The notes under the pieces: model-generated
The model's input: only the letters and a program-made list of their open reading frames with translations
What the model was told of the DNA's origin: nothing
Database searches by the model: none
Position numbers and translations under genes: made by a program
Shown here: positions 1-64,000 of the stretch, one piece after another
Numbering within the stretch: the first letter of the stretch is position 1
Layout of the letters: every line of letters begins with the position of its first letter
DNA from: Escherichia coli
GTDB lineage: Bacteria > Pseudomonadota > Gammaproteobacteria > Enterobacterales > Enterobacteriaceae
Direction: 5' to 3' (one strand)
Length of the DNA stretch: 64,000 bases
Assembly: GCF_044324875.1 (NCBI RefSeq)
Contig: NZ_CP172185.1

Positions 1-1725
<1,725 letters not shown>

Positions 1726-1793
1726 GTCTGAATCCGGCCGACCCAAAATTTTCCCCCAAGCTTCTCCCGGTATCTTTTAAGAGTATTGATTAC

Positions 1794-3002
1794 ATGAACG
1801 ACACCGTTTTAAACGTAATCCCGGTGCCTGTACGCACTTGGGTGGCTATAGCAGCGCTCGGTATCAGTGCATTTTCGATTGTGACCAGCGAGCTTGCGCC
1901 TGTTGGCATGCTTAGTATGCTAGCAAAGGACCTGAACCAGACTGAATCGGACACGGACCTTGTCGTGACTGCATACGGCTGGGTTGGGGCTCTGGCAGCA
2001 CTTTTGTCTGGATTGATACCAGCGAGAATTTCACGTAAGTCTTTGTTAGTGACTCTTATGGTAGTGTTTGCTTTGTCTTGTGTGGCGGCGACACAGTCAT
2101 CACTCGATGACCCTATTTATGGGGGCGCGTATGACAGGCGCTTTAGCACATGGTGCTTTCTGGGCTTTGATTGGAGCAGTGGCTTCACAGCTTGTTCCGG
2201 CTGAAAAACTAGGACTGGCCACCTCAGTTATTTTTGGCGGCGTTTCGGCTGCCAGCGTTCTGGGTGTGCCACTGTCGAGTTTTATTGCGGATATGGCCGG
2301 GTGGCGGAGTGCGTTTACGGCGATTTCTCTGCTGTCACTTGCCGCCGCCTGTGCTCTATTCTGGACGCTCCCCACACTGACGGTGCCACAACCACTGAGG
2401 CTGCGTGTTTACTACGGGATATTCAAAAACCCGGTGCTCCTTTCCCTCTATGGTGCCACTGCCTGTATTATTTCGGCTCATTTTGCGGCATTCACTTACC
2501 TCCAACCACTACTGACGAAGACTCAGGAAGTACCGACGGCTTCGATTTCTGGCCTACTGCTGATGTCCGGGCTCTCCGGTCTGGCCGGAAATATCATTGC
2601 CGGAAAGCTGATCGACCGTCATATCAAAGGGCTGATTTTCGCTTCACTGCTCCTGAGCGCAGGTGCGCTCGGCATACTTGGTATGAGGAGCGCTGCACCA
2701 CTGCCTTTCTGGTTCACAGGCATACTGCTCGCAGTTTGGGGCGCGGGTATCGCCATTGTATTCGTTGGGTTGCAGACAGGTTGCTCCGTAGCGCCGGGGA
2801 TGCTGTACAACCGGCGTCAGCCATTTACGTTACAATTTTTAACGCAGCGATCGGCACCGGTGCGCTTGTGGGAGGCCAGGTATTAGCCGTAAAAGGTATT
2901 CAGGGTATGGCCTTACTTGCTGCGGGCATCATTGCATGCAGCATAGCTCTGGTCGCAATGCTGAAAAGCCCCGCGAATAAGCTCAGGCCTGAAAGGTCGT
3001 GA
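1794..3002 (+). pseudogene. MFS-type efflux transporter gene disrupted by two apparent frameshifts
   Basis: Three overlapping ORFs (1722..2204, 2068..2886, 2301..3002) in alternating frames each encode hydrophobic MFS-like segments; frame switches near 2100 and near 2815. Confidence 0.6.
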
Positions 3003-3370
3003 CGAATTCAAAAACGCATTAACCGACAGTAATTAAATGAGAGGGACGTGTCAGAAGAGGCTTCCCCTTATTTTATACGTCCAGTTCGGTAAAGAGTATT
3101 AGCCCACAGGACGAGGCTTATCCGAAACTACAACTCTGAAGGATTTAGTTAATCGCTTTAGAATTTCCAACTTCCGTTCCTCGCTCACAGCAGACCTTAA
3201 GATCTAGGAGGGAGTCCGCTCAGTGCCATGGGCGGACCTTAAGCTTCAGTAATTTGATTAGCACAATCCCTATGATAAATAGACTGGCCCCCTGAATCTC
3301 CAGACAACCAGTATCACTTAAATAAGTGATAGTCTTAATACTAGTTTTTAGACTAGTCATTGGAGAACAG

Positions 3371-3736
3371 ATGATTGATGTCTTAGGGCCGGAGAAACGC
3401 AGACGGCGTACCACACAGGAAAAGATCGCAATTGTTCAGCAGAGCTTTGAACCGGGGATGACGGTCTCCCTCGTTGCCCGGCAACATGGTGTAGCAGCCA
3501 GCCAGTTATTTCTCTGGCGTAAGCAATACCAGGAAGGAAGTCTTACTGCTGTCGCCGCCGGAGAACAGGTTGTTCCTGCCTCTGAACTTGCTGCCGCCAT
3601 GAAGCAGATTAAAGAACTCCAGCGCCTGCTCGGCAAGAAAACGATGGAAAATGAACTCCTCAAAGAAGCCGTTGAATATGGACGGGCAAAAAAGTGGATA
3701 GCGCACGCGCCCTTATTGCCCGGGGATGGGGAGTAA
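3371..3736 (+). CDS. insC: IS2 transposase OrfA (InsC)
   Basis: 121-aa product [41 protein letters not shown]... matches IS2 InsC. Confidence 0.9.
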
Positions 3737-4599
3737 GCTTAGTCAGCCGTTGTCTCCGGGTCTCACGTGCGCAACTGCATGCCATGGCCCGTCGGTCGAA
3801 GGACTGGCAGGATCGTCGGTGCAAGCGCAAGCCTGATGATACTGACGCGCTGGCCCGTATCCATACCGTTATCGGCGATCTGCCCACCTATGGTTATCGT
3901 CGGGTATGGGCACTGCTGCGCAGACAATCAGAAACTGACGACATGGCGGTGATCAATGCCAAACGCGTATACCGCATCATGCGTCAGAATGCGCTGCTGC
4001 TTGAGCGTAAACCGGAAATACCGCCATCGAAGCGGGCGCATACAGGGAAAGTGGCCGTTGGAGAAAGTAACCAGCGGTGGTGCTCTGACGGCTTCGAGTT
4101 CAGCTGTGATAACGGTGAAAAACTGCGGGTCACGTTCGCTCTGGACTGTTGCGATCGCGAGGCACTTTACTGGGCGGCCAGTAACGGTGGATATGACAGT
4201 GAAACCGTGCAGGACGTCATGCTGGGTGCCGTGGAGCGTCGTTTCGGTAACAGCCTGCCGACATCCCCAGTTGAGTGGCTGACAGACAACGGTTCAGCCT
4301 ACCGTTCTTATCAGACGCGTCAGTTCGCCAGAATGGTAGGACTGGAGCCTAAACATACGGCGGTACGTAGCCCGGAAAGCAACGGGATGGCAGAGAGCTT
4401 CGTGAAAACGATGAAGCGCGATTACATCAGCATCATGCCGAAACCCGACGGGTTAACAGCGGTAAAGAACCTTGCGGAGGCCTTCGAACATTACAACGAA
4501 TGGCATCCGCATAGTGCACTGGGGTATCGTTCGCCACGGGAATATCTGCGGCGGCGAACCAGTAATGGGTTAAGTGATAAAAAGTGTATGGAAATATAG
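3694..4599 (+). CDS. insD: IS2 transposase OrfB (InsD), DDE integrase core
   Basis: 301-aa ORF overlapping insC in a different frame (programmed frameshift arrangement); sequence matches IS2 InsD. Confidence 0.9.
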
Positions 4600-4610
4600 G
4601 GGCCAATCCA

Positions 4611-4967
4611 ATTGCACTGTTTCGAGGCTATCCGGCGACGATAAGAACTGACCAGGGGCCGGAGTTCACTTGCCGTGCACTGGATCAATGGGCCTTTGAG
4701 CATGGTGTTGAGTTGCGCTTAATCCAGCCGGGCAAGCCAACGCAGAACGGATTTATTGAGAGCTTTAACGGACGATTTCGCGATGAATGTTTGAATGAGC
4801 TCTGGTTCAGCGATATCGTTCATGCCAGGAAAATTATTAATGACTGGCGGCAGGATTATAACGAATGCCGCCCGCACTCCACGCTGAATTATCAGACACT
4901 GTCTGAATTTGCAGCGGGCTGGAGAAAGGGTCATTCTGAGAATGAAGATTCCGACGTTACTAACTGA
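4611..4967 (+). pseudogene. C-terminal remnant of an IS3-family transposase (OrfB), 5' part absent or replaced by IS2
   Basis: Frame continuing from the IS2 right end encodes ...[58 protein letters not shown]...RPHSTLNY, the conserved C-terminal part of an IS3-family DDE transposase. Confidence 0.7.
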
Positions 4968-4980
4968 GTGTTGTATCTAA

Positions 4981-5646
4981 TCGTGGGGGCAGGTCACAGC
5001 TATACGGACACGGTCAAATAGAGCACTTGCTATAACTGATCTTAAACATCCTAAATTTGATGTTAGAGTTCAGATACATAGTTCTGCCGCAAGGTATGCA
5101 GATAAGTTAGCTGCTGAAATAGTTTCAGCATATTATGATAACTCTGAGCTGGCATATGAAAGCGATTCTCCGTTTCAATTTGGTGTTATTCGAGTTCCTC
5201 GTAACGCTACTCACTTTGAGCATTCATTATATGAAAAGTACTCAGGACTTAATAAGTTCGAGGCTCCTTTTGCTGAGGCTTTAGATAGGTCTGGTTACCC
5301 TTGGCACAGAAACCTGAGCAGTGGCGGTTTTCATATCCCACTATTGACAGAGGGTGATACAAGCTCATTTTATCCAGACTTTTTAGTATGGAAGTCAGAC
5401 CTTGTCTATTGCCTTGATACCAAGGGGGGCCATCTATTGACTGCTGCCGTAGCGCGCAAGCTTTTTAATATTCATGAAGATGGTCGGAGTAAGATTCTAG
5501 TGAGATTTATCACAGAAGGAAAGCAGACAGAGCTGCGCGGCAAAGCAACAAAGGGAGGATATACTGTATGGAAAATGAAATCTGGGCATCCTACCCCAAT
5601 TTATGTGGCGGATTTAGACAAAGCTGTTAGGGAATGTCTAAAATAG
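4981..5646 (+). pseudogene. 3' fragment of a gene of unknown function with a PD-(D/E)xK-like motif; no in-frame start for its first ~120 codons
   Basis: Frame is open from the stop at 4978..4980 to 5646 but has no ATG/GTG/TTG until 5344; translation contains YPDFLVWKSDLVYCLDTKG (PD...DxK spacing typical of restriction-endonuclease-fold nucleases). Lies immediately after the IS3-family remnant. Confidence 0.4.
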
Positions 5647-5787
5647 CGAAGCCATAGCATAGAATTTTTAATGGCATTATGATCAGGACATAAAGGACTT
5701 CATGCAGGGAAAAAATATCCCAAAAGAAACTGGTCATGTCAGCACACCAAAGGATCCTCGCCGGATCCTTTGGTTTTTCTCAGCCAC

Positions 5788-5830
5788 AATCGCTTAACGT
5801 GAGTTTTCGTTCCACTGAGCGTCAGACCCC
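5788..5830. other. 43-bp segment nearly identical to the region just upstream of the ColE1/pMB1-type replication origin RNAs
   Basis: AATCGCTTAACGTGAGTTTTCGTTCCACTGAGCGTCAGACCCC differs at one position from the pBR322/pUC sequence AATCCCTTAACGTGAGTTTTCGTTCCACTGAGCGTCAGACCCC as I recall it; flanks diverge. Confidence 0.4.
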
Positions 5831-5905
5831 TATAAACACCTTAGTGAAGTCATCCTCGCAGGTAAGGCAACACATCCGTAAGGTATTTGGCCAAATCAAA
5901 TACAA

Positions 5906-6901
5906 CTAGATTGACTCGCGGGGAAGCCAGGGACTCTCAACTATCACTTTATCCCGGTGGGTGTCACCATTGATAATGTGCAGTGTACTTAAGCGCCCAA
6001 TTTCATAATGCGGTAGCTGGACCGTGGATAATGGGGGTAAAAATAAGTTTCCAATGCCTACAAGATTGTCATAGCCAAGAACGGCAATATCCTGTGGGAT
6101 TCTGATACCCTGCGTTAACAATGTTTGATACACCATAAATGCAATACGATCGTTACCACAGATGACCGAATCAAATCGCGGTTTCCCCTGTTCGATATGC
6201 GCCAGCAACATCTCCGGAATATCTCGGTAGTGCTCATCGCCGAATTGCATATAGCAGTGCTCAAGCGTATCAGGATCGATACTGGCTTCCCTGCAGGCGC
6301 GATCAAGCCCACGACGACGACGACGCGTCGCCAGATGGTTGACGGGTAAATGCAGGCATAGAGGGCGGCTGTATCCTGCTGCCAGCAGTGCCTGTACGGC
6401 CGTATACTGGCCATGTTCATCGTCAGGTATATAGCTGGCAACCGGCTCTCCCTTGTTCTCGCAGTTGGCCAGAACGCAAGGAAGCTCCAGTAACCGGGGA
6501 GGAATACTGACTTCACGCAGCCCCATGGTAGTAAAAATGATCCCCCCGGGTCGATGGGCGAGCAGCAGGTCGACAATATCGTCAGGATTATCATCGGTAA
6601 ACATATTCACCACAAAGCTGTTCCAGCCATACGCCCGCGCGGTTTCTTCAATAGACAGCGTGATTTCTACTGAAAAAGGAGTGGTGACCGTATCCAGCGC
6701 AAGCACACCAATCGTTTTGTTCCGGGTGCCAACACGACGAATCTGCTGGGCAGAAAGGTCTGGCACATAATTTAACTGCGTGATCGCCTCCTGCACCCGA
6801 GCCAGAGTCTCAGGCTTTACGCGTTTCGGGTCATTCAGCACCCGTGAAACCGTCATGAGCGATACATTGGCCAGTTTGGCCACATCCTTTAAAGACGCCA
6901 T
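5906..6901 (-). CDS. fosR: LacI/GalR-family repressor, CscR-like (FosR-like), divergent from the transporter operon
   Basis: 331 aa; N-terminal HTH MASLKDVAKLANVSLMTVSRVLN; strong similarity across its length to the E. coli sucrose repressor CscR from memory; gene symbol by recalled synteny with the fos locus. Confidence 0.75.
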   Translation of the reverse strand: MASLKDVAKLANVSLMTVSRVLNDPKRVKPETLARVQEAITQLNYVPDLSAQQIRRVGTRNKTIGVLALDTVTTPFSVEITLSIEETARAYGWNSFVVNMFTDDNPDDIVDLLLAHRPGGIIFTTMGLREVSIPPRLLELPCVLANCENKGEPVASYIPDDEHGQYTAVQALLAAGYSRPLCLHLPVNHLATRRRRRGLDRACREASIDPDTLEHCYMQFGDEHYRDIPEMLLAHIEQGKPRFDSVICGNDRIAFMVYQTLLTQGIRIPQDIAVLGYDNLVGIGNLFLPPLSTVQLPHYEIGRLSTLHIINGDTHRDKVIVESPWLPRESI

Positions 6902-7033
6902 AGTTTTCCATTATCTGAATGCATACACCCGGTAAGGTGTTGTGAGCAAATGCGAATGCCCTATTCTAGGCACGGACACCCAGGGTTATGCAGACCACTC
7001 TGATAAATTTGAGCTAGATCTCAACATTTCAAT

Positions 7034-7045
7034 GTTAACGTTAAC
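7034..7045. promoter_or_regulatory. Candidate LacI-family operator, perfect 12-bp palindrome centred on CG
   Basis: GTTAACGTTAAC is its own reverse complement; about 100 bp upstream of the transporter start, in the divergent fosR/fosT intergenic region. Confidence 0.4.
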
Positions 7046-7095
7046 TTTTGTGATTAACATCGACAAACAAATCAAAATCGAGTGTCCCCCCAAAA

Positions 7096-7109
7096 TGATA
7101 ACGTTACCA
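7096..7109. promoter_or_regulatory. Candidate LacI-family operator (TGATAACGTTACCA)
   Basis: Near-palindrome fitting the TGnAAnCGnTTnCA pattern of LacI/GalR operators; about 35 bp upstream of the transporter ATG at 7142. Confidence 0.4.
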
Positions 7110-7141
7110 TATTAGCATATCCTTCTTACGAGATTACGTAG

Positions 7142-8380
7142 ATGAAAAAACGGCCTACTCGAAGTTACATGCTGCTCAGCGCTCTGCTGTTCTTTTTCTT
7201 TGTGACCTGGTCCTCATCAAGTTCACTGCTCTCAATCTGGCTTCACCAGGAAGTGGGGCTAAAAGCATCGGAAACCGGCATTATTTTTTCAGTATTATCC
7301 GTCTCCGCGCTCTTCGCGCAGGTCTGTTATGGCTTTATTCAGGACCGACTTGGTCTGCGCAAACATTTGTTATGGTTTATCACCGCGTTGTTGATCCTCT
7401 CCGGCCCGGCTTATCTGCTTTTTAGTTATTTGCTGAGCGTTAATATTCTGCTGGGCAGCGTATTCGGGGGCTTATTTATCGGGCTGACGTTTAATGGGGG
7501 TATCGGCGTTCTGGAGTCCTATACCGAGCGCGTCGCGCGTCAAAGTACCTTTGAGTTTGGGCGGGCACGCATGTGGGGGTCTCTGGGCTGGGCAGTTGCC
7601 ACGTTTTTTGCCGGGTTACTGTTTAATATCAACCCTGACCTTAACTTCCTGGTGGCTTCATGCTCAGGGTTAATCTTCTTCTGCCTCCTGGCCCGATTAA
7701 AGGTGGCCGCGCCGGCAAGCATGGAGAAACTCGAAATTGGCGCTAAAAAAGTTTCTCTGGAAGACGCCCTGCGTCTGCTTACTCTGCCGCGCTTCTGGGC
7801 ACTGATATTCTTCGTGGTCGGAACCTGCATTTACGGCGTATACGATCAGCAATTCCCGGTCTATTTCTCATCACAGTTCCCGACATTACGCGAAGGGAAC
7901 GAGATGTTTGGCTATTTAAACTCTTTCCAGGTCTTTCTCGAGGCCGCAGGTATGTTTTGTGCGCCGTGGCTGGTTAATCGCATTGGTGCTAAAAATGGTC
8001 TGATATTCGCAGGAATGGTGATGGCGCTGCGCATGATTACTTCAGGGCTGGTGGAAGGCCCCCTGCTTATCTCCATTACCAAACTGCTTCACGCGGTCGA
8101 ACTGCCAATATTGTTAGTCGCCATATTTAAATACAACAGTCTGAATTTCGACAAACGTCTCTCCTCCACCATTTATCTGGTGGGATTTGCCTGCACCAGC
8201 TCCGTCATTGGTACCGTATTGTCCCCGCTGGCAGGCTTTAGCTATGAGAGATTTGGCTTCGCCCAATCCTATCTGATCATGGGCATCATGGTGTTCAGCA
8301 CCACGTTTATTTCCATTTTCCTTTTGCGCTCAACTAAATCCTCATCTGAGCCATCTTTTCTGCAGCAAAAAGCTGTGTAA
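7142..8380 (+). CDS. fosT: Oligosaccharide:H+ symporter, MFS (LacY/CscB-like)
   Basis: 412 aa, 12-TM hydrophobic profile, similar to CscB sucrose permease (…FQVFLEA…, …KLLHAVELP…); first gene of a tightly spaced operon. Confidence 0.8.
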   Translation: MKKRPTRSYMLLSALLFFFFVTWSSSSSLLSIWLHQEVGLKASETGIIFSVLSVSALFAQVCYGFIQDRLGLRKHLLWFITALLILSGPAYLLFSYLLSVNILLGSVFGGLFIGLTFNGGIGVLESYTERVARQSTFEFGRARMWGSLGWAVATFFAGLLFNINPDLNFLVASCSGLIFFCLLARLKVAAPASMEKLEIGAKKVSLEDALRLLTLPRFWALIFFVVGTCIYGVYDQQFPVYFSSQFPTLREGNEMFGYLNSFQVFLEAAGMFCAPWLVNRIGAKNGLIFAGMVMALRMITSGLVEGPLLISITKLLHAVELPILLVAIFKYNSLNFDKRLSSTIYLVGFACTSSVIGTVLSPLAGFSYERFGFAQSYLIMGIMVFSTTFISIFLLRSTKSSSEPSFLQQKAV

Positions 8381-8399
8381 TGTACTGAGAATAAAGACG

Positions 8400-9833
8400 A
8401 TGACATCCTTATTAGAACAGGCTGAACAGGTGCTTGAAAAAGCACAATCCGGGATTAATCCGCGCTGGTATCCGCGCTATCACCTCGCCCCTCGCGCAGG
8501 CTGGATGAATGATCCTAATGGCCTGGTATGGTTTGACGGCTGGTATCACGCCTTTTATCAACACCATCCCTACTCCCCGAAATGGGGTCCGATGCACTGG
8601 GGGCACGCCCGAAGCAAAGATCTGGTGCATTGGGAACATTTGCCCGTCGCGCTAGCGCCGGAAGGCCCGGCGGACAAAGACGGCTGTTTCTCAGGTTCCG
8701 CCGTGGTGGACGGCGATACGCTGGCGCTCATCTATACCGGACATAAATTTCACGGCCCGTCGGACACTGACGACAACCTCTACCAGGTGCAGTGTCTGGC
8801 GACCAGTCGTGACGGCATCCATTTTGAACGGCACGGCAAGGTGATTGATACACCGCCCGGACTGCATCACTTTCGCGATCCGAAGGTGTGGCGCGAAGGT
8901 GAGTTCTGGTACATGGTTGTCGGTTCCCGCGTGGAAAATACCGGTCAGGTGCGCCTGTACCGTTCCACCGATCTCCGCGAATGGCATGACGAAGGTATTT
9001 TCGCCGAGGCTGATGAAGGCAAGGGCTTTATGTGGGAATGCCCGGATTTCTTCCCCCTGGGAGAGAAGCGTGTCCTGATGTTCTCGCCGCAGGGCATGGC
9101 GGCGGAAGGGTATCACTATCGCAACCTGTTCCAGAGCGGTTATTTACTTGGGGACTGGCAGCCAGGTCAACCGTTCACCCACAGCGGACAATTTACTGAG
9201 CTGGACCACGGCCACGACTTTTATGCCCCGCAGAGTTTCCTGACCCCGGATGGCCGACGCATTGTCATCGGGTGGCTGGATATGTGGGAATCATCGATGC
9301 CCGAACAGCAGGATGGCTGGGCCGGAATGCTCTCGCTTCCTCGCGAATTAAGCCTTGTCGATGGTCGTGTGAGAATGAAACCTGCTGCCGAAGTGACCGC
9401 GCTGCGTGGCAGCTATTATCCCACGCCCGTCCGCTGTCTGAACAATCAGAACGTCCTTGTCGCGGCAAATGCCGACGCGGTCGAAGTTCAGTTGGCATGG
9501 GATTTGAGCGCATCGACGGCTGAACAGTTTGGTATCGCGTTGGGCGACGGGTTGAGAATTTACGTCGATGATCAGGCTGGGCGTCTGGTGGTGGAGCGCC
9601 GCTATCCGGAATATTCGCTGGAAGGCACTCGCAGTATTCCGCTTCCAGCAGACAGCGTTCTGTCACTGCGAATTTTTATTGACCGCTCATCGGTGGAAGT
9701 TTTTGTTAACGATGGTGACGCTTGCTTAAGCAGTCGTATTTATCCGCAGCCGGGCGAGCGTGATATTTCATTGTTTGCAAATCTGGGGAAGGCCTCATTA
9801 TACGATGCGGGATACTGGTCTTTAGATAAATAA
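8400..9833 (+). CDS. fosGH1: GH32 beta-fructofuranosidase / sucrose-6-phosphate hydrolase-like, no signal peptide (cytoplasmic)
   Basis: 477 aa with GH32 motifs WMNDPNGL, FRDPKV and WECPD; 19 bp after fosT. Confidence 0.8.
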   Translation: MTSLLEQAEQVLEKAQSGINPRWYPRYHLAPRAGWMNDPNGLVWFDGWYHAFYQHHPYSPKWGPMHWGHARSKDLVHWEHLPVALAPEGPADKDGCFSGSAVVDGDTLALIYTGHKFHGPSDTDDNLYQVQCLATSRDGIHFERHGKVIDTPPGLHHFRDPKVWREGEFWYMVVGSRVENTGQVRLYRSTDLREWHDEGIFAEADEGKGFMWECPDFFPLGEKRVLMFSPQGMAAEGYHYRNLFQSGYLLGDWQPGQPFTHSGQFTELDHGHDFYAPQSFLTPDGRRIVIGWLDMWESSMPEQQDGWAGMLSLPRELSLVDGRVRMKPAAEVTALRGSYYPTPVRCLNNQNVLVAANADAVEVQLAWDLSASTAEQFGIALGDGLRIYVDDQAGRLVVERRYPEYSLEGTRSIPLPADSVLSLRIFIDRSSVEVFVNDGDACLSSRIYPQPGERDISLFANLGKASLYDAGYWSLDK

Positions 9834-9925
9834 TTCTCCGTTCCGACCTGTTTCTTGCAGGGTGAGTTTTTATTTCTGCCAGTCTCTGGCTGGCATGTTA
9901 TTGTCTGGAATAATGAGAGAGCAAA

Positions 9926-11191
9926 ATGGATGAAAGCGTAATACCTCAAAATTGCATTACCTCGAAAGATAAAAATATATTTGTTCCAGGAAAACAGATG
10001 CTGGCATTAATGGTGACATTAGCAGCATTTCCTGCCATTGCTGAAGACGTTACAGGAAACTATCAAAGCTATTTTCAGGATGAATCAGACACCAACGGTA
10101 CGAGTGTTTCATTAGCCAATCAAGGCAATGAAAAATCATCCCTTAGCGCTTCATCTTCTCCGGTTGCTGCAGGTCAAAAACCTGAACTCACGACCTCGTC
10201 AAAGCCAGTGACGTTATCGGCACCAATGGAGAATAAGAAAACTGCAGTAGAAAAACGTCCTAAAGGGGATAACCCTAAAGATGTCAGTCTGTTGCGTTTA
10301 AGGCAGGAAGATCCGCCGGTTCACTGGAACAGTATTGGTCGTAACATGGAAGTGGGTAGCTTGCATGGGAACATTGGATCTCAGATAGAAATTGACGATG
10401 TTCGCTGGAGCAATAATAAGAAAAACAGCGGCAAGTTTAAACTCGCCACCATTCAGGCTTTTTTAAGGCACGATGAATTGCCTAACTGGTATTTCGGTTT
10501 CTGGAATGCCAGAGAAGACAGTTATAAAGGACAGTTCAGTAATCAGGACTATAAAGGCACCAATACCATCAATGAATTTTTTGTGGGCCATATTTTCGAA
10601 ACCTGGCGGGGTAATATCGGTACGGAAGTCATGGTCGGCTCCGAAACGGCAACTAAACGCTGGAAAAACCGGTTCAAAGTCTGGCAGGACCTGCGACTGT
10701 CCAACAAATGGAGCCTGGCCGGATACGCGTATGGCGAGTATCAGCCTCAGGGGAACGAACCGGGGAATGGCGATCTGGAGCAGTACATTTTCGAAATTGA
10801 GCCAGCCATTCAATACCGCGTGAATCCGGATCTCGGACTCTATTTGCGGCCCTATTATTACCATAACCGCCAGGAGCGTCAGAGCTGGGGCGACATTGTA
10901 GAAGAAGAATGGAAAGTCACGGCCGGGCTCTGGCGAAACTGGTATCCATTATTAACCTCCCTGTATGTTGGATTTGGCCAGGACAAAATAGATAACGCCA
11001 GCAATGCCAGCGAAGTTTTCTATGACGGCCGTTATAAGTTTATCGGTGGAACGCTGAGTTATCCGGTATTTGGTGAGGTGCGATTATATGGTGAATTCAA
11101 GGCACAATTTACGAAAGAAACCGGACTTTGGACATCAACCGGTCACTCATGGAATCCGTTTACCGTGGTTGGCGTGAATTATAACTTCTGA
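9926..11191 (+). CDS. fosX: Predicted outer-membrane beta-barrel protein (putative oligosaccharide channel); start probably internal near 9995
   Basis: Signal-peptide-like MLALMVTLAAFPAIA, Ser/Thr-rich linker, alternating-hydrophobic beta-strand pattern, C-terminal ...VGVNYNF with terminal Phe; paralogous to the ORF at 12712..13725. Confidence 0.6.
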   Translation: MDESVIPQNCITSKDKNIFVPGKQMLALMVTLAAFPAIAEDVTGNYQSYFQDESDTNGTSVSLANQGNEKSSLSASSSPVAAGQKPELTTSSKPVTLSAPMENKKTAVEKRPKGDNPKDVSLLRLRQEDPPVHWNSIGRNMEVGSLHGNIGSQIEIDDVRWSNNKKNSGKFKLATIQAFLRHDELPNWYFGFWNAREDSYKGQFSNQDYKGTNTINEFFVGHIFETWRGNIGTEVMVGSETATKRWKNRFKVWQDLRLSNKWSLAGYAYGEYQPQGNEPGNGDLEQYIFEIEPAIQYRVNPDLGLYLRPYYYHNRQERQSWGDIVEEEWKVTAGLWRNWYPLLTSLYVGFGQDKIDNASNASEVFYDGRYKFIGGTLSYPVFGEVRLYGEFKAQFTKETGLWTSTGHSWNPFTVVGVNYNF

Positions 11192-11205
11192 TATTCAGGT
11201 GTAGC

Positions 11206-12699
11206 ATGAAAAAATTAATAGTTGCGGCATCTTTCGCTCTGCTTGCGCTTTCGCTCGGCAATAACCCTGCCTGGTCACAGCCTTCGAAAGAGACATTACA
11301 GAATAAAAGCATCACCCATATTAATGGCTTTTTTCCGAGGGTTGAAGGTTCATTCGTGGGCGACCCTATGCCCGTTTTTAACGATGGCAAATTTGATATT
11401 TATTATCTTAATGATGTCCGAGGCGGCAGCGATCTGGGGGTACATGCTTTTCATCTCTTGTCGAGTGCCAACTTGTATGATTATCAGAACCATTCGGAAG
11501 TGATCCCCTACGTTAACGACGTTGACGATCCTGAACTGTTATTGGGAACCGGTTCGATTATTAAAGTCGGCGATACCTGGCATGCCTGGTACACCGCACA
11601 CAATGAAAATGTGTTCCCGGTTGAGTCTGTTATGCACGCGACCAGTAAGGACCGCCTTCACTGGGTGAAACACCCGCAGGACACCCTGTTACCCGGCGGT
11701 AACTATCGGGGTAATGATTTCAGGGACCCTCACGTCGTTTGGGTTGAGGAAAAGAAAGAATACTGGATGTTAATTACTACGCGCAGTAATGGTCGTGGGG
11801 TTATTGCCCGATACAGTTCAACGGATTTAAAGCACTGGGAAGATCGCGGCGTATTTTTTGATAACGACACCATCACCAGCAATGCCAACCTCGAATGCCC
11901 GACACTGGTTTACTTCAACGGACGCTGGTATCTCAGCTTTAGCGACCAATGGCCGTTACGCCTGACACAATACCGGGTTGCGGACAATCCGGAGGGGCCG
12001 TGGCGGAAACTGGACAATTATGTGGTCGACGGCTCAGGTTTTTACGCGGGTAAACTGGTTCTCAAAAACGATCGGCTGTTTGTTTTCGGCTGGATCCCGA
12101 CGAAAGCCGGTAACCGTGACAGCGGCAACATTGATTGGGCAGGGAATCTGGTTGCTCATGAGCTCACCGCAGATGCCCAGGGCCAGCTCAACAGCATCCT
12201 CCCCCAGGAGCTTCAGAAGGTCATCAGTGAGAATCCTGGCCCGGAAACCACCTTGACGAGCACTAAGACACTCAAAACGGACACGTCGTTCGGCCCCTTA
12301 CAGTCGGCGCTGTACCCGGCCTTGCCTGAGCGCGGTGAGTTGAGTGCAACCATCGATGTTCCTTCTGCCGGAATGGTGATGAGCTTTGGTCTGACCGACG
12401 ACAGAGTCAGTGATGCGATGCTGAACGTTGTGTTCAATAAGAGCAAAGGAAAAGTCTATTTTTTCAACGCGCCGCTAGCGTCGATTCATCAGGCTAACGC
12501 GGAATCCTGGGTGGACATTCCGATCGGGGAAAAAATTGAGTTACGCGTTCTCATACAAAACTCAATTGCTGTCTTTTATATAAACAACAAAGTGGCATTC
12601 AGTACCCGGATGTATTCCATGCAGGAGAAACCGTGGAGTATTAGCCTGCCTCAAAACGACCATTTTCACGCGACGTTGAAAATAAAAGAAATGATTTAA
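11206..12699 (+). CDS. fosGH2: GH32 beta-fructofuranosidase (levanase/inulinase-like) with N-terminal signal peptide (exported)
   Basis: 497 aa; signal peptide MKKLIVAASFALLALSLGNNPAWSQP; GH32 catalytic motifs (FRDPHV, ECP); 14 bp after the preceding gene. Confidence 0.8.
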   Translation: MKKLIVAASFALLALSLGNNPAWSQPSKETLQNKSITHINGFFPRVEGSFVGDPMPVFNDGKFDIYYLNDVRGGSDLGVHAFHLLSSANLYDYQNHSEVIPYVNDVDDPELLLGTGSIIKVGDTWHAWYTAHNENVFPVESVMHATSKDRLHWVKHPQDTLLPGGNYRGNDFRDPHVVWVEEKKEYWMLITTRSNGRGVIARYSSTDLKHWEDRGVFFDNDTITSNANLECPTLVYFNGRWYLSFSDQWPLRLTQYRVADNPEGPWRKLDNYVVDGSGFYAGKLVLKNDRLFVFGWIPTKAGNRDSGNIDWAGNLVAHELTADAQGQLNSILPQELQKVISENPGPETTLTSTKTLKTDTSFGPLQSALYPALPERGELSATIDVPSAGMVMSFGLTDDRVSDAMLNVVFNKSKGKVYFFNAPLASIHQANAESWVDIPIGEKIELRVLIQNSIAVFYINNKVAFSTRMYSMQEKPWSISLPQNDHFHATLKIKEMI

Positions 12700-12711
12700 C
12701 GGGATATTATT

Positions 12712-13725
12712 ATGAAAAACTATCATGCCCTGTCTGTTATTTTTACTCTTATGTTACCCGCGCTGGCGAATGCGAGCATGAGCATCATGAAGGATCCGTC
12801 TGGAAAGGTTATCGCCGTGGACCCTTGGTCATATCTTGATGAAGATGTTATGTGGACCTCAGCCCGCTCCTCCAATCCTGCCGGTGGCCGCGTTCATGGC
12901 CAACTGAAAATGAAATATGCCATTGAGGATAATAACTGGCGTAACAGCCATTTCCACAACGGGAATGATTCGCTGACGTTTGTACAAGGTGTGATGCGGC
13001 ACGATGCGTTACCCGGTTGGTATCTGGCTTTCTCTGAGGGCAGAACCACTAACTATAACGGGACGTGGGAGGATCAGTCTTACCTCAGCCAAAACCAGTG
13101 GACTCAGTTGATCATCGGCCATGAATATTTTTACAAGCGTCTGCGCTATGGCTGGGATGTGATGGGAGGAAGCGCCTCAATCGAAGACCGCTGGCAAGGC
13201 CGCGTTAAGTTCTTTACCGATCTTCGGGTTACGGATAATTTCTCATTCTTTAACTACCTGTATCAGCAGATCGATCACCGGCGCAGCGGTGGGTCGCAAA
13301 ACGACCGTGACGTGCGTTCATTTCAGATTGAGCCAGGCGTGCAATACATTATTAATAACAACACCGGTGTCTGGTTCCGCCAGCAGTTCGCATCTGCCAT
13401 TTTAGACAGGGCGCAGTGGGGCGATATCGACGAAAAAAGCTGGACCACGTCAGTCGGCGTCTGGCGAAACTGGGGGAAGTTATCCACAACGCTCAGCGGC
13501 GGTTATGGTCATTATAAGAAATACAATGCGCAACCTGAGGATGGCGAAGTCTTTCAGAATACCCGCAATCGCTTCCTGAAGGTATCGGCAAATTATCCTT
13601 TGACCTCTCGTTTTACCGTGTCCGGAGAAGTTACTGGTTCGTTGATCAAACAGAACGGAAGTTGGGTCACTAACGGTGAGGCCATTACCACTGAGTATAA
13701 GCTGATGCTGGATTATAACTTTTAA
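12712..13725 (+). CDS. fosY: Predicted outer-membrane beta-barrel protein, paralogue of fosX
   Basis: 337 aa; signal peptide MKNYHALSVIFTLMLPALANA; shared motifs with the 9926 ORF (HDxLPxWY, WGDIxExxWxxxxGxWRNW); C-terminal ...LMLDYNF. Confidence 0.6.
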   Translation: MKNYHALSVIFTLMLPALANASMSIMKDPSGKVIAVDPWSYLDEDVMWTSARSSNPAGGRVHGQLKMKYAIEDNNWRNSHFHNGNDSLTFVQGVMRHDALPGWYLAFSEGRTTNYNGTWEDQSYLSQNQWTQLIIGHEYFYKRLRYGWDVMGGSASIEDRWQGRVKFFTDLRVTDNFSFFNYLYQQIDHRRSGGSQNDRDVRSFQIEPGVQYIINNNTGVWFRQQFASAILDRAQWGDIDEKSWTTSVGVWRNWGKLSTTLSGGYGHYKKYNAQPEDGEVFQNTRNRFLKVSANYPLTSRFTVSGEVTGSLIKQNGSWVTNGEAITTEYKLMLDYNF

Positions 13726-13838
13726 ACCGTACGCTGGATAATCCATGCCACCTGAACACGCTGAAGCGTTAGTAAAAATAGTGACCTTACCGCAGGTCAC
13801 GTTTAAAAAAACAAGTTAATTATTATTAAGGAAATATC

Positions 13839-14801
13839 ATGAATATCTGGACTCTTGGCGATGCTGTTGTTGATCTTCTACCCCTTACAGATATGCAATT
13901 TCGTGCTTGTGCAGGAGGTGCGCCATTTAATGTTGCGATAGGTACTGCACAATTGAAATGTCGTACCGGCTTTATAGGTCGCGTAGGGGATGACGATTTT
14001 GGCCATTTCCTGAGAAAAACTCTCGAAGATTCAGGAGTTTCTACACAATGTATCCAAATGGATAAATATCATCGTACAAGTACAGTACTGGTTTCTCTTA
14101 AAGATCAGGGAGAACGTGGTTTTACATTTCTTACGAACCCTTCAGCCGACCAATTTCTAACACAAGATGCCCTTCCAGCTTTTAGTGATGATATCCTGCA
14201 TTTTTGTTCACTTGCGCTGGTTGCTGCAGATTGCCGCACGACTTTGACTAAAGCAGTCCAGGAAGTCATTGACCACGGTGGACTTATCAGCTTTGATGTT
14301 AATTTACGAGACCAAATGTGGCGTGATAAGGAAGAAATGTTTGCGACAGTGAGTCAATTCGCTGAAAAAGCCGATATCCTTAAACTCTCTGAAGAAGAGT
14401 GGTACTGGTTAATGGGTACACATGATTATACAGAGGCGTTAGAAGCACTCAAAACCCATCCTGCCAGATTAAAAGTGGTCACCTTTGGTGCGAGAGGTTC
14501 ATTGGTATTATGGCAAGATATGGTGATACATTTCAGAGGATTTAATGTTAAAAGTATTGACACAACAGGCGCTGGAGATGCTTTTATGGCTGGGTTACTT
14601 GCCAGCATCGCCAATAAAGGTTTGCCAATGAATTTTCCAGAACTTCAATTAGCAATCACTCAGGCCAGTGCCACCGGAGCGCTCGCAACTACCAAAAAAG
14701 GTGCACTTACCGCCCTTCCTGATACAGCCGCACTGGAAACGTTCATTAATCATTTTCCATTACCGGGCTATGAGATCCTTGGAGCAACCGCTACGGTGTA
14801 A
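13839..14801 (+). CDS. fosK: Fructokinase, PfkB/ribokinase family (CscK-like)
   Basis: 320 aa; N-terminal GD motif (MNIWTLGDAVVDLL) and C-terminal TTGAGDAF anion-hole motif; visibly more AT-rich than upstream genes. Confidence 0.8.
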   Translation: MNIWTLGDAVVDLLPLTDMQFRACAGGAPFNVAIGTAQLKCRTGFIGRVGDDDFGHFLRKTLEDSGVSTQCIQMDKYHRTSTVLVSLKDQGERGFTFLTNPSADQFLTQDALPAFSDDILHFCSLALVAADCRTTLTKAVQEVIDHGGLISFDVNLRDQMWRDKEEMFATVSQFAEKADILKLSEEEWYWLMGTHDYTEALEALKTHPARLKVVTFGARGSLVLWQDMVIHFRGFNVKSIDTTGAGDAFMAGLLASIANKGLPMNFPELQLAITQASATGALATTKKGALTALPDTAALETFINHFPLPGYEILGATATV

Positions 14802-14909
14802 CAACTTTTCATGCTGTATGGTGTAGGAATATAGCAAACGTATCTTCAATTGTTAGTTATGACCTCTAGAAGTATGAGATATCTTTTGTAGATAATCATG
14901 GCTGTGTAT

Positions 14910-14936
14910 GGGCAGCCTTATACTGCCCCTTTTTCT
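14910..14936 (+). terminator. Rho-independent terminator downstream of the fos-like operon
   Basis: GGGCAG-ccttatact-CTGCCC hairpin followed by CTTTTTC. Confidence 0.5.
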
Positions 14937-15081
14937 ATTACCTTAAGAAAGATAAGTACAGTTTGCTTTCCTGGAGATTAATGCATGCTCTGGATAGCAA
15001 TCCTCAACTATCAGCAGAAAGTAGATAAAATTTCAGGGTGGCCCTATAAAAATCATTAGATGCGTTTCTGACGTTACTTAG

Positions 15082-15393
<312 letters not shown>

Positions 15394-15454
15394 TTACTGA
15401 TTTAGTGTATGATGGTGATTTTAAGTAAGCGACTCGTCAGAACCGTATTGATAT

Positions 15455-17026
15455 TTACTGAGAGCTCAGATCAACTTTCCAGGGCAACAGATCGCGTACC
15501 CGGTTTGCCGGCCAGTCCTGGATATGTTCAATGACGTAACGCAGCCACTTTTCTGGCTCCACATTGTTCAGACGGCATGTGCCGATCAGCGAGTACAACA
15601 CCGCCGCATGTTCACCACCGCTGTCGGAACCCGCGAACATCCAGTTTTTCCGGCCTACGGCCACTCCCCGTAAGGCGTTCTCTGCGATGTTGTTGTCGAT
15701 TTCCACCCAGCCATTACTGCAGTACACGTTCAGTGCATCCCACTGTTTCAGCAGGTATGCGAACGCTTTTGCCGTATCTGAGTGACGCGACAGTGTTTTC
15801 ATCTGTTGCTGTATCCAGTCATACAGTGACTGCATCAGTGGCGCGGCTCTGGCTTTTCTTGCCGCCAGACGCTGTTCTGCTGAACAGCCCCGGACCTCTG
15901 CCTCGATGGCATACAGTTCACCGATACGCTGCAGGGCTTCCGTGGTGATGTAGGTGGGCGCTCTTGCATGCACATCGTGGATTTTTCTCCGGGCATGAGC
16001 CATACACGCGGCTTCCGTTATTCTGCCGGATTCGTATAACGCCCGGTAACCACCGTAAGCATCGGCCTGAAGCACACCGCTGTAACCGGCCAGGTGATTT
16101 TGTGGATGGATACCTTTCCGGTCCGGACTGTACGCGAACCAGACCGCCGGGGGCATCTGTGAACCGGCGTTACGGTCATCACGGACGTAGACCCACAGCC
16201 GGGCTGTCCGGGTTTTACCGCTGCCCGGCTCCTGGACCGGGACGGGGATATCATCAGCATGGACTTTACCGGGCATCAGCACATACTGGCGCAGGACGTC
16301 ATACAGCGGCTCCAGCAGTTCAGCAACAGCACCTGTCCAGCGCCCCAGTGTGGCACGGCTCAGCTCCACTCCCTGACGACGGTATATTTCTGACTGGCGG
16401 TATAACGGCAGATGGTCTGCATATTTCCCGGTGACAACATGGGCCAGAAGCCCCGCTCCGGCATAACTGCGTGCAATGGGTTTTGAAGGTACTGGTGCCT
16501 GCACGATATGGTCGCACCGGCAACAGGCCTGTTTCGGACGTTGTGTTTCGATAACCTTAAAGGCGCTGCTGATAAGCTCCAGTTGCTCTGACACATCACA
16601 TCCCAGAGAACTGAGTTCACCACCACAGGCAGGACAGCATTCCTCTTCCGGCCGGATAACCCGGGTTTCACGGGGAAGTGAGGCCGGTAACGGTTTACGG
16701 GCTGAAGACTGGCGCAGGGCGGATGGCAGTACCGGGTCATATTGCTCACCCAGCGTTTCCGCCATTTCTTCCTGAAGTGCGCTGATTCGCTCCTGTGCTT
16801 CCTGTATCTGCCGTTCGGTTTTTGCACGAAGTTTTTCTGAGCTTTTACCGAACTGCATACGTTGCAGTTTCGCAACCAGCGCCTTCAGCCGGTTGATTTC
16901 GGAAGCATAAGCCGCCACCCGCTGTGAGAGCAGGCGGTTGTATTCAGCCATCTGGCGGATGGTGTCCTGTTGCGTCTGCAACAGTGCCCGCAGGCGGGCG
17001 TTCTCATGAGCAAGTGAGGTGTCCAT
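15455..17026 (-). CDS. tnpC: IS66-family transposase TnpC
   Basis: 523 aa with N-terminal coiled-coil/leucine-zipper region, CxxC zinc motif and DDE core typical of IS66 transposases. Confidence 0.85.
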
Positions 17027-17045
17027 ATCCTCACTTTACAACGGG

Positions 17046-17393
17046 TTATATGCGGATTCCAGCGCGTTCCGTTCGTTTCGGGTGCTTCCAGTTGATACCT
17101 TCAAGAAGCATGGATAACTGAGCCGGAGTAAGGTGCACCTTGCCGTCACGGGTGACTGGCCAGACGAAGCGGCCCCGCTCCAGGCGTTTGGTGAAGAGGC
17201 ACAGTCCGTCACTGTCAGCCCACAACACTTTTATCTGGTCACCCCGGCGTCCGCGGAAGATGAACAGGTGTCCGGAGAACGGGTCATCCTTCAGGACGTT
17301 CTGAACTTTTGATGCCAGGCCGTTAAAGCCATTTCGCATATCGGTGATACCTGCAACCAGCCAGATACGCGAACCTGCAGGGAGAGATATCAT
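17046..17393 (-). CDS. tnpB: IS66-family Orf2 (TnpB)
   Basis: 115 aa; MISLPAGSRIWLVAGITDMRNGFNGL... is the conserved IS66 Orf2. Confidence 0.85.
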   Translation of the reverse strand: MISLPAGSRIWLVAGITDMRNGFNGLASKVQNVLKDDPFSGHLFIFRGRRGDQIKVLWADSDGLCLFTKRLERGRFVWPVTRDGKVHLTPAQLSMLLEGINWKHPKRTERAGIRI

Positions 17394-18070
17394 CAGTGGC
17401 TGCTCCCTTTTATTTCGCGGATAAGTGTCTGTAATAACGCCGGCGTCAGTTTACCTTTAAGCCTGAGAGTTCCGGCCGGCAGAACCAGCTCACAACACAG
17501 ACTGTCGGACGGTGTATTTATCTGCTCTGGTTCCTGTGCGGGGGCCGGGATTTTATTATCCGGCTCCGGCGTTAACGTCACGGGAAGCAGTGCCGGCATA
17601 TTTTTTCCGGAAGGCAGCAGGCCACCTTTCCGGTATTGATGGCGCCAGTTGAAGAGCAGGTTATCGTTGATTCCGTTTTCCCGGGCGATCTGCGCCACAC
17701 AGGCTCCGGGCTGCAGTGACTGCTCCACTAAGGCGATTTTAAACTCATAAGGGAAGTTGGGCCGCCGGGGACGTTTTTTTACCACGGGGGCTTCGGATAT
17801 AACGGTGCTTTCAGGACGTACGACTGGTACCGTGGAAAATTGTCCGTAAAGGCAGGCATCAAGTTCCTGCTCCGACATGCCTGCGGGCAAAGGCCACGAA
17901 AGGCCAGCTCTCCGAAAGCGCACGAACATACTACAAACTGTTGATTTTGGTACACCCAGGCGACGCCCGGCCACAACCCGGGGTAAATGTTCTTCAAAGT
18001 GAAGACGTAAAGCTTCAGTGATCCAGGTCCGGTGTTTCATACGATAGTGTCCATTAAAAATGATGGACAT
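17393..18070 (-). CDS. tnpA: IS66-family accessory protein (TnpA); true start uncertain, probably internal
   Basis: ORF immediately upstream of and overlapping tnpB (ATGA overlap) in the canonical IS66 arrangement. Confidence 0.6.
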   Translation of the reverse strand: MSIIFNGHYRMKHRTWITEALRLHFEEHLPRVVAGRRLGVPKSTVCSMFVRFRRAGLSWPLPAGMSEQELDACLYGQFSTVPVVRPESTVISEAPVVKKRPRRPNFPYEFKIALVEQSLQPGACVAQIARENGINDNLLFNWRHQYRKGGLLPSGKNMPALLPVTLTPEPDNKIPAPAQEPEQINTPSDSLCCELVLPAGTLRLKGKLTPALLQTLIREIKGSSH

Positions 18071-18140
18071 TATTTTTGTAGAGCCGGAGGAAACAGACCA
18101 GACGGTTTAAATGAGCCGGTTACGATTTTAAGGTGCTTGC

Positions 18141-18416
18141 GTGGCTTCCATTTCCATCAGATGTCCTTCCTGCTCCGCTACTGAAGGCGTGGTGCGTAAC
18201 GGCAAAAGCACTGCCGGACATCAGCGCTATCTCTGCTCTCATTGCCGTAAAACATGGCAACTACAGTTCACTTACACCGCCTCTCAGCCCGGTACGCACC
18301 AGAAAATCATTGATATGGCCATGAATAGCGTCGGATGTCGCGCCAGTGCACGCATTATGGGCGTTGGCCTCAACACGGTTTTACGTCACTTAAAAAACTC
18401 AGGCCGCAGTCGGTAA
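18141..18416 (+). CDS. insA: IS1 InsA
   Basis: 91 aa, [43 protein letters not shown]... matches IS1 InsA. Confidence 0.9.
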
Positions 18417-18790
18417 CCTCGCGCATACAACCGGGCAGTGATGTGATTGTCTGCGCTGAAATGGACGAACAGTGGGGCTACGTCGGTGCTAAATCACGTC
18501 AGCGCTGGCTGTTTTACGCGTATGACAGGATACGGAGGACGGTTGTGGCGCACGTCTTCGGTGAACGCACTCTGGCCACACTGGAGCGTCTTCTGAGCCT
18601 GCTGTCGGCCTTTGAGGTCGTGGTATGGATGACGGATGGCTGGCCGCTGTATGAATCACGCCTGAAGGGAAAGCTGCACGTTATCAGCAAGCGTTACACT
18701 CAGCGCATTGAGCGACATAATCTGAATCTGAGATCTGGCAAGGCTGGGACGGAAGTCACTGTCGTTCTCAAAATCGGTGGAGCTGCATGA
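18335..18790 (+). CDS. insB: IS1 insB' frame (expressed as InsAB' transposase by -1 frameshift)
   Basis: Overlaps insA in another frame; translation matches IS1 InsB. Confidence 0.85.
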
Positions 18791-19430
18791 CAAGGTCATC
18801 GGGCATTATCTGAACATAAAACACTATCAGTAAGTTGGAGTCATTACCAACGGTAAATATCCATAAGTGTGGGCTTGCGGAATAAATAGTTTGGTTAAAG
18901 ATAAGGTGGTTTAATACTGCTGAGTATTTTATAGGAGATATGATGTTGTTTTATAAACAAACTAAAAAACATGAAGTTTAATTGATAGGGGACAATGAAA
19001 TCTCCTTTTTAAACTCAATTGCTATGTTGGGTTTATGGGGTTGCTATAAACGGTTTTGAATAAACGCTTTACTATTCTCATGAAAACAGTGTTATGTTGT
19101 TATTTTAACAACCCCGCATTGTTTTTTGATGGGATGGGTATTAAGACTTTAGAGAAACTTTATAAATAAATATATGTATTCAATAGTGGCGAAAATAATA
19201 ACCCATCTTATTATTACATTGTGGAAGTGCTCTTTTTTATTATCGCTCATGTTTTACCTTTCTGTTAAAACATATTCTTTCGGATATGTAAAATGGTAAG
19301 AGATAGTTAATCTACGTATGCATGGGGGCGTTTCATTGCATGGCGTTATAATCTGGCTTGTATATAAAGGCACTATAAGTTTTACTCTTACAGTGCCTTT
19401 ATTTGGCCATGATTTACCCTCTACAATAAA

Positions 19431-21818
19431 TTAATCATTACAGGATAGGTTCATATTCCATTCATAAGCCTCAATGCCGTTAATCAGTAGTTGACGACTT
19501 TCTCCCTGAGGAATTATCACTTTCAATGTTTCCCATGCAGGGCGATAATCTCCATGAGTGTTTATTCTTAACTCAATTGTAGTGGCTGTGCAGTCCAGCT
19601 CCCATTCAAGCCACAGAGCATTACCTTCAGTATATCCCCAAGTTTCGCCATCATCTTCAAACAGAAGTCCGGTGGATTTACCCGTTCCTTTAATTGGGAA
19701 TAATTTCAATTTACGATGATTATCTTCCGCTTCACTCACGTATGTTATACGTTCACTAAGAGGAATACCTGCACCTGCACGTACTAATAATGGTAGTTTT
19801 TCCAGTGGCGCGTCGATTGTTATCCATTGACCACCACAGAACCATTCGCCATTGTAAAAGTCGTACCATCCTGTTTTGTTGTCGGGTAACCATACTCGTC
19901 GTTGTCGTTGCCCTGCTTCCACGACACTTGCAACCAGAATATCGCGTCCCAGCATAAAATCATCACATTCTTCAAATGTCTGAACATCGTGCTCATGATC
20001 AAGGAAGGTTGGACGTAATATTGGCTCATCATCGGCATGTGCCTGCCACAATAATGTATATAAATAAGGCATAAGACGATAACGTAACTCAATTGCACTA
20101 CGAATCGCGGGTGTTACTTCCGGATACATCCATGGTTCATTGACAGTATGATCATCATTCCACGAGTGGATCGTAAATCGGGGGTGCATAACACCGTTCT
20201 GAACCCAACGAACAAATAATTCTGGATCAGGCTTATCACCAGAAAAACCACCGACATCATGACCAATGTTATACAATCCTGAGAGGCTCATTCCCAGCCC
20301 CATGCGGGTGTTGTATCGAAGGGTATCCCAGTTAGTTCGGTTGTCCCCACTCCATGTCTGAACATAACGCTGCAATCCGGCGCATCCAGAGCGGGAAATC
20401 AAATATGGTCGTTTGTTCGGTGCAAATTTTTGCTGTGCTTCCATAGATGCTCTGCACATTAAAAGAGGCATTACTGGCCGAATGTGTTTAATGGCGATTT
20501 CTTTGCCAAAACCATGACAGCGCGCTTCCCCATCCCATACTTCAAACTCATTGTTATCATTCCAGGTGGAATCAATTCCCATTTCAAGTAGTTGTGTGGT
20601 TACACCTTCCTGCCACCATGCGACTGTTTGTGGGTTCGTAAAGTCCAGATGAGAACCCTCATCATCCCAGAAGCTGGAGCGTTCCGGGACGTTGTATTCA
20701 GAGTCACGAATAAAGAGCTCTTGTTCTGCTACTTCGTTATAGCGAGGATGATCCTGCAATAAACATGGTTTTATATTAGCGGCCAGGTGTATCCCTGCAT
20801 TATGAAACTCCTGACTCATCATTTTAGGGTGTGGAACTTTGTCGTAATTCCAGTTGAATACGTAGCGTTTACCATTAATAGAAGTATAACCAGAAGATAG
20901 CTGGAAAGAATCACATGGAATAGCATGTTCCTTACAAAGACGAATAAACTGCATCAATTGATTCTGAGCATCCGGTGCATCTGTATAGTGCATCGTGGAA
21001 CCGCTGTACCCAAGACTCCATTTTGGACCGAAGAGTGTTTTCCCCGTCAAACGAACAAAGGCTTTGGTGATATCAAGTACACATCTGCCAGTGAAAAGAT
21101 AATAATCAATATCTCCCGCCTCAGCCTGCCAACGGCGGTAAGTTGTATGATAATTATCTATTTCATTACCTAAATCCAGCCAACTATTGCTGAGGTTATC
21201 ATAAAATAATCCAAAGCTAATATCGCTACGGTGAGTAATTGTAAATGGAATATGTTTATAAAGAGGGTCTGTACTTACTGCATTATATCCCATTGCGTCC
21301 AGGTTCCGCATTTCATAGCGTTTTCCTGTGCGTTGCAGATCCCCGGATTTATCACCAAGTCCATAAAAACGCTCGTCATTACGTCGACTTTGATAGTGTG
21401 CAACACCATCACCATGAGCGTTTATCAGATAAGCACTGGTAGGGCGATCATTAACAAGTTCCTGCCACTGACCAGCATTATCCTTATAATGCCATTCAAG
21501 CCATAAAGGCTTGTGAATAATTACGCGTAATGAACTGGTCGTGATTGTCAGTAATTCATCATTCTGCTCCATGTTCCAGGTCGGCAGTGAAAAACCGCTA
21601 ATATCTTCGCGATGACGCCCTTCCCACGGGACATCCTTTTCCGGAGCAATGCTCCAGGTTCGGTCCAGCGACAAAACCCCCTTCCGTTTTAATAGAACCC
21701 GGAACATATTTTCTTCGAGTATATACAGGCAAAGAGAATGCTGACCATCAACTAATAGCTCTATATGATGGGCTGACTGATTTTGTAGTTTCCAGTTTTT
21801 TAATGTTTTCATCTCCAC
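19431..21818 (-). CDS. GH31 alpha-glucosidase / alpha-xylosidase family glycoside hydrolase
   Basis: 795 aa; GH31 nucleophile-region motif GIDSTWNDNNEF (variant of WIDMNE); AT-rich codon usage; followed on the minus strand by a hairpin (19366..19400). Confidence 0.75.
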   Translation of the reverse strand: MEMKTLKNWKLQNQSAHHIELLVDGQHSLCLYILEENMFRVLLKRKGVLSLDRTWSIAPEKDVPWEGRHREDISGFSLPTWNMEQNDELLTITTSSLRVIIHKPLWLEWHYKDNAGQWQELVNDRPTSAYLINAHGDGVAHYQSRRNDERFYGLGDKSGDLQRTGKRYEMRNLDAMGYNAVSTDPLYKHIPFTITHRSDISFGLFYDNLSNSWLDLGNEIDNYHTTYRRWQAEAGDIDYYLFTGRCVLDITKAFVRLTGKTLFGPKWSLGYSGSTMHYTDAPDAQNQLMQFIRLCKEHAIPCDSFQLSSGYTSINGKRYVFNWNYDKVPHPKMMSQEFHNAGIHLAANIKPCLLQDHPRYNEVAEQELFIRDSEYNVPERSSFWDDEGSHLDFTNPQTVAWWQEGVTTQLLEMGIDSTWNDNNEFEVWDGEARCHGFGKEIAIKHIRPVMPLLMCRASMEAQQKFAPNKRPYLISRSGCAGLQRYVQTWSGDNRTNWDTLRYNTRMGLGMSLSGLYNIGHDVGGFSGDKPDPELFVRWVQNGVMHPRFTIHSWNDDHTVNEPWMYPEVTPAIRSAIELRYRLMPYLYTLLWQAHADDEPILRPTFLDHEHDVQTFEECDDFMLGRDILVASVVEAGQRQRRVWLPDNKTGWYDFYNGEWFCGGQWITIDAPLEKLPLLVRAGAGIPLSERITYVSEAEDNHRKLKLFPIKGTGKSTGLLFEDDGETWGYTEGNALWLEWELDCTATTIELRINTHGDYRPAWETLKVIIPQGESRQLLINGIEAYEWNMNLSCND

Positions 21819-21826
21819 ATACTCCC

Positions 21827-23128
21827 TCAGGTGCGTTTTTTGCGACGTTCTGCAATAAAAGTAACCAGAAAAAAAGCACCAATAAGATCAAAAAATCCCA
21901 TGGCGATAAATAGCGGGTTAAAGCCTATTTTGTCAGCAGTAACGCCAATAATCAGTGAGAACAAAAAGCTGGCAATCCATGCGGCTGAACCACGCATTCC
22001 ATTAACAGTGGCCATCTGCCCCTTATCAAAAGATTCAACGACCAGGGCACTTAACATGCAGGAAATTATCTGATGACCAAAACCACCAATGGAGATAAGT
22101 ACAATAGCAATATATGGATTGTCGATAAAAGCAATCACAGCAAGCGAAACCATTAGAAATGCTCCGCTTACAGAGGACGCAATAACAGAATTTACTCTGC
22201 TTAACCCAAACAGACGGGTATAGAGTTTTGTCAGATATCCGCTGGCAATACTTCCTAAATCAGCGCAAAGAAATGGTAACCATGCAAACAGAGCTATTTG
22301 TTTAAGGTCCATGCCATATGCTTTTGCAAGATATAATGGCACCCAAAAGCTCATTACAGCCCATGCTGGCTCTGCCATAAATGCAGGGATAGCGATTCCA
22401 TAAAAGCGTTTATTTTTACTAACTGTTTTTAACGCGGTCAGAAAAGGCATTTTTACCGGAGGAGCTTCGTTATCCTGTCGGATAAAGTTGAGCTCATTTT
22501 TACTTAAGTTTGGGTGCTCTTCTGGTGTGTTATAACACGCCCACCAAAGGAAAACCCAAAGAATTGCAAGTGCACCTGTAAACATAAATGCACCCTGCCA
22601 ACCAAATGACGCATGTGCAAAGTAAATAATTGGTGGTGCAAGCATTGCACCGATAGAAAAACCGACACCCGCCCAGCCAGCAGCAACAGGACGTTCAGAT
22701 TTTGGAAACCACTCACCTATAATTTTTGCATTTGCAGGTGTCGCAGAAGCCTCAGCACCTCCCATGAAAAAACGAAGCAACGCAAGCTGTATCCAGCTTC
22801 CTGCTCCTGCATGCAGAAGACAAGCAATTCCCCATAATGAAGCACAAATCATAAATCCAATCTTGAGCCCAATAACATCAATTAGCCATCCACAAAGTGG
22901 CTGAAAAAGGGTATATGCAAGCTGAAATCCACCAACAATCCAGGAGTATTGTTCAGTTGTAATTCCAAGGCTGTCTTTTAACTCTGGTGCCAAAATACCT
23001 AATGAGTTTCTGGTAATATAATTGACAGTGACACCCATTAGAAAAAGGATTAACATCCACCACCGTAGTTGTCTTATTATTCGACGGTGTTTGCTGACAG
23101 CTATATTATTATTTATATCCTGACTCAT
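21827..23128 (-). CDS. MFS sugar/sugar-acid transporter (ExuT/ACS-like)
   Basis: Start taken at MSQDINNN (ATG complement at 23126..23128) with an upstream purine-rich SD-like sequence; 12-TM hydrophobic profile; 8 bp downstream gap to the GH31 gene. Confidence 0.7.
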   Translation of the reverse strand: MSQDINNNIAVSKHRRIIRQLRWWMLILFLMGVTVNYITRNSLGILAPELKDSLGITTEQYSWIVGGFQLAYTLFQPLCGWLIDVIGLKIGFMICASLWGIACLLHAGAGSWIQLALLRFFMGGAEASATPANAKIIGEWFPKSERPVAAGWAGVGFSIGAMLAPPIIYFAHASFGWQGAFMFTGALAILWVFLWWACYNTPEEHPNLSKNELNFIRQDNEAPPVKMPFLTALKTVSKNKRFYGIAIPAFMAEPAWAVMSFWVPLYLAKAYGMDLKQIALFAWLPFLCADLGSIASGYLTKLYTRLFGLSRVNSVIASSVSGAFLMVSLAVIAFIDNPYIAIVLISIGGFGHQIISCMLSALVVESFDKGQMATVNGMRGSAAWIASFLFSLIIGVTADKIGFNPLFIAMGFFDLIGAFFLVTFIAERRKKRT

Positions 23129-23389
23129 AATCACCCCACCGGATGTAATAAATGATCGAGCGACAACGCAGCTCGGGGTTGCCACATCCCACTTTACCTT
23201 TCGGCTTAATACTTAAACCGGAACTACTCATTCACAATAAAAGAGGGGGGCGATGAAAAAAAGTTGGTATTGTGCACGTTTTTTCATAAGTAGTTCATAT
23301 AAATTCTAAAAATAGTCAGAAGTCCTTGCAGTCAGGCTATTCCATCCCATGAGAATTTTTTCATTTTGAAATTAGAGATAGATCACAAT

Positions 23390-24460
23390 ATGGAAAAAAA
23401 ACTAAAGATTGCTGATATTGCCATGCGAACAGGCCTTTCATCCAGCACCGTGTCACGGGTTTTAGCGGGTAAAGCTAATACCAGTTATCGTGCCCGCGAG
23501 AAAGTATTGGCGTGTGCCAGAGAGCTTGGGGTTATGGATGGAATGGCATCCGGCCGTATGTTGTTAAACAACCTTGTCATTTTTGCTCCTCAACGGGCTT
23601 TTGATGAGCGAACAGACATTTTTTATTTCCGCGTAATCCAAAGCATCAGCAAGGCATTATCGCATTATGAGGTTCGGTTGCGTTACTGTGCCCTTGATGA
23701 GTTCGATAGTACACCTTCAAAATTCCTGGCGCGCATGAATGAGGCAGAAACACAGGCTGCAATATTGCTTGGTATTGATGATCCTCATATACATGATCTT
23801 GCAGCAGATTTTTCTAAGCCGTGCGTAATGATTAACTGCCATGATCGACGTATGCGTCTTCCCACAGTTGCTCCAGATCACAAAAACATTGGTGCTTTTG
23901 CGTCTCACTTTCTGTTTGAAATGGGGCATCGCAGAGTAATGAACATTATGTGTTTACGTCGATACACAATGGAACTGCGACTTGCCGGAATTAAAGAAGC
24001 ATGGGAGAGACAGAATCAGAACTTTAAAGATGACAGAGATTTACTCACTATTAATAGTTTCAGCGCCAAAGAAGCCGAAGAAAAAGTCGGAGCATGGCTG
24101 GATATGACAGAGAAAAGTATGCTACCGACTGCTTTTTTGGCAAGTGGGGACTTCATTGCTGCAGGTATAATTAACGCTTTAAAAAAACGTAATATACGAG
24201 TGCCACAAGATGTGTCCGTAATGAGTATTGATGGGTTTAATCTGGCTGCAATAGAAGATGTGCCACTTACGGCAGTACATGTACCTCGCGATGAACTGGG
24301 TACTGAAGCGGTACATATGTTACAACAAAGACTTGTACGTCCTGATGCAACTGTTGGTGCATTACTTTTGTATGGGAAACTGGTAATACGAGAATCTGTT
24401 CGCCGTATACGGCCAGGGAAAGAGCCAACTCCGATTAAAGGAGATGGACTGTATGACTGA
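23390..24460 (+). CDS. LacI/GalR-family transcriptional regulator, divergent from the MFS/GH31 operon
   Basis: N-terminal HTH LKIADIAMRTGLSSSTVSRVLAGK; periplasmic-binding-protein-like sugar-binding domain; start chosen at MEKKLK. Confidence 0.75.
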   Translation: MEKKLKIADIAMRTGLSSSTVSRVLAGKANTSYRAREKVLACARELGVMDGMASGRMLLNNLVIFAPQRAFDERTDIFYFRVIQSISKALSHYEVRLRYCALDEFDSTPSKFLARMNEAETQAAILLGIDDPHIHDLAADFSKPCVMINCHDRRMRLPTVAPDHKNIGAFASHFLFEMGHRRVMNIMCLRRYTMELRLAGIKEAWERQNQNFKDDRDLLTINSFSAKEAEEKVGAWLDMTEKSMLPTAFLASGDFIAAGIINALKKRNIRVPQDVSVMSIDGFNLAAIEDVPLTAVHVPRDELGTEAVHMLQQRLVRPDATVGALLLYGKLVIRESVRRIRPGKEPTPIKGDGLYD

Positions 24461-24857
24461 AACCACAGCCTCTGATTCTTCCGGTCAAGGGAAAATAAGC
24501 GTAATGTTCATCACCAGATTATGTACGATGAGTTTTCCACTGTTTATAGCAATTATCTTGCTAATAACCAGACAGGAGTAACCAGACCAACCGAAAACAC
24601 CGGGAAGGTGATTACCCGCTGGCAGAGGAAATCCGGTTTTTTTTGATGTCAGCCATAACGTGTTTGACAATAAAGCATTATGAAAGGGTGTTAATGAGTC
24701 CATGGGATAATTCATAAAAATAATTTACTGTGTTATCCTTTTCAAAAGAAATATTCAGAAGATAACCCCTGGCTGACAACCAGGGGAAGGGGACATTAAC
24801 AGTGTTATTATTGGTGGATAAATTATTACTTGTGTGCAGGATACACTAATGCAATAT

Positions 24858-25901
24858 CTACTGATACTGTATGCCAGTATGTTTCATGCCTGCCGCTGAA
24901 AACGGCAATATCCAGGGCCAGACATATTCACCATTCATATTTCTGCATTTCTGTACAATTTTTTCAGAAAGCGTCTCATCAATTCTTTCACGCAACTTCT
25001 CCTGCTGTCTTAAAATACTTTCGCATATTTCGAAATCACCTTCCTGCATCAGCATTTCGGCGCATTTAATGATTTCTGCCCGTTCATGCAGCACAGAGGA
25101 ATGATTATAGAGCCAGTTTACAAACAGCAATGCTTCCGGATATTGTCCCCATAATGGTGAGTATGTTGCATAGTAATCTTCTGCCGTATCCAGAGAGCCG
25201 GAGAAGTCATGCCACACAGCAAGTGGAAATGGATGCAGATTTCCGCACAGCATTTCTGCGATGTAAGTGTTTGTGGCAAAGCCATGGCGAAAATCTGTGG
25301 CGGCCTTAACATGTTCCCCGTTCAGAAAATGCAGGAGACCGAGTTCATACCAGTAAGGTGAAAATTCATCAGCATGCTCTTTCAGTACACTGAAGGCTCG
25401 CTCATGATCGCCGGTGCGTAACAGCTCTGAACCCAACAACCAGCGAGCCCCCTGATTATCTTCAGGATTGTATGCCAGTATTTTATCAGTGAGCATAACC
25501 GCATCCTGATGGCGCTGTAAGTGCACATTTGCGAGAATTGCTGCATAAAGCGCGCGCAGATAAGGCCGGTTTTCGGGATGCATCCAGATTATTTCACCAC
25601 AGAAACTTTCCGGGATGATACGATTACCTGCCGCCAGTCCTTTAAGAGCGGCGTTCAGTGCCTTACGCGGGGCATTCTGTTCCAGAAATGCATATGCCAG
25701 ATGAGCGTGTATATCAATAAAATCCGGCTCCCGTTGAGCAAGGCGTCGGAGTTTGTTGATGTAACTCGTCTCGCTGATTTCATCAGCGTCGTATGCATCA
25801 AGCACTTCTTCAAACTCCCCCAGCAATGGGCCAAACCAGGTATCCGGAAATACGAAATAACCCTGGTTATCGTGCACTTCAAAGCATAATCTATCGTTCA
25901 T
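24858..25901 (-). CDS. Hypothetical protein, helical repeat (TPR-like) architecture, function unknown
   Basis: 347-aa ORF, AT-rich; sequence is mostly helical-repeat-like with no catalytic motif I recognise. Confidence 0.5.
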   Translation of the reverse strand: MNDRLCFEVHDNQGYFVFPDTWFGPLLGEFEEVLDAYDADEISETSYINKLRRLAQREPDFIDIHAHLAYAFLEQNAPRKALNAALKGLAAGNRIIPESFCGEIIWMHPENRPYLRALYAAILANVHLQRHQDAVMLTDKILAYNPEDNQGARWLLGSELLRTGDHERAFSVLKEHADEFSPYWYELGLLHFLNGEHVKAATDFRHGFATNTYIAEMLCGNLHPFPLAVWHDFSGSLDTAEDYYATYSPLWGQYPEALLFVNWLYNHSSVLHERAEIIKCAEMLMQEGDFEICESILRQQEKLRERIDETLSEKIVQKCRNMNGEYVWPWILPFSAAGMKHTGIQYQ

Positions 25902-26311
25902 TTTCTGAGCCTGTAAAACATGTGGTGATATAGTCTGAGAGCATAAAAGTTGAGATTCTGTGTATCAAGTCCTGTCTTGGCACTGAATGAATATTGCTTA
26001 CAAAGCCCCTTCATGCTTTCCTTGAGAACAATAATTTTATCTTTATGTGAATCTCATTTTTTATAATGATGTCAGATGATTGAAATGCTAAATTATATCT
26101 GAATCAACTTTTCCTTTGCTAAAGGTATCGAAATAACTGCAAGGCTGTATTTTGTAATTGCCAATTTTAAAATGTCAATTTGCTTTTAATTATGTTTTTG
26201 TAATAAGTTTGAAGACGCAAAAAATAATATAATAACAAAAATCCTCCAGCCTTGTAGGCCAGAGGATAAAATACTTAATTGAGGAAAACATCAGGGAAAA
26301 GTATTTTTGAC

Positions 26312-27496
26312 TTAACTTTCCCGGCTGGAGAGTGAATCAATGTAATCAGCGTACCATTGCATCATTTCACGGCGGCCATCGAGATACAGGGCATGATTAT
26401 AGGTACCCCTGATGGAATTTTTATCCACATGAGCTAACTGCATTTCAATCCAGGCGGAATTAAAGCCTTGTTCATGCAGAATTGTACTCATGGTGTGTCT
26501 GAAACCGTGCCCTGTGAGTCTTCCCTTATATCCAAGTAATTCAATTACTTGGTTAATGCTTTCCTTACTAATTGGTTTGCGGGGATCATTTCTACCGATA
26601 AAGACTAGGGGATGATGTTTTGAGATTGGTTCAAGCTGCTTAAATAGCATAATGACCTGCTCAGAGAGCGGCACAATATGAGGTCGCTTCATCTTCATTA
26701 CTTCTGCCGGGATCTCCCACAATTTTGTCTCAAAATCGATATCTTCCCAGCGTGCAAAACGCAGTTCTTGTGTTCGTACGCCGGTTAACATAATGATCTG
26801 AGTAGCTGTCTTAGTGATTATACTTCCGGTATAACCCGCCAGATCGTTGAGGAAGTGGGGAAGTTCATTAGCAGTAAGAAAGGGAAAATGTACTTTTTTC
26901 GGTGTAGCTAAAGCACTGGCAAGATCGGGGGCTGGGTTATAGTCTGCCCGGCCAGTAACAATTGCATAGCGGAACACCTCACCACAGCGCTGGCGGACCT
27001 TGCGCATTTTCTCCAGAGCTCCACGTTTTTCCATTTTACGCAGTGCTTCCAGTAACTCCATTGGTTTGATTTCGGCAATAGGGCGCTTGCCAATGTAGGG
27101 AAAAATGTCTTTTTCAAAGGTATCAATGATTTCATCACGATAGCGTAATGACCACCGATCGGCTTTTGACTGGTGCCATTCGCGAGCAATAGCCTCGAAC
27201 GTATTTTGCAGACTCATTTGCTGCGCGATTTTTTCTTCCTTTTTTGCCTCCCCTGGATCGCCTCCAGCAGCGAGGAGTTTCCTGGCTTCACTGCGTTTCT
27301 CGCGAGCATCGGCTAGCGTTACATCGGGGTATACGCCAATAGAAAGCATCTTTTCTTTACCAGCAAAGCGGTACTTCATGCGCCAGTATTTAGAACCATT
27401 AGTGTTAATCAGTAGATACATACCGCCGCCATCAGCAAGCTTATAGGGTTTGTCTTTGGGTTTTGCGGTTTTCACTTTGATATCGGTTAATGCCAT
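26312..27496 (-). CDS. int: P4-type tyrosine integrase (island integrase)
   Basis: 394 aa; N-terminal MALTDIKVKTAKPKDKPYKLADGGGMYLLI... typical of P4-family integrases; C-terminal catalytic region with H-x-x-R and Tyr; about 300 bp from the tRNA-Sec 3' end. Confidence 0.9.
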   Translation of the reverse strand: MALTDIKVKTAKPKDKPYKLADGGGMYLLINTNGSKYWRMKYRFAGKEKMLSIGVYPDVTLADAREKRSEARKLLAAGGDPGEAKKEEKIAQQMSLQNTFEAIAREWHQSKADRWSLRYRDEIIDTFEKDIFPYIGKRPIAEIKPMELLEALRKMEKRGALEKMRKVRQRCGEVFRYAIVTGRADYNPAPDLASALATPKKVHFPFLTANELPHFLNDLAGYTGSIITKTATQIIMLTGVRTQELRFARWEDIDFETKLWEIPAEVMKMKRPHIVPLSEQVIMLFKQLEPISKHHPLVFIGRNDPRKPISKESINQVIELLGYKGRLTGHGFRHTMSTILHEQGFNSAWIEMQLAHVDKNSIRGTYNHALYLDGRREMMQWYADYIDSLSSRES

Positions 27497-27795
27497 GACA
27501 TCCTCCGGCTTTTGATGAATTCATGTTCCTGAGGGGGATTTCTGCCAGTAACTAACCTGATACCCCCAATACACCCCTTGTATAACAAAGATGTTGTTAA
27601 AAGCCGTTGTTATATATCATATTTTTCCTATTATGGGGGTGCTGGTATTTCAATAGGAAATAACACCCCCTAAAGTACCCCCAAAAGAAACTTGATACGG
27701 GGTGAAGTAGGTTGACCTCTGGATACAAATAAATACTGATATACAAGGGATTAGAAGAGATTTATTGACATTGGGAGAGTTCAGAAGAGGTAAAC

Positions 27796-27890
27796 TGGCG
27801 GAAGATCACAGGAGTCGAACCTGCCCGGGACCGCTGGCGGCCCCAACTGGATTTGAAGTCCAGCCGCCTCACCGGAGACGACGATCTTCC
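27796..27890 (-). tRNA. selC: tRNA-Sec (selenocysteine), anticodon UCA
   Basis: Minus-strand sequence GGAAGATCGTCGTCTCCGGTGAGGCGGCTGGACTTCAAATCCAGTTGGGGCCGCCAGCGGTCCCGGGCAGGTTCGACTCCTGTGATCTTCCGCCA matches E. coli selC; long variable arm. Confidence 0.95.
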
Positions 27891-28182
27891 GCGCCTCGAT
27901 TGCTACATGGAGGCGGGGCGCATTATAGCTACTTCCTTGAGTTTCTACATCCCCCAGATCAGTTTTTTCCGCCTAATACACGCAGCGTATTATCACGGAA
28001 GCATTATAATTCATATAAAACCCATATTTTACAATGATATATGAGCGGAATTAACGCTACCACGATCACATAAAACAAGAATCATAAATTAATAACCAGA
28101 TATCGGAATATTCGCTCTCACAGGGATGGTTTACAAAATGCGTTATCGGTCTCAGCACCCCTATAGCATCAAGGAAAAGCAG

Positions 28183-29565
28183 ATGAAGAGTGAAGTGTTG
28201 TCCGTTAAAGAGAAAATTGGTTATGGCATGGGAGACGCCGCCAGCCACATTATTTTCGATAACGTAATGTTATATATGATGTTCTTTTATACCGATATTT
28301 TTGGCATTCCTGCCGGATTTGTCGGAACTATGTTTTTGGTCGCTCGTGCACTGGATGCGATTTCCGATCCTTGCATGGGGTTGTTGGCCGATCGAGCGCG
28401 CTCTCGCTGGGGTAAATTTCGTCCGTGGGTACTGTTTGGCGCACTGCCATTTGGGATCGTCTGTGTACTGGCCTATAGCACGCCAGATCTCAGTATGAAC
28501 GGAAAAATGATTTATGCAGCAATTACTTACACCCTACTTACCTTACTTTATACCATCGTTAATATCCCTTACTGCGCATTGGGTGGTGTAATCACCAATG
28601 ACCCGACTCAGCGTATCTCGCTGCAATCCTGGCGTTTTGTGCTGGCGACCGCGGGAGGCATGCTCTCTACTGTGCTGATGATGCCGCTGGTTAATTTAAT
28701 TGGTGGTGATAATAAACCACTCGGTTTCCAGGGCGGTATCGCGGTCCTTTCCGTGGTGGCATTCATGATGCTGGCATTTTGTTTCTTTACCACTAAAGAA
28801 CGCGTTGAAGCACCACCTACAACGACGTCTATGCGGGAAGATTTACGTGATATCTGGCAAAACGATCAGTGGCGGATTGTCGGTTTACTGACCATTTTCA
28901 ATATTCTGGCGGTGTGCGTACGCGGCGGGGCGATGATGTATTACGTCACATGGATTTTGGGTACGCCGGAAGTGTTTGTCGCTTTTCTTACCACTTATTG
29001 CGTGGGTAACCTGATTGGTTCCGCACTGGCGAAACCGCTGACCGACTGGAAATGTAAAGTCACTATCTTCTGGTGGACGAACGCCCTGCTGGCAGTGATT
29101 AGCCTCGCGATGTTCTTTGTTCCTATGCAGGCCAGCATCACTATGTTTGTCTTCATCTTCGTGATTGGTGTGTTGCATCAACTGGTGACACCTATCCAGT
29201 GGGTAATGATGTCCGATACCGTCGACTACGGCGAGTGGTGCAATGGTAAACGCCTGACCGGGATCAGTTTTGCTGGCACGCTGTTTGTGCTCAAGCTGGG
29301 GTTGGCCTTCGGCGGCGCTCTTATCGGCTGGATGCTGGCTTATGGCGGATATGATGCGGCAGAAAAAGCGCAGAACAGCGCCACGATTAGCATCATTATC
29401 GCGCTATTCACGATTGTTCCGGCGATCTGTTATTTGCTGAGCGCGATTATCGCTAAACGCTACTACTCACTCACGACGCACAATCTGAAAACCGTTATGG
29501 AACAGCTGGCTCAGGGCAAACGCCGTTGCCAGCAACAATTCACCTCTCAAAATGTGCAGAACTAA
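28183..29565 (+). CDS. yicJ: GPH-family (glycoside-pentoside-hexuronide) cation symporter YicJ
   Basis: 460 aa from MKSEVLSVKEKIGYGMGDAASH...; matches E. coli YicJ from memory. Confidence 0.9.
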   Translation: MKSEVLSVKEKIGYGMGDAASHIIFDNVMLYMMFFYTDIFGIPAGFVGTMFLVARALDAISDPCMGLLADRARSRWGKFRPWVLFGALPFGIVCVLAYSTPDLSMNGKMIYAAITYTLLTLLYTIVNIPYCALGGVITNDPTQRISLQSWRFVLATAGGMLSTVLMMPLVNLIGGDNKPLGFQGGIAVLSVVAFMMLAFCFFTTKERVEAPPTTTSMREDLRDIWQNDQWRIVGLLTIFNILAVCVRGGAMMYYVTWILGTPEVFVAFLTTYCVGNLIGSALAKPLTDWKCKVTIFWWTNALLAVISLAMFFVPMQASITMFVFIFVIGVLHQLVTPIQWVMMSDTVDYGEWCNGKRLTGISFAGTLFVLKLGLAFGGALIGWMLAYGGYDAAEKAQNSATISIIIALFTIVPAICYLLSAIIAKRYYSLTTHNLKTVMEQLAQGKRRCQQQFTSQNVQN

Positions 29566-29574
29566 GGAACGGCA

Positions 29575-31893
29575 ATGAAAATTAGCGACGGAAACTGGTT
29601 GATTCAACCTGGCCTCAATTTGATTCACCCGCTTCAGGTGTTCGAGGTTGAACAGCAGGGTAATGAAATGGTGGTCTATGCTGCCCCTCGTGATGTGCGT
29701 GAACGTACCTGGCAGCTTGATACGCCTTTATTTACGCTGCGCTTTTTCTCCCCACAGGAAGGTATTGTCGGTGTACGGATTGAGCATTTTCAGGGGGCGC
29801 TGAATAACGGTCCTCATTACCCGCTCAATATTTTGCAGGACGTGAAGGTCACAATCGAAAACACAGAACGTTACGCTGAGTTTAAAAGTGGCAACTTAAG
29901 TGCGCGTGTCAGCAAAGGTGAGTTCTGGTCACTGGATTTTCTGCGTAACGGCGAACGTATTACCGGTAGTCAGGTGAAAAATAATGGCTACGTGCAGGAC
30001 ACGAATAATCAACGAAATTATATGTTTGAGCGGCTGGATCTTGGCGTTGGCGAAACAGTTTACGGTCTGGGAGAGCGCTTTACTGCGCTGGTGCGCAATG
30101 GCCAGACGGTAGAGACCTGGAACCGGGACGGCGGCACAAGTACTGAACAGGCGTATAAAAATATCCCGTTCTATATGACTAACCGTGGCTATGGGGTACT
30201 GGTCAATCATCCTCAATGCGTCTCTTTTGAAGTGGGATCGGAGAAAGTCTCCAAAGTGCAGTTCAGCGTTGAGAGTGAATATCTCGAATACTTTGTTATC
30301 GACGGCCCGACGCCGAAAGCGGTACTTGATCGTTATACCCGTTTTACTGGTCGTCCGGCGCTGCCGCCCGCGTGGTCCTTCGGCCTGTGGCTAACCACTT
30401 CATTTACCACCAACTACGACGAAGCGACGGTAAACAGTTTTATCGATGGTATGGCGGAACGCAATCTGCCACTGCATGTTTTCCACTTTGACTGTTTCTG
30501 GATGAAAGCCTTCCAGTGGTGCGATTTTGAGTGGGACCCGCTGACTTTCCCGGACCCGGAAGGGATGATCCGCCGCCTGAAAGCGAAAGGGCTAAAAATC
30601 TGCGTCTGGATTAACCCCTATATCGGGCAAAAATCCCCTGTCTTTAAAGAGTTACAAGAGAAAGGCTATTTACTCAAACGCCCGGACGGTTCGTTATGGC
30701 AGTGGGATAAATGGCAGCCAGGTCTGGCGATTTATGACTTTACCAATCCGGATGCCTGCAAATGGTACGCCGACAAACTGAAAGGTCTGGTCGCGATGGG
30801 CGTTGATTGCTTTAAGACCGACTTTGGCGAACGTATTCCAACCGATGTTCAGTGGTTTGACGGTTCCGATCCGCAGAAAATGCATAACCATTATGCGTAC
30901 ATCTACAACGAACTGGTGTGGAAAGTGCTCAAGGAAACCGTTGGCGAGGAAGAAGCCGTCTTGTTTGCTCGCTCGGCCTCCGTTGGTGCGCAGAAATTCC
31001 CGGTACACTGGGGTGGTGACTGTTACGCTAACTACGAATCAATGGCGGAAAGCCTGCGCGGTGGTTTGTCTATTGGCCTTTCAGGTTTTGGTTTCTGGAG
31101 CCACGATATCGGCGGCTTTGAGAATACCGCGCCGGCGCACGTTTACAAACGCTGGTGCGCGTTTGGTTTGCTCTCCAGCCATAGCCGTTTACACGGCAGC
31201 AAATCTTATCGTGTGCCGTGGGCCTACGATGATGAGTCCTGTGATGTGGTGCGCTTCTTCACGCAACTGAAATGCCGCATGATGCCGTATCTGTATCGTG
31301 AAGCTGCTCGTGCGAACGCGCGGGGTACGCCGATGATGCGGGCCATGATGATGGAGTTTCCGGACGATCCGGCTTGTGATTACCTTGACCGTCAATACAT
31401 GTTAGGCGACAACGTGATGGTTGCGCCTGTGTTCACTGAATCGGGCGATGTGCAGTTCTACTTGCCTGAAGGTCGCTGGACACACCTGTGGCACAACGAT
31501 GAACTCGATGGTAGTCGCTGGCATAAACAGCAGCACAGCTTCCTGAGTCTGCCCGTTTATGTGCGTGATAACACCCTACTGGCGCTGGGCAACAACGAGC
31601 AACGTCCCGATTACGCGTGGCACGAAGGCACGGCATTCCAGCTCTTTAATCTACAAGACGGGCATGAAGCCATCTGTGAAGTGCCCGCTGCTGACGGTTC
31701 CGTTCTTTTCACCCTGAAAGCGGCGCGTACTGGCAACACGATTACTGTGACTGGTGCGGGCGAGGCGAAGAACTGGACACTGTGCTTGCGCAATATTGTG
31801 AAAGTAAATGGTCTGCAAGGTGGTTCGCAGGCTGAAAGTGAGCAGGGACTGGTGGTGACTCCTCAAGGGAATGCGCTGACAATTACGTTGTAA
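29575..31893 (+). CDS. yicI: Alpha-xylosidase YicI (GH31)
   Basis: 772 aa; GH31 motifs ([14 protein letters not shown]); matches E. coli YicI. Confidence 0.9.
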
Positions 31894-32187
31894 TCTATTG
31901 AAGAATGCCGGATACGAATGGTTTTGTGTCGTATCCGGTAAATAATCTCACATCTGGTAATAAATATTTCTTCCATCGTATTTGCGAGCATGATCACGAT
32001 TATTCATCACGAAAATGTGATCTGTGCCGAAAAATATCTATTAACCGCCCCGTTTTGTTTTATACATGTCCGGACTACGGACAGATTTTAGTATTGTTGT
32101 GAAATTATTCTGCTTTATATTTACCCTCAGAGATGGCAACTGAAGCTCTTCCACATGGGGCTTCTTAATCTGTGATAAGGGTAAAAA

Positions 32188-33741
32188 ATGCAAATGATTA
32201 CCTCGCGACAAAACAGATTATTACGATTCCTTTTACCACGAAGGGAATATACGACTATTGTTACGATTGCCGGCTATTTAAATGTTTCGGAAAAAACCAT
32301 TCAACGTGATTTACGTTTACTTGAGCAATGGCTGGAACAATGGCGAATAACCGTTGAGAAGCGTGCTGGCGCAGGTGTGATGTTAGACTCGAAGAATATT
32401 ACTGATTTGCTGCATCTTGATCATTTGTTGGGAGCAGAATGTGAAGAGATTGATGGTGTAATGAATAATGCCAGGCGCGTTAAAATAGCGTCGCAGTTAT
32501 TAATTGAAACACCGAATGAAACGTCGATCAGTAAATTGTCAGAGCGCTATTTTATCAGTGGAGCCTCTATTGTTAATGACCTGAGAGTGATTGAGTCCTG
32601 GCTTGCGCCGTTGGGGTTATCATTGATCCGCAGCCCAAGTGGTACGCATATTGAAGGTAGTGAAGGGCAAGTCCGACAGGCAATGGCATTACTGATTAAC
32701 GGCATTATTAACCATAATGAGCCGCAAGGTGTCGTGTATTCACGTCTGGATCCCGGAAGTTATAAAGCATTAGTCCATTATTTTGGAGAAGAAGAGGTGT
32801 TATTTGTCCAGTCATTGTTACTGGATATGGAAAATGAATTAAGTTGGTCTTTGGGAGAGCCTTATTACGTTAACATTTTTACTCACATCCTTATTATGAT
32901 GTATCGCAACACGCACGGGAATGCGTTATCCAGAGAAGAAGATCAAACCAGGCAATATGATGAAAATATCTTTAATGTTGCCAGTCAGATGATTCATAAG
33001 ATAGAACAACGAATTGCACATACATTGCCCGATGATGAAGTCTGGTTTATTTATCAATATATCATTTCATCAGGTGTGGCGATTGATGGACAAAAAGATG
33101 TTAGCATTATTTCACATATGCAGGCCAGCAATGAAGCGCGTCTGATTACCTGGCGTTTAATTACGGTATTCAGTGACATCGTGGACTGCGATTTTAGTGA
33201 AGACAGCGCATTATATGATGGCTTGTTGGTTCATATTAAGCCGCTGATTAACCGACTAAATTATCGCATTCATATCCGTAATCCATTGCTGGAAGATATT
33301 AAAGCAGAATTAGCGGATGTCTGGCGGTTGACGCAATATGTGGTGAATCAGGTATTTAAAACCTGGGGTGAGAATGCAGTGAGCGAGGATGAAGTAGGTT
33401 ACCTGACCGTTCATTTTCAGGCTGCGATGGAGCGGCAAATTGCCCGTAAACGTGTATTACTGGTCTGTTCAACCGGAATCGGAACTTCGCATCTACTGAA
33501 AAGCCGTATTCTGCGAGCATTTCCTGAATGGACGATTGTTGATGTTATTTCAGCAGCGAATTTATCACAGGTTTTGCCTGACAATATCGAACTGATTATT
33601 TCGACCATTAATTTGCCTACAGTCACTATGCCGGTCGCTTATGTTACCGCTTTTTTTAATGATGCCGATATTAAGCGAGTCACTGAAATGGTGATTACGG
33701 GAAAATTACATCATGCGACATCTCGGGTCGTTGAAATTTAA
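32188..33741 (+). CDS. PRD-domain transcriptional activator with HTH and PTS EIIB/EIIA-like regulatory domains (MtlR/LicR type); first gene of the frz-like operon
   Basis: 517 aa; N-terminal HTH (TIAGYLNVSEKTIQRDLRLLEQ), central PRD-like region, C-terminal EII-like domains. Confidence 0.7.
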   Translation: MQMITSRQNRLLRFLLPRREYTTIVTIAGYLNVSEKTIQRDLRLLEQWLEQWRITVEKRAGAGVMLDSKNITDLLHLDHLLGAECEEIDGVMNNARRVKIASQLLIETPNETSISKLSERYFISGASIVNDLRVIESWLAPLGLSLIRSPSGTHIEGSEGQVRQAMALLINGIINHNEPQGVVYSRLDPGSYKALVHYFGEEEVLFVQSLLLDMENELSWSLGEPYYVNIFTHILIMMYRNTHGNALSREEDQTRQYDENIFNVASQMIHKIEQRIAHTLPDDEVWFIYQYIISSGVAIDGQKDVSIISHMQASNEARLITWRLITVFSDIVDCDFSEDSALYDGLLVHIKPLINRLNYRIHIRNPLLEDIKAELADVWRLTQYVVNQVFKTWGENAVSEDEVGYLTVHFQAAMERQIARKRVLLVCSTGIGTSHLLKSRILRAFPEWTIVDVISAANLSQVLPDNIELIISTINLPTVTMPVAYVTAFFNDADIKRVTEMVITGKLHHATSRVVEI

Positions 33742-33767
33742 TGTCAGAATTTTATGAGGTATGACGA

Positions 33768-34238
33768 ATGGACATAACAAAAATCCTGAATACGAATCGC
33801 GTTATTTTAGATATGCAAGCGACGAATAAAGCGGAGGCGATTGAAGAATTAACTAATCTTCTCAAAAAAGATGGTGCGATCGATTGTCGGGAAACCTTTA
33901 TTAAAGATGTCTGGCAGCGCGAAGCGGAAGGCTCGACTGGTTTTGAAAATCATATTGCGATCCCGCATGGTAAATCTTCTGCGGTAATTAATACCACGCT
34001 GGCTATCGGGCGTACCCGGCAGGATATTCCCTGGGAAACACTGGATGGCAGTAGCGTACGCTGTATTATTTTATTTGCGGTACGTCTTGAAGATCAAAAT
34101 ACCACTCATATCCGTTTACTTTCCCAGGTCGCGGGCGCGCTTGCAGATGATGACATCATAGCGCAATTGCTGGTTGAGACGAGCCCGCAAAAAATCATTG
34201 ATCTCTTTAGTCAGTATGCACAATCCGATGTCTACTAA
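33768..34238 (+). CDS. PTS EIIA component, fructose/mannitol family
   Basis: 156 aa with the conserved IAIPHGK histidine-phosphorylation motif. Confidence 0.8.
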   Translation: MDITKILNTNRVILDMQATNKAEAIEELTNLLKKDGAIDCRETFIKDVWQREAEGSTGFENHIAIPHGKSSAVINTTLAIGRTRQDIPWETLDGSSVRCIILFAVRLEDQNTTHIRLLSQVAGALADDDIIAQLLVETSPQKIIDLFSQYAQSDVY

Positions 34239-34255
34239 ATAACAGGGAGTATATC

Positions 34256-34570
34256 ATGAATATTGTCTGTGTTGCCGCCTGCACGGCGGGTATTGCTCAC
34301 ACCTATATTGCTCGTGAAAAGTTAATTAAAGGGGCAAAAGCACTGGGCCACACCATTAAAGTTGAAACCCAGGGAACCATTGGTACAGAAAACGAATTAC
34401 AGGCGGCAGAGATCTCTGCTGCTGACGTCGTGATTCTTGCTGTGGATGTGAAAATAAAAGGAGAAGAACGTTTTACCAATAAACGCATTGTGCGAGTAAA
34501 GACAGAGATCGTCATTAAATCGCCCGTTCAATTTCTTGAAAAGGTCGAAAAATCACTGGGAAATAAATGA
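34256..34570 (+). CDS. PTS EIIB component, fructose-type
   Basis: 104 aa; N-terminal Cys-containing motif VCVAACTAGIAHTY. Confidence 0.75.
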   Translation: MNIVCVAACTAGIAHTYIAREKLIKGAKALGHTIKVETQGTIGTENELQAAEISAADVVILAVDVKIKGEERFTNKRIVRVKTEIVIKSPVQFLEKVEKSLGNK

Positions 34571-34594
34571 TCCTTATACTGGAGGGATCTTAAT

Positions 34595-35686
34595 ATGAAA
34601 GAAAATGAAATTCCGGTTTCACAGGAAATTAAAAAACATTTATTAACCGGCATCTCGTGGATGATACCCCTTATTGTGGCCGCCGGGATATGTATTGCGT
34701 TGGGGCAAGTTCTTGGCGGTACAGATGTTGGTGAAAAAACAGGAACAATCCCGTGGATGCTTAATCAGATTGGCGGCTGGGGAATGGGGCTGATTGTGCC
34801 GCTGATTAGCGCGGCAATTGCCTATTCTATTGCCGATCGTCCCGGATTTGCCCCGGGCCTGATTGTCGGCTTTCTCTGTGGGCAAATCCATACCGGATTT
34901 ATTGGCGGTATGTTGGGTGGTTTCCTGGTGGGCTACACCATTTTGCTACTTAAACGCTATATTCGCCTGCCGCAGTCGATGCAAGGACTCATGCCAATCA
35001 TGGTGTTGCCGGTATTAAGCACCATTATCGGTGGGCTGTTAATGATGACGCTGATTGGTAAACCCATCGCCTGGTTACAAGAAGCACTGATTCATTTGCT
35101 CGAGTCGATGCAGGGCGGATCGCGCTTCCTGATGGGGGCCATACTTGGCGCGATGGCAACCTTCGATTTCGGTGGTCCGGTCAACAAAACCATGTCGCTG
35201 TTTTCCGATGGCTTGCTGGTCAGTGGCGTCTACGGACCAGAAGCCGTGAAATTTGTCGGCTCAATCATCCCTCCGTTTGGCATCACACTTTCGTTCTTAC
35301 TGACACGCCATAAATACACCCGTGCGGAGCGCGAGGCGCTGAAAGCCGCGTTTCCGATGGGGATCTGCATGATCACTGAAGGAGTCATTCCGATCGCCGC
35401 GCGTGACCTGTTGCGAGTAGTGGGATCTTGTGTGGTGGCATCGGCGGTCGCGGGCGGCTTAATCATGGTGTGGGGCGTGGAGAGTCCGGTTCCACATGGC
35501 GGCATGTTTGTTGTGCCTCTGTTCACCCATCCTCTGCTGTTTTGCCTGGCGCTGGGTATAGGCACGGTGATTTGTGGCGTGATGCTTTCACTCTGGAAGA
35601 AACCGGTAACGGAACGCGACGAAGAGTTTGACGAACTGAGCGATCAAAAGCTGAAAGATGAAGAGATCATTTTCACCCTCGAATAA
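34595..35686 (+). CDS. PTS EIIC permease, fructose-type
   Basis: 363 aa, polytopic membrane protein directly after the IIB gene. Confidence 0.75.
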   Translation: MKENEIPVSQEIKKHLLTGISWMIPLIVAAGICIALGQVLGGTDVGEKTGTIPWMLNQIGGWGMGLIVPLISAAIAYSIADRPGFAPGLIVGFLCGQIHTGFIGGMLGGFLVGYTILLLKRYIRLPQSMQGLMPIMVLPVLSTIIGGLLMMTLIGKPIAWLQEALIHLLESMQGGSRFLMGAILGAMATFDFGGPVNKTMSLFSDGLLVSGVYGPEAVKFVGSIIPPFGITLSFLLTRHKYTRAEREALKAAFPMGICMITEGVIPIAARDLLRVVGSCVVASAVAGGLIMVWGVESPVPHGGMFVVPLFTHPLLFCLALGIGTVICGVMLSLWKKPVTERDEEFDELSDQKLKDEEIIFTLE

Positions 35687-35697
35687 CCGGAGGCCCT

Positions 35698-36549
35698 ATG
35701 TTTGCCGATATGAAAAGTATGGTGATGAAAGCCTGGCATGAACATTACGCCTTGCTGGCGATCAACTGTATGAATCTGGAAAGTGCTCGCGCAGCTATCC
35801 GCGTGGCGGAGAAGAATCGCGCTCCGATCATTCTCAATCTCTATCAGGGGCATCTGGCGCATTTTCCTGCACCCGTCGCGGCGGCAGTGGTTAAAACGCT
35901 CGCGGAATCTGCCTCAGTACCGGTCACTCTGGCGCTTGATCATGGCAAAAATCCGGACTGTATTCGTCAGGCGTTTCGTGCTGGTTTCAGCGGATTAATG
36001 ATTGATGCTTCTGCTTTTCCCTTGGAGGAAAACGTGCGCCAGACCAAGGCGGTGGTGGAACTCGCCGCCAGCGCGCAGCTCTGCGTTGAAGGCGAACTGG
36101 GCCATCTGGCAGATGCGCCGCGTTACGACCAGGCCGCCAATGCAGACATGATGACGCAACCCACTGATGTGGAAGCGTTTATCGCGCAGACAGGCATTGA
36201 TCTACTGGCCGTTTCGGTAGGCACGGCGCACGGCATGTACGCGCCTGGTGTTGTACCTGCTATTGATTTTCAGCGTCTGGCGGAGATTTTCCACTGCTCG
36301 AGCGTGCCTCTGGCATTACATGGTTGTAGCGGTACGCCGTTCGATCAGCTCCAGCTCTGTACGACTCTGGGGGTAGCAAAAATCAACGTGGGGGCGGCCA
36401 TTTTTGAACGGGGGAAATCCGCGCTCCTGCATACCCTCTGTCACGATATATCCATTGAACTGGTGGACGCGCTGAAAGCTATGGAACTGGCCTTCGAAGA
36501 AGCGATTACACCGTATTTACAGGCGAGCGGCTCTATCGGCAAAGCCTGA
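35698..36549 (+). CDS. Class II ketose-bisphosphate aldolase (tagatose/fructose-1,6-bisphosphate aldolase family, GatY/KbaY-like)
   Basis: 283 aa; conserved LALDHG and LALHGCSG metal-binding motifs. Confidence 0.8.
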   Translation: MFADMKSMVMKAWHEHYALLAINCMNLESARAAIRVAEKNRAPIILNLYQGHLAHFPAPVAAAVVKTLAESASVPVTLALDHGKNPDCIRQAFRAGFSGLMIDASAFPLEENVRQTKAVVELAASAQLCVEGELGHLADAPRYDQAANADMMTQPTDVEAFIAQTGIDLLAVSVGTAHGMYAPGVVPAIDFQRLAEIFHCSSVPLALHGCSGTPFDQLQLCTTLGVAKINVGAAIFERGKSALLHTLCHDISIELVDALKAMELAFEEAITPYLQASGSIGKA

Positions 36550-36629
36550 TTCATTTTCTGTCATGGCCTTTATGCCAGTGCAATAACGCACCGGCAGGGC
36601 GGACTACACGCTGAAACTGGAGATTTAAC

Positions 36630-37490
36630 ATGTTAGTTTCGATGAAAGAATTACTGCAACCTACCCGCCAGCACGGCTTTGCCATTGGCGCATTTAATGT
36701 GGCGGATAACTGTTTCCTTCGCGCAGTCGTGGATGAAGCAGAAGCGACAAATACTCCGGCGATTATTGCCATCCATCCCAGCGAACATGATTTTGTGGGC
36801 GATGCCTTTTTCGCTCACGTTCGCGAAATTACCCAGCGTAGTCCGGTCCCGTTTGTACTGCACCTCGATCATGGTGCCTCTGTAGAGCATGTTTTGCGTG
36901 CGATTCGCTGCGGATTTACCTCAGTAATGATCGACGGTTCGCTGCTGCCGTATGAAGAAAACGTGGCGCTGACCGCAGAAGTGGTTCGCCTCGCTCACGC
37001 GGTTGGAGTGTCGGTTGAGGGTGAACTGGGAACCATCGGACAAACAGGAACGTCGGTAGAAGGTGGTGTTTCACAAGTGACCTACACAGATCCGGCGCAG
37101 GCCGCCGATTTTATTGCTCGTACAGGTGCCGACACTCTGGCTGTGGCGATTGGTACAGCGCATGGCATCTATCCAAAAGGGATGCAGCCGAAGCTGCAAA
37201 TGGACATTTTGCGCGACATTGCCGGACGTATTGATATTCCGCTGGTGCTACACGGTGGTTCGGCAAACCCGGACGCGGAGATTGCTGAATCAGTTACGCT
37301 CGGCGTCGGCAAAATCAATATCTCCAGCGATATGAAATACGCCTATTTCCAGAAAGTGCGTGAAATTCTCGCTAAAGAGAGCTGGTGGGACCCGAACGTC
37401 ATCTATCCGGATGCGATTAACGCGGCGCGGGAAGTCATTCGCCACAAAATGAAACTGTTCGGTTCGCTCGGTAAAGCATCACTGTACTAA
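36630..37490 (+). CDS. Class II ketose-bisphosphate aldolase, second paralogue
   Basis: 286 aa; VLHLDHGAS and LVLHGGSA motifs. Confidence 0.8.
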   Translation: MLVSMKELLQPTRQHGFAIGAFNVADNCFLRAVVDEAEATNTPAIIAIHPSEHDFVGDAFFAHVREITQRSPVPFVLHLDHGASVEHVLRAIRCGFTSVMIDGSLLPYEENVALTAEVVRLAHAVGVSVEGELGTIGQTGTSVEGGVSQVTYTDPAQAADFIARTGADTLAVAIGTAHGIYPKGMQPKLQMDILRDIAGRIDIPLVLHGGSANPDAEIAESVTLGVGKINISSDMKYAYFQKVREILAKESWWDPNVIYPDAINAAREVIRHKMKLFGSLGKASLY

Positions 37491-37537
37491 GCCAGAAGGG
37501 CGGGGTGACCCGCCTTTTACGCAACAAGGAACGAGAT

Positions 37538-38470
37538 ATGCACTATCTGGGGTTGGATATTGGTGGGACCAAAATCGCCGCCGTCGTCATGGATGCGCAT
37601 GGCTGGGAGATTCGCCGTTACCGCTGCCCGACGCAAAAGTCGACATATCAACAATTTGTCTCATGCGTTGTGGCGTTTATCGAGCAGATTAGGCGGGACG
37701 TTCAACGACCGATGCTGACAGGGATCGCCTTACCCGGCAGTATCTCGCCACTCACTGGCCTGATTAAAAACGCGAATATTCAGGTGATTAACGGTCATGC
37801 GTTACAGGCTGATTTGCAGCAATTGCTTGGGCAACCGGTGGTGATAGCCAATGATGGTAACTGTTTCGCGCTATCAGAAGCTTGCGACGGTGCCGGGCAA
37901 GATTATGACGTGGTATTTGGTATTACGCTTGGTACGGGCTGCGGCGGTGGCATTGCCATCAAGCAACGACCGTTTATAGGGGCCTGGGGAAATGCTGCCG
38001 AATGCGGTCATATCACGTTGCCAGGCTATACGGAGCAGGAAGATGGTCCATCAGTCAGTTGCTATTGCGGCAAACACAACTGCGTGGAGTCGTTTGTTTC
38101 CGGCAGCGGTTTTAGTGAACGCTATCAACAGATGACTGGTAACTTGCTCACTCCTGCGGCGATTGTCACCCTGGCACAACGTGGTGATGCTTGTGCCATG
38201 CAGCAGGTGGCACGTTTTCGCCAACAGCTTGCCCGCACGCTGGCAACCATCGTTAACGTTGTTGACCCTGGCGTGATTGTGATCGGCGGCGGGCTTTCGA
38301 ATGTGGAACTGCTTATCACCGCTCTGAACGCAGAAGTTGCTCCACTGGTTTTCACCGATCAATTCACCACTCCCATTGTAAAAGCACAGCACGGCGACAG
38401 TAGCGGAATGCGTGGCGCTGCCTGGCTTGCTATGCGCAACGGAGAAGCCAATGAAACGTTCACAAATTAA
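37538..38470 (+). CDS. ROK-family sugar kinase
   Basis: Start at MHYLGLDIGGTKIA; ROK zinc-binding cysteine motif (CYCGKHNCVE). Confidence 0.8.
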   Translation: MHYLGLDIGGTKIAAVVMDAHGWEIRRYRCPTQKSTYQQFVSCVVAFIEQIRRDVQRPMLTGIALPGSISPLTGLIKNANIQVINGHALQADLQQLLGQPVVIANDGNCFALSEACDGAGQDYDVVFGITLGTGCGGGIAIKQRPFIGAWGNAAECGHITLPGYTEQEDGPSVSCYCGKHNCVESFVSGSGFSERYQQMTGNLLTPAAIVTLAQRGDACAMQQVARFRQQLARTLATIVNVVDPGVIVIGGGLSNVELLITALNAEVAPLVFTDQFTTPIVKAQHGDSSGMRGAAWLAMRNGEANETFTN

Positions 38471-39131
38471 TTATGTTATTGATAAAGCACATGCCATTGC
38501 GCAGACCTTCCGCGTTTGTTTGCCAGAGTTCGCCTATTTTACGGTGGATGACTGGCTGCAGCGGGAACGGGATAACTGGCAAGAAGTGGTCGACTTACAG
38601 CTCGGTTGGGATATCACCGATTTTGGTCGTGGTGATTTCAACCAAACGGGACTAACACTGCTAACGATGCGCAACGGCGCGCTGGGGGCGGCGGCATATC
38701 CAAAACCGTATGCTGAGAAAATGTTGCAGATCCAACAAGATCAGCAGACTCCCTGGCATTTTCACACCCACAAAATGGAAGATATCCTCAATCGGGGCGG
38801 TGGAGACTTATGCATGCAGTTGGCCTGGGCCAACGAAGCCAATCTCTGTGATGATCAGCGGGTTATTACCGTGAGTGTTGATGGTCAGCGGCGTGCCGTG
38901 AAACCTGGTGAAACGCTGGTGCTAAAGCCGGGGCAGGGCATTTGCCTGCCGCCGCGTCTGTATCATCGCTTCTGGGCGGAAAAAGCGTTTGTTCTCGGCT
39001 GGGAAATTTCGATGGTAAATGATGACCAACATGATAACCATTTTCTTGAGCCGGGAGGACGTTTTCCGGCGATAGAAGAAGATGAACCGGTGAAATGGTT
39101 ATTGTGTAGTGAGTATGCTGTTTTGCGGTAA
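38451..39131 (+). CDS. Cupin-superfamily sugar isomerase (D-lyxose isomerase-like)
   Basis: About 226 aa starting MKRSQINYV; overlaps the end of the ROK kinase gene; last gene of the operon. Confidence 0.65.
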   Translation: MKRSQINYVIDKAHAIAQTFRVCLPEFAYFTVDDWLQRERDNWQEVVDLQLGWDITDFGRGDFNQTGLTLLTMRNGALGAAAYPKPYAEKMLQIQQDQQTPWHFHTHKMEDILNRGGGDLCMQLAWANEANLCDDQRVITVSVDGQRRAVKPGETLVLKPGQGICLPPRLYHRFWAEKAFVLGWEISMVNDDQHDNHFLEPGGRFPAIEEDEPVKWLLCSEYAVLR

Positions 39132-39173
39132 TAGCGGGGACGCTAACGTTGATATCCGTTAGCGCCCGCGTAT

Positions 39174-40883
39174 TTACTGCACCGGCTCCGTCGATGTAAC
39201 TTCGCCACTGGAAACGACGCCTGCATTCATGGTTTGAGTCACTTGCTGCTTTGTGGCGTTCATGGCATGCAATTGCCCGCTAACCGTAGGTTTCAGCGGG
39301 ATATTGGCCTGAATATCGCCGCTGGCGGTAAGCTGAATATTGCCGTCGCCAGTCAACGGTAATTCAGGCCATCCCCACTGTTGCAAAATATTCACCGGCA
39401 CACCGCGTCCATTCAGGCTGATATGGGTCTGACGTTGTGGCGTTTGTGAAACACTGGCGGTGGCTTCCAGAATGCCTTTTTCAGTAAATGCACTCAGTTC
39501 GCTGATATTCACCGTGCTGCTGTTGGCGGTCAGCGCCAGCGATGGGCGACGAACATCAACACGATTGAATGTCGCGGCGGCGGCATTCAGATTCGCCGAA
39601 CCACTCCAGACGCCCCATTTATGATCGGTAACCAGCGTCAGGTTGGCACCGTAACCATCGAGCGCGGTGAGCTGCCACGGGAAGTCAGGGTCGATATCAA
39701 TGATCAGATTGCGGCTGGCGCTAAATCTCTTCAGTTGCAGGCTGTTTAACCAGCCGGGTGTCGTTTCCATCCACAACTGTTGCCAGTTTTTCGGCAAGGT
39801 ATATTCCAGCCCGGCAATTGCCGCATCATCAAGGATCAACGTTTTCCCGTCACGCAGCCAGTTCCCTGACGTTCTGACCATGCCCCCTTCCCAGCGGCTG
39901 GTGAACTGGCGCAGCGCTACGCCCTGCGGGGAAAATTCCGCGTTTATAATCGGGTCAAATAAATGCAGCGAACCATAAATGAACTCGCTGGCGTTCATCG
40001 ACAGTTTGCCTTCCTGTGTCTGCCAGTCATCTTTACTGAAGGTCATGTTGCGCAAGCTGAGATCGAGGTCGGTCACCGCCCAGTCCGGACCTTGCAGACG
40101 AGCGTCAATGACTTCCAGGCGACCAATCTGCAACGACGGGACAGAGCGTAATGGCGCAAAGAAATCGGTTAGCGATTTTTCGCTTTGTAGACGGATATCC
40201 GCCATGCGCAGGTTTTCCACTTGCCAGCTGCCGTCAGCGTTACGCTGCGCGTTTCCGGTTAATGTCCCGCGGGCGATGTCGGCACCCAGGTTAGTCAGCG
40301 TAACGCGATCGTTATCAATACTGCCTTCAATCAGTACATTGGTGGCAGGAACATCATTGAGCGAAAGCGATCCGGCACTAAACTGAATCTGCGCCTTCGT
40401 ACCCAGCACTTTACCGGCTTCTGGTGACCACGGAACCACGCCGCCATTTACCCGCTGCGCGCTCAGTTTCCATTCGCTATTCGGGCTATTAAACGCCATC
40501 TCACGCAGTTGCAGACGATCGGCTTTGAACGGTAGCGGCGCGGTCTGGTCGGTGAGATTCAGCGTCCCGTTTTCCAGCAGGATGGTATCGACATGGCGTG
40601 GTTCGGTCAGTTGCCGACTGCTTAGCGCAATGTCGACACTTTTTGCCACCAGGGTCGCGGGCTGGCCATCACGGCCAAACGTGACGTTCTCCAGCACGAT
40701 ATGAGATGGCGCGGAAAAACGGTGATCCATCGCCCCGAAGGCCAGATGATAGTCGCTATTCTCGGAAACCCATGCGCTGATATGTTCTGCTCCCCAGCGG
40801 GTTTGCAGAAGAAAATAGAGGCCAGCGATCACCACTAACAGAGCGATGAAAATGTAGAGAAGCAGCTTCCCAATAAATTTCAT
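39174..40883 (-). CDS. yicH: AsmA-family inner membrane protein YicH
   Basis: 569 aa from MKFIGKLLLYIFIALLV...; matches E. coli YicH. Confidence 0.9.
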   Translation of the reverse strand: MKFIGKLLLYIFIALLVVIAGLYFLLQTRWGAEHISAWVSENSDYHLAFGAMDHRFSAPSHIVLENVTFGRDGQPATLVAKSVDIALSSRQLTEPRHVDTILLENGTLNLTDQTAPLPFKADRLQLREMAFNSPNSEWKLSAQRVNGGVVPWSPEAGKVLGTKAQIQFSAGSLSLNDVPATNVLIEGSIDNDRVTLTNLGADIARGTLTGNAQRNADGSWQVENLRMADIRLQSEKSLTDFFAPLRSVPSLQIGRLEVIDARLQGPDWAVTDLDLSLRNMTFSKDDWQTQEGKLSMNASEFIYGSLHLFDPIINAEFSPQGVALRQFTSRWEGGMVRTSGNWLRDGKTLILDDAAIAGLEYTLPKNWQQLWMETTPGWLNSLQLKRFSASRNLIIDIDPDFPWQLTALDGYGANLTLVTDHKWGVWSGSANLNAAAATFNRVDVRRPSLALTANSSTVNISELSAFTEKGILEATASVSQTPQRQTHISLNGRGVPVNILQQWGWPELPLTGDGNIQLTASGDIQANIPLKPTVSGQLHAMNATKQQVTQTMNAGVVSSGEVTSTEPVQ

Positions 40884-41003
40884 GGTCTTCCATCCCGTGA
40901 AATGCACATAAGGGAGTTATGCACGATTTACGCGCAATCCTCAAGGCGGGAATGGTGAAAGAGGTGAGACTGCGGCGGTAATTATCTTACCGCCGCCAGT
41001 GAA

Positions 41004-42395
41004 TTACTGTTTTTCTGGTGGGAAAATCAGATTCAGCACGATGGCAGTAATACCGCCCGCGGCGATCCCGGAGGAGAGCAGGTTTTTCAGCCACTCAGGG
41101 GCAAACTGCAAAATCAGCGGCTGCTGAGAGACGCCCAGACCAACCGCCAGCGACAGCGCGATAATCAGAATCGCCCGACGGTTCAGCGGCTCACGAGACA
41201 CAATGCGCACACCGGAGGCGGCGATGGTGCCAAACATTACAAGTGTTGCGCCGCCCAGAACCGGTTCTGGAATATGTTGTACAAAACCGCTCACTGCCGG
41301 GAACAGACCCAGCACGATCAACATCAGCGCGACGACAAAACCGACATAGCGGCTGGCAACCCCGGTCAACTGGATCACTCCGTTGTTCTGCCCGAAGCAG
41401 GAGTTCGGGAAGGTGTTAAACACCGCCGAAACAAACGAGTTCAGGCCGTTTGCTAGCACGCCGCCTTTCAGGCGTTTCATGTACAGTGGACCGGACACTG
41501 GCTGTTCGGAAACGTCAGAGGTCGCCGTGATATCGCCAATGGTTTCCAGTGAAGTGATCATAAAGACCAGCATCAGCGGCAGCAGCAGACTCCATTCAAT
41601 GCCAAGACCGTAATAGAGCGGCGTTGGCACCATAATCAGTTCTTGCGTCATCGGTTCGTTGCTTTCTGGCAACATGCCCATAAACCACGCCAGCGCATAT
41701 CCGGCCGCCATCGCAATCACCAGTGAGGCCACGCGTAAGTAAGGGTTACGTTGACGGTTAAGCAGGATAATTAAGGCTAAGACCACGCCTGCCAGCAGCA
41801 GATTTTTCGGTGCGCCGAAGGTGTTATCGCTCATGGCTGCGTAACCGCCGCCAATGGATGTTAGCCCCACCTGAATTAGCGACAGGCCGATAATCATCAC
41901 CACAACGCCAGAAACCAGCGGCGTAATAATGCGGCGCGCCAGATGCAGAACGCGGGAGATCACCATCTCGGTGCAACTTGCCAGCATCAACGTGCCGAAC
42001 AAAGCCGCCATCATGGTAGGAACATCAGCACCACCGGTTTTCAGCGCGGTACCGCCCATAATCAGTGGGGCAACAAAGTTGAAGCTGGTGCCCTGAATAG
42101 ACAACAGCCCGGAGCCAACCGGACCCCAGGCCTTAATTTGAATAATCGATGCCACACCGGAGGCAAACAGCGACATACTAATAATGTGTTGCGTGTCTTG
42201 TGCCGGTAAACCCAGCGCCTGGCAGATTAATAGCGCTGGCGTGATCACCGCAACGAACATCGCCAGCAAATGCTGACAGGCGGCAAACAGAGTTTGAGGA
42301 AGCGGCGGACGATCTTCAAGACGGTAAATCAGTTCGCTGTTTTGAGTCTGCGCAACCGGTTGCGCATTTTCTGACTCGAGGGTGGAAACAGACAT
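41004..42395 (-). CDS. xanP: Xanthine:H+ symporter XanP (NCS2 family)
   Basis: 463 aa from [16 protein letters not shown]...; matches E. coli XanP (YicE). Confidence 0.95.
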
Positions 42396-42673
42396 CGAAA
42401 ACAATCCCGTGGTAGCAAAGCGGGCATTTTAGCTGACCGAAAGAGAAAAGCAAACGTTTGCTACGGCCTCTGCTAAATATTTAAATGAGATAAATGCACT
42501 TTTTTATATAACTTTTGGTATTTTTCTGCTTAAAATCCATGCCATTTGTTCATTAACAGCTGAGAATTTGACCCAGGAAAGCATAACTCGATACCCGTCA
42601 TAGTTCATAAGTTGCCACTGCGCGATGAAGTATGACGAGTATGAAAGAGTGATGCGGATACAAAGGAGTAACT

Positions 42674-43879
42674 ATGTTTCATCTCGATACTTTAGCAACG
42701 CTTGTTGCCGCAACGCTGACGTTGCTGCTCGGGCGTAAGTTGGTCCATTCCGTCTCCTTTTTGAAGAAATACACCATACCGGAACCTGTTGCGGGTGGTT
42801 TGTTGGTGGCGCTGGCGCTACTGGTACTGAAAAAAAGCATGGGCTGGGAAGTCAACTTTGATATGTCCCTGCGCGATCCGTTAATGCTGGCTTTCTTCGC
42901 CACCATTGGCCTGAACGCCAACATTGCCAGTTTGCGTGCCGGTGGGCGTGTGGTTGGCATCTTCTTGATTGTGGTTGTTGGTCTGTTGGTGATGCAAAAT
43001 GCCATTGGCATTGGTATGGCTAGCCTGTTAGGGCTTGATCCGCTGATGGGGCTGTTGGCCGGTTCTATTACGCTTTCCGGCGGTCACGGTACGGGCGCTG
43101 CGTGGAGTAAATTGTTCATTGAACGCTATGGCTTCACCAATGCGACGGAAGTGGCGATGGCCTGTGCGACGTTTGGTCTGGTGCTGGGCGGCTTGATTGG
43201 CGGTCCGGTAGCGCGCTATCTGGTGAAACACTCCACCACGCCGAACGGTATTCCGGATGACCAGGAAGTCCCGACGGCGTTCGAAAAGCCGGATGTGGGC
43301 CGCATGATCACCTCGCTGGTGCTGATTGAAACTATCGCGCTGATTGCTATCTGCCTGACGGTGGGGAAAATTGTTGCGCAACTTTTGGCTGGCACTGCTT
43401 TTGAACTGCCGACCTTCGTCTGTGTACTGTTTGTTGGCGTGATTCTGAGCAACGGTCTGTCAATGATGGGCTTTTACCGCGTCTTTGAGCGTGCGGTATC
43501 CGTGCTGGGTAACGTAAGCCTGTCGTTGTTCCTGGCGATGGCGCTGATGGGGCTGAAACTATGGGAGCTGGCTTCGCTGGCGCTGCCGATGCTGGCGATT
43601 CTGGTGGTACAGACCATCTTCATGGCGTTGTATGCCATCTTCGTTACCTGGCGCATGATGGGCAAAAACTACGATGCGGCGGTGCTGGCTGCGGGTCATT
43701 GTGGTTTTGGCCTCGGTGCAACGCCAACGGCAATCGCCAACATGCAGGCGATCACTGAACGTTTTGGCCCGTCGCACATGGCGTTCCTGGTAGTGCCGAT
43801 GGTCGGTGCGTTCTTTATTGATATCGTTAACGCGCTGGTGATTAAGCTGTATTTAATGTTGCCGATTTTTGCCGGTTAA
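42674..43879 (+). CDS. gltS: Sodium/glutamate symporter GltS
   Basis: 401 aa, matches E. coli GltS. Confidence 0.95.
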   Translation: MFHLDTLATLVAATLTLLLGRKLVHSVSFLKKYTIPEPVAGGLLVALALLVLKKSMGWEVNFDMSLRDPLMLAFFATIGLNANIASLRAGGRVVGIFLIVVVGLLVMQNAIGIGMASLLGLDPLMGLLAGSITLSGGHGTGAAWSKLFIERYGFTNATEVAMACATFGLVLGGLIGGPVARYLVKHSTTPNGIPDDQEVPTAFEKPDVGRMITSLVLIETIALIAICLTVGKIVAQLLAGTAFELPTFVCVLFVGVILSNGLSMMGFYRVFERAVSVLGNVSLSLFLAMALMGLKLWELASLALPMLAILVVQTIFMALYAIFVTWRMMGKNYDAAVLAAGHCGFGLGATPTAIANMQAITERFGPSHMAFLVVPMVGAFFIDIVNALVIKLYLMLPIFAG

Positions 43880-43887
43880 CCGATGAA

Positions 43888-43914
43888 GCGGCGGTCTTCT
43901 CACCGCCGCCTTTT
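43888..43914. terminator. Hairpin between convergent gltS and recG (likely bidirectional terminator)
   Basis: GCGGCGGT-cttctc-ACCGCCGC followed by CTTTTA. Confidence 0.5.
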
Positions 43915-45994
43915 ACGCATTCGAGTAACGTTCCGTCTCCGGCATCCAGCGTTCTATCAGGGCTTTTGCTTGTTGTGGGTAACGTTCGTGAATATGTCGC
44001 GCCAGGCGCTGAACTTCCGGGATCATCGCCTGGTCGCGCAGTAAATCCGCCACTTTAAACTCAGCATTACCCGTCTGACGCGTACCTAACAGTTCACCCG
44101 GTCCGCGAATCTCTAAGTCTTTCTGTGCAATCACAAACCCGTCATTGCTGTCGCGCAGCACTTGCAGGCGAATTTGCGCCGTTTTAGAAAGCGGCGTTTT
44201 GTAGAGCAGCACGCAGTGAGAAGCCACCGCACCACGACCTACACGCCCGCGAAGCTGGTGTAACTGCGCCAGACCCAGACGCTCAGGGTTTTCGATAATC
44301 ATCAGACTGGCGTTAGGCACATCAACGCCGACTTCAATAACGGTAGTGGCAACCAGCAGGTGTAACTCGCCTTGTTTAAATGATGCCATGACGGCCTGCT
44401 TCTCGGCTGGTTTCATCCGTCCGTGTACCAGACCAACATTCAACTCTGGTAGCGCCAGTTTCAACTCTTCCCAGGTAGCTTCCGCCGCCTGCGCTTCCAG
44501 TAACTCTGACTCTTCAATCAACGTACAAACCCAGTATGCCTGACGACCTTCAGTTATGCAGGCGTGGCGCACGCGGTCAATAATGTCGGTACGGCGGGTA
44601 TCAGGAATAGCGACCGTAGTCACTGGCGTGCGGCCTGGCGGCAGCTCATCTATCACCGAGGTATCGAGATCAGCATACGCAGTCATTGCCAGCGTTCGGG
44701 GGATCGGCGTGGCGGTCATGATCAACTGATGAGGATGGAAGCCTTGCTGCTGGCCTTTCTCCCATAACGCCAGACGCTGATGCACGCCAAAACGATGCTG
44801 TTCGTCGATAATCACCAGCGCCAGGCCGTTAAACTGCACCTGTTCCTGGAAGATGGCGTGTGTTCCGACAATCATCTGCACCTGACCGCTGGCGATGGCT
44901 TCCTGCTGTGCCAGCCGCGCTTTACCTTTCTGCTTACCGGCGAGCCAGCCCACTTCGATACCGAGCGGTGCAAACCAGTTACGGAAGTTATTGGCGTGCT
45001 GTTCGGCGAGTAATTCGGTTGGTGCCATCAATGCCACCTGTTTGCCGTGGGCAATCGCACGCAGCGCGGCGATGGCAGCGACCAGCGTTTTACCGGAACC
45101 TACATCGCCCTGTACCAGGCGCATCATCGGCGCATCCAGCGCCATATCGCGCTCGATCTCCGCCACCACGCGTGCCTGTGCGCCCGTTGGCTTGAACGGT
45201 AAGGCTGCGAGGAGTTTATTTTTCAGCGCGTCATTGGCGCTCAGCGGCTGGGCATGGAAACGTTGTGCACCAGCGCGTAACGCCAACATGCTGAGGTTGT
45301 GCGCAAGCAGTTCTTCCAGAATCAGCCGGCGTTGTGCCGGATGCTGCCCGGTTTCCAGATCGCTAAGCTGTAGCGTCGGTGGCGGGCGGTGCAAAGTGCG
45401 CAACGCTTCCGGTAGCGTCATCATTCCTTGTGACAGTTCCGGCGGCAGGAGTTCTTCAATGGCGCAGGTGTCGAGCAGATCCAGCGCCTGGTCGGTTAAT
45501 TTACGCAGCGTGGCCTGCTTTACGCCTTCCGTTGTTGGGTAAACCGGCGTTAGCGTTTCCTGCAACTCTGGCGTACTGAGATCGCCCTGCACGCGGTATT
45601 CCGGGTGGATCATCTCCGCGCCATATTTACCGCGCTTTGCTTCTCCATAGGCCAGCACGCGGCGGCCCGTCGTCAGGCTATTTTTCATTGCCGCGTTGAA
45701 GTTGAAAAAGCGCATGGTGAGAATGCCGGAACCGTCGCTGATCTGGCAGGTCATCATCCGCCGACCGCCGAAGGAGATATTGCAGTTCAGTACTTCGCCT
45801 TCTACCGTGGCATAAACGCCCGGTAGTAGTTCTCCGATGGGGTAGAGATGGGTGCGATCTTCGTAGCGCAGGGGAAGGTGTAAGAGTAGATCCTGCACGG
45901 TATGCAGGTTGATTTTCGCCAGCTTGTTACTAAGCGCTGCACCAACGCCCGTTAGGGAACTGAGCGGGACAGCATCTAACAGGCGACCTTTCAT
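43913..45994 (-). CDS. recG: ATP-dependent DNA helicase RecG
   Basis: 693 aa from MKGRLLDAVPLSSLTGVG...; Walker A GDVGSGKT; matches E. coli RecG. Confidence 0.95.
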   Translation of the reverse strand: MKGRLLDAVPLSSLTGVGAALSNKLAKINLHTVQDLLLHLPLRYEDRTHLYPIGELLPGVYATVEGEVLNCNISFGGRRMMTCQISDGSGILTMRFFNFNAAMKNSLTTGRRVLAYGEAKRGKYGAEMIHPEYRVQGDLSTPELQETLTPVYPTTEGVKQATLRKLTDQALDLLDTCAIEELLPPELSQGMMTLPEALRTLHRPPPTLQLSDLETGQHPAQRRLILEELLAHNLSMLALRAGAQRFHAQPLSANDALKNKLLAALPFKPTGAQARVVAEIERDMALDAPMMRLVQGDVGSGKTLVAAIAALRAIAHGKQVALMAPTELLAEQHANNFRNWFAPLGIEVGWLAGKQKGKARLAQQEAIASGQVQMIVGTHAIFQEQVQFNGLALVIIDEQHRFGVHQRLALWEKGQQQGFHPHQLIMTATPIPRTLAMTAYADLDTSVIDELPPGRTPVTTVAIPDTRRTDIIDRVRHACITEGRQAYWVCTLIEESELLEAQAAEATWEELKLALPELNVGLVHGRMKPAEKQAVMASFKQGELHLLVATTVIEVGVDVPNASLMIIENPERLGLAQLHQLRGRVGRGAVASHCVLLYKTPLSKTAQIRLQVLRDSNDGFVIAQKDLEIRGPGELLGTRQTGNAEFKVADLLRDQAMIPEVQRLARHIHERYPQQAKALIERWMPETERYSNA

Positions 45995-45999
45995 GGTAC

Positions 46000-46689
46000 T
46001 TACCCTGCAGCTTGCATAGTGGCCCACCAGTCGGCATCGGCTTCAATTTCGCCCTGCTGATTGACGTGGGGGTAAGGCAGGCCTTTGCGTTTTGCGACTT
46101 TCGCCAGCACCGGATAGCCGCCTTCAAACAGCAGGCGTTGTTGCTCTGCTTCCGGCAACATGCTGTTTTCACGCAGGTACATGCCCGCATTTTGCCGCTG
46201 GCGCTGGGCTTCGTAAAGAATGAGGGCTGAGGCAACGGAAACATTCAGCGATTGCACCATGCCAATCATCGGAATGATGATGTCCCGATCCGCCAGGGCC
46301 AACGCTTCCTGCGTGATGCCTGTTTTCTCCTGTCCCATCAAAATACAGGTCGGGCGAGTGTAATCAATTTCGCGGAAATCGACAGCGTTATCAGAAAGAT
46401 GGGTTGCCAGAATCTGCATGCCCTGGCCTTTCAGATGAGCGACGGCATCGCCAATGGTGCGGTGCGTTTTCACCTGTACCCAGCTGTTACTACCCGCAGC
46501 TGCCGAAGCCATGGTGCGCATCCGGCTACCAGGCCAGACAGCATGAACTTCATGTACACCAACGGCATCTGCGGTACGAATAATCGCAGAAACGTTATGA
46601 GGTTTGTGGACCTGCTCCATGCAGACGGTCAGATCAGGCTGCCGCCTGGCGAGCATTTCGCAGATACGTGCATAACGTGTTGGGTTCAT
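46000..46689 (-). CDS. trmH: tRNA (Gm18) 2'-O-methyltransferase TrmH (SpoU)
   Basis: 229 aa, matches E. coli TrmH. Confidence 0.95.
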   Translation of the reverse strand: MNPTRYARICEMLARRQPDLTVCMEQVHKPHNVSAIIRTADAVGVHEVHAVWPGSRMRTMASAAAGSNSWVQVKTHRTIGDAVAHLKGQGMQILATHLSDNAVDFREIDYTRPTCILMGQEKTGITQEALALADRDIIIPMIGMVQSLNVSVASALILYEAQRQRQNAGMYLRENSMLPEAEQQRLLFEGGYPVLAKVAKRKGLPYPHVNQQGEIEADADWWATMQAAG

Positions 46690-46695
46690 AAAACA

Positions 46696-48804
46696 TTAAT
46701 TTCGGTTTCGGGTGACTTTAATCACGTCTGGCATCACGCGGATTTTGCGCATGATATTCGCCAGATGCACACGGTCACGGGCGGTCAGACGAATAAAGGC
46801 GCTGTAGACGCGACCATCTTTCTCTTCCGTATTCAAACTTTGAATATTCGAGGTGGTGGTGTTAATTGCCGCTGTCAGGTTTGCCAGCGCGCCCTGATGA
46901 TTGAACATCTCCACCTTGATTTCGGTGATGAACTCCTGCGCCGTCTCTTTATCCCATTCCACAGCCATAAACTTCTCTGGCTCTTTCTGGTAGCCACGGA
47001 TGTTACGGCAGGATTCATGGTGGATCACCAGACCTTTACCGGGGCTGACGTGGGCGATAATCGGGTCGCCAGGAATAGGGCGGCAGCATTTCGCAAAGGT
47101 GATCAACACGCCATCGGCACCTTTAATGGGCAGATGTCCGTGACTTTGGGTTGCCGGTGGAATGGAGGCGTCCCCATGTTGCAGATTTTTCGCGACCACC
47201 ACGCTCATTGCGTTACCAAGGCCGATTTCAGCCAGCAGATCGTCAAGCGTTGCCAGCTTCATGCGGTCCAGCTCGCGCTGAATATTTTCCTGCGGGATTT
47301 CATTGAGCTTGCGGCTGCCACCCAACGCATGGTTGAGCAGACGACGGCCCAGGCTTACAGAATCATCACGCTTGAGGTTTTTCAGCAATTGACGAATTTT
47401 GGCGCGCGCTTTCGAGCTAACGACAAAGTTCAGCCACGCGGCATTCGGGCGAGCGCCAGGTGCGGTAATAATTTCAACGGTTTGACCGCTGGTAAGCGGC
47501 TGCGACAGCGGGTAAGGCTGGCGGTCGACGCGTGCGCCCACGCAGGCATGACCGATATCGGTATGCACCGCATAAGCGAAGTCGACGGGCGTTGCACCGG
47601 CAGGCAGCTCTACAATGCGCCCTTCCGGTGTGAAAACGTAAATTTCATCCGGGAAGAGATCGGATTTAACGCTCTCGATAAATTCAAACGAGCTACCGGC
47701 ACTCTGTTGCAGCTCCAGCAGGCTTTGCATCCAGCGCTGGGCGCGGATTTGTGCGGTGGTACTGGTTTCGCCGTGCTCTTTATAAGCCCAGTGCGCGGCA
47801 ACACCCATCTCTGCCATCTGATCCATATCTTCGGTACGGATCTGGACCTCAACCGGCACGCCGTGCGGGCCAATCATCGAGGTGTGCAACGACTGATAGC
47901 CGTTTGCTTTGGGAATGGCGATGTAGTCTTTCACACGACCCGGACGCGGCTTGTACAGGCTATGCATTTGCCCGAGCACGCGATAACAGGTGTCGGAATC
48001 ATTGACGATCACGCGGAAGGCGTAGATGTCCATAATCGAGTGAAAACGCTGCTCTTTGAGCACCATTTTGCAGTAAATCGAATAAAGATGCTTCTCGCGA
48101 CCACTGACGCGGCACGGTATTCCCGCTTCCTGCAAACGCCCTTCGATTTCAGAGAGGATTTTTTGGATCATCTCTTTACGGTTGCCGCGCGCGGCTTTCA
48201 CCACTTCTTTGATTACGCGGTAACGGTTGGGATACAGCGCCTCAAAACCCAGCTCTTCGAGTTCGGTTTTAATGTGGTGGATACCTAAACGGTGCGCCAG
48301 CGGGCTGTAAATTTCGAGTGTTTCACGGGCGATGCGGCGACGTTTGTCCGGGCGAAGTGAGCCCAGCGTGCGCATGTTGTGGGTACGGTCGGCAAGTTTG
48401 ATGAGAATGACGCGGATATCCTGCACCATCGCCATAATCATCTTGCGAAAGTTTTCGGCCTGCGCCTCTTTCTTATCGCGGAACTTGAGCTTATCAAGTT
48501 TCGACACCCCCTCTACCAGCTCGGCGACGCTTTTACCAAAAAGCTGTTCCATGTCCTGGTAGGTGGCGGGAGTATCTTCAATCACGTCATGCAGCAGCGC
48601 CGCCATAAGCGTTTCATAGTCGAGTTTCATCTCGGCCAGAATGCAGGCAACCGCCACCGGGTGCGTGATATAGGGTTCACCGCTTGAACGTGTTTGCCCC
48701 TCGTGAGCATCACGTGCAACGAGATACGCCTGCCGCAGACGCTTGATTTGGTCTTCCGGCAGGTAGGTTTGAATCAGTTGATTCAGGCTTTCAAACAGAT
48801 ACAA
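46696..48804 (-). CDS. spoT: Bifunctional (p)ppGpp synthetase/hydrolase SpoT
   Basis: 702 aa, TTG start; HD hydrolase and synthetase domains; matches E. coli SpoT. Confidence 0.95.
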   Translation of the reverse strand: MYLFESLNQLIQTYLPEDQIKRLRQAYLVARDAHEGQTRSSGEPYITHPVAVACILAEMKLDYETLMAALLHDVIEDTPATYQDMEQLFGKSVAELVEGVSKLDKLKFRDKKEAQAENFRKMIMAMVQDIRVILIKLADRTHNMRTLGSLRPDKRRRIARETLEIYSPLAHRLGIHHIKTELEELGFEALYPNRYRVIKEVVKAARGNRKEMIQKILSEIEGRLQEAGIPCRVSGREKHLYSIYCKMVLKEQRFHSIMDIYAFRVIVNDSDTCYRVLGQMHSLYKPRPGRVKDYIAIPKANGYQSLHTSMIGPHGVPVEVQIRTEDMDQMAEMGVAAHWAYKEHGETSTTAQIRAQRWMQSLLELQQSAGSSFEFIESVKSDLFPDEIYVFTPEGRIVELPAGATPVDFAYAVHTDIGHACVGARVDRQPYPLSQPLTSGQTVEIITAPGARPNAAWLNFVVSSKARAKIRQLLKNLKRDDSVSLGRRLLNHALGGSRKLNEIPQENIQRELDRMKLATLDDLLAEIGLGNAMSVVVAKNLQHGDASIPPATQSHGHLPIKGADGVLITFAKCCRPIPGDPIIAHVSPGKGLVIHHESCRNIRGYQKEPEKFMAVEWDKETAQEFITEIKVEMFNHQGALANLTAAINTTTSNIQSLNTEEKDGRVYSAFIRLTARDRVHLANIMRKIRVMPDVIKVTRNRN

Positions 48805-48822
48805 GGGCGACCCGCTTTGTGA

Positions 48823-49098
48823 TTAACGACGACCTTCAGCAATAGCGGTAACGGCTTGTAATTCAGCGGCTTCCTGCTCTTGCTGTTCCTGGCGTTCACG
48901 AACGTCGAGGATCTGGTTGTTGATCAGACCTTCTTCGATTTCGCGCAGCGCGATTACAGTGGTTTTATCGTTTTCTTCCGGTACCAGCGGATCCTTTCCG
49001 CCTACCTGCATCTGACGAGCGCGACGCGCGGCGACCAGTACCAGGTCAAAACGGTTACCAATTTTCTCTACAGCGTCCTGAACAGTTACGCGTGCCAT
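48823..49098 (-). CDS. rpoZ: RNA polymerase omega subunit
   Basis: 91 aa [29 protein letters not shown]... Confidence 0.95.
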
Positions 49099-49152
49099 AC
49101 TTAAAAAGCTCCACAGGTGAAGAAATGACTGGGCATGATACTGAAATCAGGT

Positions 49153-49940
<788 letters not shown>

Positions 49941-49941
49941 C

Positions 49942-52330
<2,389 letters not shown>

Positions 52331-52620
52331 GGTTCTCTCCCTAAAAATCTGTCTGGCAGGGTAGCGATTTGTGCGTATTGTCACGATTGAGATTTTTTAA
52401 GGTGAGAGGAAATTGATAACTTGTAGTTATGTGAAATCGCTATTTTCTGTAGCGTAGATGCATTCTTCTGACTTCTTGTCTGAGAAAATGCATAAGAAAA
52501 AATAGGTTAAAATTGAGGGGTGGAAAAGAAAGGTGCAATGTTTAGCCATTGTGTTCACCGCACCTGGACTTTGGCTTACGCATCGGGTATCTCAATCAAC
52601 AAAAGAGTTTTTAGTTTCTG

Positions 52621-53445
52621 CTATTTCTTCTCTGTAATTTTTACACTGTTTTCCAACTGCTTGATGCTGACCTGCGGGGTCGGCAACTCCTCAGGCATGG
52701 TTCCGCCAAGTTCCTGAATGGTTTGCCTCACCTTGCTACCCACGTCAAAGTGTGTGGTATTAGCTTGCTGTTTTGAATTCACGCCATCCCGCTTGAGTTT
52801 TTCTTCTGTTTGGGTAGCTCGAAAGAGATTAGCCGCCAGTTCTGTTGAACCCATATGATCCAGGATCTTCTGACTCTTTTTCAGCCCCTTCCGCTGATGG
52901 ATGGCTTTCTGATCTAATCCACCATACAGCCCCCGGTAACCATGATTCTGAAATATGGCGAAATCGATAGCTGTCGCTACCCCAGCTTGCTGCGCTGCCT
53001 CAACTAATTGTTTGTTATGTTCTTTCAACTCATTTCTCAGAAAAAGACGCTTTTCGTCTTCACGAAGTTGCCTGAAAGCTTCATCGTCAGCCAGCTCCTG
53101 TCGTCGGGTCTGGATAGCAAAATAAGTTTGCCCTGCCGCAATAACCGGTTTCGCAGGGTCGCCGTTTTGTACTACCAGGTAACAGGCATAGCGGGAGAGT
53201 ACGATGTCTTTTAATGCTCTTTTGGCATTTGAGCCAATTTTGACCATATCGAGGATCTCCTCGAAATGGTCATCAATTGTGTGACCACTATTCAGACAAG
53301 CTTCTTTGGCGCGCGTTAATACAGGTATAAAGTGACGATACTCTGAATAACCCAGTAGTTTCCCAAGTTGTCTTGCTGACCATTGTTCTGCTCCGTTTGC
53401 ATTAATCAGCTTTATCTCTTCAAAAGGTTGATGATGTTCGTTCAT
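52621..53445 (-). CDS. dinD: DNA-damage-inducible protein D
   Basis: 274 aa from MNEHHQPFEEIKLINANGAEQWSARQLGKLLGY... Confidence 0.9.
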   Translation of the reverse strand: MNEHHQPFEEIKLINANGAEQWSARQLGKLLGYSEYRHFIPVLTRAKEACLNSGHTIDDHFEEILDMVKIGSNAKRALKDIVLSRYACYLVVQNGDPAKPVIAAGQTYFAIQTRRQELADDEAFRQLREDEKRLFLRNELKEHNKQLVEAAQQAGVATAIDFAIFQNHGYRGLYGGLDQKAIHQRKGLKKSQKILDHMGSTELAANLFRATQTEEKLKRDGVNSKQQANTTHFDVGSKVRQTIQELGGTMPEELPTPQVSIKQLENSVKITEKK

Positions 53446-53665
53446 TGCCCACTCCATGTGATATCGATTGCAAGGAAAGTAAGTCTACAACTGTGTTTAT
53501 ATACAGTTGTGAGTATCTCACGTTCTCACTGCGCTGGGCAAAAAAACATCGCAAAATCTGGAGCAGGCACGCAAAACAGAATTGAATGTTGCGGGGAAGA
53601 AAAATGCCGCTCTGTTTTAGTGGCGGCATTTGTGAAGGCGGAAAAGTAAGAATTGGCGTTACGAG

Positions 53666-54529
53666 TTACTCGATATTCTGGATCTGCTCGCGCATCTGCT
53701 CAATCAACACTTTCAGCTCAATCGCGGAGTTTGTCACTTCGGCATTGATAGACTTCGACGCAAGAGTGTTCGACTCGCGGTTGAATTCCTGCATCATAAA
53801 GTCCAGACGACGACCAACGGCTTCTTTTTTCTTCAGAATGTTGTAGGTCTCTTTGACATGCGCTTCTAGGCGGTCCAGTTCTTCGGCAACGTCAATTCGT
53901 TGTGCCAGCAGAACCAACTCCTGCTCCAGACGGTTGTTTTCCAACTGAACCTGAGCATCTTCCAGCTTCGCGACCAGACGCTCACGCTGCCATTGCAGGA
54001 TTTCCGGCATATGGGCGCGGACTTTGACCACTTCGGCGGTGACGCCTTCCAGACGCTGCTCGATCAATGCTTTCAGCGCCTGACCTTCGGTTTCGCGCGC
54101 GACGATAAAGTCGTCCAGCGTACCATCCAACGCCGCGAGAATTTCAGCGGCAATCGCGTCGAGATCCTGCTCCTGGGCTGCCATCACGCCCGGCCAGCGT
54201 AGAATATCAACCGGGTTGATTTCCCCTTCGTCACTCTGCATTTTTACCCAGTTCGCGGCAGTTACCAGCTGTTTAGCCAGTTTTTCGTTGAGGATCAGCT
54301 CACCTTGTGCGCTAACATCTGGTTCATAGCGCAGGGTACATTCCACTTTACCGCGCGTCAGGCGAGAACGAATACGCTCGCGAACGACAGGTTCAAGGCT
54401 ACGGAACTGCTCCGGCAGACGAAAGTAAGTTTCCAGATAACGCTGGTTTACCGAGCGCATTTCCCAGGTTGCGCTCCCCCATTCACCCTTGATTTCACGC
54501 CGGGCGTAGGCGGTCATACTGCGGATCAT
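53666..54529 (-). CDS. yicC: YicC-family stress-induced protein
   Basis: 287 aa MIRSMTAYARREIKGEWGSATWEMRSVNQRYLE... Confidence 0.9.
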   Translation of the reverse strand: MIRSMTAYARREIKGEWGSATWEMRSVNQRYLETYFRLPEQFRSLEPVVRERIRSRLTRGKVECTLRYEPDVSAQGELILNEKLAKQLVTAANWVKMQSDEGEINPVDILRWPGVMAAQEQDLDAIAAEILAALDGTLDDFIVARETEGQALKALIEQRLEGVTAEVVKVRAHMPEILQWQRERLVAKLEDAQVQLENNRLEQELVLLAQRIDVAEELDRLEAHVKETYNILKKKEAVGRRLDFMMQEFNRESNTLASKSINAEVTNSAIELKVLIEQMREQIQNIE

Positions 54530-54655
54530 AGACGTTCCTGTTTATAAAAGGAGAGGTGGAAGGATTATAGCCATCGATGCCTTGTCAGGATAGGAATAAC
54601 CGCCGGAAGTCCGTATAATGCGCAGCCACATTTGTTTCAAGCCGGAGATTTCAAT

Positions 54656-55372
54656 ATGCGTCCAGCAGGCCGTAGCAATAATCAGGTGCGTCCCGTTACC
54701 CTGACTCGTAACTATACAAAACATGCAGAAGGCTCGGTGCTGGTCGAATTTGGCGATACCAAAGTATTGTGTACCGCCTCTATTGAAGAAGGCGTGCCGC
54801 GCTTCCTGAAAGGTCTGGGCCAGGGCTGGATCACCGCAGAGTACGGCATGCTGCCACGTTCTACCCACACCCGTAACGCGCGTGAAGCGGCGAAAGGTAA
54901 GCAGGGTGGACGCACCATGGAAATCCAGCGTCTGATCGCCCGTGCTCTTCGTGCGGCAGTAGATTTGAAAGCGCTGGGTGAGTTCACTATTACGCTGGAC
55001 TGCGACGTGCTTCAGGCTGATGGTGGCACGCGTACCGCTTCGATTACGGGTGCCTGCGTGGCGCTGGCAGATGCGCTACAGAAGCTGGTGGAAAACGGCA
55101 AGCTGAAAACCAACCCGATGAAAGGGATGGTAGCCGCAGTTTCTGTCGGGATTGTGAACGGCGAAGCGGTTTGCGATCTGGAATACGTTGAAGACTCTGC
55201 CGCTGAAACGGACATGAACGTGGTGATGACTGAAGACGGGCGCATCATTGAAGTGCAGGGGACGGCAGAAGGCGAGCCGTTCACCCATGAAGAGCTTCTC
55301 ACCTTGTTGGCGCTGGCCCGAGGGGGAATCGAATCCATTGTAGCGACGCAGAAGGCGGCGCTGGCAAACTGA
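54656..55372 (+). CDS. rph: Ribonuclease PH, full length (no K-12 rph-1 frameshift)
   Basis: 238 aa from [16 protein letters not shown]... to ...[13 protein letters not shown]. Confidence 0.95.
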
Positions 55373-55377
55373 TTTTT

Positions 55378-55406
55378 AAGGCGACTGATGAGTCGCCTTT
55401 TTTTTG
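55378..55406 (+). terminator. pyrE attenuator hairpin in the rph-pyrE intergenic region
   Basis: AAGGCGACTGATGAGTCGCCTT followed by a T8 run, 6 bp after the rph stop and about 30 bp before pyrE; known UTP-sensitive attenuator position. Confidence 0.75.
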
Positions 55407-55437
55407 TCTGTAGAAAAGTAAGATGAGGAGCGAAGGC

Positions 55438-56079
55438 ATGAAACCATATCAGCGCCAGTTTATTGAATTTGCGCTTAGCAAGCAGGTGTTAAAGTTTGGC
55501 GAGTTTACGCTGAAATCCGGGCGCAAAAGCCCCTATTTCTTCAACGCCGGGCTGTTTAATACCGGGCGCGATCTGGCACTGTTAGGCCGTTTTTACGCTG
55601 AAGCATTGGTGGATTCCGGCATTGAGTTCGATCTGCTGTTTGGCCCTGCTTACAAAGGGATCCCGATTGCGACCACTACCGCCGTGGCGCTGGCGGAGCA
55701 TCATGACCTTGACCTGCCGTACTGCTTTAACCGCAAAGAGGCAAAATACCACGGTGAAGGCGGCAATCTGGTTGGTAGCGCGTTACAAGGACGCGTAATG
55801 CTGGTAGATGATGTGATCACCGCCGGAACGGCGATCCGCGAGTCGATGGAAATTATTCAGGCCAATGGCGCGACGCTTGCTGGCGTATTGATTTCGCTCG
55901 ATCGTCAGGAACGGGGGCGCGGCGAGATTTCGGCAATTCAGGAAGTTGAGCGTGATTACAACTGCAAAGTGATCTCTATCATCACCCTGAAAGACCTGAT
56001 TGCTTACCTGGAAGAGAAGCCGGAAATGGCGAAACATCTGGCGGCGGTTAAGGCCTATCGCGAAGAGTTCGGCGTTTAA
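55438..56079 (+). CDS. pyrE: Orotate phosphoribosyltransferase
   Basis: 213 aa from [29 protein letters not shown]... Confidence 0.95.
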
Positions 56080-56115
56080 AGAAACTCGCCGGATGAAAAG
56101 TCATCCGGCGTCATA

Positions 56116-56712
56116 TTACTGCAACTGTGCGGCAATTAGCGGCCAGCGGGCGTCAAAATCATCCGTCGGGCGGTATTTAAACTCGCTGCGGACAAAGCGT
56201 GACAGCATACCTTCACAGAAGGCCAGGATCTGGCTTGCCAGCAGGGTTTCATCGGTGGTGTAACCTTCACCCTCACGCATTCTCTTTTCGCGCAATACCT
56301 GACGCAACTGCGCTTCAATACGCTCGAACAGCTGGTTGATGCGCCCTTGCAGGCGATCCTGTTCAAACATTAGTGCATGACCAGTGAGGATGCGAGTCAG
56401 GCCAGGATTACGCTCACCAAAACCGAGAAGCAGCAACACAATCAGACGCAGGCGCGCTGTGGTGTCCTTCTCATCTTTCAGAATCAGATTGATGCGAGTA
56501 ATCAGGCTATCTTCGATAAACTCAATCAGGCTATCGAACATGCGGGTCTTACTGGGGAAGTGGCGATACAGTGCCGCTTCGGAAACGCCGACAGAGGCGG
56601 CCAGTTTTGCCGTCGTGATACGTTGGCTTCCATCGCTGGATTCCAGCATCAGCGCCAGAGACTGAAGTATTTCCTCGCGACGGTTCCTTTTCGCAGTTTG
56701 TTTTTCTGCCAT
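56116..56712 (-). CDS. slmA: Nucleoid occlusion factor SlmA (TetR family)
   Basis: 198 aa from [24 protein letters not shown]... Confidence 0.95.
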
Positions 56713-56818
56713 GTTACAAAATACCCCTGAAAATAAGCACTTGCCAGGCGGCACCCACGCTATGACCGCAAACGAAATGTTTGCGGCTATGTTATGACGT
56801 TATTCGGATGCGTATGTG

Positions 56819-57277
56819 TTACTGACGACCAGAGTGACCAAAGCCGCCTTCACCGCGGTCGGTGGCGTCGAAATCTTCCACCAGATTAAATTCAGCCTGT
56901 ACTACCGGAACAAAAATCATCTGGGCGATGCGTTCACCAGGTTGAATGGTGAAGCTGTCCTGACCACGGTTCCACACGGAAATCATTAACTGGCCCTGAT
57001 AGTCGGAATCGATCAATCCTACCAGGTTACCAAGCACGATACCGTGCTTATGTCCCAATCCGGAGCGCGGCAGCATCATTGCCGCCAGTGAAGGATCGGC
57101 AATATGAATCGCCAGCCCGGTCGGAACCAGCGTAGTGTCACCCGGAGCCAGTTCTACGGCGTCGTCGAGACAGGCACGCAGGTCAAGTCCGGCAGAGCCA
57201 GAGGTGGCATAAGTCGGGAGCGGAAATTCCTTCCCAACGCGCGGGTCCAGAATCTTAACGTCGATTTTTTTCATCAT
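56819..57277 (-). CDS. dut: dUTP diphosphatase
   Basis: 152 aa [36 protein letters not shown]...; the true start may be the second Met. Confidence 0.95.
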
Positions 57278-58475
57278 AACGGGTCACGATCTCGTCGAGT
57301 AATAATTGGCCAAGGAGCTCTTTGCGCTCAAGCGGTAAGACTTTATCTCCGTCCTGCCAGAAAAGGTGTAATGCGTTGTTGTCGCTGTTAAATCCTTGAG
57401 TTGGCTGGGAAACATCGTTCGCGCAGATCAGATCAAGGTTTTTACGGATACGTTTTTGCCGGGCGTATTCTTCCACATTATTTGTTTCGGCGGCAAATCC
57501 AACGACGTAGGGTCGATGGTCTTTTAGTGCGGCAACGCCTGCGACGATATCGGGGTTTTTAACCATTTTTATTGTTAATTCATCACCCTGCGTGGCCTGC
57601 TTTTTGATTTTTTCTGGGGCCACGGTAGCTGCGCGATAATCCGCCACGGCGGCGCAACCGATAAAAATATTTTGCTGCTGTACAGAAGCATTCACGGCGG
57701 CTTCCATTTCCAGCGCGGTCATCACATCAACACGTTTAACAAACGGTGGCGTCGGTAGTGAAACTGGACCTGATACCAGCGTGACGTTCGCGCCACGACG
57801 GGCAGCAGCGGCGGCGATAGCAAAACCCATCTTGCCGGAGCTGTGATTAGAGATATAACGCACCGGATCGAGCGGTTCACGCGTCGGGCCGGCGGTAATC
57901 ATAATGTTCAGATGTTTCAGGTCGTTGACGGGCGAAAAATGCGCTACTGCCATATCCACAATGGTTAACGGATCGAGCATTCGCCCAGGACCGATATCAC
58001 CACAAGCCTGACTGCCACTGTCTGGCCCCCAGATGAGCAAACCACGGGAAGCAAGCACCTCTAAATTATGCTGCGTGGCAGCGGCACGGTACATCTGCTG
58101 GTTCATGGCGGGGAGCACGGCTACAGGCGCAGGTGTAGCCAGACAAATCGTCGATACCAGGTCATTCGCCATTCCGGCAGCAACACGGGCAATCAAATCT
58201 GCCGTGGCAGGGGCGAGAATCACTAAATCAGCCCATTTACCCAGCTCAATATGGCCCATAGCGGCTTCGGCTGCCGGGTCCAGCAAACTGTCGGAAACGG
58301 GATAACCAGAAACCGCCTGCAAGCTAAGTGGGGTGATAAAGGCTTTTGCCGCTTCGGTCATGGCTACGCGGACGTCGGCCCCGCGATCGCGCAAACGACG
58401 CACCAGTTCAGGGGTTTTATAGGCAGCAATACCGCCGCTGACGCCGAGAACGATTTTTTTACCGGCCAGGCTCAT
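57255..58475 (-). CDS. coaBC: Bifunctional phosphopantothenoylcysteine decarboxylase / synthetase
   Basis: 406 aa from [28 protein letters not shown]...; 3' end overlaps the dut start. Confidence 0.95.
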
Positions 58476-58646
58476 GATGATTTTTCCTGTTTGGTGACAC
58501 CAGAAGTTGGCGATTTTATCACAATACTTTTGTTGTCGTGCCTTCACCTGAGAATCACTTTGCGAGGCGCTTTCCAGGATTGAAAACTGGCCGTCGATTT
58601 AACGGAACGGCTATGACAGGATGCGAGCACCACAAAGGAGGTGAAG

Positions 58647-59315
58647 GTGAAAAACAATTCACAGCTGTTGATGCCGCGCGAAAAAATGCTGAAGTTTGGT
58701 ATTAGCGCCTTAACGGATGTCGAGCTGCTGGCGCTATTTCTGCGTACCGGAACGCGCGGTAAAGATGTATTAACCCTGGCAAAAGAGATGCTGGAGAATT
58801 TCGGCTCTCTTTATGGCTTGTTAACCTCTGAATATGAACAATTTAGTGGCGTTCATGGAATTGGCGTGGCGAAATTTGCCCAGTTAAAGGGGATTGCTGA
58901 ACTGGCGCGGCGTTACTACAACGTGCGGATGCGTGAAGAAAGCCCTTTACTCAGCCCGGAGATGACGAGGGAATTTTTACAAAGCCAGCTCACGGGTGAG
59001 GAGCGGGAGATCTTTATGGTGATCTTTCTCGACTCCCAACACCGGGTTATAACGCATAGCCGCCTTTTTTCCGGCACGCTAAACCATGTTGAAGTCCATC
59101 CTCGGGAAATTATCCGCGAAGCGATAAAAATAAATGCCTCGGCGCTGATCCTTGCACATAATCACCCTTCGGGTTGTGCTGAACCCAGTAAAGCGGATAA
59201 ACTCATTACTGAACGGATAATAAAGAGTTGTCAGTTCATGGATTTACGCGTGCTCGACCATATCGTGATTGGGCGTGGAGAGTATGTTTCTTTTGCCGAA
59301 CGCGGCTGGATTTAA
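58647..59315 (+). CDS. radC: RadC-like JAB-domain protein (YicR, UPF0758)
   Basis: GTG start after a GGAGG SD; product [35 protein letters not shown]... with HNHPSG JAB motif. Confidence 0.85.
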
Positions 59316-59510
59316 CCCGCTATGCGCGATCCTTCGGGATCTTTGTCTGTTCGGGACTTGAGCACATCGCTGAGTCAGCGTATACTACGCCACCTTTGAG
59401 AATCTCGGGTTTGGCATTTGGGCCTGGCAATCGAGAGTTCACATAGAACTGCGATGACCGGGCTGTAAAGCCTGACGAGGCGCCAATACCCCATACGAAG
59501 CTCGAGCTAA

Positions 59511-59768
<258 letters not shown>

Positions 59769-59785
59769 GTACTTAGAGGAAATAA

Positions 59786-59956
<171 letters not shown>

Positions 59957-59975
59957 TTCTCGCTTTGATGTAACG

Positions 59976-60003
59976 AAAAACCTCGCTCCGGCGGGGTTTT
60001 TTG
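59976..60003 (+). terminator. Rho-independent terminator after rpmBG
   Basis: CCTCGC-tccg-GCGGGG hairpin followed by TTTTTTG. Confidence 0.6.
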
Positions 60004-60053
60004 TTATCTGCTTACCCCCATATTGATTGCATCTGTTCATTCCTGGAGATGCT

Positions 60054-60863
60054 ATGCCTGAATTACCCGAAGTTGAAACCAGCCGTCGCGGCATAGAACC
60101 GCATCTCGTTGGTGCAACCATTCTTCATGCGGTGGTGCGCAACGGACGCTTGCGCTGGCCGGTTTCAGAAGAGATTTACCGATTAAGTGATCAACCAGTG
60201 CTTAGCGTGCAGCGGCGGGCTAAATATCTGCTGCTGGAGCTGCCGGAGGGCTGGATTATCATTCATTTGGGGATGTCTGGCAGCCTGCGCATCCTTCCAG
60301 AAGAATTTCCCCCTGAAAAGCATGACCATGTTGATTTGGTGATGAGCAACGGTAAAGTGCTGCGCTACACCGATCCGCGCCGCTTTGGTGCCTGGCTGTG
60401 GACCAAAGAGCTGGAAGGGCATAATGTGCTGGCCCATCTTGGACCGGAGCCGCTTAGCGACGATTTCAACGGTGAGTACCTGCATCAGAAGTGCGCGAAG
60501 AAAAAAACGGCGATTAAACCGTGGCTGATGGATAACAAGCTGGTGGTAGGCGTAGGGAATATCTATGCCAGCGAATCTCTGTTTGCGGCGGGGATCCATC
60601 CGGATCGGCTGGCGTCATCACTGTCGCTGGCAGAGTGTGAATTGTTAACTCAGGTGATTAAAGCGGTGTTGCTGCGTTCGATTGAGCAGGGCGGTACAAC
60701 GCTGAAAGATTTTCTGCAAAGCGACGGTAAACCGGGCTATTTCGCTCAAGAATTGCAGGTTTACGGGCGAAAAGGCGAGCCGTGTCGGGTGTGCGGTACG
60801 CCGATTGTGGCGACTAAACATGCGCAGCGGGCAACGTTTTATTGTCGGCAGTGCCAGAAGTAA
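60054..60863 (+). CDS. mutM: Formamidopyrimidine-DNA glycosylase
   Basis: 269 aa from [23 protein letters not shown]... with C-terminal zinc finger [26 protein letters not shown]. Confidence 0.95.
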
Positions 60864-60901
60864 TTCATGCGCGCCGGATGGCGTACCATCCGGCATAAAC
60901 G

Positions 60902-62666
<1,765 letters not shown>

Positions 62667-63017
62667 AGTAAATAGCTGACTTATGGATGTGCTGGGGATT
62701 CTATGTATTTAGCTGTGGCTTTACCATTACTTTTCCCGTTTTTGACTTAAATAGCAATTTAGCCGCCAATTCTTGCTGAACATCTATACTTTTTTTGTAT
62801 TTTTATGCGTTTCATTGATTTCTGCAGTACGTGCAGGAAGGAATCGCAGAGCAACAGTGAAAGAATATGGTTGCTAATGATTTTATTTGATTGATTTCTT
62901 TATTGAAAATCAACAATGTGCTTAAAAATCATTCGGGTCGGATTGCCGCGAAAGAAGTGATACACTAGCGCGTCAATATCAGTGCGGTATCAGTATTCAG
63001 GTAGCTGTTGAGCCTGG

Positions 63018-63029
63018 GGCGGTAGCGTG
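63018..63029 (+). promoter_or_regulatory. ops element (GGCGGTAGCGTG) within the JUMPstart leader of the waaQ operon
   Basis: Exact ops consensus about 85 bp upstream of the waaQ start; known RfaH recruitment site. Confidence 0.8.
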
Positions 63030-63114
63030 CTTTTTCTGCTTCACCTTAATCGGATAATCTCAACAAAAAGAGTTACTTGTGGATAAGCCATTTCGAAGAA
63101 TTTTGCTCATTAAG

Positions 63115-64000
63115 ATGCGTTTTCATGGGGATATGTTATTAACTACTCCCGTCATTAGTTCGCTGAAAAAAAATTACCCTGACGCAAAAATCGATGTGCT
63201 GCTTTATCAGGACACCATCCCGATCCTATCTGAAAATCCAGAGATTAACGCGCTCTACGGCATAAAAAATAAAAAAGCAAAAGCCGCAGAAAAAATTGCC
63301 AACTTTTTTCATCTCATCAAGGTATTACGTGCCAATAAGTATGACCTTATCGTTAATCTTACCGAACAATGGATGGTTGCTATACTGGTTCGCTTATTAA
63401 ATGCCCGTGTGAAAATTTCCCAGGATTATCATCATCGGCAGTCTGCTTTTTGGCGTAATAGTTTCACTCATTTGGTGCCGTTGCAGGGTGGAAATGTGGT
63501 GGAAAGTAACTTATCCGTGCTGACACCATTGGGACTTGATTCGTTGGTGAAGCAGACAACCATGAGTTACCCGCCTGCAAGCTGGAAACGTATGCGTCGC
63601 GAACTTGATCACGCTGGTGTTGGACAAAATTATGTGGTTATCCAACCTACGGCGCGGCAAATCTTCAAATGTTGGGACAACGCCAAGTTTTCCGCTGTGA
63701 TTGATGCCTTACATGCTCGTGGTTATGAAGTCGTTCTGACGTCCGGCCCAGATAAAGACGATCTGGCCTGCGTCAATGAAATTGCGCAGGGATGCCAGAC
63801 GCCACCAGTAACGGCGCTGGCTGGAAAGGTGACCTTCCCGGAACTTGGTGCGTTAATCGATCATGCGCAGCTGTTTATTGGCGTTGATTCCGCACCGGCG
63901 CATATTGCCGCTGCAGTTAATACGCCGCTGATATCGCTGTTTGGTGCGACAGACCATATTTTCTGGCGTCCATGGTCAAATAACATGATTCAATTCTGGG
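63115..64000 (+). CDS. waaQ: LPS heptosyltransferase III WaaQ, 5' part (gene runs off window end)
   Basis: Translation from the ATG at 63115: MRFHGDMLLTTPVISSLKKNYPDAKIDVLLYQDTIPILSENPEINALYGI... Confidence 0.85.
   Translation, partial: MRFHGDMLLTTPVISSLKKNYPDAKIDVLLYQDTIPILSENPEINALYGIKNKKAKAAEKIANFFHLIKVLRANKYDLIVNLTEQWMVAILVRLLNARVKISQDYHHRQSAFWRNSFTHLVPLQGGNVVESNLSVLTPLGLDSLVKQTTMSYPPASWKRMRRELDHAGVGQNYVVIQPTARQIFKCWDNAKFSAVIDALHARGYEVVLTSGPDKDDLACVNEIAQGCQTPPVTALAGKVTFPELGALIDHAQLFIGVDSAPAHIAAAVNTPLISLFGATDHIFWRPWSNNMIQFW

Follow-up and report, generated by a model that had tools for sequence, protein, structure and literature searches.

An MFS transporter pseudogene with two single-base frameshifts in an IS-rich selC island of Escherichia coli

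SotB of Escherichia coli, whose structures are deposited as PDB 6KKI, 6KKJ, 6KKK and 6KKL, is the closest characterised relative (E=3.8e-47, residues 15-365) of the transporter sequence described here. Orthologues of the gene itself were retrieved from several sources. The intact copies at loci L008 and L009 (food and other metagenomes) show 93% nucleotide identity to it and that at locus L013 (Cedecea lapagei chromosome LR134201.1) shows 91%; the orthologue at L003, on a Pantoea plasmid, shows 77%. At L008, L009, L010, L011 and L013, the MFS gene lies ~60 bp downstream of a gene for a 327-aa aldo/keto reductase (AKR), and a LysR gene is located divergently upstream. The more distant L012 and the Pantoea locus L003 carry LysR and MFS genes and no AKR gene. 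In E. coli, a selC-associated island is known as AGI-3. Here, we describe a remnant of the AKR-MFS module in a 64,000-nt stretch of E. coli DNA (contig NZ_CP172185.1), referred to below as the window.

A 402-codon MFS_1 transporter sequence spread over three frame segments was found at 1794..3002 on the plus strand (Table 1). It is opened by the ATG at 1794, with a product beginning MNDTVLNV..., and its net length of 1209 bp is a multiple of 3, so that segments 1 and 3 are in a common frame. Three overlapping ORFs (1722/1794..2204, 2068..2886 and 2301..3002) are listed at this locus. When the intact protein P0001 was searched against the window with tblastn, exactly three HSPs in two frames were obtained. 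Segment 2 is given by gene callers as an ORF of 251-272 aa extending to TAG 2884-2886, and segment 3 terminates at the stop TGA 3000-3002. Dropping one base near 2100 and adding one near 2778 yielded a frame-corrected protein of 402 aa, which matched Pfam PF07690 (MFS_1) with 130 bits (cut-off 33.4; E=1.3e-37; residues 23-335). Moreover, hundreds of intact enterobacterial MFS proteins of 393-403 aa matched 98-100% of the corrected protein, the best with an E-value of 1.9e-219 and 92% identity. A Kyte-Doolittle scan, which is a crude method, revealed ~12 hydrophobic segments, as in the 12-TM MFS_1 architecture. No continuous ORF covers all of these helices, since the frame is shifted at 2099 and at 2778/2779. 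The three-frame pattern is far beyond chance, and the transporter sequence across three frames with two frameshifts that had been read in a preliminary description is backed by both the tblastn HSPs and the ORF list.

Table 1 Features of the transporter remnant and its borders in the window
Feature	Position	Strand	Frame or identity	Evidence
IS100 (IS21 family) end, abutting the remnant; istA 157..1179	1..1266	-		ORF list; BEN2908/LH50-c/DP051 annotation
AKR remnant, C-terminal ~152 of 327 codons (ORF 1336..1725)	1267..1725	+		homology to L008/L009
MFS segment 1, ancestral codons 1-102, ~TM1-TM3	1794..2098	+		tblastn, alignment to L008/L009, hydropathy
HSP 1, P0001 residues 1-102	1794-2099		frame 3	tblastn
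Perfect 6-bp inverted repeat GTCATC-ACTC-GATGAC	2096..2111	+		hairpin scan
Lesion 1, inserted A, +1 frameshift	2099	+		alignment to L008, L009, L013
MFS segment 2, ancestral codons 103-328, ~TM4-TM10	2100..2778	+	shifted frame	tblastn, ORF 2068..2886
HSP 2, P0001 residues 103-329	2101-2778		frame 1; 93.8% identity	tblastn
Lesion 2, 1-bp deletion, T lost	between 2778 and 2779	+		alignment to intact orthologues
MFS segment 3, ancestral codons 330-402, ~TM11-TM12	2779..3002	+	original frame	tblastn, alignment
HSP 3, P0001 residues 331-403	2781-2999		frame 3 (original)	tblastn
ISEc27 (IS3 family, IS2-like), right border of the remnant, approximate coordinates	3280..4610	+		homology end, L004/L005 annotation

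The two lesions were placed by nucleotide alignment to L008/L009, Cedecea L013 and Pantoea L003. At lesion 1, the window reads CAGTC[A]TCACTCG, compared with CAGTCTCACTCG or CAGACTCACTCG in the intact orthologues; at lesion 2, it reads CAGACA^GGTTGC, compared with CAGACATGGTTGC or CAGACATGGCTGC. Lesion 2 removes the T of a TGG codon (Trp329), a Trp codon that was found in all eight retrieved orthologue sequences, and puts the frame back to the original one. According to crude hydropathy, lesion 1 falls after TM3 (codon 102/103) and lesion 2 after TM10 (codon 328/329). Alignment to intact orthologues, which had been proposed as a check in the preliminary description, thus placed both indels to the base. 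The first frame switch had been located near 2100, in agreement with the inserted base, whereas the second had been located near 2815, ~36 bp downstream of the actual deletion; it was misplaced because both frames remain open over that region.

Past lesion 1, the frame from the native start runs for 34 codons and then meets TGA 2202-2204, giving a 136-aa product composed of TM1-3 and 34 out-of-frame residues. A compensated frameshift, in which lesion 2 rescues lesion 1, was considered and rejected: the frame entered at 2099 stops far before 2778, and lesion 2 cannot rescue lesion 1 because this stop intervenes. The opposite signs of the two lesions are a coincidence. A full-length protein might also be produced by programmed recoding (+1 near 2099 and -1 near 2778) or by transcriptional slippage, and both the restored net frame and the small hairpin at the first site could be taken as signs of it. 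However, 2766-2780 contains no X XXY YYZ slippery heptamer, 2097-2102 shows no prfB-type stop or rare-codon +1 context, and neither site has the A/T run expected for transcriptional slippage. The hairpin is just 6 bp and overlaps the shift site instead of lying downstream of it. Moreover, the intact orthologues encode the protein in one frame, and recoding is therefore not a trait of the family. Such an origin of a full-length product is vanishingly improbable, and the two indels are best taken as the lesions of a pseudogene.

Lesion 1 coincides with a palindrome. A2099 is the exact base that perfects the stem of the inverted repeat; the ancestral sequence at this site is GTCTCACTCGATGAC, and the pre-insertion form in L008 (GTC-TC...GATGAC) is a quasi-palindrome. 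Template switching at quasi-palindromes is an established model of frameshift mutagenesis, known from work on T4 and on E. coli thyA. Among the 4752 possible single-base insertions in the gene, only 1.3% would make the added base part of a perfect stem of at least 6 bp with a loop of 3-8 nt. A quasi-palindrome template-switch origin of the A2099 insertion is plausible, for an observation made post hoc on a short stem, and the insertion is a neat, small-scale case in which a frameshift turns a quasi-palindrome into an exact one. Around 2778/2779, no repeat or palindrome was found that could account mechanistically for the lost T.

A megablast search against 5426 complete E. coli genomes found the gene in only 6 of them. 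One carrier, VE-V10-F, has only an IS3-truncated stub beginning at window 2782. The other five, BEN2908 (chicken, France), LH50-c (poultry, Switzerland), F404 (France), Z247 (human blood, China) and DP051 (human faeces, Netherlands), carry the 1209-bp copy with both indels identical and with 0-4 SNPs relative to the window. The flanks of the carriers vary, with IS100 present or absent and with IS66, ISEc27 or neither located downstream. Because the carriers differ in SNPs and in flanking IS elements, they represent independent sequences of one shared ancestral allele. No intact E. coli allele was found among the 5426 complete genomes. An 'E. coli' protein (P0022) was examined as a candidate intact allele and rejected as a different gene, since its identity is only 78%.

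The pseudogene status is already on record. All five full-length carriers bear the RefSeq/PGAP label "MFS transporter; frameshifted", and the GenBank entry AAW51737.1, named "truncated Aec54", equals the sequence of the shifted middle ORF. Exact-sequence look-up in NCBI, ENA, Logan and JGI collections located fragment P0122 (the 160-aa form) on 77 contigs, P0123 (136-aa form) on 32 contigs and P0136 (251-aa form) on 137 contigs, and the segment 2 fragments P0133-P0137 occur in public collections. Additionally, P0122, P0133 and P0136 were deposited as separate proteins under the misleading names 'membrane protein of unknown function', 'inner membrane transport protein YdhP' and 'Arabinose efflux permease'.

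These records bear on the possibility that both frameshifts are sequencing or assembly errors, such as homopolymer miscalls, and that the real gene is intact. Long-read assemblies often contain indel errors, and two shifts of opposite sign that keep the total length a multiple of 3 might suggest an artefact. However, the longest homopolymer within 10 bp on either side is 1 base at lesion 1 and 2 bases at lesion 2; five complete genomes of French, Swiss, Chinese and Dutch origin share both indels while differing in SNPs and IS elements; 'truncated Aec54' was entered separately with the shifted middle ORF sequence; and contigs that bear the fragments number more than 100 across ENA, Logan, NCBI and JGI assemblies. 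With sites outside homopolymers and recurrence across assemblies, sequencing error is excluded as an explanation, and an intact real gene is extremely improbable. The preliminary description had named homopolymer sequencing errors as an alternative, which fails in view of these short runs and of lesions that recur across laboratories. The locus thus shows what is expected of a pseudogene, with a frame disrupted relative to intact orthologues and a disruption reproduced in independent assemblies.

Individually expressed fragments of the gene might still be functional: they could reassemble as a split MFS protein, or a truncated membrane protein could have taken on a different role. Some MFS proteins, for example LacY, work when they are expressed as two complementary fragments. 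All carriers conserve an open middle ORF (2108..2886, TM4-TM10, 251-272 aa), and gene callers routinely report it, at 251-259 aa, with such calls on more than 130 contigs. However, a search for sigma-70-like promoters in 1150-3400 detected none, leaving no promoter-like site in or upstream of the remnant, and no Shine-Dalgarno-like sequence precedes ATG 2108 or TTG 2781. Reassembly would need three pieces, not two. Moreover, nearly all genomes with the neighbouring fos region have lost the block, and the SNPs among the copies are mostly nonsynonymous. Functional fragments are very improbable for these reasons. An Rfam scan gave no match in or near the transporter gene. That 1794..3002 represents a 12-TM MFS transporter gene (DHA1/SotB-like, probably efflux) fixed as a non-functional pseudogene in an IS-rich AGI-3-type island is, in our view, nearly certain, with the loss of function predicted from the reading frame by itself.

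The transporter gene is part of a larger remnant. Homology to the intact module starts abruptly at 1267, which corresponds to approximately AKR codon 176, and continues over the MFS gene and the sequence flanking it on the 3' side. None of the E. coli carriers has the N-terminal ~175 AKR codons (approximately the last 46% of the gene is kept), the promoter region or the divergent LysR gene, and PGAP labels the AKR remnant as 'aldo/keto reductase, incomplete, missing N-terminus'. At the AKR end (1718-1732), six extra bases are present (GGTGTTTGAGTCTGA compared with GGT------GTCTGA in L008/L009), which resemble GTYTGA duplicated in tandem and bring the stop codon forward by two codons.

On the left, the terminal sequence of IS100 (...CCGTTCGTGACA) ends at ~1266. 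In Z247, the AKR breakpoint is identical and no IS100 is present at this spot; the AKR truncation therefore predates, or is independent of, this IS100 copy. IS100 as the cause of the truncation is not supported by the Z247 breakpoint, and no clean target-site duplication was readable. The istA gene on the minus strand is a single open ORF of 340 aa in the window and is 'frameshifted' in the RefSeq records of BEN2908, LH50-c and F404. On the right, the block common to the window, Z247, DP051 and VE-V10-F stops at 3279, where ISEc27 starts in the window. ISEc27 contains the ORFs 3326..3736 and 3694..4599, and L004 and L005 are annotated with 'IS3-like element ISEc27 family transposase' at this position. 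The remnant enclosed between IS100 and ISEc27 is 2 kb.

At 3109-3116, the BEN2908 RefSeq sequence has an IS66-family insertion of ~2.7 kb, and the BLAST pieces overlap there by 8 bp, as expected of a target-site duplication. Since the window has no IS66 element at this site, it represents the 'empty-site' version, like LH50-c and F404. Directly after ISEc27, at 4584-4967 (+), there is an orphan integrase-core fragment that is the C-terminal part of another IS3-family transposase; it is labelled 'incomplete, missing N-terminus' in L001, L004 and L005 and is further IS debris.

The selC gene (tRNA-Sec) was detected in the window at 27800-27890 on the minus strand (83.8 bits), and the fos genes are also in the window. 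The assignment to AGI-3 rests on PMC3325963 together with selC in the window, and the remnant sits at the IS-rich distal end of an AGI-3-type selC island. Many genomes have the fos part without the transporter block, and far more genomes carry the fos region than the block. The rarity of the block (6 of 5426 genomes, one of them with a stub) is consistent with an ongoing erosion of dispensable DNA. A JUMPstart RNA element (RF01707, 55.2 bits) at 62991-63029 (+) is unrelated to the transporter. JUMPstart elements are located upstream of polysaccharide, haemolysin or conjugation operons.

For the age of the inactivation, we compared substitution patterns. The Nei-Gojobori omega was 0.24 for the corrected E. 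coli gene versus L008 and 0.13-0.17 among intact genes. Unique changes on the terminal branches numbered 29 synonymous and 17 nonsynonymous for E. coli, 20 and 16 for L008, and 41 and 12 for Cedecea, against a neutral expectation of ~1 synonymous to 2.7 nonsynonymous. The E. coli branch is thus similar to the intact sister branches. As this pattern is not clearly neutral, most of the divergence arose while the gene was under selection, before its inactivation. Either the inactivation was recent or the data have too little power to reveal decay. The E. coli copies differ from one another by four SNPs only, 3 of them nonsynonymous and 1 synonymous. In addition, the E. coli branch has Asp at position 55, where all of the orthologues compared have Gly. 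Gly55Asp and the three nonsynonymous SNPs among four may be hints of relaxed selection.

The ancestral function was approached through family models. The top NCBIfam hit of the corrected protein was NF002921 ('sugar transporter', SotB-type) with 245.6 bits; this is below the equivalog cut-off of 401, so the protein is a homologue of SotB and not an orthologue. Other models were rejected on their cut-offs: Cmx/CmrA chloramphenicol efflux (NF033135, 160.4 bits compared with a cut-off of 400), NepI (NF007578, 120.1 compared with 584) and AraJ (NF007498, 91.4 compared with 499). Judged by these matches, the ancestral protein is a SotB-like (DHA1-type) MFS protein. It is predicted to have been, plausibly, an exporter tied to a carbonyl-reducing enzyme.

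Taken together, we propose the following history. The ancestral gene was the distal member of a LysR-regulated two-gene module (AKR + MFS), whose intact form occurs in Cedecea lapagei and other Enterobacterales. In E. coli, the distal end of the AGI-3-type selC island received a fragment of this module, comprising the last ~46% of the AKR gene and the MFS gene without the regulator and promoter. The MFS gene acquired, or arrived with, two independent 1-bp lesions, the inserted A2099 and the T lost at 2778/2779. Translation from the native ATG would then end at 2202-2204 after TM1-3 and the 34 out-of-frame residues, and no transporter could be expected to form. The preliminary view of a decaying pseudogene amid a high density of IS elements holds well, as the indels are fixed in five genomes, the AKR gene is truncated, the LysR gene is missing, and IS100 and ISEc27 flank the gene; its term 'efflux-type' is reasonable by homology, given that the SotB-like model and the SotB structures match best. 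The locus should be annotated as one pseudogene and not as two or three ORFs named 'hypothetical membrane protein', 'YdhP' or 'arabinose efflux permease'. The remnant documents that the distal end of the AGI-3-type selC island consists of IS-bounded scraps of foreign operons, in this case a Cedecea-like LysR-AKR-MFS module. It is otherwise an ordinary IS-flanked pseudogene remnant that matters little beyond correct annotation.

In comparison with known systems, the nearest copy is APEC2908_RS19975 of BEN2908 ('MFS transporter; frameshifted'), which is 100% identical to window 1700-3100. Over 1-3116, the BEN2908 RefSeq sequence differs from the window only outside the gene, by 8 mismatches and 1 gap in the IS100 region. 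The counterparts in LH50-c, F404, Z247 and DP051 are 99.7-99.9% identical to the window and are alike in length and indels. The closest intact proteins are WP_126356720.1 of Cedecea lapagei (P0138, 393 aa) and P0001, from a food-metagenome contig (403 aa), each with 92% identity to the corrected sequence over the full length. At both of their loci, the gene order is the same as in the window, with the AKR gene followed by the MFS gene after a spacer of ~60 bp. However, these loci have a single open frame, a complete 327-aa AKR gene and a divergent LysR regulator, whereas the window copy has the +1/-1 lesions and is without the regulator and the 5' half of the AKR gene. SotB and the corrected protein share the 12-TM MFS_1 architecture, and the genomic association of the transporter module with AKR and LysR genes distinguishes it from SotB.

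Follow-up and report, generated by a model that had tools for sequence, protein, structure and literature searches.

A chimera of IS2 and an ISEc27-type element at the junction of two selC island arms in Escherichia coli

How did a complete insertion sequence (IS) come to lie directly against the truncated transposase gene of another element, with different 5-bp sequences on its two sides? This question is raised by positions 3280-4967 of the 64,000-nucleotide stretch of Escherichia coli DNA analyzed here in its entirety (hereafter, the window). A sequence-only reading of the locus described a complete 1331-bp IS2 that abuts the C-terminal 119 codons of a different IS3-family transposase, and argued for a deletion or a recombination between IS copies, as opposed to a simple insertion. 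Here, we report the identity and structure of the element, the provenance of the DNA on each side of it, and its distribution among genomes, and weigh the explanations that these data allow.

The element occupies positions 3280-4610 on the forward strand, is 1331 bp long, belongs to the IS2 group and retains both terminal inverted repeats. Its left end reads TAGACTGGCCCCC... and its right end ...GGGGCCAATCCA (in a longer reading of the termini, the element starts with TAGACTGGCCCCCTGAATCTCCAGACA and finishes with ...ATATAGGGGCCAATCCA), and both ends align base-for-base with those of IS2 and of ISEc27-type copies. The names of the insertion sequences, namely, IS2, ISEc27, ISEc36 and ISSen4, are used throughout as they appear in the RefSeq/PGAP annotation, not as ISfinder reference sequences. 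The first of the two genes, orfA (3371-3736, forward strand), is an IS2 allele encoding a 121-amino acid DNA-binding protein with an HTH_Tnp_1 domain (Pfam PF01527, E=1.8e-19). The second, orfB (3694-4599, forward strand), is an ISEc27-type allele of 301 codons that encodes HTH_21 and the rve and rve_3 integrase core (Pfam PF00665/PF13683/PF13276). The two genes overlap in 0/-1 phases, and orfB is reached by a -1 frameshift at an A6G slippery site at positions 3688-3694; a programmed frameshift is annotated by RefSeq in the identical gene. The size, the imperfect inverted repeats, the phases of orfA and orfB and the A6G motif place the element in the IS3 family, IS2 group. Because the ends, orfA, orfB and the frameshift site are all intact, the element could, judging by its sequence, still be mobile; no second copy of it was detected in any genome examined.

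The 1331-bp extent given in the sequence-only reading stands, but the identification as IS2 does not. By the ISfinder convention, isoforms share at least 95% nucleotide identity over the full length; the element and K-12 IS2A share 87.5% identity and differ at 167 sites, a single one of which precedes position 483, and the element also lacks the flanking 5-bp target duplication. Neither is it a full-length member of the ISEc27/ISEc36 type, to which it shows 93.6% and 93.5% identity, with 85-87 differences that all fall within the first ~1000 bp, 85 of them at positions 1-474.

When these differences are mapped along the element, two blocks emerge. The left block, element positions 1-474 (3280-3753, forward strand), comprises the left inverted repeat and the whole of orfA, and differs from K-12 IS2A at a single site (position 32) but from ISEc27-type copies at 85. 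The right block, element positions 483-1331 (3762-4610, forward strand), which includes most of orfB and the right inverted repeat, shows no differences from the copy in strain 5270 (ISEc27 family according to PGAP) and about 166 differences from IS2. The 8-bp interval between the last IS2-type site, 474, and the first ISEc27-type site, 483 (element positions 475-482; 3754-3761, forward strand), lies ~20 bp past the orfA stop codon (3734-3736). IS2 and the ISEc27 type are 81% identical and are distinguished by 252 sites, of which 85, at positions 28-474, carry the IS2-type base and 166, at positions 483-1325, the ISEc27-type base, with one switch; one ISEc27-type base, at position 32, is embedded in the IS2 block. 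The maximum chi-square for a breakpoint, located in the same 8-bp interval, is 247.6, compared to at most 20.0 in 2000 shuffles, and, in the alignment with K-12 IS2A and the ISEc27/ISEc36-type copies, the element contains no private substitutions. The proteins follow the same pattern: OrfA is identical to IS2 InsC over all 121 amino acids, whereas OrfB shares 298 of 301 amino acids with the ISEc27-type copy and 253 of 301 (84%) with IS2.

The element is a two-block mosaic, not a pure IS2, and the IS2 label is wrong for two thirds of its length. It resembles IS2, as represented by K-12 IS2A, in its 1331-bp length, left inverted repeat, identical OrfA, A6G overlap and overall architecture, but differs in that positions 483-1331, including OrfB and the right inverted repeat, come from another IS species. 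Conversely, it matches elements of the ISEc27/ISEc36 type (PGAP names; found on chromosomes and plasmids of E. coli, Klebsiella and Citrobacter), represented by the strain 5270 copy, over positions 483-1331, and its transposase is labeled 'ISEc27 family' in RefSeq, but, unlike in those elements, the left 474 bp deviate at 85 sites, for an overall identity of 93.6%. A single switch of parent within the element is the signature of a crossover inside an IS, and because IS2 would have recombined with a different IS species, of the ISEc27/ISEc36 type, the outcome is an element other than IS2.

The sequences that immediately flank this hybrid, ATAAA on the left (3275-3279) and ATTGC on the right (4611-4615), form no 5-bp direct repeat, as the sequence-only reading had reported. 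To define the boundaries, we used as controls five other IS2-group copies, each of which has a perfect 5-bp duplication at the same boundaries: an ISEc27-type copy in strain 5270 (GTGCC), an ISEc36-type copy on plasmid pESCOTC_24 (CACCC), IS2A of K-12 (ATTAC), an IS2 in strain NDM6 (GTGTT), and an ISEc27 relative on plasmid p21AR0133C (CCTAT). The last of these, a 91% full-length match, was considered as a possible second mosaic and rejected, being a uniformly diverged relative of ISEc27 with its own CCTAT duplication. Since the five aligned copies pin the ends of the element, realignment cannot restore a duplication, and its absence is real; a search for a 5-bp repeat concealed by shifted IS ends, the check that the sequence-only reading itself had proposed, yielded none. 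The chance that the locus is a simple insertion with a misplaced boundary, or an artefact of assembly, is negligible. The former is at odds with the fixed boundaries; the latter can invoke the general difficulty of assembling repeats and nothing more, and is contradicted by the identical structure in three independent complete genomes and by a deletion derivative of it in a fourth.

The DNA to the right of the hybrid is what remains of another insertion sequence. Positions 4611-4996 (forward strand) correspond to positions 836-1221 of the 1221-bp ISSen4, an element of the IS3 family, IS407 group, that generates 4-bp duplications. The assignment is based on sequence identity and on the retained right terminus, ...GGGGGCAGGTCA: the 386-bp remnant shares 99.5% identity with the intact copy in strain S51. 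Unlike intact ISSen4, it is devoid of the first 835 bp and carries two substitutions, both non-synonymous (H to L and P to L). The C-terminal part of a different IS3-family transposase accordingly does adjoin the element, although it amounts to 118 codons and a stop (4611-4967; Pfam rve_3, E=8e-30) instead of 119 codons, and the remnant outruns this open reading frame to reach the right terminus of ISSen4 at position 4996. Window positions 4611-5050 match several hundred E. coli genomes at 99% identity or more, and most of these matches fall inside a complete element that RefSeq names ISSen4. In strain S51, the intact 1221-bp ISSen4 occupies the same island position and has the same right flank, an arrangement found in many genomes, and it reads ...GGACAGC ATTGC ACTG.... 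Given that window positions 4611-4996 represent ISSen4 836-1221, the point at which the IS2-group element interrupts ISSen4 is between positions 835 and 836, and the right flank ATTGC of the element, which is ISSen4 836-840, presumably survives from the target duplication that the ISEc27-type parent generated on insertion. The 64-kb window lacks the first 835 bp of ISSen4 altogether, in agreement with the earlier observation that the left flank does not encode the missing N-terminus of the transposase, and the window contains no second IS2-group copy.

The left side of the hybrid has a different history. Window positions 1-3279 contain IS100, a truncated aldo/keto reductase gene, a frameshifted MFS transporter gene (1722-3002, forward strand; two overlapping open reading frames), which is the last gene of a CP4-like left arm, and a 277-bp intergenic spacer downstream of it (3003-3279, forward strand). 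RefSeq annotates the transporter gene as 'MFS transporter, frameshifted' in LH50-c, DP051 and Z247. This region is 99.3% identical to the corresponding region of strain DP051, the match ending exactly at position 3279. In DP051, ...CCCTATGATAAA runs uninterrupted into CATGCAGTTGCAG..., toward a 1518-bp hypothetical gene, an IS30 relic and a restriction-endonuclease gene. The comparison with related islands that had been suggested on the basis of the sequence alone therefore yields an uninterrupted counterpart for each side of the element: the intact ISSen4 of S51 on the right and, on the left, the empty site ...GATAAA|CATGCAG... in DP051 and SCEC020001. The same empty site was identified, by coordinate adjacency, in ~25 further genomes, and exactly this site is occupied in Z247 by an ISCro1 flanked by the 8-bp duplication TGATAAAC. 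The left flank ATAAA is presumably one surviving copy of the target duplication that arose when the IS2 parent inserted. The sequence on the right side of the empty site is absent from the 64-kb window and does not appear among the matches listed for the three hybrid-bearing genomes. A small lost interval would be implied if the fragment at positions 4997-5650 encoded the end of the restriction endonuclease of DP051; this was considered and rejected, as the fragment shows no similarity to that gene and has no Pfam match.

In view of these flanks, the mosaic can also be approached through gene conversion. A pure ISEc27-type element inserted in ISSen4 could have undergone an unrelated deletion on its left and, separately, conversion of its left 474 bp by an IS2. 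Donors would have been abundant, with a median of 3 places matching IS2 per genome, and a patchy conversion tract could have left the ISEc27-type base at position 32 in place. However, the tract would have to stop inside the 27-bp identical terminal stretch, the deletion would still have to end precisely at the IS terminus, and two independent events would be postulated where one suffices. Furthermore, the IS2-type block reaches the very end of the element, which fits a crossover and not an internal conversion patch. We consider this combination of events highly improbable.

The two sides of the hybrid belong to two different types of island at the same tRNA gene, selC, which is located at window positions 27796-27890. 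The right arm consists of the ISSen4 remnant, a LacI regulator, an MFS transporter, GH32 enzymes, OmpG-like porins, a kinase, an integrase and selC itself. It corresponds to the fos (fructooligosaccharide) region of AGI-3 in strain BEN2908 (fos locus: PMC3325963), AGI-3 being the selC island of this avian pathogenic E. coli that carries the fos locus (Chouikha et al. 2006, as cited in PMC12928451). This arm is 99.9% identical to the S51-type fos island arm, in which ISSen4 is intact. AGI-3 of BEN2908 contains the same hybrid IS and the same ISSen4 remnant, and its right arm is 99.96% identical to that of the window; unlike AGI-3, the window carries a further ISCro1 within its right arm, and BEN2908 has an additional IS66-family element 171 bp upstream (to the left) of the hybrid. 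In LH50-c, the left arm extends for 28 kb, to a rhuM relic and setC, encompasses YfjI, a GTPase, Ag43, antirestriction, RadC, YeeU/CbtA and DUF4942 genes, and represents the distal half of a CP4-like island. All the way to setC, this arm is collinear with the CP4-type selC island of strain NDM6, in the same orientation and with the same setC-side end. With a left arm of the CP4 type and a right arm of the S51 type, two alternative types of selC island are joined exactly at the IS. An inversion between inverted IS copies was considered and rejected, given the collinearity of the left arm with native CP4-type islands up to setC and the lack of a reciprocal junction.

The explanation that we favor, with a probability of roughly 0.78, is that one crossover between IS2 and an ISEc27-type element fused the two island arms. 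A true IS2 would have inserted at ...GATAAA|CATGC..., a short distance past the end of the MFS pseudogene, in the arm of a CP4-like (Ag43 and CbtA toxin-antitoxin) island on the setC side of selC, and an ISEc27/ISEc36-type element would have inserted between positions 835 and 836 of ISSen4, at the outer end of a fos (AGI-3-type) selC island. The two elements would then have undergone one homologous (strictly, homeologous, at 81% identity) exchange, with resolution inside element positions 475-482, to give the chimeric IS, which would have inherited the left flank and the left 474 bp from the IS2 parent, and the right 849 bp and the right flank from the ISEc27-type parent. The DNA between the parents would have been lost, and with it both the sequence that had followed the IS2 site on its right and the 5' 835 bp of ISSen4; the two arms would have become one composite selC island. 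The exchange may have deleted the DNA between two copies in direct orientation, carried by tandem or composite islands; alternatively, incoming DNA may have replaced an island arm through crossovers in the IS and in shared DNA on the setC side. We infer both parental insertions, as well as the route. One crossover would account at once for the mismatched flanks, the single switch, the loss of the 5' part of ISSen4 and the restriction of the chimera to the present locus. The flanks are those expected of a recombination product, in that they come from two different insertion sites and surround a single internal switch of parent. Thus, the argument for deletion or recombination between IS copies, made in the sequence-only reading, is supported by the flanks, the empty counterparts, the single switch and the single locus.

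Distribution is where this scenario can be set against transposition of a ready-made chimera. Among 5,426 complete E. coli genomes, full-length matches to the element at 99.9% identity or more are present only in LH50-c, OY754364 and BEN2908, all at the present locus and all at 100%; the next best match, at 93.6%, is to copies labeled as ISEc27 or ISEc36 family, and thousands of true IS2 copies score 80-90%. The segment that spans the crossover occurs in four of the 5,426 genomes, once in each and always at the present locus. No full-length match above 93.6%, the level of the pure ISEc27 type, was found among the 5,000 best-matching plasmid records, and a 51-mer across the crossover is absent from about 100,000 species-representative genomes.

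The right junction, that is, the ISEc27-type right end joined to position 836 of ISSen4, was found in exactly seven of the 5,426 genomes, with three kinds of left side. LH50-c, OY754364 and BEN2908 have the full hybrid with the MFS flank. In USMARC-49610, the hybrid is truncated at position 105, where it is joined to the interior of cbtA. Since cbtA and the IS are separated in LH50-c by the entire CP4-like arm, this arrangement is a secondary deletion, ~26 kb in size, in an ancestor that resembled the window. In LH85-a, JNE170426 and E100341, only the IS positions from about 494-500 onward are kept, and in this LH85-a type, the IS is fused to the apparent codon 16 of an IS66-family tnpC gene. 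Three left-hand partners for one right junction in seven genomes imply that the IS has been a repeated breakpoint.

We also searched for the junctions that parental or reciprocal structures would contain, namely, ISSen4 up to position 840 followed by the left end of the IS (TTCTGGACAGCATTGC+TAGACTGGCCCC) and the right end of IS2 at the MFS site (GGGGCAAATCCA+ATAAACATGCAG). No contiguous ISSen4...ATTGC and IS2-group left end is present in the 5,426 E. coli genomes, the nine apparent matches consisting of two pieces 410 bp apart, which we read as an unrelated nearby IS2, and the exact 32-mer of this junction is absent from the metagenome and species-representative collections. No IS2 at the GATAAA site was detected in the 5,426 genomes, where near-identical sites have no insertion, except in Z247, which carries ISCro1 there, and the k-mer expected for the right junction of IS2 at the MFS site is absent from metagenomes. 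The reciprocal hybrid is likewise missing from the 5,426 genomes, where the best match to it is 94.5%. Across these genomes and the junction k-mer collections, neither the occupied parental sites nor the reciprocal product turned up in relatives; the absence of the latter fits either of the two routes.

A preformed chimera could instead have transposed as a whole into ISSen4, duplicating ATTGC, with a later deletion, promoted by the IS in adjacent DNA or produced by other means, that extended to ...GATAAA and ended exactly at the left terminus of the IS. Several observations are compatible with this sequence of events: the hybrid has intact ends and genes, and hence is possibly mobile; deletions that end in or at the IS have occurred in relatives (at position 105 in USMARC-49610, and at ~494 in LH85-a, JNE170426 and E100341); and the site at the left junction is a genuine target of transposition, used by ISCro1 in Z247. 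Still, we regard it as unlikely, because the chimera has no copy at any other locus in the 5,426 E. coli genomes, the 5,000 best-matching plasmid records or the ~100,000 species representatives, and because the mosaic and the flank mismatch would be two unrelated rarities that happen to coincide, whereas one crossover covers both. IS3-family elements move by copy-out/paste-in via a circle and, to our knowledge, are not notable for adjacent deletions.

The favored crossover itself calls for comment with respect to mechanism. At 81% identity, with a longest identical run between IS2 and the ISEc27 type of 34 bp and a switch interval of 8 bp, RecA-dependent exchange would be inefficient, and mismatch repair of heteroduplex or microhomology joining may have shaped or displaced the switch point. 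A more far-reaching idea, which we hold to be very doubtful, is that the orfA/orfB boundary of IS2-group elements is a preferred point of exchange or breakage that shuffles modules, OrfA with the left end and OrfB with the right end, between IS species, such that the chimera would be a functional new IS; a possible mechanism would be template switching during copy-out replication, as opposed to RecA recombination. Two features of the locus hint at such a hot spot, namely, a switch confined to 8 bp between partners that are 81% identical, and the endpoint of the LH85-a-type deletion at 494-500, some 15-25 bp from positions 475-482.

Events of this kind are known. In plasmids encoding KPC, recombination between copies of ISKpn25, ISKpn26 and IS26 has been traced through mismatched duplications and IS-internal variants (He et al. 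2016, PMC5142620). The present case is similar in that one IS has flanks from two insertions and variants that switch at the crossover, but differs in that the partners are two IS species, only 81% identical, and not near-identical copies, and in that the joined molecules are the arms of two chromosomal selC islands. The use of IS-internal variants to locate crossovers is thus established practice (PMC5142620), and the event proposed here is of a known kind. A literature search for the hybrid IS returned nothing relevant, and both the chimera and its role in the fusion of two selC arms appear to be undescribed in the literature covered, to which the original AGI-3 paper does not belong.

The rearrangement scar belongs to an ordinary, well-understood class, and the hybrid leaves the current understanding of IS biology unchanged. 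It does explain an oddity of annotation, the RefSeq label 'ISEc27 family' on what naively appears to be IS2. Furthermore, under the favored reading, it would show that the composite selC island of avian pathogenic E. coli arose by the joining of an arm with the fos/AGI-3 sugar-utilization genes to a CP4-like arm with Ag43 and toxin-antitoxin genes, and would provide a natural example of IS species only 81% identical serving as portable homology that joins modules of genomic islands.

The left end of the hybrid IS, a 1331-bp chimera of IS2- and ISEc27-type sequence occupying 3280-4610, abuts the motif GATAAA. This junction coincides with the target spot of an ISCro1 copy in strain Z247 (locus positions 6328-9031), whose duplication, TGATAAAC, lies in the same AT-rich spot as 3272-3279 of the window; a single site has been used by two unrelated IS families. 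The window itself carries a complete ISCro1-like IS66-family element on the minus strand at 15425-18123, in the right (fos) arm, flanked by a perfect 8-bp duplication, GATTTTAA, and absent from LH50-c, which sets the window apart as DNA of another strain. As a simple insertion, this element can usefully be contrasted with the hybrid IS nearby on the same DNA. BEN2908 has one more IS66-family element (locus positions 5184-7830), degenerate, with frameshifts and internal stops, 171 bp to the left of the hybrid IS, where the window has no counterpart.

The left, CP4-like arm of the island is heavily decayed across 157-3002. Within this segment, IS100 stands in place of the 5' end of an aldo/keto reductase gene that is longer and free of IS100 in Z247, and an MFS transporter gene has been split by a frameshift into ORFs at 1722-2204, 2068-2886 and 2301-3002.

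Inside the chimera, the otherwise IS2-type block contains a lone ISEc27-type base, a G at window position 3311 (element position 32), where the IS2 copies of K-12 and NDM6 have A; either the IS2 parent was polymorphic here, or heteroduplex repair left a short patch. Further breakpoints occur in other genomes. In LH85-a, JNE170426 and E100341 (locus positions ~6117-6170), an ISEc27-type element is cut at position ~494-500, corresponding to window ~3773-3780, and fused, with the microhomology AACTGC, to the apparent codon 16 of an IS66-family tnpC (MDISALNTTNDIEKLR). This independent breakpoint lies ~15-25 bp from the IS2/ISEc27 crossover (element positions 475-482), a proximity for which the chance expectation is about 4%. 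In USMARC-49610, the first 104 bp of the hybrid IS are missing and the rest runs into a shortened cbtA toxin gene (locus positions 5770-5780), the fusion corresponding to window position 3384; this is a secondary deletion of ~26 kb in which the whole CP4-like arm has been lost.

To the right, the ISSen4 remnant (4611-4996) differs from intact ISSen4 by two substitutions, at 4800 and 4899 (ISSen4 positions 1026 and 1125). Both are non-synonymous (H to L and P to L), consistent with decay after inactivation, and both are common to all seven genomes that bear the junction, which match at 100% over this stretch. The following segment, 4997-5650, extends to the fos regulator and contains a 100-amino acid ORF (5344-5646) with no Pfam match; the segment shows no similarity to the DP051 restriction endonuclease beyond the empty site and looks like a gene fragment.

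Islands of the S51 type carry an intact ISSen4 flanked on both sides by matching CAGC. Comparison of S51 (locus positions 6160-6170) with NDM6 (3015-3025) and LH50-c (7745-7755) places the point at which S51-type and CP4-type selC islands lose collinearity on the setC side, at the end of TTAGACCAG, no more than 1 nt from the intact element. ISSen4 itself may mark an older rearrangement breakpoint.

Follow-up and report, generated by a model that had tools for sequence, protein, structure and literature searches.

A stretch of 277 bp (3003-3279) separates a broken transporter gene from an insertion sequence in a 64,000-nucleotide piece of an Escherichia coli genome (hereafter the window). The initial annotation left it unassigned, which raises the question of what this DNA is and whether it does anything. 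The limits drawn there were confirmed: TGA at 3000-3002 closes the MFS transporter pseudogene, and an IS2-group element, labelled ISEc27 in APEC BEN2908, begins at 3280 with its left inverted repeat, TAGACTGGCCCC. The segment was likewise found to lack an IS terminus and any plus-strand open reading frame (ORF) of at least 60 aa, and it contains none of even 30 aa or more on this strand. The sole overlapping ORF, of 64 aa, is on the minus strand (3220-3414) and continues into the IS end. The 277 bp are composite spacer DNA and not a gene, the left 165 bp being the 3′ flank of the MFS pseudogene and the right 112 bp a cassette junction (Table 1).

As a whole, the segment was present at 99.6 to 100% identity in only five complete E. 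coli genomes. The window was 99.98% identical to BEN2908 over 3109-8280, and one source named the product of the MFS pseudogene 'truncated Aec54' (AGI-3-type selC island). From this identity, the selC gene and the name 'truncated Aec54', we therefore took the window to be an AGI-3-type selC island of E. coli. A plasmid origin of the whole 277 bp was rejected for want of a near plasmid match, as was a phage origin, the full query having no phage match. A tRNA or tmRNA remnant at 3003-3279 was discarded as well, ARAGORN finding only selC (27796-27890). The same holds for a small ORF behind AGGAGG at 3206, where the frames, read by eye, have 4 to 9 codons and are not conserved in other copies of the repeat described below.

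Table 1. Features of the segment at 3003-3279 and its surroundings (window positions unless a locus is named)
Feature	Position	Strand	Basis or remark
MFS transporter pseudogene, frameshifted	1795..3002	+	ORFs; RefSeq 'MFS transporter, frameshifted' in Z247, BEN2908
Private 3′ flank of MFS pseudogene	3003..3167	+	BLAST, flank comparison
GGACGAGG, 8-bp target duplicated by IS66-family insertion in BEN2908	3108..3115	.	Junction sequences, BLAST overlap
Complete copy of ~77-bp cassette-junction repeat	3168..3244	+	cmsearch, covariance model R1: 67 bits, E 2e-15
Module 1, arms TTCCGTT/AGCAGAC, spacer CCTCGCTCAC	3172..3195	+	Alignment, pair counts
Spacer 1 TCGCTCAC, breakpoint zone 1	3181..3188	+	BLAST, breakpoint analysis
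First GACCTTAAG	3193..3201	+	Last 3 bases of module 1 3′ arm plus CTTAAG
Module 2, 9-bp arms GTCCGCTCA/TGGGCGGAC, 6-bp spacer GTGCCA	3214..3237	+	Folding, covariation at spacer-proximal pairs
Spacer 2 GTGCCA, breakpoint zone 2	3223..3228	+	BLAST, breakpoint analysis
Second GACCTTAAG	3235..3243	+	Last 3 bases of module 2 3′ arm plus CTTAAG
First 42 bp of 505-aa cassette leader	3238..3279	+	Uninterrupted in EC1515 (L003 5001-5324)
ISEc27 (IS2 group), truncating insertion	3280..4611	+	IR at 3280, BEN2908 annotation
Loci with recombinase hairpins	L149 5990-6700; L150, L221, L222, L223, L012; L154-L193		

Judged by its relatives in the databases, the left part is 3′ flanking DNA private to the MFS pseudogene. 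Only five E. coli genomes and BEN2908 matched 3003-3180, and 3003-3167 had no plasmid or phage match and no relatives beyond six E. coli islands. The nearest orthologous MFS genes found, with products of 378 aa and 309 aa, showed 71 to 73% nucleotide identity and aligned only up to about 2883-2971 of the window. Their 3′ flanks were unrelated, so a 3′ UTR shared with intact transporter orthologues, an outcome considered at the outset, was not seen; the homology is confined to the coding region. The RNA fold of 3003-3167 had a modest z-score of -2.3, with possible weak hairpins. The window carries GGACGAGG uninterrupted, and BEN2908 has otherwise the same sequence with an IS66-family element there. 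Farther upstream, IS100 istA (157-1179, minus strand) truncates the 5′ part of an aldo/keto reductase gene, of which the fragment 1336-1725 is left; in Z247 this gene extends further, with zinc-ribbon and Gp2-family genes before it.

The right part contains a copy of a repeat, which was first delimited by sensitive BLAST: diverged matches to 3163-3279 turned up in numerous unrelated settings, among them IncF plasmids of Enterobacter, Citrobacter and Kosakonia, where the plasmid matches (78%) were limited to the repeat. We aligned 91 copies, including that of the window (alignment A1), and built the covariance model R1. The consensus, AAyGTCCGCTyy-TCGCTCAC-AGCGGACCTT-(~15 nt)-GTCCGCTyc-GTGCCA-grAGCGGACrTT, comprises two inverted-repeat modules with the common arms GTCCGCT/AGCGGAC and the conserved spacers TCGCTCAC and GTGCCA. 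The arms of module 1 (GTCCGCT/AGCGGAC) enclose yyTCGCTCAC, and those of module 2 (GTCCGCTyc/grAGCGGAC) enclose the 6-bp GTGCCA. The window copy spans model positions 1 to 77 with both spacers exact; its module 1 arms are slightly degenerate relative to the consensus, and module 2 is its sole robust hairpin. With R1 and filters off, no second copy was found in window positions 1-45000.

This anatomy accounts for a repeated motif that had been noticed earlier. GACCTTAAG indeed occurs exactly twice in the 64-kb window, where shuffling gave an expectation of 0.24 matches and 3 of 100 shuffles reached two matches anywhere. The similarity in fact covers 12 nt (GCrGACCTTAAG), and the two copies lie 42 nt apart. 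The pair is more than chance: it consists of the 3′ arms of the two related modules and the bases that follow them. Partial and altered forms of the repeat were also seen. In L219 (~1130-1160), an MFS orthologue is followed, ~130 nt after its stop codon, by the module-2-like half site GGTCCGCCGTGAGCCAGGAGCGGAC, and in L032 (~9108-9160) and L068 (~300-340), a left repeat half is followed by tandem GCCAGCC-type heptamers instead of module 2.

Searches with an 18-nt core retrieved 93 genome stretches, nearly all from Enterobacterales and with several copies per genome, as well as 43 viral contigs. A 72-nt consensus had matches in 1606 of the 5426 complete E. coli genomes (~30%), in 1 to 5 places each and never under an annotated RefSeq feature, and it also matched the P2-like phages 899 and GMG73. 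The repeat is sharply bounded, its flanks being unrelated on both sides, and is confined to prophages, islands and cassette arrays. Chromosomal arrays of 3 to 6 copies exist in Citrobacter, Enterobacter, Rahnella and other genera, and between their copies lie single or paired genes of unrelated functions in either orientation. All copies were on the same strand in each of the multi-copy loci examined (33/33), with a median spacing of 1.3 kb. Genes of the repeat-bearing islands encode dGTPase, type I R-M, DarTG and dynamin-like proteins, and the repeat marks the borders of variable genes in defence hotspots, namely the P2 Z/fun slot, Rac/Qin-type prophages and islands. It is thus widespread in E. 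coli and other Enterobacterales, yet unannotated and absent from Rfam. In our judgement, the repeat is fairly probably a DNA recombination site of an integron-like cassette system, of which the window copy would be a solitary relic.

Could the repeat instead have arrived by transposition, as a MITE or a degraded IS end? Its inverted termini, AACGTCCGCT...AGCGGACGTT, show covariation at positions 4 and 72, there is a longer relative that encodes an enzyme, and IS elements cluster around it, all of which would suit such an origin. However, whichever length (3-9 bp) and boundary was tested, no more than 2 of 101 copies had a target-site duplication, copies within one genome are diverged and not near-identical, and the outer arms move with the neighbouring cassettes and not with the middle piece. 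The repeat is also unlike the ISEc27, IS66 and IS3 ends of the same loci. We consider transposition a highly improbable origin. The initial suggestion of a degraded element end fails in that no IS terminus is present but keeps some of its sense, since the right-hand 110 bp represent the junction of a mobile cassette, the body of which would have been removed by ISEc27. As a separate observation, the IS elements lie at or beside repeat copies in several loci (window 3279/3280 and 3108-3115; L001 ~6278; L008 ~3080; L003 ~6975). Strain AH21 has an IS3 7 bp after a repeat copy, and the TCGCT/CAC spacer of the next copy is interrupted by an IS30-family element in EC1515 and strain 127.

The genes next to the repeat tend to point their 3′ ends at it from both sides (91:50 and 88:49). 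This bias counts against a cassette site, as it also fits a neutral or terminator-like intergenic position, and it would suit an RNA or transcription signal, such as a small RNA, a 3′-UTR stabiliser or REP-like element, or a bidirectional terminator or insulator. The stable 9-bp hairpin of module 2 agrees with such a signal, as does the plus-strand RNA of 3181-3279, which folds a little better than its shuffled versions (z -1.8). However, the Rfam search proposed in the initial annotation gave no family match in the window up to E 10, and none was obtained at E<=1 in five loci with consensus-like copies. RNAalifold on the repeat alignment yielded only a trivial 3-pair stem and no consensus fold. 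Among the stem mismatches, G·U and A·C were about equally frequent (76 versus 61 in module 2, 25 versus 29 in module 1) without strand bias, and therefore gave no sign of selection for one folded strand. Hand-drawn two-hairpin and long-range pairings were indistinguishable, both being ~81% paired, and covariation was limited to the spacer-proximal pairs of module 2 and the terminal AAC/GTT pair. No T-run follows either hairpin, and 2800-3450 contains no plus-strand terminator-like site; the only such site there is weak, on the minus strand (3118-3101) and within chance expectation. Furthermore, the orientation of the repeat is fixed in arrays whereas that of the genes is mixed, and its copy number is low in each matching E. 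coli genome. A small RNA region, as suggested initially, is not supported, given the Rfam result, the indifference of array orientation to gene orientation and the absence of strand bias, and an RNA or transcription signal of any kind is improbable. The palindromes are best read as candidate double-stranded protein-binding sites, in keeping with a DNA recombination site.

The repeat copy in the window overlaps the start of the leader of a cassette gene for a 505-aa protein (Table 1). In intact loci (EC1515), the leader runs 225 bp further to the ATG of this gene. In Z247, ISCro1, with the target duplication TGATAAAC, lies 1 bp beyond the equivalent of window position 3279 and is followed by the same 505-aa gene. 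The uninterrupted leader in EC1515 and the gene after ISCro1 in Z247 therefore indicate that ISEc27 cut the leader in the window. Because the 5-bp target duplication expected of an IS2-group element is missing from ISEc27, which borders directly on an ISSen4 fragment (4611-4996, 386 bp; 99.5% identity to L008 424-809), the gene appears to have been lost in a later rearrangement, and the arrangement points to an IS-mediated deletion. We rejected the 100-aa ORF at 5344-5646 as the tail of the EC1515-type restriction endonuclease that lies downstream of the 505-aa gene, as megablast found no homology; by eye, this ORF resembles the C-terminal end of a restriction or helicase-type enzyme.

The 505-aa protein (WP_032147601; L003 5325-6842 in EC1515, also L005, L006, L007 and L001) matched only PHROG 13820 and had no Pfam or PADLOC match. 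With its leader, the gene was found in a P2-like prophage and a Rac-like prophage, where it follows the tail-fibre assembly gene and the DUF977 gene, respectively, and in genomic islands, where 'inovirus Gp2' genes are its neighbours. Hydrophobic segments occur at the N-terminus of this orphan protein, whose gene travels as a cassette bounded by the repeat. The gene is a candidate for phage defence or exclusion, and the MFS transporter itself may also have been cassette cargo. The window copy probably does nothing now, because it lacks a partner copy and no recombinase gene is close by. The segment would be a dead junction without coding or RNA function, recording that a phage-type cassette once lay 3′ of the MFS gene.

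The same borders were recognised in P2-like phages. In P2, fun(Z) is bordered by diverged half copies (21-bit and 13-bit with R1), one of module-2 type just after gene G and one of module-1 type before the F promoter. Phage 899 has a full copy (80 bits) and two half copies; from the tail-fibre assembly gene to the tail sheath gene, the order is half copy, gene, full copy, DUF3800 gene, half copy. Inverted repeats flank the Z/fun cassette of P2-like coliphages according to Nilsson, Karlsson and Haggard-Ljungquist (2004, Mol Biol Evol 21:1), as paraphrased in PMC8987985. As half copies bound fun(Z) in P2, the repeat at this locus is probably the one described there, in so far as the paraphrase conveys it: both have the same place and the same inferred role, bounding the variable cassette between G and FI. 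This cassette is bounded by full or half repeat copies in P2, phage 899 and one P2-like prophage, and the same cassette with the same borders as in the P2 Z/fun slot also occurs in bacterial islands. A literature search by sequence fragments, protein accessions and keywords returned no description of the repeat besides the paraphrased citation of Nilsson et al., and the Enterobacterales arrays, the two-spacer anatomy, the E. coli prevalence and an embedded small tyrosine recombinase were not found described.

Several loci contained, near the repeat, a 603-bp gene for a 200-aa protein annotated as 'site-specific integrase'; one representative is WP_001305361 of clone D i2, a strain that also carries repeat arrays. 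It matched Pfam Phage_integrase (2e-17), with only the catalytic domain detected and the catalytic residues read by eye. The protein fell below every NCBIfam cut-off, including those for IntI, XerC, XerD and FimB/E-type invertases, and scored 17.6 and 17.2 bits with integron-integrase models (cut-offs 435 and 265). No solved relative was found in the PDB by sequence. In six aligned loci, the recombinase unit starts inside the module-1 spacer, with TAAGGGAC directly after TCGCTCA, and ends just after the module-2 spacer (...CAGCCCT-GTGCCA), the outer arms and everything beyond being variable. The same framing was present in all 13 distinct Enterobacterales-type viral loci: GTGCCA lay downstream in each (GTGTCA in one), and the upstream TCGCTCA-type motif was exact in 6 of the 13 and had one or two changes in the rest. 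In the recombinase unit, a different hairpin takes the place of the module 2 5′ arm, which makes the site model untidy. The gene and the repeat copies always share one orientation. In three of the four independently sampled E. coli loci, arrays lay within 2.5 kb downstream of it, and the genes bracketed by the arrays at E. coli recombinase loci encode an anti-phage dGTPase, a CBS-domain protein and a TonB/ABC uptake set. The 77-bp repeat looks like a recombinase-less form of the recombinase unit.

The association is partial. The recombinase gene was found in 848 E. coli genomes, against about twice as many (1606) with the repeat, and the two occurred together within the examined flanks in 7 of 152 repeat-centred loci and ~10 of 43 viral recombinase loci; a strict one-to-one presence was rejected on the genome counts and the repeat-centred loci. 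P2 and phage 899 have repeat-bounded cassettes and no such recombinase in the stretches examined, and the gene was not found in the searched parts of the window. Two hairpins were seen around the recombinase gene: a perfect 12-bp inverted repeat in its leader, ACTCAAATCTCC-N9-GGAGATTTGAGT, which covers the ribosome-binding site and ends at the ATG, and a second one after the stop codon, CAGGGCTGC-AACA-GCAGCCCTG, which overlaps GTGCCA. Distant homologues from IMG/VR (L171, L172, L174; 60-66% identity) are followed by a different hairpin together with GGCCAG/GGCCAT-AAGCGGAT, which hints at related systems in other taxa that use site variants of their own.

Comparison of flanks placed the changes of homology between contexts in just two zones of the repeat, at its spacers. 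Position 3181, the first base of TCGCTCAC, is the exact start of homology to 38 other E. coli genomes, and 3181-3279 (99 bp) is present in 44. Homology to ECONIH1-type loci stops at 3228, the last base of GTGCCA, and that to Rac-like prophage copies of the 505-aa cassette starts at 3223, with another start at 3213. The 48 nt between the spacers are identical in three contexts with differing flanks on both sides. The backbones of P2, phage 899 and L005 part company directly after GTGCCA; for two copies of the 505-aa cassette, divergence begins after TCGCTCA. Among pairs sharing one flank, the break fell at model positions 4-32 or 55-64 in 14 of 15 and at position 74 in one, in a set that is small (15 informative pairs) and biased, as copies were gathered by an exact 18-mer covering zone 1.

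These breakpoints coincide with the longest identical stretches of the repeat, and homologous recombination would give the same pattern. Plain homologous recombination is the main rival explanation: the repeat would serve as a homology anchor only, genes would be swapped by RecA or phage Red/RecET-type recombinases, and the small recombinase would be a passenger. The occurrence of the repeat in many genomes and phages without the recombinase is consistent with this, and Rousset et al. invoked homologous exchange for P2 hotspots. However, a homology anchor leaves unexplained why two palindromic modules and two spacers are conserved across genera despite unrelated flanks, why copies share one strand in every array, and why, in every locus, these two spacer motifs enclose a co-oriented recombinase gene. 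We regard it as unlikely, though less so than the transposition and RNA readings.

For the recombination site that we prefer, the data suggest the following scheme. Each module would be a core-type site for the 200-aa recombinase, consisting of two arms plus an asymmetric overlap region. Through strand exchange in the spacers, cassettes would be excised, inserted and swapped, moving between P2-like and lambdoid prophages, genomic islands and plasmids. In the window, the body of the 505-aa gene would have been lost upon ISEc27 insertion and rearrangement of the region. It is possible, and we put it forward tentatively from the sequence comparisons, that the repeat and the 200-aa recombinase together form a functional, essentially undescribed cassette-exchange system of Enterobacterales, a second integron-like mechanism unrelated to IntI/attC. 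If so, single genes, many of them anti-phage, would be shuttled among the P2 Z/fun slot, lambdoid prophages, CP4-type islands, chromosomal arrays and plasmids. An action of the recombinase on the repeat would provide a concrete, testable mechanism for cassette turnover in defence hotspots, and the repeat would serve as a sequence tag by which new cargo genes could be found.

Three known systems resemble the repeat to different degrees. REP/BIME elements (REPIN) are short palindromic intergenic repeats present in hundreds of copies per genome in enterobacteria. The repeat is likewise palindromic, intergenic and often located after gene 3′ ends, but it occupies only 1 to 5 places in an E. coli genome, is absent from 70% of the genomes, and lacks a GTAG head; no RAYT transposase was seen. 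Xer-dependent dif modules are small gene modules on Acinetobacter plasmids, where pdif sites flank resistance genes; each is a core-type tyrosine-recombinase site whose two inverted arms are separated by a 6-bp spacer. The same 9-6-9 layout is seen in module 2. However, the arms GTCCGCTCC are unlike the XerC/XerD arms, the repeat sites are all direct whereas pdif sites alternate, and a dedicated small recombinase, far below the NCBIfam XerC and XerD cut-offs, would take the place of the host Xer proteins.

Integrons share more with the repeat: same-strand arrays of short structured sites around single unrelated genes, a tyrosine recombinase at the array, the termini AAC...GTT, and cargo that includes anti-phage and detoxification-type genes. 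In contrast to integrons, the recombinase here has 200 aa, reaches only ~17 bits with integron-integrase models and points the same way as the array, the sites have two modules and a strongly conserved sequence, and the cassette genes face either way. Relative to attC, the R''/R' boxes RYYYAAC...GTTRRRY were not found in the repeat, in which only AAC...GTT is conserved; its breaks lie in two spacers, at model positions 13-32 and 55-64, and not at G/TT, with 1 of 15 pairs breaking near the 3′ end; and its G·U and A·C counts, being about equal, showed no strand bias such as a folded bottom strand would lead one to expect. By analogy, integrons appear to be the closest functional counterpart of the repeat system, which stands outside them by its integrase and its crossover point.

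What the first reader, a model, noticed from the sequence alone, without database searches (positions are those of the whole stretch)
4981..5646. Orphan 3' gene fragment encoding a PD-(D/E)xK-like nuclease motif
A 221-codon open frame has no start codon for its first ~120 codons, so the gene's 5' part is missing. The product contains YPDFLVWKSDLVYCLDTKG, with PD ... D-x-K spacing characteristic of restriction-endonuclease-fold nucleases. It sits directly after IS remnants, so it may be what is left of a restriction-modification or other defence gene disrupted by IS activity. I do not recognise the family.
Basis: inference. Interest (0 to 1): 0.5.

Follow-up and report, generated by a model that had tools for sequence, protein, structure and literature searches.

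The report
Dead tail of a transposon-borne restriction gene
This is the leftover last quarter (the nuclease domain) of a Type III restriction-enzyme gene that arrived on a Tn3-family transposon and was then cut off by an insertion sequence; it is an ordinary, non-functional relic.

Summary
Window 4981-5646 is a stop-free frame of 221 codons. Its first in-frame start is TTG at codon 122.

Window 4996-5830 is 99.6-99.8% identical to the 3' end of a two-gene module on Enterobacterales plasmids. That module is a 647-aa Type III-class methyltransferase (mod) overlapping a 791-aa helicase-nuclease (res).

The window keeps only Res residues 576-791 (215/216 identical). It also keeps the 184 bp downstream, which end in an exact 38-bp Tn3-type terminal inverted repeat at 5793-5830.

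- **Left edge:** the right end of an ISSen4 remnant (4611-4996).
- **Right edge:** a true transposon end. Three other fos-locus records carry the uninterrupted target site, and their homology to the window begins exactly at 5831 (TATAA).

The retained domain has the conserved E...PD...DxK signature. Its predicted fold matches PD-(D/E)xK nucleases.

The window has no mod, no helicase part, no plausible start and no PGAP annotation here. I therefore read it as a pseudogene relic, fixed in the selC/fos island of about 29 E. coli genomes.

It is low interest in itself. The intact transposon-borne parent system, which I found unnamed and undescribed in the library searched, is mildly interesting.

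The parts
3280..4615 (+). ISEc27-like IS3-family element (context). It abuts and truncates the ISSen4 copy on its left side.
   Evidence: ORFs at 3326-3736 and 3694-4599. PGAP name in BEN2908. Extent taken from plasmid matches.
4611..4996 (+). The last 387 bp of ISSen4 (IS3 family). It holds the C-terminal part of the transposase and the right terminal repeat ...GGGGGCAGGTCA. This forms the left break of the res fragment.
   Evidence: 99.5% identical to bases 836-1222 of a complete ISSen4 in L006. Annotated as ISSen4 or integrase core domain in E. coli genomes.
4996..5646 (+). 3' remnant of a Type III restriction enzyme res gene: codons 576-791 plus the TAG stop. It encodes only the C-terminal PD-(D/E)xK nuclease domain and is a pseudogene.
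   Evidence: 99.6-99.8% DNA identity to plasmid res genes. 215/216 aa identical to residues 576-791 of the 791-aa product. Nuclease fold.
5260..5460 (+). Catalytic-motif region of the nuclease domain: E664 (5260-5262), P702-D703-F704 (5374-5382), D716-T717-K718 (5416-5424), K730 (5458-5460). It includes the copy's only private substitution, Asp725 to Ala (A to C at 5444).
   Evidence: Column conservation in A1 and A2. Nucleotide differences from three plasmid copies.
5746..5782 (+). Terminator-like hairpin (12-bp stem, 5-nt loop) followed by a T-run, downstream of res and inside the transposon end.
   Evidence: Terminator scan. Part of the segment conserved with the plasmid copies.
5793..5830 (-). 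38-bp Tn3-type terminal inverted repeat (GGGGTCTGACGCTCAGTGGAACGAAAACTCACGTTAAG), the right end of the transposon that carried mod-res.
   Evidence: Exact match, single copy in the window, 0 expected by chance. Same repeat at the same place in L001, L002 and L006. Homology to all plasmid copies stops at this repeat: 5830 for L002, and 2-3 chance bases beyond it for L001 and L006.
5831..5835 (.). TATAA, the target pentanucleotide at which the transposon inserted, 75 bp beyond the 3' end of the fos regulator gene. The second copy expected at the lost left end is gone.
   Evidence: Uninterrupted site ...CAACAGTGATCGT|TATAAACACC... in L007, L008 and L009, whose homology with the window starts exactly at 5831. 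The left flank is absent from the window.

Best explanation

Shown:
- The transposon inserted at a TATAA 75 bp downstream of the fos regulator gene in the selC-associated island.
- An ISSen4 end now abuts res codon 576.
- Everything to the left is absent from the window: the 5' three quarters of res, mod, tnpR, tnpA, the left repeat and the original left flank. The ISSen4 copy is itself cut by an ISEc27-like element.

Inferred:
- ISSen4 inserted into res, and IS-mediated deletion then removed the left part.
- In the intact protein, the N-terminal SF2 ATPase couples ATP hydrolysis to DNA communication after Mod recognises its site. The C-terminal PD-(D/E)xK domain, which is the part retained here, cuts unmethylated DNA, as in EcoP15I-type enzymes.
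- The remnant is inert as a gene. It has no start codon for 121 codons, no ribosome-binding site before the first TTG, no ATPase part and no Mod partner.
For: - **DNA identity and breakpoints:**
- **Parent gene order on plasmids:** tnpA(-), tnpR, mod (647 aa), res (791 aa, 8-nt overlap with mod), terminal repeat.
- **Mod:** matches Type III methyltransferase profiles at E = 1e-76. It has DPPY before FxGxG, read directly.
- **Res N-terminus:** matches Pfam ResIII at 1.4e-6. It has invariant GKT, DExH, T205 within a nearly invariant S203-A204 (SAT) and QxxGRxxRQ.
- **Family size and shape:** 237 clusters; full-length members are 753-815 aa with the match always at the C-terminus.
- **Transposon end:** exact 38-bp Tn3 repeat. 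Empty target sites in L007-L009. 5-bp duplications flank related copies: CATTT in L001 and ATCAA in L006. The resolvase of the plasmid copies matches Tn3 and gamma-delta resolvases at E = 1e-91.
- **No other piece of the element in the window:**
- **No E. coli chromosome holds the 5' part:** 0 of 5426 genomes.
- **PGAP annotates nothing at the fragment:**
Against: - The Type III assignment of the parent is by architecture and profiles, not by close similarity to a characterised enzyme. PADLOC REase_III profiles match only about 90 residues of the helicase core (E = 1e-8).
- There is no sequence match to any solved structure beyond XPB-like helicase motifs.
- EcoP15I is not among the top 50 Foldseek PDB matches of the full-length model.
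- The order of the IS events is inferred. No intermediate with ISSen4 at this exact position was found; in L006 ISSen4 sits at a different place in res.
- Absence of expression is inferred, not measured.
Confidence: 0.93

Rival explanations
1. The frame encodes a small stand-alone nuclease of about 100-220 aa that is translated from an internal or unusual start. It would be a live gene rather than a fragment.
For: The frame is still fully open, with only one amino-acid change from the plasmid gene. Many database homologues are listed at 150-375 aa. A TTG at codon 122 gives a 100-aa ORF.
Against: DNA identity with the plasmid genes continues upstream into one 791-aa ORF and stops exactly at an IS end. 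The two short homologues that were examined in context are split calls next to mod and ResIII pieces, and the rest sit mostly on very short contigs. All long representatives are 753-815 aa. The TTG product would lack invariant E664 and the first helix of the fold. No Shine-Dalgarno-like sequence precedes it. PGAP calls nothing here. The near-identity fits recent acquisition rather than selection.
Confidence: 0.02
2. The parent gene is not a Type III Res but the nuclease-helicase of another defence system, for example a Type I-like or Type ISP-like enzyme or an uncharacterised methyltransferase-linked system. The fragment would then be a relic of something other than classical Type III R-M.
For: There is only weak similarity to curated Type III Res profiles. 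NCBIfam has no hit. RefSeq names it only 'DEAD/DEAH box helicase family protein'. Full-length fold matches are generic SF2 helicases and include Type I HsdR. The protein is about 790 aa, shorter than EcoP15I-type Res as I recall it (about 970 aa).
Against: The partner is a strong Type III Mod match, with 10 of the 25 best PADLOC hits (including the 9 best) being MTase_III at up to 1e-76. It is a two-gene operon with translationally overlapping mod then res. The domain order is ATPase then nuclease, as in Type III; Type I HsdR has the nuclease first (established knowledge). Pfam ResIII matches. JGI and UniProt annotators name relatives Type III restriction enzyme. No specificity subunit or extra genes lie inside the transposon.
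Confidence: 0.05
3. The stump has been kept because it does something in cis. The single Tn3 terminal repeat could give the island target immunity against Tn3-type transposons. The hairpin terminator at 5746-5782 could shield the convergent fos regulator from transcription coming out of the upstream IS elements.
For: The repeat is intact and exact. The hairpin is a strong terminator-like site. The stump is 100% conserved in 27 listed chromosomes. Single-end immunity is established knowledge for Tn3, and I did not test it here.
Against: The conservation is equally explained by recent common descent of the island, since flanking DNA is also about 100% identical. fos loci without the stump exist on plasmids and in strain S43. 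This reading is compatible with the coding part being dead.
Confidence: 0.1

Closest known systems
Type III restriction-modification systems (EcoP15I, EcoP1I; Mod + Res)
   Same: In the intact plasmid parent, a Type III-class beta-type methyltransferase gene is followed by an overlapping res gene. Res has an N-terminal SF2 ATPase (GKT, DExH, SAT, QxxGRxxR) and a C-terminal PD-(D/E)xK endonuclease domain. The window keeps that endonuclease domain.
   Different: Res is about 790 aa and is only marginally similar in sequence to curated Type III Res profiles. The C-terminal domain has no hit in the Pfam-A copy used here, NCBIfam or PADLOC. The Lys of D-x-K is Thr in 3 of 19 family members, while a Lys 12 residues later is invariant. 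In the window the system is reduced to a 216-codon stump with no Mod and no ATPase.
Tn3 / Tn1000 (gamma-delta) subgroup of the Tn3 transposon family
   Same: Exact 38-bp Tn3 terminal repeat. Divergent tnpA and tnpR, with a resolvase that matches Tn3 and gamma-delta resolvases at E = 1e-91. Cargo lies between tnpR and the right repeat, where Tn3 carries bla. 5-bp target duplications and an AT-rich target (TATAA).
   Different: The cargo is a restriction-modification system rather than a beta-lactamase. Plasmid copies mix a gamma-delta-type left repeat with the Tn3-type right repeat, or nest the Tn3-type repeat inside gamma-delta-type ends. I found no element name for it in the annotations or papers searched. 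The window keeps only the right 835 bp.
IS-truncated gene relics in E. coli genomic islands
   Same: The break is precisely at an IS terminal repeat, IS elements are nested, and adjacent DNA has been lost.
   Different: Nothing unusual. The only notable point is that both edges can be reconstructed to the base, thanks to intact copies and empty sites elsewhere.

Membership tests
Type III R-M system (parent gene pair on plasmids) | Mod subunit: a beta-class DNA methyltransferase of the Type III Mod kind | tested here: met
   PADLOC MTase_III at E = 1.1e-76, plus eleven further MTase_III profiles among the 25 shown. DPPY lies N-terminal to FxGxG in the translation. Pfam N6_N4_Mtase hits relatives.
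Type III R-M system (parent gene pair on plasmids) | res gene directly downstream of mod in one operon | tested here: met
   mod at 5340-7283 and res at 7276-9651 in L001 and L002, an 8-nt overlap. The same pairing occurs in an unrelated metagenome contig.
Type III R-M system (parent gene pair on plasmids) | Res has an N-terminal SF2 helicase-like ATPase followed by a C-terminal PD-(D/E)xK endonuclease | tested here: met
   Pfam ResIII at residues 10-207, E = 1.4e-6. Invariant motifs I, II and VI, with motif III invariant at T205 and nearly invariant at S203-A204. C-terminal nuclease fold and motif.
Type III R-M system (parent gene pair on plasmids) | Recognisable similarity of Res to characterised Type III Res enzymes (EcoP15I and EcoP1I class) | tested here: inconclusive
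   PADLOC REase_III matches only residues 387-475 at E = 9.8e-9. There is no PDB sequence hit. EcoP15I is not in the top 50 Foldseek PDB matches. Distant Foldseek matches to the 'Type III restriction enzyme C-terminal endonuclease domain' reach E of about 1e-4.
Type III R-M system (parent gene pair on plasmids) | ATP-dependent cleavage near one of two inversely oriented asymmetric sites; hemimethylation by Mod | not testable with these tools
   This needs biochemistry or methylome data.
Type III R-M system (as present in the window) | A complete mod and res present | tested here: not met
   Only res codons 576-791 are present. No other part of the element is in the 64-kb window, and none is in any E. 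coli chromosome of the collection.
PD-(D/E)xK nuclease superfamily | Conserved acidic and lysine catalytic signature (E ... PD ... (D/E)xK) | tested here: met
   E664, D703 and K730 are invariant. D716 is D in 18/19 and E in 1. K718 is K in 16/19. All are intact in the window copy.
PD-(D/E)xK nuclease superfamily | Restriction-endonuclease-like alpha/beta core fold | tested here: met
Tn3-family transposon | About 38-bp terminal inverted repeat starting GGGG | tested here: met
   Exact Tn3 repeat at 5793-5830. It marks the end of homology in four independent contexts. Only one end survives in the window.
Tn3-family transposon | 5-bp target-site duplication | tested here: inconclusive
   In the window only the right copy (TATAA) can exist. 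Empty sites show TATAA once. Related copies have CATTT (L001) and ATCAA (L006) duplications.
Tn3-family transposon | DDE transposase TnpA plus serine resolvase TnpR and a res site | tested here: met
   Met in the plasmid copies: a 1002-aa Tn3 family transposase and a resolvase matching Tn3 resolvase at E = 2e-91. Both are absent from the window.

The most novel reading that the evidence does not exclude
The intact parent may be an undescribed mobile defence module. It is a compact (about 790-aa Res) and poorly profiled subfamily of Type III restriction enzymes. It occupies the cargo slot that bla occupies in Tn3, in a Tn3/gamma-delta-type transposon that hops between Enterobacterales plasmids. 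One form is a tnpA-deleted 5.7-kb derivative that is still flanked by a target duplication. The nuclease site may also be a variant, in which a Lys on the following helix (K730, invariant) can stand in for the classical D-x-K lysine, which is Thr in 3 of 19 members. The window's stump would then be the chromosomal footprint of this element.
Probability: 0.3. Interest if true: 0.35.

Novelty: new member of a known kind. Interest (0 to 1): 0.2.

Why it matters
For the window itself it matters little. It corrects an unannotated stretch to 'res pseudogene plus Tn3-family right end'. It also dates a small piece of the history of the selC/fos island found in avian and other extraintestinal E. coli: transposon insertion at TATAA, an ISSen4 hit, then deletion.

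More broadly, it points to a restriction-modification system carried as cargo of a Tn3-type transposon on plasmids of Citrobacter, Klebsiella, Serratia, Enterobacter and E. coli. Such cargo could influence plasmid traffic among clinical Enterobacterales. The Res family is missed by NCBIfam and barely touched by PADLOC, so defence-system surveys may under-count it.

Tried and rejected
- **Family searches on the fragment alone:** Pfam-A, NCBIfam and PADLOC all gave nothing.
- **PF27151:** some homologues carry a precomputed PF27151 hit. The Pfam copy available here does not contain it, and P0017 also gave no hit. I could not name that domain.
- **Sequence searches of solved structures:** the full-length Res gave only weak XPB/Rad25 helicase-motif matches. 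The C-terminal profile gave only chance hits to SMC1A and IceA2.
- **Full-length fold search against PDB:** generic SF2 helicases only, with no specific link to EcoP15I.
- **Short homologues as evidence for a stand-alone gene:** rejected after looking at their contigs. They are broken mod-res pairs.
- **An ISSen4 intermediate:** the one plasmid with ISSen4 inside res has it near codon 76, not codon 576. It is an independent hit.
- **The lost left flank and other transposon parts in the window:** absent.
- **Literature:** four full-text searches for a Tn3-family element with Type III R-M cargo, and a look at the BEN2908 genome paper, found no description.

Full report
**1. The observation**

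The frame opens after TAA at 4978-4980 and ends with TAG at 5644-5646. The first in-frame start codon is TTG at codon 122 (5344), and the first ATG is codon 199. A 221-codon open frame at this composition has a chance probability of about 5e-7. The stretch is AT-rich, with GC 0.416 against 0.497 for the whole window.

**2. What the DNA is**

Megablast against complete E. coli genomes found 27 listed chromosomes identical over 4960-5720. It also found a few plasmids where the match starts at 4996 and lies inside a gene annotated 'DEAD/DEAH box helicase family protein'.

Two such plasmids, L001 and L002, share this gene order:
- a Tn3-family transposase on the minus strand, truncated in L001 and frameshifted in L002;
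- a 182-aa recombinase;
- a 647-aa site-specific DNA methyltransferase;
- a 791-aa helicase-family protein, overlapping the methyltransferase gene by 8 nt.

Direct blastn shows window 4996-5830 is 99.6% identical to L001 and L002, and 99.8% to L006. This covers the last 651 nt of that gene plus the 184 nt that follow. At protein level the fragment equals residues 576-791, with 215/216 identical.

**3. The right edge is a transposon end**

The last 38 bp of the shared segment (5793-5830, minus strand) are exactly GGGGTCTGACGCTCAGTGGAACGAAAACTCACGTTAAG. I recalled this as the Tn3 terminal repeat. It occurs once in the window, against 0 expected. It sits at the same place in L001, L002 and L006. 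Beyond it the four contexts are unrelated.

Three records carry the fos locus without this segment: chromosome S43 and two plasmids (L007-L009). They match the window from exactly 5831 onward. They also share one left flank...CAACAGTGATCGT|TATAAACACC.... This is the empty target site. The transposon therefore inserted at TATAA, 75 bp beyond the 3' end of the LacI-family fos regulator (5906-6901, minus strand). The original left flank is nowhere in the window.

Related copies show the 5-bp duplications expected of the Tn3 family:
- CATTT flanks a 5.7-kb element bounded by two Tn3-type repeats in L001.
- ATCAA flanks a larger element with gamma-delta-type repeats in L006, in which the Tn3-type repeat is internal.

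The resolvase of the plasmid copies matches Tn3 and gamma-delta resolvases at E = 1e-91 and 5e-89.

**4. The left edge is an IS end**

Window 4611-4997 matches the last 387 bp of a complete ISSen4 at 99.5%. That element's right terminal repeat ends ...GGGGGCAGGTCA at 4996, and res sequence resumes at 4996/4997, which is codon 576.

The ISSen4 copy lacks its first 835 bp and abuts an ISEc27-like element at about 3280-4615. No other piece of the transposon is in the window. No E. coli chromosome in the collection contains mod or the 5' part of res; only 4 plasmids do.

I infer an ISSen4 insertion into res followed by IS-mediated deletion. The order of steps is not shown. A plasmid with ISSen4 in res has it at a different position, near codon 76, so it is an independent hit.

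**5. What the parent gene is**

The upstream methyltransferase matches PADLOC Type III methyltransferase profiles at up to E = 1.1e-76. Its DPPY motif comes before FxGxG, which is the arrangement of Type III Mod subunits (established knowledge).

The 791-aa protein has these features:
- Pfam ResIII at its N-terminus, E = 1.4e-6.
- A weak PADLOC REase_III match over the motif V-VI region.
- Invariant GKT, DExH and QxxGRxxRQ motifs across 19 full-length relatives, with T205 invariant inside a nearly invariant SAT motif.

An exhaustive search with the fragment found 237 clusters at 50% identity. Every long member is 753-815 aa, and the match is always at the extreme C-terminus. The two shorter hits I checked in context are split gene calls in which mod and a ResIII piece lie just upstream.

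The gene order (mod then res) and the domain order (ATPase then nuclease) fit Type III. Closer kinship with EcoP15I-type Res could not be shown:
- NCBIfam gave no hit.
- PDB sequence searches gave no relevant hit.
- The full-length model (pLDDT 85.2) retrieves generic SF2 helicases, plus Type I HsdR at ranks 20 and below.

**6. The retained domain**

Conservation in the family:

| Residue | Conservation in 19 full-length members |
|---|---|
| E664 | invariant |
| D703 | invariant |
| F704 | invariant |
| K730 | invariant |
| D716 | D in 18, E in 1 |
| K718 | K in 16, T in 3 |

All are intact in the window copy. Its one private change against three plasmid copies is A to C at 5444. This turns Asp725 into Ala, at a position that is Asp or Glu in 24 of the 25 close relatives aligned with it.

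**7. Function now**

The window has no mod, no ATPase part, no start codon for 121 codons and no Shine-Dalgarno-like sequence before the TTG. PGAP annotates nothing there in BEN2908. I conclude that it is a pseudogene relic.

Its near-identity to the plasmid genes, and the 100% identity among the listed chromosomes, fit recent acquisition and shared descent of the island. In the collection, 38 E. coli genomes carry the fos regulator. Of these, 29 match a query spanning the junction between the transposon end and the fos flank over at least 80% of its length.

The island is the selC-associated one. tRNA-SeC lies at 27796-27890, and the same arrangement is in strain BEN2908, whose fos locus has been described within a pathogenicity island (PMC3325963, abstract).

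The surviving terminal repeat and the hairpin terminator at 5746-5782 could in principle act in cis. That is speculation.

**8. Novelty**

The stump is ordinary. The parent, a Type III-type R-M pair carried in the cargo slot of a Tn3/gamma-delta-type transposon, is on about 20 plasmids of Citrobacter, Klebsiella, Serratia, Enterobacter, Raoultella and E. coli. I found no name or description for it in the literature searches. That library is incomplete, and REBASE and TnCentral could not be consulted.

Noticed in passing
L001 4135-9835; L002 1483-9835; L006 1145-11078: The plasmid copies of the parent transposon have mixed ends. L001 is a 5.7-kb derivative with Tn3-type repeats at both ends, most of tnpA deleted and a CATTT duplication. 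L002 pairs a gamma-delta-type left repeat (8 mismatches to Tn3) with the Tn3-type right repeat and has no matching duplication. L006 has gamma-delta-type repeats at both ends with an ATCAA duplication, and the Tn3-type repeat lies 357 bp inside. This suggests recombination or nesting between Tn3-type and gamma-delta-type elements.
   Followed up: partly
window 5416-5460 (Res residues 716-730); alignment A2: In the Res family the lysine of the D-x-K motif is Thr in 3 of 19 full-length members. A lysine 12 residues later (K730, on the following helix) is invariant. This may be a variant arrangement of the PD-(D/E)xK active site.
   Followed up: partly
window 5444: This is the only substitution private to the chromosomal stump, compared with three plasmid copies. 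It changes Asp725 to Ala at a position that is Asp or Glu in 24 of 25 close relatives.
   Followed up: yes
window 3109-3116 versus L003 7467-10158: Strain BEN2908 carries an extra IS66-family element, annotated as frameshifted, inserted here. The two window-to-BEN2908 alignments overlap by 8 bases (3109-3116), which is consistent with a target duplication. The window lacks this element, so it comes from a sister strain and not from BEN2908 itself.
   Followed up: partly
window 157-3002: Upstream of the IS cluster lie more decayed genes: an IS100/IS21-family istA (157-1179, minus strand), the 3' fragment of an aldo/keto reductase gene (1336-1725) and an MFS transporter gene split over two frames (1722-3002). 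BEN2908 annotates these as frameshifted or partial.
   Followed up: no
window 5906-12699 and beyond; tRNA-SeC at 27796-27890 (minus strand): Immediately right of the stump is the fructooligosaccharide (fos) locus: LacI-family regulator, MFS transporter, two GH32 hydrolases and OmpG-type porins. It lies in a selC-associated island. The same locus also occurs on several E. coli plasmids, and at 95.6% identity in strain S43, in both cases without the transposon stump.
   Followed up: partly
L004 3828-8128; L005 3430-7774: In two metagenome contigs from the same ENA accession series, the homologous mod-res pair is broken into two to five consecutive ORFs. This is either assembly indel noise or independent decay. 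It explains why the 90%-cluster search returned only short proteins.
   Followed up: partly
window 5746-5830: The hairpin, T-run and terminal repeat downstream of res resemble the segment that follows bla in Tn3. I recall that segment from cloning-vector sequences and did not test it here. If correct, the R-M genes occupy exactly the cargo slot that bla has in Tn3.
   Followed up: no

Follow-up and report, generated by a model that had tools for sequence, protein, structure and literature searches.

The window, i.e., the whole 64,000-nucleotide stretch of Escherichia coli DNA analyzed here (NZ_CP172185.1), contains a genomic island whose integration site is the tRNA-Sec gene selC (27800..27890, minus strand); a tyrosine recombinase gene adjoins selC in the collinear annotation of S51. 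Toward the left of the window lies fosR (5906..6901, minus strand), which encodes the LacI-family repressor of the fos operon. This gene is intact, and its sequence is identical to that in the RefSeq records of BEN2908 and S51. The role of fosR in the fos (fructooligosaccharide) operon has been described (PMC3325963). The 0.9 kb next to fosR form an unannotated gap in islands of the AGI-3 type, and this gap is filled by an 835-bp piece of mobile DNA (4996..5830, plus strand), which abuts the right-hand part of the insertion sequence ISSen4 (4611..4996, plus strand) at its left edge. The piece consists, from left to right, of the 3' part of a restriction gene (4996..5646), a terminator-like hairpin (5746..5779), and a 38-bp inverted repeat (5793..5830), and ends against the pentanucleotide TATAA (5831..5835), beyond which the DNA of the fos locus begins.

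The segment at 5788..5830, which reads AATCGCTTAACGTGAGTTTTCGTTCCACTGAGCGTCAGACCCC, first drew attention through its resemblance to cloning vectors. The initial annotation had described it as a match to pBR322-type plasmids with a single differing base and abrupt divergence thereafter, placed between a nuclease-like fragment and a fos-like regulator, and both the match and its position hold. The 43-mer shares 42 of 43 bases with the pBR322/pUC-type sequence AATCCCTTAACG...GACCCC, the sole mismatch being at 5792 (G in the window, C in the vector), and it lies between the fragment and FosR as described. Our vector reference was a stretch of pBR322/pUC type, identical at 350 of 350 positions to the vector-derived record U36911.1. 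In a BLAST comparison with the window, the similarity of this reference reaches only 5784..5830 (45/47; 47 nt, 95.7%) and stops right after 5830. The vector match of the 43-mer is far beyond chance, yet with the right reference the similarity to plasmid DNA extends over 835 bp (4996..5830) and not 43 bp.

The outer 38 bases of the segment (5793..5830, minus strand; GGGGTCTGACGCTCAGTGGAACGAAAACTCACGTTAAG) match a Tn3-type terminal inverted repeat (IR) exactly (38/38), with the outer end (GGGG) at 5830 and the transposon interior to the left. IRs of 38 bp are a hallmark of the Tn3 family, whose members produce AT-rich target duplications of 5 bp, display target immunity, and are capable of one-ended transposition (PMC4133298). 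The 38-mer is present as one copy with 0 mismatches in the window, where a pattern search for it found no second IR, and 100 dinucleotide-preserving shuffles of the window yielded no match at up to 3 mismatches. It occurs as an inverted pair in two plasmid loci, on an E. coli IncN plasmid (locus L003; 7135..7172 on the plus and 12798..12835 on the minus strand), where it bounds a derivative of 5,701 bp, and on a C. portucalensis plasmid (locus L010; 2487..2524 on the plus and 10798..10835 on the minus strand), where it bounds an element of 8,349 bp. The homology of the window to more than 30 plasmids ends at the outer base of the IR (match ends range from 5830 to 5836), and a three-way alignment with two of the plasmids diverges immediately past GACCCC. 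With a 38-bp IR of the GGGG...TAAG type whose outer base is the limit of shared DNA, 5793..5830 is the end of a Tn3-family element.

The parent of this end can be named. In a search of the plasmid collection with 4960..5840, 31 records cover 80% or more of the query, and the matches listed run from window position 4996 to 5830-5833 at approximately 98-100% identity, most of them ending exactly at 5830. Two plasmid copies align with the window in full collinearity from 4996 to 5830, with complete divergence on both sides. In these searches the transposon carrying the block was found almost only on plasmids, where the 835 bp are the 3' end of a gene for a DEAD/DEAH helicase of 791 aa, with genes for a DNA methyltransferase (647 aa) and a resolvase (182 aa) upstream. 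As judged from the proteins of the IncN plasmid, the helicase belongs to Pfam ResIII and PADLOC REase_III, the methyltransferase matches N6_N4_Mtase and many type III Mod models (best 1e-76), and the resolvase has the Pfam domains Resolvase and HTH_7. The full-length reference is the copy on the C. portucalensis plasmid, which measures exactly 8,349 bp from IR to IR and encodes tnpA-tnpR-mod-res, a 3-kb Tn3-family transposase gene completing the set. Tn7442 has been described as a Tn3-family transposon of 8,349 bp with a restriction-modification (R-M) cargo of type III and the reported target CCGCAG, located within Tn1999.7 on IncL blaOXA-48 plasmids; according to that description, it has the same transposase module as Tn1 (PMC9664867). 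Based on length, gene content, and host list, we infer that the C. portucalensis copy is Tn7442. The window block 4996..5830 corresponds to positions 7515..8349 of the 8,349 positions of this copy and is 99.76% identical to it, with 2 mismatches (5444 and 5791). The 43-mer is hence the 38-bp IR plus five inner bases of a truncated Tn7442 copy.

Both plasmid copies show features of their own. The full-length copy is flanked by GTAAT (2482..2486) on one side and TATTC (10836..10840) on the other, i.e., by no 5-bp duplication, a sign that the copy may later have been rearranged or have recombined with another. The element on the IncN plasmid (NZ_OW967008.1; 7135..12835 of the locus) is a 5,701-bp Tn7442 derivative that lacks element positions 93..2736 and thereby most of tnpA, of which approximately 100 N-terminal codons with a DUF4158 match are left. 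This derivative has perfect IRs at both ends and CATTT on both flanks.

Within the remnant, the last 216 codons and the stop of res, the gene for the type III restriction subunit, occupy 4996..5646 (plus strand), as seen from their translation and from the plasmid homolog. This open frame has no start codon and no helicase domain, and carries a PD-(D/E)xK-like motif (YPDF...CLDTKG), so that the label of a nuclease-like fragment in the initial annotation was a fair one for the C-terminal part of Res. The 216-aa fragment gave no match against Pfam and PADLOC, and its identity therefore rests on the full-length plasmid homolog. Downstream of the res stop, a terminator scan and RNA folding revealed a terminator-like hairpin with a 12-bp stem and a 5-nt loop followed by TTTTT (5746..5779, plus strand); the hairpin proper (5746..5774) folds with -20.5 kcal/mol (z = -3.97) and is conserved in the plasmid copies. 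No other Tn7442 sequence was found in the 64-kb window beyond element positions 7515..8349; the missing 7.5 kb of the element comprise the other IR, tnpA, tnpR, mod, and codons 1-575 of res. With one IR and neither a transposase nor a resolvase gene, the remnant is not an intact autonomous Tn3-family transposon.

The insertion site can be read from related loci that lack the element. TATAA at 5831..5835, the presumed target, lies 75 bp beyond the fosR stop (70 bp separate the two), and the filled right junction reads GAGCGTCAGACCCCTATAAACACCTTAGTG. Among 5,426 complete E. coli genomes, 38 have the fos flank (5831..7130), which lies on the chromosome in 32 cases and on a plasmid in six. At 99% identity or more, the flank also occurs in 43 entries of the plasmid collection, whose hosts are E. 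coli, Salmonella, and Klebsiella michiganensis; this count includes one misfiled chromosome, NZ_CP134663.1. This record (4,902,913 bp, E. coli from a gull cloaca) is chromosome-sized, was filed as a plasmid, and agrees with the window at 100% over 3773..7130; numbers drawn from the collection are to be read with this in mind. A query spanning the junction (5650..6010) matched the filled form in 31 E. coli genomes, all of them chromosomal, whereas the match begins only at query position 182 (window position 5831) in five plasmids and in the chromosome of S43. In the plasmid collection, the misfiled chromosome is the only match to the filled junction; none was found on a true plasmid.

Four loci with an empty site were compared: those on plasmid pLR-25_1 (L006), on a plasmid of EC1722-1 (L007), on plasmid pNDM-M121 (L009), and on the S43 chromosome (L008), the last being a 95% variant of the locus. 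None of them has the IR. When the first two are aligned to the window, identity starts exactly at TATAA (5831), and the sequences further left are unrelated to it. To the left of the target, the four empty sites share 168-170 bp (4382..4551 in the pLR-25_1 locus, approximately 8831..9000 in the other three), a flank that is absent from the 64-kb window; the left target flank has thus been deleted there. Of the presumed 5-bp duplication, the right copy, TATAA, stands at the empty-site breakpoint, and the left copy was deleted along with the left end. The lost left junction is predicted to have read ...CAACAGTGATCGTTATAA followed by GGGGTCTGACGCTCAG. The exact empty-site breakpoint points to Tn3-type transposition at TATAA rather than to another kind of joining. 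The fixed junction of IR and TATAA distinguishes the fos module of the chromosomal islands (filled) from its plasmid-borne form (empty), and suggests a single insertion as the origin of all chromosomal AGI-3 fos modules, the plasmids having kept the ancestral empty site.

The four empty fos loci lie in unrelated contexts (IS1, recombinase/traX, hypothetical genes). Left of the target they agree over exactly 168-170 bp and differ beyond, so the fos module has the same left boundary in all four. In S43, copies of ISKpn26 (IS5-like) flank the module.

The other edge of the remnant was made by ISSen4. The window retains the right-hand 386 bp of this IS3-family element (IS positions 837..1222), 99.5% identical to the intact ISSen4 of S51 and with rve_3/rve integrase-core domains in 4614..4967; according to the annotation the fragment is itself interrupted at about 4611 by ISEc27, as in BEN2908. 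Its right terminus, ...GTGGGGGCAGGTCA (ending GGTCA), abuts the left edge of the remnant at 4996. In every genome sampled, this ISSen4 terminus adjoins the remnant, whose length is 835 bp (window, S51, BEN2908, and 510016), 474 bp (SCU-316), 178 bp (SW070917), or 147 bp (GDSC2BY4G), and the junction GACCCC|TATAA is invariant. These four lengths are best read as one insertion followed by nested ISSen4-adjacent deletions, and the series documents the stepwise erosion of a Tn7442 copy by ISSen4.

The DNA to the left of ISSen4 varies among the genomes (loci L011-L015) and includes a hydroxyacid dehydrogenase fragment, DUF4942, DUF932, or McrC, so that the series around this single IS comprises rearrangements as well as nested deletions. 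In S51 (L011), the intact ISSen4 is flanked by CAGC on both sides (3771..3774 and 4997..5000), as in a 4-bp target duplication, and the DNA left of it is unrelated to Tn7442 (best E = 1.7). The CAGC pair may be a coincidence, or ISSen4 may have inserted at a pre-existing truncation junction.

Taken together, we are highly confident that the 43-mer is the end of a truncated Tn7442 copy that was inserted at TATAA beside fosR, was cut by ISSen4, and persists as a relic. In its history, an element of the Tn7442 type inserted at the AT-rich TATAA with its res/IR end toward fosR, presumably once, in an ancestor of the fos module of the selC island (AGI-3). ISSen4, which abuts the remnant, has removed everything leftward, including the other IR and the original left target flank, and later deletions adjacent to ISSen4 probably shortened the remnant further in some lineages.

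The identity of the 38-bp IR to that of the classical blaTEM transposons raises the question of whether the remnant could derive from Tn1, Tn2, or Tn3 instead of Tn7442, the more so as Tn7442 has the transposase module of Tn1 (PMC9664867). We consider this very unlikely: past the IR, only nine more bases match the blaTEM side, two of them mismatched, whereas the match to Tn7442 runs on for 797 further bases at 99.8% and includes res. Solo IRs of the Tn3 family and miniature elements made of IRs only are also known (PMC4133298), and the segment could in principle be such a solo IR or a Tn3-derived miniature (TIME-like) element that moved by itself. Yet the 64 kb hold a single IR, 797 bp of Tn7442 interior continue directly from it, and on the left the remnant ends at the terminus of ISSen4 and not at a second IR, all of which makes a self-moved element extremely improbable.

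An equally improbable origin is the one first proposed for the segment, a fragment of a ColE1/pMB1-type replicon from upstream of RNA I/RNA II, left by recombination between the island and a plasmid. It draws on the 42/43 identity to a vector sequence that precedes the start of RNA II by approximately 60 bp. Natural ColE1 (NC_001371), however, lacks the 38-mer even with 3 mismatches allowed; the end of its colicin lysis gene occupies that position and directly precedes GTAGAAAAGAT (origin-proximal sequence GTAGAAAAGATTAAAGGATC...). The Rfam scan that places RNA I at 645..749 of ColE1 gave no match to RF00106 (RNAI) or related families in the window at the gathering threshold, nor any such match in 4900..6100 at a relaxed E <= 10, and BLAST of the whole of ColE1 against the whole window returned chance-level matches only (best E = 1.3), none of them near 5800. 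The vector itself is a composite at this very point: bases 43-89 of the stretch match window 5784..5830, bases 90-259 match ColE1 582..751 (98.8%), and the change of partner from window to ColE1 coincides exactly with the outer end of the IR. In addition, nearly all sampled natural blaTEM plasmids, which are mostly large conjugative plasmids and not of the ColE1 type, bear the same sequence, the match to the vector stretch running from the end of blaTEM to position 180-191, where position 180 is the outer end of the IR; only 39 records, which are vector-like, run on into the origin. Because the vector switches partner at the IR end and the matches of the blaTEM plasmids stop there, the 43-mer is a Tn3-type end and not replicon DNA. 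pBR322 carries this 38-bp end since one end of Tn3 was brought in with its bla segment, beside the pMB1 origin, and the window resembles pBR322 because that segment, derived from Tn3, kept an identical 38-bp end. Contamination by a cloning vector or a chimeric assembly, against which the initial annotation had cautioned, is likewise ruled out: although most common cloning vectors contain the 43-mer, the identical junction with both flanks recurs in the complete chromosomes of 31 independent E. coli genomes, which differ in laboratory, host, and country of origin, the vector similarity covers only 47 nt at 95.7%, the match is embedded in 835 bp of seamless transposon DNA, of which the adjoining 797 bp are non-vector, and no bla or ori sequence follows it.

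The broader proposal of the initial annotation, that part of the island had passed through or recombined with a ColE1-type plasmid, is accordingly to be divided. The link to plasmids as such finds support in a transposon that is almost plasmid-only and in a fos locus that occurs on plasmids; the ColE1/pMB1 replicon as its source is refuted.

As for function, the 835-bp remnant is most likely a relic without any, judging from its gene content. Having a single end and genes for neither transposase nor resolvase, it should be unable to transpose as a unit; nor should it encode a restriction or modification activity. A functional type III R-M system is absent from the window, which has no mod and in which res is reduced to 216 codons without a start. 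Reasoning by analogy with the family, there is a slim chance that the solo IR could be bound by the transposase of a Tn1, Tn2, Tn3, or Tn7442 on a resident plasmid, and that this would confer target immunity on the fos region or permit one-ended transposition of the DNA to its left; roughly one in two complete E. coli genomes contains blaTEM transposons. It is also conceivable that the putative terminator ends transcripts that leave ISSen4 toward the 3' end of fosR.

Two further segments distinguish the window from the otherwise near-identical island of S51. A 2.7-kb segment (15425..18124) is absent at that position in S51 and is found elsewhere in the island of BEN2908, where it is annotated as an IS66-family element (tnpA/tnpB/tnpC, pseudogenized); the difference is a rearrangement between the islands. 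Approximately 7.2 kb between yicI and yicH (31916..39173), missing in S51, encode a PRD/HTH regulator, PTS EIIA and EIIC, two class-II fructose-bisphosphate aldolases, a ROK kinase, and a D-lyxose-isomerase-like protein, a set that we take to resemble the 'frz' operon of ExPEC. Close to its end (62991..63029, plus strand), the window carries a JUMPstart element.

The chromosomal remnant adds one more truncated copy of an already known transposon. It is a commonplace scar left by mobile DNA and represents no new category. Tn3-type ends have been familiar since the 1970s-80s, and the name Tn7442 dates from 2022. The remnant beside fosR is without annotation in the RefSeq records of BEN2908 and S51, and neither a Tn3 element nor a remnant is mentioned in the fos paper (PMC3325963) or in the BEN2908 genome paper. 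The main value of the result is that of a correction, which leaves the understanding of Tn3-family transposition and of fos function unchanged: matches to a "vector" or "ColE1 origin" in chromosomes can be Tn3-type ends, and are then signs neither of ColE1 ancestry nor of contamination.

Compared with known systems, the remnant follows the textbook pattern of IS-truncated transposon relics in genomic islands, with one fixed and one variable junction, and does not differ from it in any notable way. With the ColE1/pMB1 origin region it shares nothing beyond the juxtaposition of the two in pBR322: that region has RNA I/RNA II, whereas the window has neither these nor any ColE1 similarity, and ColE1 in turn lacks the 38-mer. 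The right end of Tn3/Tn1/Tn2 as found in pBR322/pUC is closer, with the same 38-bp IR, 45/47 identity over 5784..5830, and a terminator hairpin at the equivalent spot just inside the IR. Yet the interior next to the IR is type III res in the window and blaTEM in the vector, and the exterior is fos-locus DNA in the window and the pMB1 origin in pBR322/pUC. Closest of all is Tn7442, with which the window shares the 3' part of res, the terminator hairpin, the 38-bp IR, and the same element boundary. In comparison with the full transposon, the window keeps only the last 10%, without tnpA, tnpR, mod, the 5' part of res, and the second IR, and whereas known Tn7442 is plasmid-borne, the copy beside fosR is chromosomal, set in the selC island and truncated by ISSen4.

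What the first reader, a model, noticed from the sequence alone, without database searches (positions are those of the whole stretch)
5906..14936. Seven-gene fos-like oligofructose/sucrose utilisation locus with a periplasmic and a cytoplasmic GH32 enzyme
A divergent CscR-like repressor faces an operon with intergenic gaps of 12-19 bp between the first five genes: MFS oligosaccharide symporter, cytoplasmic GH32, predicted OM beta-barrel, signal-peptide GH32, second OM beta-barrel, then PfkB fructokinase after 113 bp. The gene content suggests a pathway: OM channel, periplasmic trimming, MFS import, cytoplasmic hydrolysis, fructose phosphorylation. From memory this matches the gene order of the fos locus described in avian ExPEC (fosT-fosGH1-fosX-fosGH2-fosY-fosK, fosR divergent); I cannot verify that here.
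Basis: partly seen in the sequence, partly recalled or inferred. Interest (0 to 1): 0.65.

Follow-up and report, generated by a model that had tools for sequence, protein, structure and literature searches.

The report
Known E. coli fos sugar-utilisation locus
This stretch is the already published "fos" gene cluster of E. coli, which lets the bacterium grow on short-chain fructo-oligosaccharides (a common prebiotic); it is nearly identical to the copy in the strain where it was first studied, so it is a correct identification but not a discovery.

Summary
Seven intact genes lie at 5906-14801, followed by a terminator-like hairpin at 14910-14928. The 9,031 bp differ by only 4 substitutions from the fos locus of avian ExPEC strain BEN2908, where the locus was defined (fosR | fosT-fosGH1-fosX-fosGH2-fosY-fosK on the selC-associated AGI-3 island). 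Published work shows that the locus confers growth on short-chain fructo-oligosaccharides (scFOS), that FosR represses it through two operators, and that it is under catabolite repression. It is also documented on IncHI1 plasmids.

Tests run here support the proposed pathway. FosT is a LacY-family symporter. FosGH1 is a signal-less, ScrB/BfrA-type GH32. FosGH2 is a signal-peptide GH32 of the BT1760 (endo-levanase) subfamily with an intact catalytic triad. FosX and FosY are PF16946 OmpG-family barrels, and the FosY model has 14 strands and matches OmpG and CymA best. FosK is a PfkB fructokinase.

Corrections: the fosGH1-fosX gap is 92 bp, not 12-19 bp, and "CscR-like" holds only at LacI-family level.

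Verdict: already known, low interest. The biochemical roles of FosX, FosY and FosGH2 remain open; no characterisation was found in the searchable literature.

The parts
5906..6901 (-). fosR, LacI/GalR-family repressor (331 aa), divergent from the operon
   Evidence: ORF. Full-length LacI-family hits in NCBIfam. Same CDS in BEN2908. Repressor role with two operators published (PMC3325963).
7031..7048 (.). Operator-like palindrome AATGTTAACGTTAACTTT (candidate FosR operator 1)
   Evidence: Palindrome found. The motif occurs only here and at 7094-7108 in 64 kb, against 0.01 expected by chance. Invariant in the Citrobacter-type and Affinibrenneria loci. Assignment to the published operators is inferred, because the Mol Microbiol 2011 paper could not be read.
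7049..7064 (.). CRP-like site TGTGA-TTAACA-TCGAC, directly next to operator 1
   Evidence: Read from the sequence. Invariant block TTGTGATTAACATCG in three genera. The literature reports a CRP-cAMP site and glucose repression. The exact position is inferred.
7094..7108 (.). Operator-like palindrome AATGATAACGTTACC (candidate FosR operator 2), 34 bp upstream of the fosT start
7142..8380 (+). fosT, LacY-family oligosaccharide:H+ symporter (412 aa)
   Evidence: NF007077 530 bits (above its cutoff) and TIGR00882 419 bits. LacY structures 285 bits. A fosT deletion abolishes scFOS growth (PMC3325963 Table 1 and Fig 3 legend).
8400..9833 (+). fosGH1 (FosE1), cytoplasmic GH32 beta-fructofuranosidase (477 aa)
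   Evidence: PF00251 363 bits plus PF08244. scrB_fam 477 bits. 7vco 547 bits and BfrA 3pig 373 bits. Motifs WMNDPNG (D38), RDP (160-162) and EC (213-214) present, with no hydrophobic N-terminus.
9877..9895 (+). Conserved stem-loop TGCCAGTCTCTGGCTGGCA in the 92-bp fosGH1-fosX spacer (function unknown)
   Evidence: Retained in the Citrobacter-type locus L003 with only a loop change.
9926..11191 (+). fosX, OmpG-family (PF16946) outer-membrane barrel (421 aa) with a signal peptide (...AFPAIA|ED) and a low-complexity stretch of about 80 aa before the barrel
   Evidence: Pfam E=4.7e-130 over residues 118-421. 31% identical to FosY. C-terminal ...NYNF. Hydrophobic core at residues 26-35. The MDE start and its GAGAG Shine-Dalgarno sequence are conserved in L003.
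11206..12699 (+). fosGH2 (FosE2), exported (periplasmic) GH32 of the BT1760-like subfamily (497 aa)
   Evidence: Signal peptide MKKLIVAASFALLALSLGNNPAWS|Q with no lipobox Cys. PF00251 plus PF16346 BT1760-like C-terminal domain. Best solved relatives are the BT1760 endo-levanase entries 6r3r/7znr/8a9y at about 159 bits. D53/D175/E230 align with BT1760 D41/D169/E221.
12712..13725 (+). fosY, OmpG-family (PF16946) 14-stranded outer-membrane channel (337 aa)
   Evidence: Pfam E=9.5e-129. AF2 model pLDDT 80.9, pTM 0.77, 14 strands. Best folds are OmpG 2iwv and CymA 4v3h. Signal peptide ...LPALANA|S and C-terminal ...DYNF.
13839..14801 (+). fosK, PfkB-family fructokinase (320 aa)
   Evidence: NF006957 fructokinase 346 bits, below the equivalog cutoff of 450. 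Fructokinase 5ey7 262 bits versus aminoimidazole riboside kinase 1tyy 199 bits.
14910..14928 (+). Terminator-like hairpin GGGCAGCC...GCTGCCC followed by CTTTTTCT, the likely operon end

Best explanation
This is the fos locus of the selC-associated AGI-3-type genomic island of E. coli, an accessory catabolic operon for short-chain (beta-2,1) fructo-oligosaccharides.

Shown in the literature: the locus is necessary (fosT deletion) and sufficient (cloned into K-12) for growth on scFOS. FosR represses the operon via two operators. Expression needs scFOS and is glucose-repressed.

Inferred here from sequence:
- scFOS cross the outer membrane through the two monomeric 14-stranded OmpG/CymA-like channels FosX and FosY.
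- The exported BT1760-subfamily GH32, FosGH2, shortens or trims them in the periplasm.
- The LacY-type symporter FosT imports the oligosaccharides or products.
- The signal-less ScrB/BfrA-type GH32, FosGH1, hydrolyses them to fructose and glucose.
- The PfkB kinase FosK phosphorylates fructose to fructose-6-phosphate.
- The two palindromes at 7031-7048 and 7094-7108, flanking a CRP-like site, are the likely FosR operators and CRP site.
For: Identity: 4 substitutions in 9,031 bp versus BEN2908, with identical CDS boundaries. The tRNA-Sec and integrase of the island are in the window.

Literature: locus composition, repressor, operators, CRP and the fosT phenotype (PMC3325963). The cloned locus gives MG1655 an scFOS growth and competition advantage (preprint). 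Plasmid-borne fos is documented.

Parts: FosT. FosGH1 with catalytic motifs and no signal. FosGH2 with signal peptide and catalytic triad aligned to BT1760. FosX and FosY PF16946, with the 14-strand model and OmpG/CymA fold matches. FosK.

Regulatory motifs are unique in the window and invariant across three genera. The seven-gene order is conserved in a Citrobacter-type contig.
Against: No individual enzyme or porin of the locus has been characterised in any paper I could search. Compartment, order of action and substrate of FosGH2, FosX and FosY are therefore inference.

The closest solved relative of FosGH2 is a beta-2,6 endo-levanase, not an inulin-type exo-enzyme, which sits awkwardly with a purely beta-2,1 scFOS role.

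Klebsiella and plasmid loci with only fosT-fosGH1 exist, so the porins and FosGH2 may not be essential for scFOS use.

The two primary papers (J Bacteriol 2009, Mol Microbiol 2011) could not be read, so operator positions are not checked against the published footprints.
Confidence: 0.93

Rival explanations
1. The locus is primarily a sucrose (csc/scr-like) utilisation system, and scFOS use is incidental.
For: FosGH1 scores best on the sucrose-6-phosphate hydrolase/ScrB family model. FosT belongs to the same oligosaccharide:H+ symporter family as CscB, and FosK resembles CscK-type fructokinases.
Against: Published induction and growth phenotypes are for scFOS. The locus carries two extra porins and a second exported GH32 that csc loci lack. 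FosR is not specifically of the fructose/sucrose repressor subfamily, scoring 46 bits against about 123 bits for generic models. Sucrose was not tested in anything I could read.
Confidence: 0.04
2. The natural substrates are levan-type (beta-2,6) or mixed fructans and their oligosaccharides. FosGH2 would act as an endo-acting periplasmic fructanase, FosX and FosY would admit longer chains, and scFOS would be only a laboratory proxy.
For: FosGH2 belongs to the BT1760 endo-levanase subfamily. It hits the PF16346 C-terminal domain, its triad aligns with BT1760, and the BT1760 substrate-contacting Gln239 and Arg244 are conserved as Q248 and R252. The FosY model resembles CymA, which sits in the same 14-stranded monomeric channel group. 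The porin-GH32-porin triad is a conserved module in distant Enterobacterales. Cecal content induces the operon only partially.
Against: Identity to BT1760 is low (about 159 bits), so linkage specificity cannot be transferred. Documented growth and induction are with beta-2,1 scFOS. No levan data exist.
Confidence: 0.2
3. The copy in this window is a decaying remnant within an IS-ridden island and is non-functional.
For: The locus is flanked by IS3, IS66, IS1 and IS5 elements and pseudogenes, and an IS66 element sits only about 620 bp downstream of fosK.
Against: All seven ORFs are full length with the same boundaries as in the functional BEN2908 locus. Only 2 conservative or semi-conservative amino-acid differences exist (FosX K118/E, FosGH2 L151/F). 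The promoter/operator region and the terminator are intact, and the IS66 insertion lies beyond the terminator.
Confidence: 0.03

Closest known systems
fos locus of avian ExPEC BEN2908 (AGI-3 island, GenBank AY857617; Schouler 2009, Porcheron 2011/2012)
   Same: Same seven genes, order, orientation and CDS boundaries, with 4 substitutions in 9,031 bp. Same island context: ISEc27 upstream; GH31/MFS/LacI cluster, integrase and tRNA-Sec downstream.
   Different: A 2.7-kb IS66-family element is inserted about 620 bp downstream of fosK here (TSD GATTTTAA) but elsewhere in the BEN2908 assembly (TSD GGACGAGG). There are two amino-acid differences (FosX K118 vs E, FosGH2 L151 vs F).
Plasmid-borne fos operon (IncHI1/ST9 blaCTX-M-1 plasmids of equine E. 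coli and other conjugative plasmids)
   Same: Same 9-kb locus at 99.7-99.8% identity on 40+ plasmid records, including Salmonella and Klebsiella michiganensis. Described in the literature.
   Different: Here the locus is chromosomal, at selC.
E. coli csc (cscRAKB) sucrose regulon
   Same: Same logic for the inner half of the pathway: a LacI-family repressor, an oligosaccharide:H+ symporter, a cytoplasmic GH32 and a PfkB fructokinase.
   Different: csc has no outer-membrane channels and no exported GH32. The substrate is sucrose, not scFOS. Direct BLASTP against CscA/B/K/R was not done because no reference sequences were available in the tools.
Bacteroides thetaiotaomicron levan PUL enzyme BT1760 (endo-levanase, PDB 6R3R)
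   Same: FosGH2 shares the subfamily (best PDB hit, PF16346 C-terminal domain), the catalytic triad and two substrate-contacting residues.
   Different: BT1760 is a cell-surface enzyme of Bacteroides working with SusCD. FosGH2 has a plain Sec signal with no lipobox Cys and is paired with OmpG-type porins. Its specificity is unknown.
OmpG (E. coli) and CymA (Klebsiella oxytoca), monomeric 14-stranded channels
   Same: The FosY model has 14 strands and matches these folds best (TM 0.56-0.73).
   Different: Only about 11% sequence identity and no sequence-level PDB hit. The Pfam family is different (PF16946). FosX carries a low-complexity N-terminal extension of about 80 aa.

Membership tests
fos locus (E. 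coli scFOS utilisation locus) | Near-identity of sequence to the reference locus of BEN2908 | tested here: met
   4 substitutions in 9,031 bp and identical CDS boundaries.
fos locus (E. coli scFOS utilisation locus) | Gene content and order: fosR divergent, then fosT-fosGH1-fosX-fosGH2-fosY-fosK | tested here: met
   ORFs and families match the published description.
fos locus (E. coli scFOS utilisation locus) | Two FosR operators and a CRP site in the fosR-fosT intergenic region | tested here: met
   Two related palindromes plus a TGTGA-N6-TCGAC site, unique in the window and invariant in three genera. Not compared with the published footprints because that paper is not held.
fos locus (E. 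coli scFOS utilisation locus) | Confers growth on scFOS | not testable with these tools
   Published for BEN2908 and for the cloned locus. Needs a growth assay for this strain.
Glycoside hydrolase family 32 | N-terminal five-bladed propeller domain with the nucleophile Asp, the RDP Asp and the EC acid/base Glu | tested here: met
   FosGH1: D38, D161, E213. FosGH2: D53, D175, E230, aligned to BT1760 D41/D169/E221.
OmpG porin family (PF16946) / monomeric 14-stranded channels | Signal peptide, C-terminal aromatic beta-signal and a 14-strand barrel | tested here: met
   Pfam E about 1e-130 for both. FosY model has 14 strands and best hits OmpG and CymA. Both proteins end in ...YNF. FosX itself was not modelled.
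OmpG porin family (PF16946) / monomeric 14-stranded channels | Channel activity for oligosaccharides | not testable with these tools
   Needs liposome-swelling or bilayer assays.
PfkB fructokinase | Reaches the curated fructokinase equivalog score | tested here: not met
   NF006957 346 bits versus a cutoff of 450. The best structure hit is still a fructokinase, 5ey7, ahead of the AIRs kinase 1tyy. It is a family member, but the fructokinase assignment rests on context and the literature.
CscR/ScrR-type sucrose repressors | Specific similarity to the fructose/sucrose repressor subfamily | tested here: not met
   TIGR02417 scores 46 bits versus a cutoff of 390, and generic LacI-family models score higher.

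The most novel reading that the evidence does not exclude
The outer half of the pathway (FosX, FosGH2, FosY) is an uncharacterised, conserved 'porin - BT1760-like GH32 - porin' module of Enterobacterales. It has its own FosR-type operator/CRP region in distant genera, as in Affinibrenneria. In E. coli it may admit and cleave longer or beta-2,6-linked fructans in the periplasm, which would make the true substrate range of fos broader than scFOS.
Probability: 0.2. Interest if true: 0.4.

Novelty: already known. Interest (0 to 1): 0.1.

Why it matters
The locus is a documented fitness factor. It lets E. coli, including ExPEC and carriers of ESBL plasmids, consume a widely used prebiotic, and it is already being exploited as a selectable metabolic module on engineered plasmids. 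Finding it here only tells us that the source strain carries an AGI-3-type island. The residual scientific value lies in the uncharacterised porins and the BT1760-like periplasmic GH32.

Tried and rejected
- I tried to read the two primary papers (PMC2612441, PMC1347334) and Valcek 2021 (PMC8092906). None is held, so operator positions and the substrate range from those papers could not be checked.
- A sequence search of FosY against the PDB found nothing, so I used structure prediction plus Foldseek instead.
- I considered Met25 (9998) as the true fosX start because it gives a canonical short signal peptide. I rejected it as the preferred call because ATG 9926 has a GAGAG Shine-Dalgarno sequence, its MDE start is conserved in the Citrobacter-type locus, and PGAP uses it. 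The cleavage site AIA|ED is the same either way.
- The sigma-70 promoter scan gave no convincing hit in the fosR-fosT spacer, and the total count was no higher than in shuffled sequence. This is consistent with a CRP-dependent promoter but proves nothing.
- I did not run the expensive metagenome or genome-collection scans, because the finding was already explained.
- Direct BLASTP against CscA/B/K/R was not possible, as no reference sequences were reachable.
Full report

| Gene | Coordinates | Strand | Length |
|---|---|---|---|
| fosR | 5906-6901 | - | 331 aa |
| fosT | 7142-8380 | + | 412 aa |
| fosGH1 | 8400-9833 | + | 477 aa |
| fosX | 9926-11191 | + | 421 aa |
| fosGH2 | 11206-12699 | + | 497 aa |
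| fosY | 12712-13725 | + | 337 aa |
| fosK | 13839-14801 | + | 320 aa |

The intergenic gaps are 19, 92, 14, 12 and 113 bp. The claim of 12-19 bp between the first five genes therefore fails for fosGH1->fosX.

**Identity.**
- Megablast of the 9,031 bp finds the region in 52 of 5,426 complete E. coli genomes. It is full length in 37 of them, and 36 records match at 99% identity or better.
- One of these genomes is BEN2908, the avian ExPEC strain in which the fos locus was defined. A base-by-base comparison gives 4 substitutions. Two are synonymous; the others are FosX K118 vs E and FosGH2 L151 vs F. CDS boundaries are identical.
- The first 29.6 kb of the window is collinear with BEN2908's selC-associated island: ISEc27 upstream, then a GH31/MFS/LacI cluster, a tyrosine integrase and tRNA-Sec downstream. 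tRNA-Sec lies at 27796-27890.
- The exception is one 2.7-kb IS66-family element that sits at different sites in the two genomes. Each copy has its own 8-bp target duplication.

**Literature.**
- PMC3325963 describes the fos locus (GenBank AY857617, AGI-3 island). [quoted passage not shown]
- The same paper reports that FosR binds two operators, that expression is glucose-repressed and scFOS-dependent, that a fosT mutant is Fos-, and that the locus promotes cecal colonisation of axenic chickens.
It shows that the cloned locus gives MG1655 a growth and competition advantage on scFOS.
- The locus is also documented on IncHI1 plasmids. I found it at 99.7-99.8% identity on more than 40 plasmid records, mostly conjugative, including Salmonella and Klebsiella michiganensis.
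- A truncated fosT-fosGH1 pair at 81.7% identity occurs on E. coli plasmids of about 62 kb. This matches the truncated Klebsiella-type locus noted in the 2012 paper.

**Inner-membrane and cytoplasmic parts.**
- FosT is a LacY-family oligosaccharide:H+ symporter (NF007077 530 bits, TIGR00882 419 bits, LacY structures 285 bits).
- FosGH1 has both GH32 domains. It is closest to the solved beta-fructofuranosidases 7vco (547 bits) and Bifidobacterium BfrA 3pig.
- FosGH1 carries WMNDPNG (D38), RDP and EC, and it has no hydrophobic N-terminus. This is consistent with a cytoplasmic location.
- FosK is a PfkB kinase. It is closest to fructokinase 5ey7 (262 bits) and less close to Salmonella aminoimidazole riboside kinase 1tyy (199 bits). 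It falls below NCBI's fructokinase equivalog cutoff (346 vs 450 bits), which explains the PGAP name 'aminoimidazole riboside kinase'.
- FosR is a full-length LacI-family protein with no specific affinity to the fructose/sucrose repressor subfamily.

**Exported enzyme.**
- FosGH2 has a Sec-type signal peptide (MKKLIVAASFALLALSLGNNPAWS|Q, no lipobox Cys) and a divergent GH32 N-terminal domain plus the BT1760-like C-terminal domain.
- Its best solved relatives are the Bacteroides thetaiotaomicron endo-levanase BT1760 entries (6r3r, 7znr, 8a9y; about 159 bits). The identity of 6R3R was confirmed in PMC6560043.
- D53/D175/E230 align with the BT1760 triad D41/D169/E221, and Q248/R252 align with the substrate-contacting Q239/R244.

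**Outer-membrane parts.**
- FosX (residues 118-421) and FosY (43-337) match PF16946, the OmpG-porin 1 family, at E of about 1e-130. They are 31% identical to each other, and both have signal peptides and end in ...YNF.
- An AlphaFold2 model of FosY built on 30 homologues (pLDDT 80.9, pTM 0.77) has 14 long antiparallel strands. Its best solved matches are OmpG (2iwv) and CymA of Klebsiella oxytoca (4v3h).

**Regulatory region.**
- The 240-bp fosR-fosT spacer contains two related palindromes, AATGTTAACGTTAAC (7031-7045, extending to 7048) and AATGATAACGTTACC (7094-7108). A CRP-like TGTGA-N6-TCGAC site lies between them at 7049-7064.
- The palindrome motif occurs nowhere else in the 64 kb, against 0.01 matches expected by chance.
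- These blocks are invariant in a Citrobacter-type locus and in Affinibrenneria salicis, while the surrounding sequence has diverged.
- This fits the published model of two operators plus a CRP site. The exact correspondence is inferred because the 2011 paper is not held.

**Comparative context.**
- FosY homologues occur in Enterobacter, Citrobacter (a large cluster at 92% identity), Pantoea, Buttiauxella, Yokenella, Rahnella, Aeromonas and Klebsiella.
- A Citrobacter-type contig carries the full seven-gene order without IS flanks, which suggests the E. coli island acquired the locus from such a lineage.
- In Affinibrenneria, a LacI gene and the same operator region precede a porin-GH32-porin triad, with a second BT1760-like GH32, a LacY-type MFS and a ScrY-like porin nearby. 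The locus looks modular: an inner module (T-GH1, alone in Klebsiella) and an outer module (X-GH2-Y).

**Mechanism.** Shown by others: the locus is required and sufficient for scFOS growth, is repressed by FosR and is CRP/glucose controlled. Inferred here, the pathway runs in five steps:
1. Entry through the outer membrane via FosX and FosY.
2. Periplasmic cleavage by FosGH2.
3. Proton-coupled import by FosT.
4. Cytoplasmic hydrolysis by FosGH1.
5. Fructose phosphorylation by FosK.

**What remains open.** No paper in the searchable library characterises FosX, FosY or either enzyme individually. FosGH2's membership of an endo-levanase subfamily leaves room for a wider substrate range.

**Verdict.** This is a correct recognition of an already described and experimentally studied locus. 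The novelty class is 'already known' and interest is low.

Noticed in passing
window 15426-18116 (tnpC ORF 15455-17026, -): An intact IS66-family element flanked by the 8-bp target duplication GATTTTAA sits about 620 bp downstream of fosK. In the BEN2908 assembly the same element lies at a different site (empty here at about 3109-3116) with the duplication GGACGAGG, and there it is annotated as frameshifted. The window is therefore an AGI-3-type island but not the BEN2908 assembly.
   Followed up: yes
window 9834-9925, stem-loop 9877-9895: The unusually long 92-bp fosGH1-fosX spacer holds a stem-loop, TGCCAGTCTCTGGCTGGCA, that is conserved in the Citrobacter-type locus with only a loop change. 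It lies at the boundary between the 'inner' module (fosT-fosGH1, found alone in Klebsiella) and the 'outer' module. It could be an mRNA processing, stabilising or attenuating element.
   Followed up: partly
window 10043-10276 (FosX residues about 40-117): FosX carries a Ser/Thr/Pro/Lys-rich low-complexity stretch of about 80 residues between its signal peptide and the barrel. FosY lacks it. FosX-like proteins in L003 and L002 also have such an extension, though its sequence is poorly conserved. Its role is unknown.
   Followed up: partly
window 19431-24460: A second carbohydrate locus lies in the same island: GH31 glycosidase (19431-21812, -), MFS transporter (21827-23128, -) and a divergent LacI-family regulator (23390-24460, +). 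Coordinates were mapped from the BEN2908 annotation.
   Followed up: no
window 26312-27890: Island boundary: tyrosine integrase (26312-27496, -) next to tRNA-Sec (27796-27890, -), followed by the core genes yicJ and yicI. The part of the window from about 27.9 kb onward is core chromosome.
   Followed up: partly
L002 (Affinibrenneria salicis VYKJ01000018) 5922-16260: A distant relative has a LacI gene and the same operator/CRP block in front of a porin-GH32-porin triad. A second BT1760-like GH32, a LacY-type MFS and a ScrY-like sugar porin lie in a neighbouring convergent unit. This suggests the fos locus was assembled from modules.
   Followed up: partly
window 5344-5646 and 5746-5774: A 100-aa orphan ORF, not annotated in BEN2908, lies between the IS3 remnant and fosR. 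It is followed by a perfect 12-bp-stem hairpin with a T-run (5746-5774) that could terminate fosR-convergent transcription.
   Followed up: no
E. coli plasmids of about 62 kb, e.g. NZ_CP173571 35358-38165: A truncated fosT-fosGH1 pair at 81.7% DNA identity is carried on small plasmids in human E. coli isolates, resembling the truncated Klebsiella locus mentioned in the 2012 paper.
   Followed up: no
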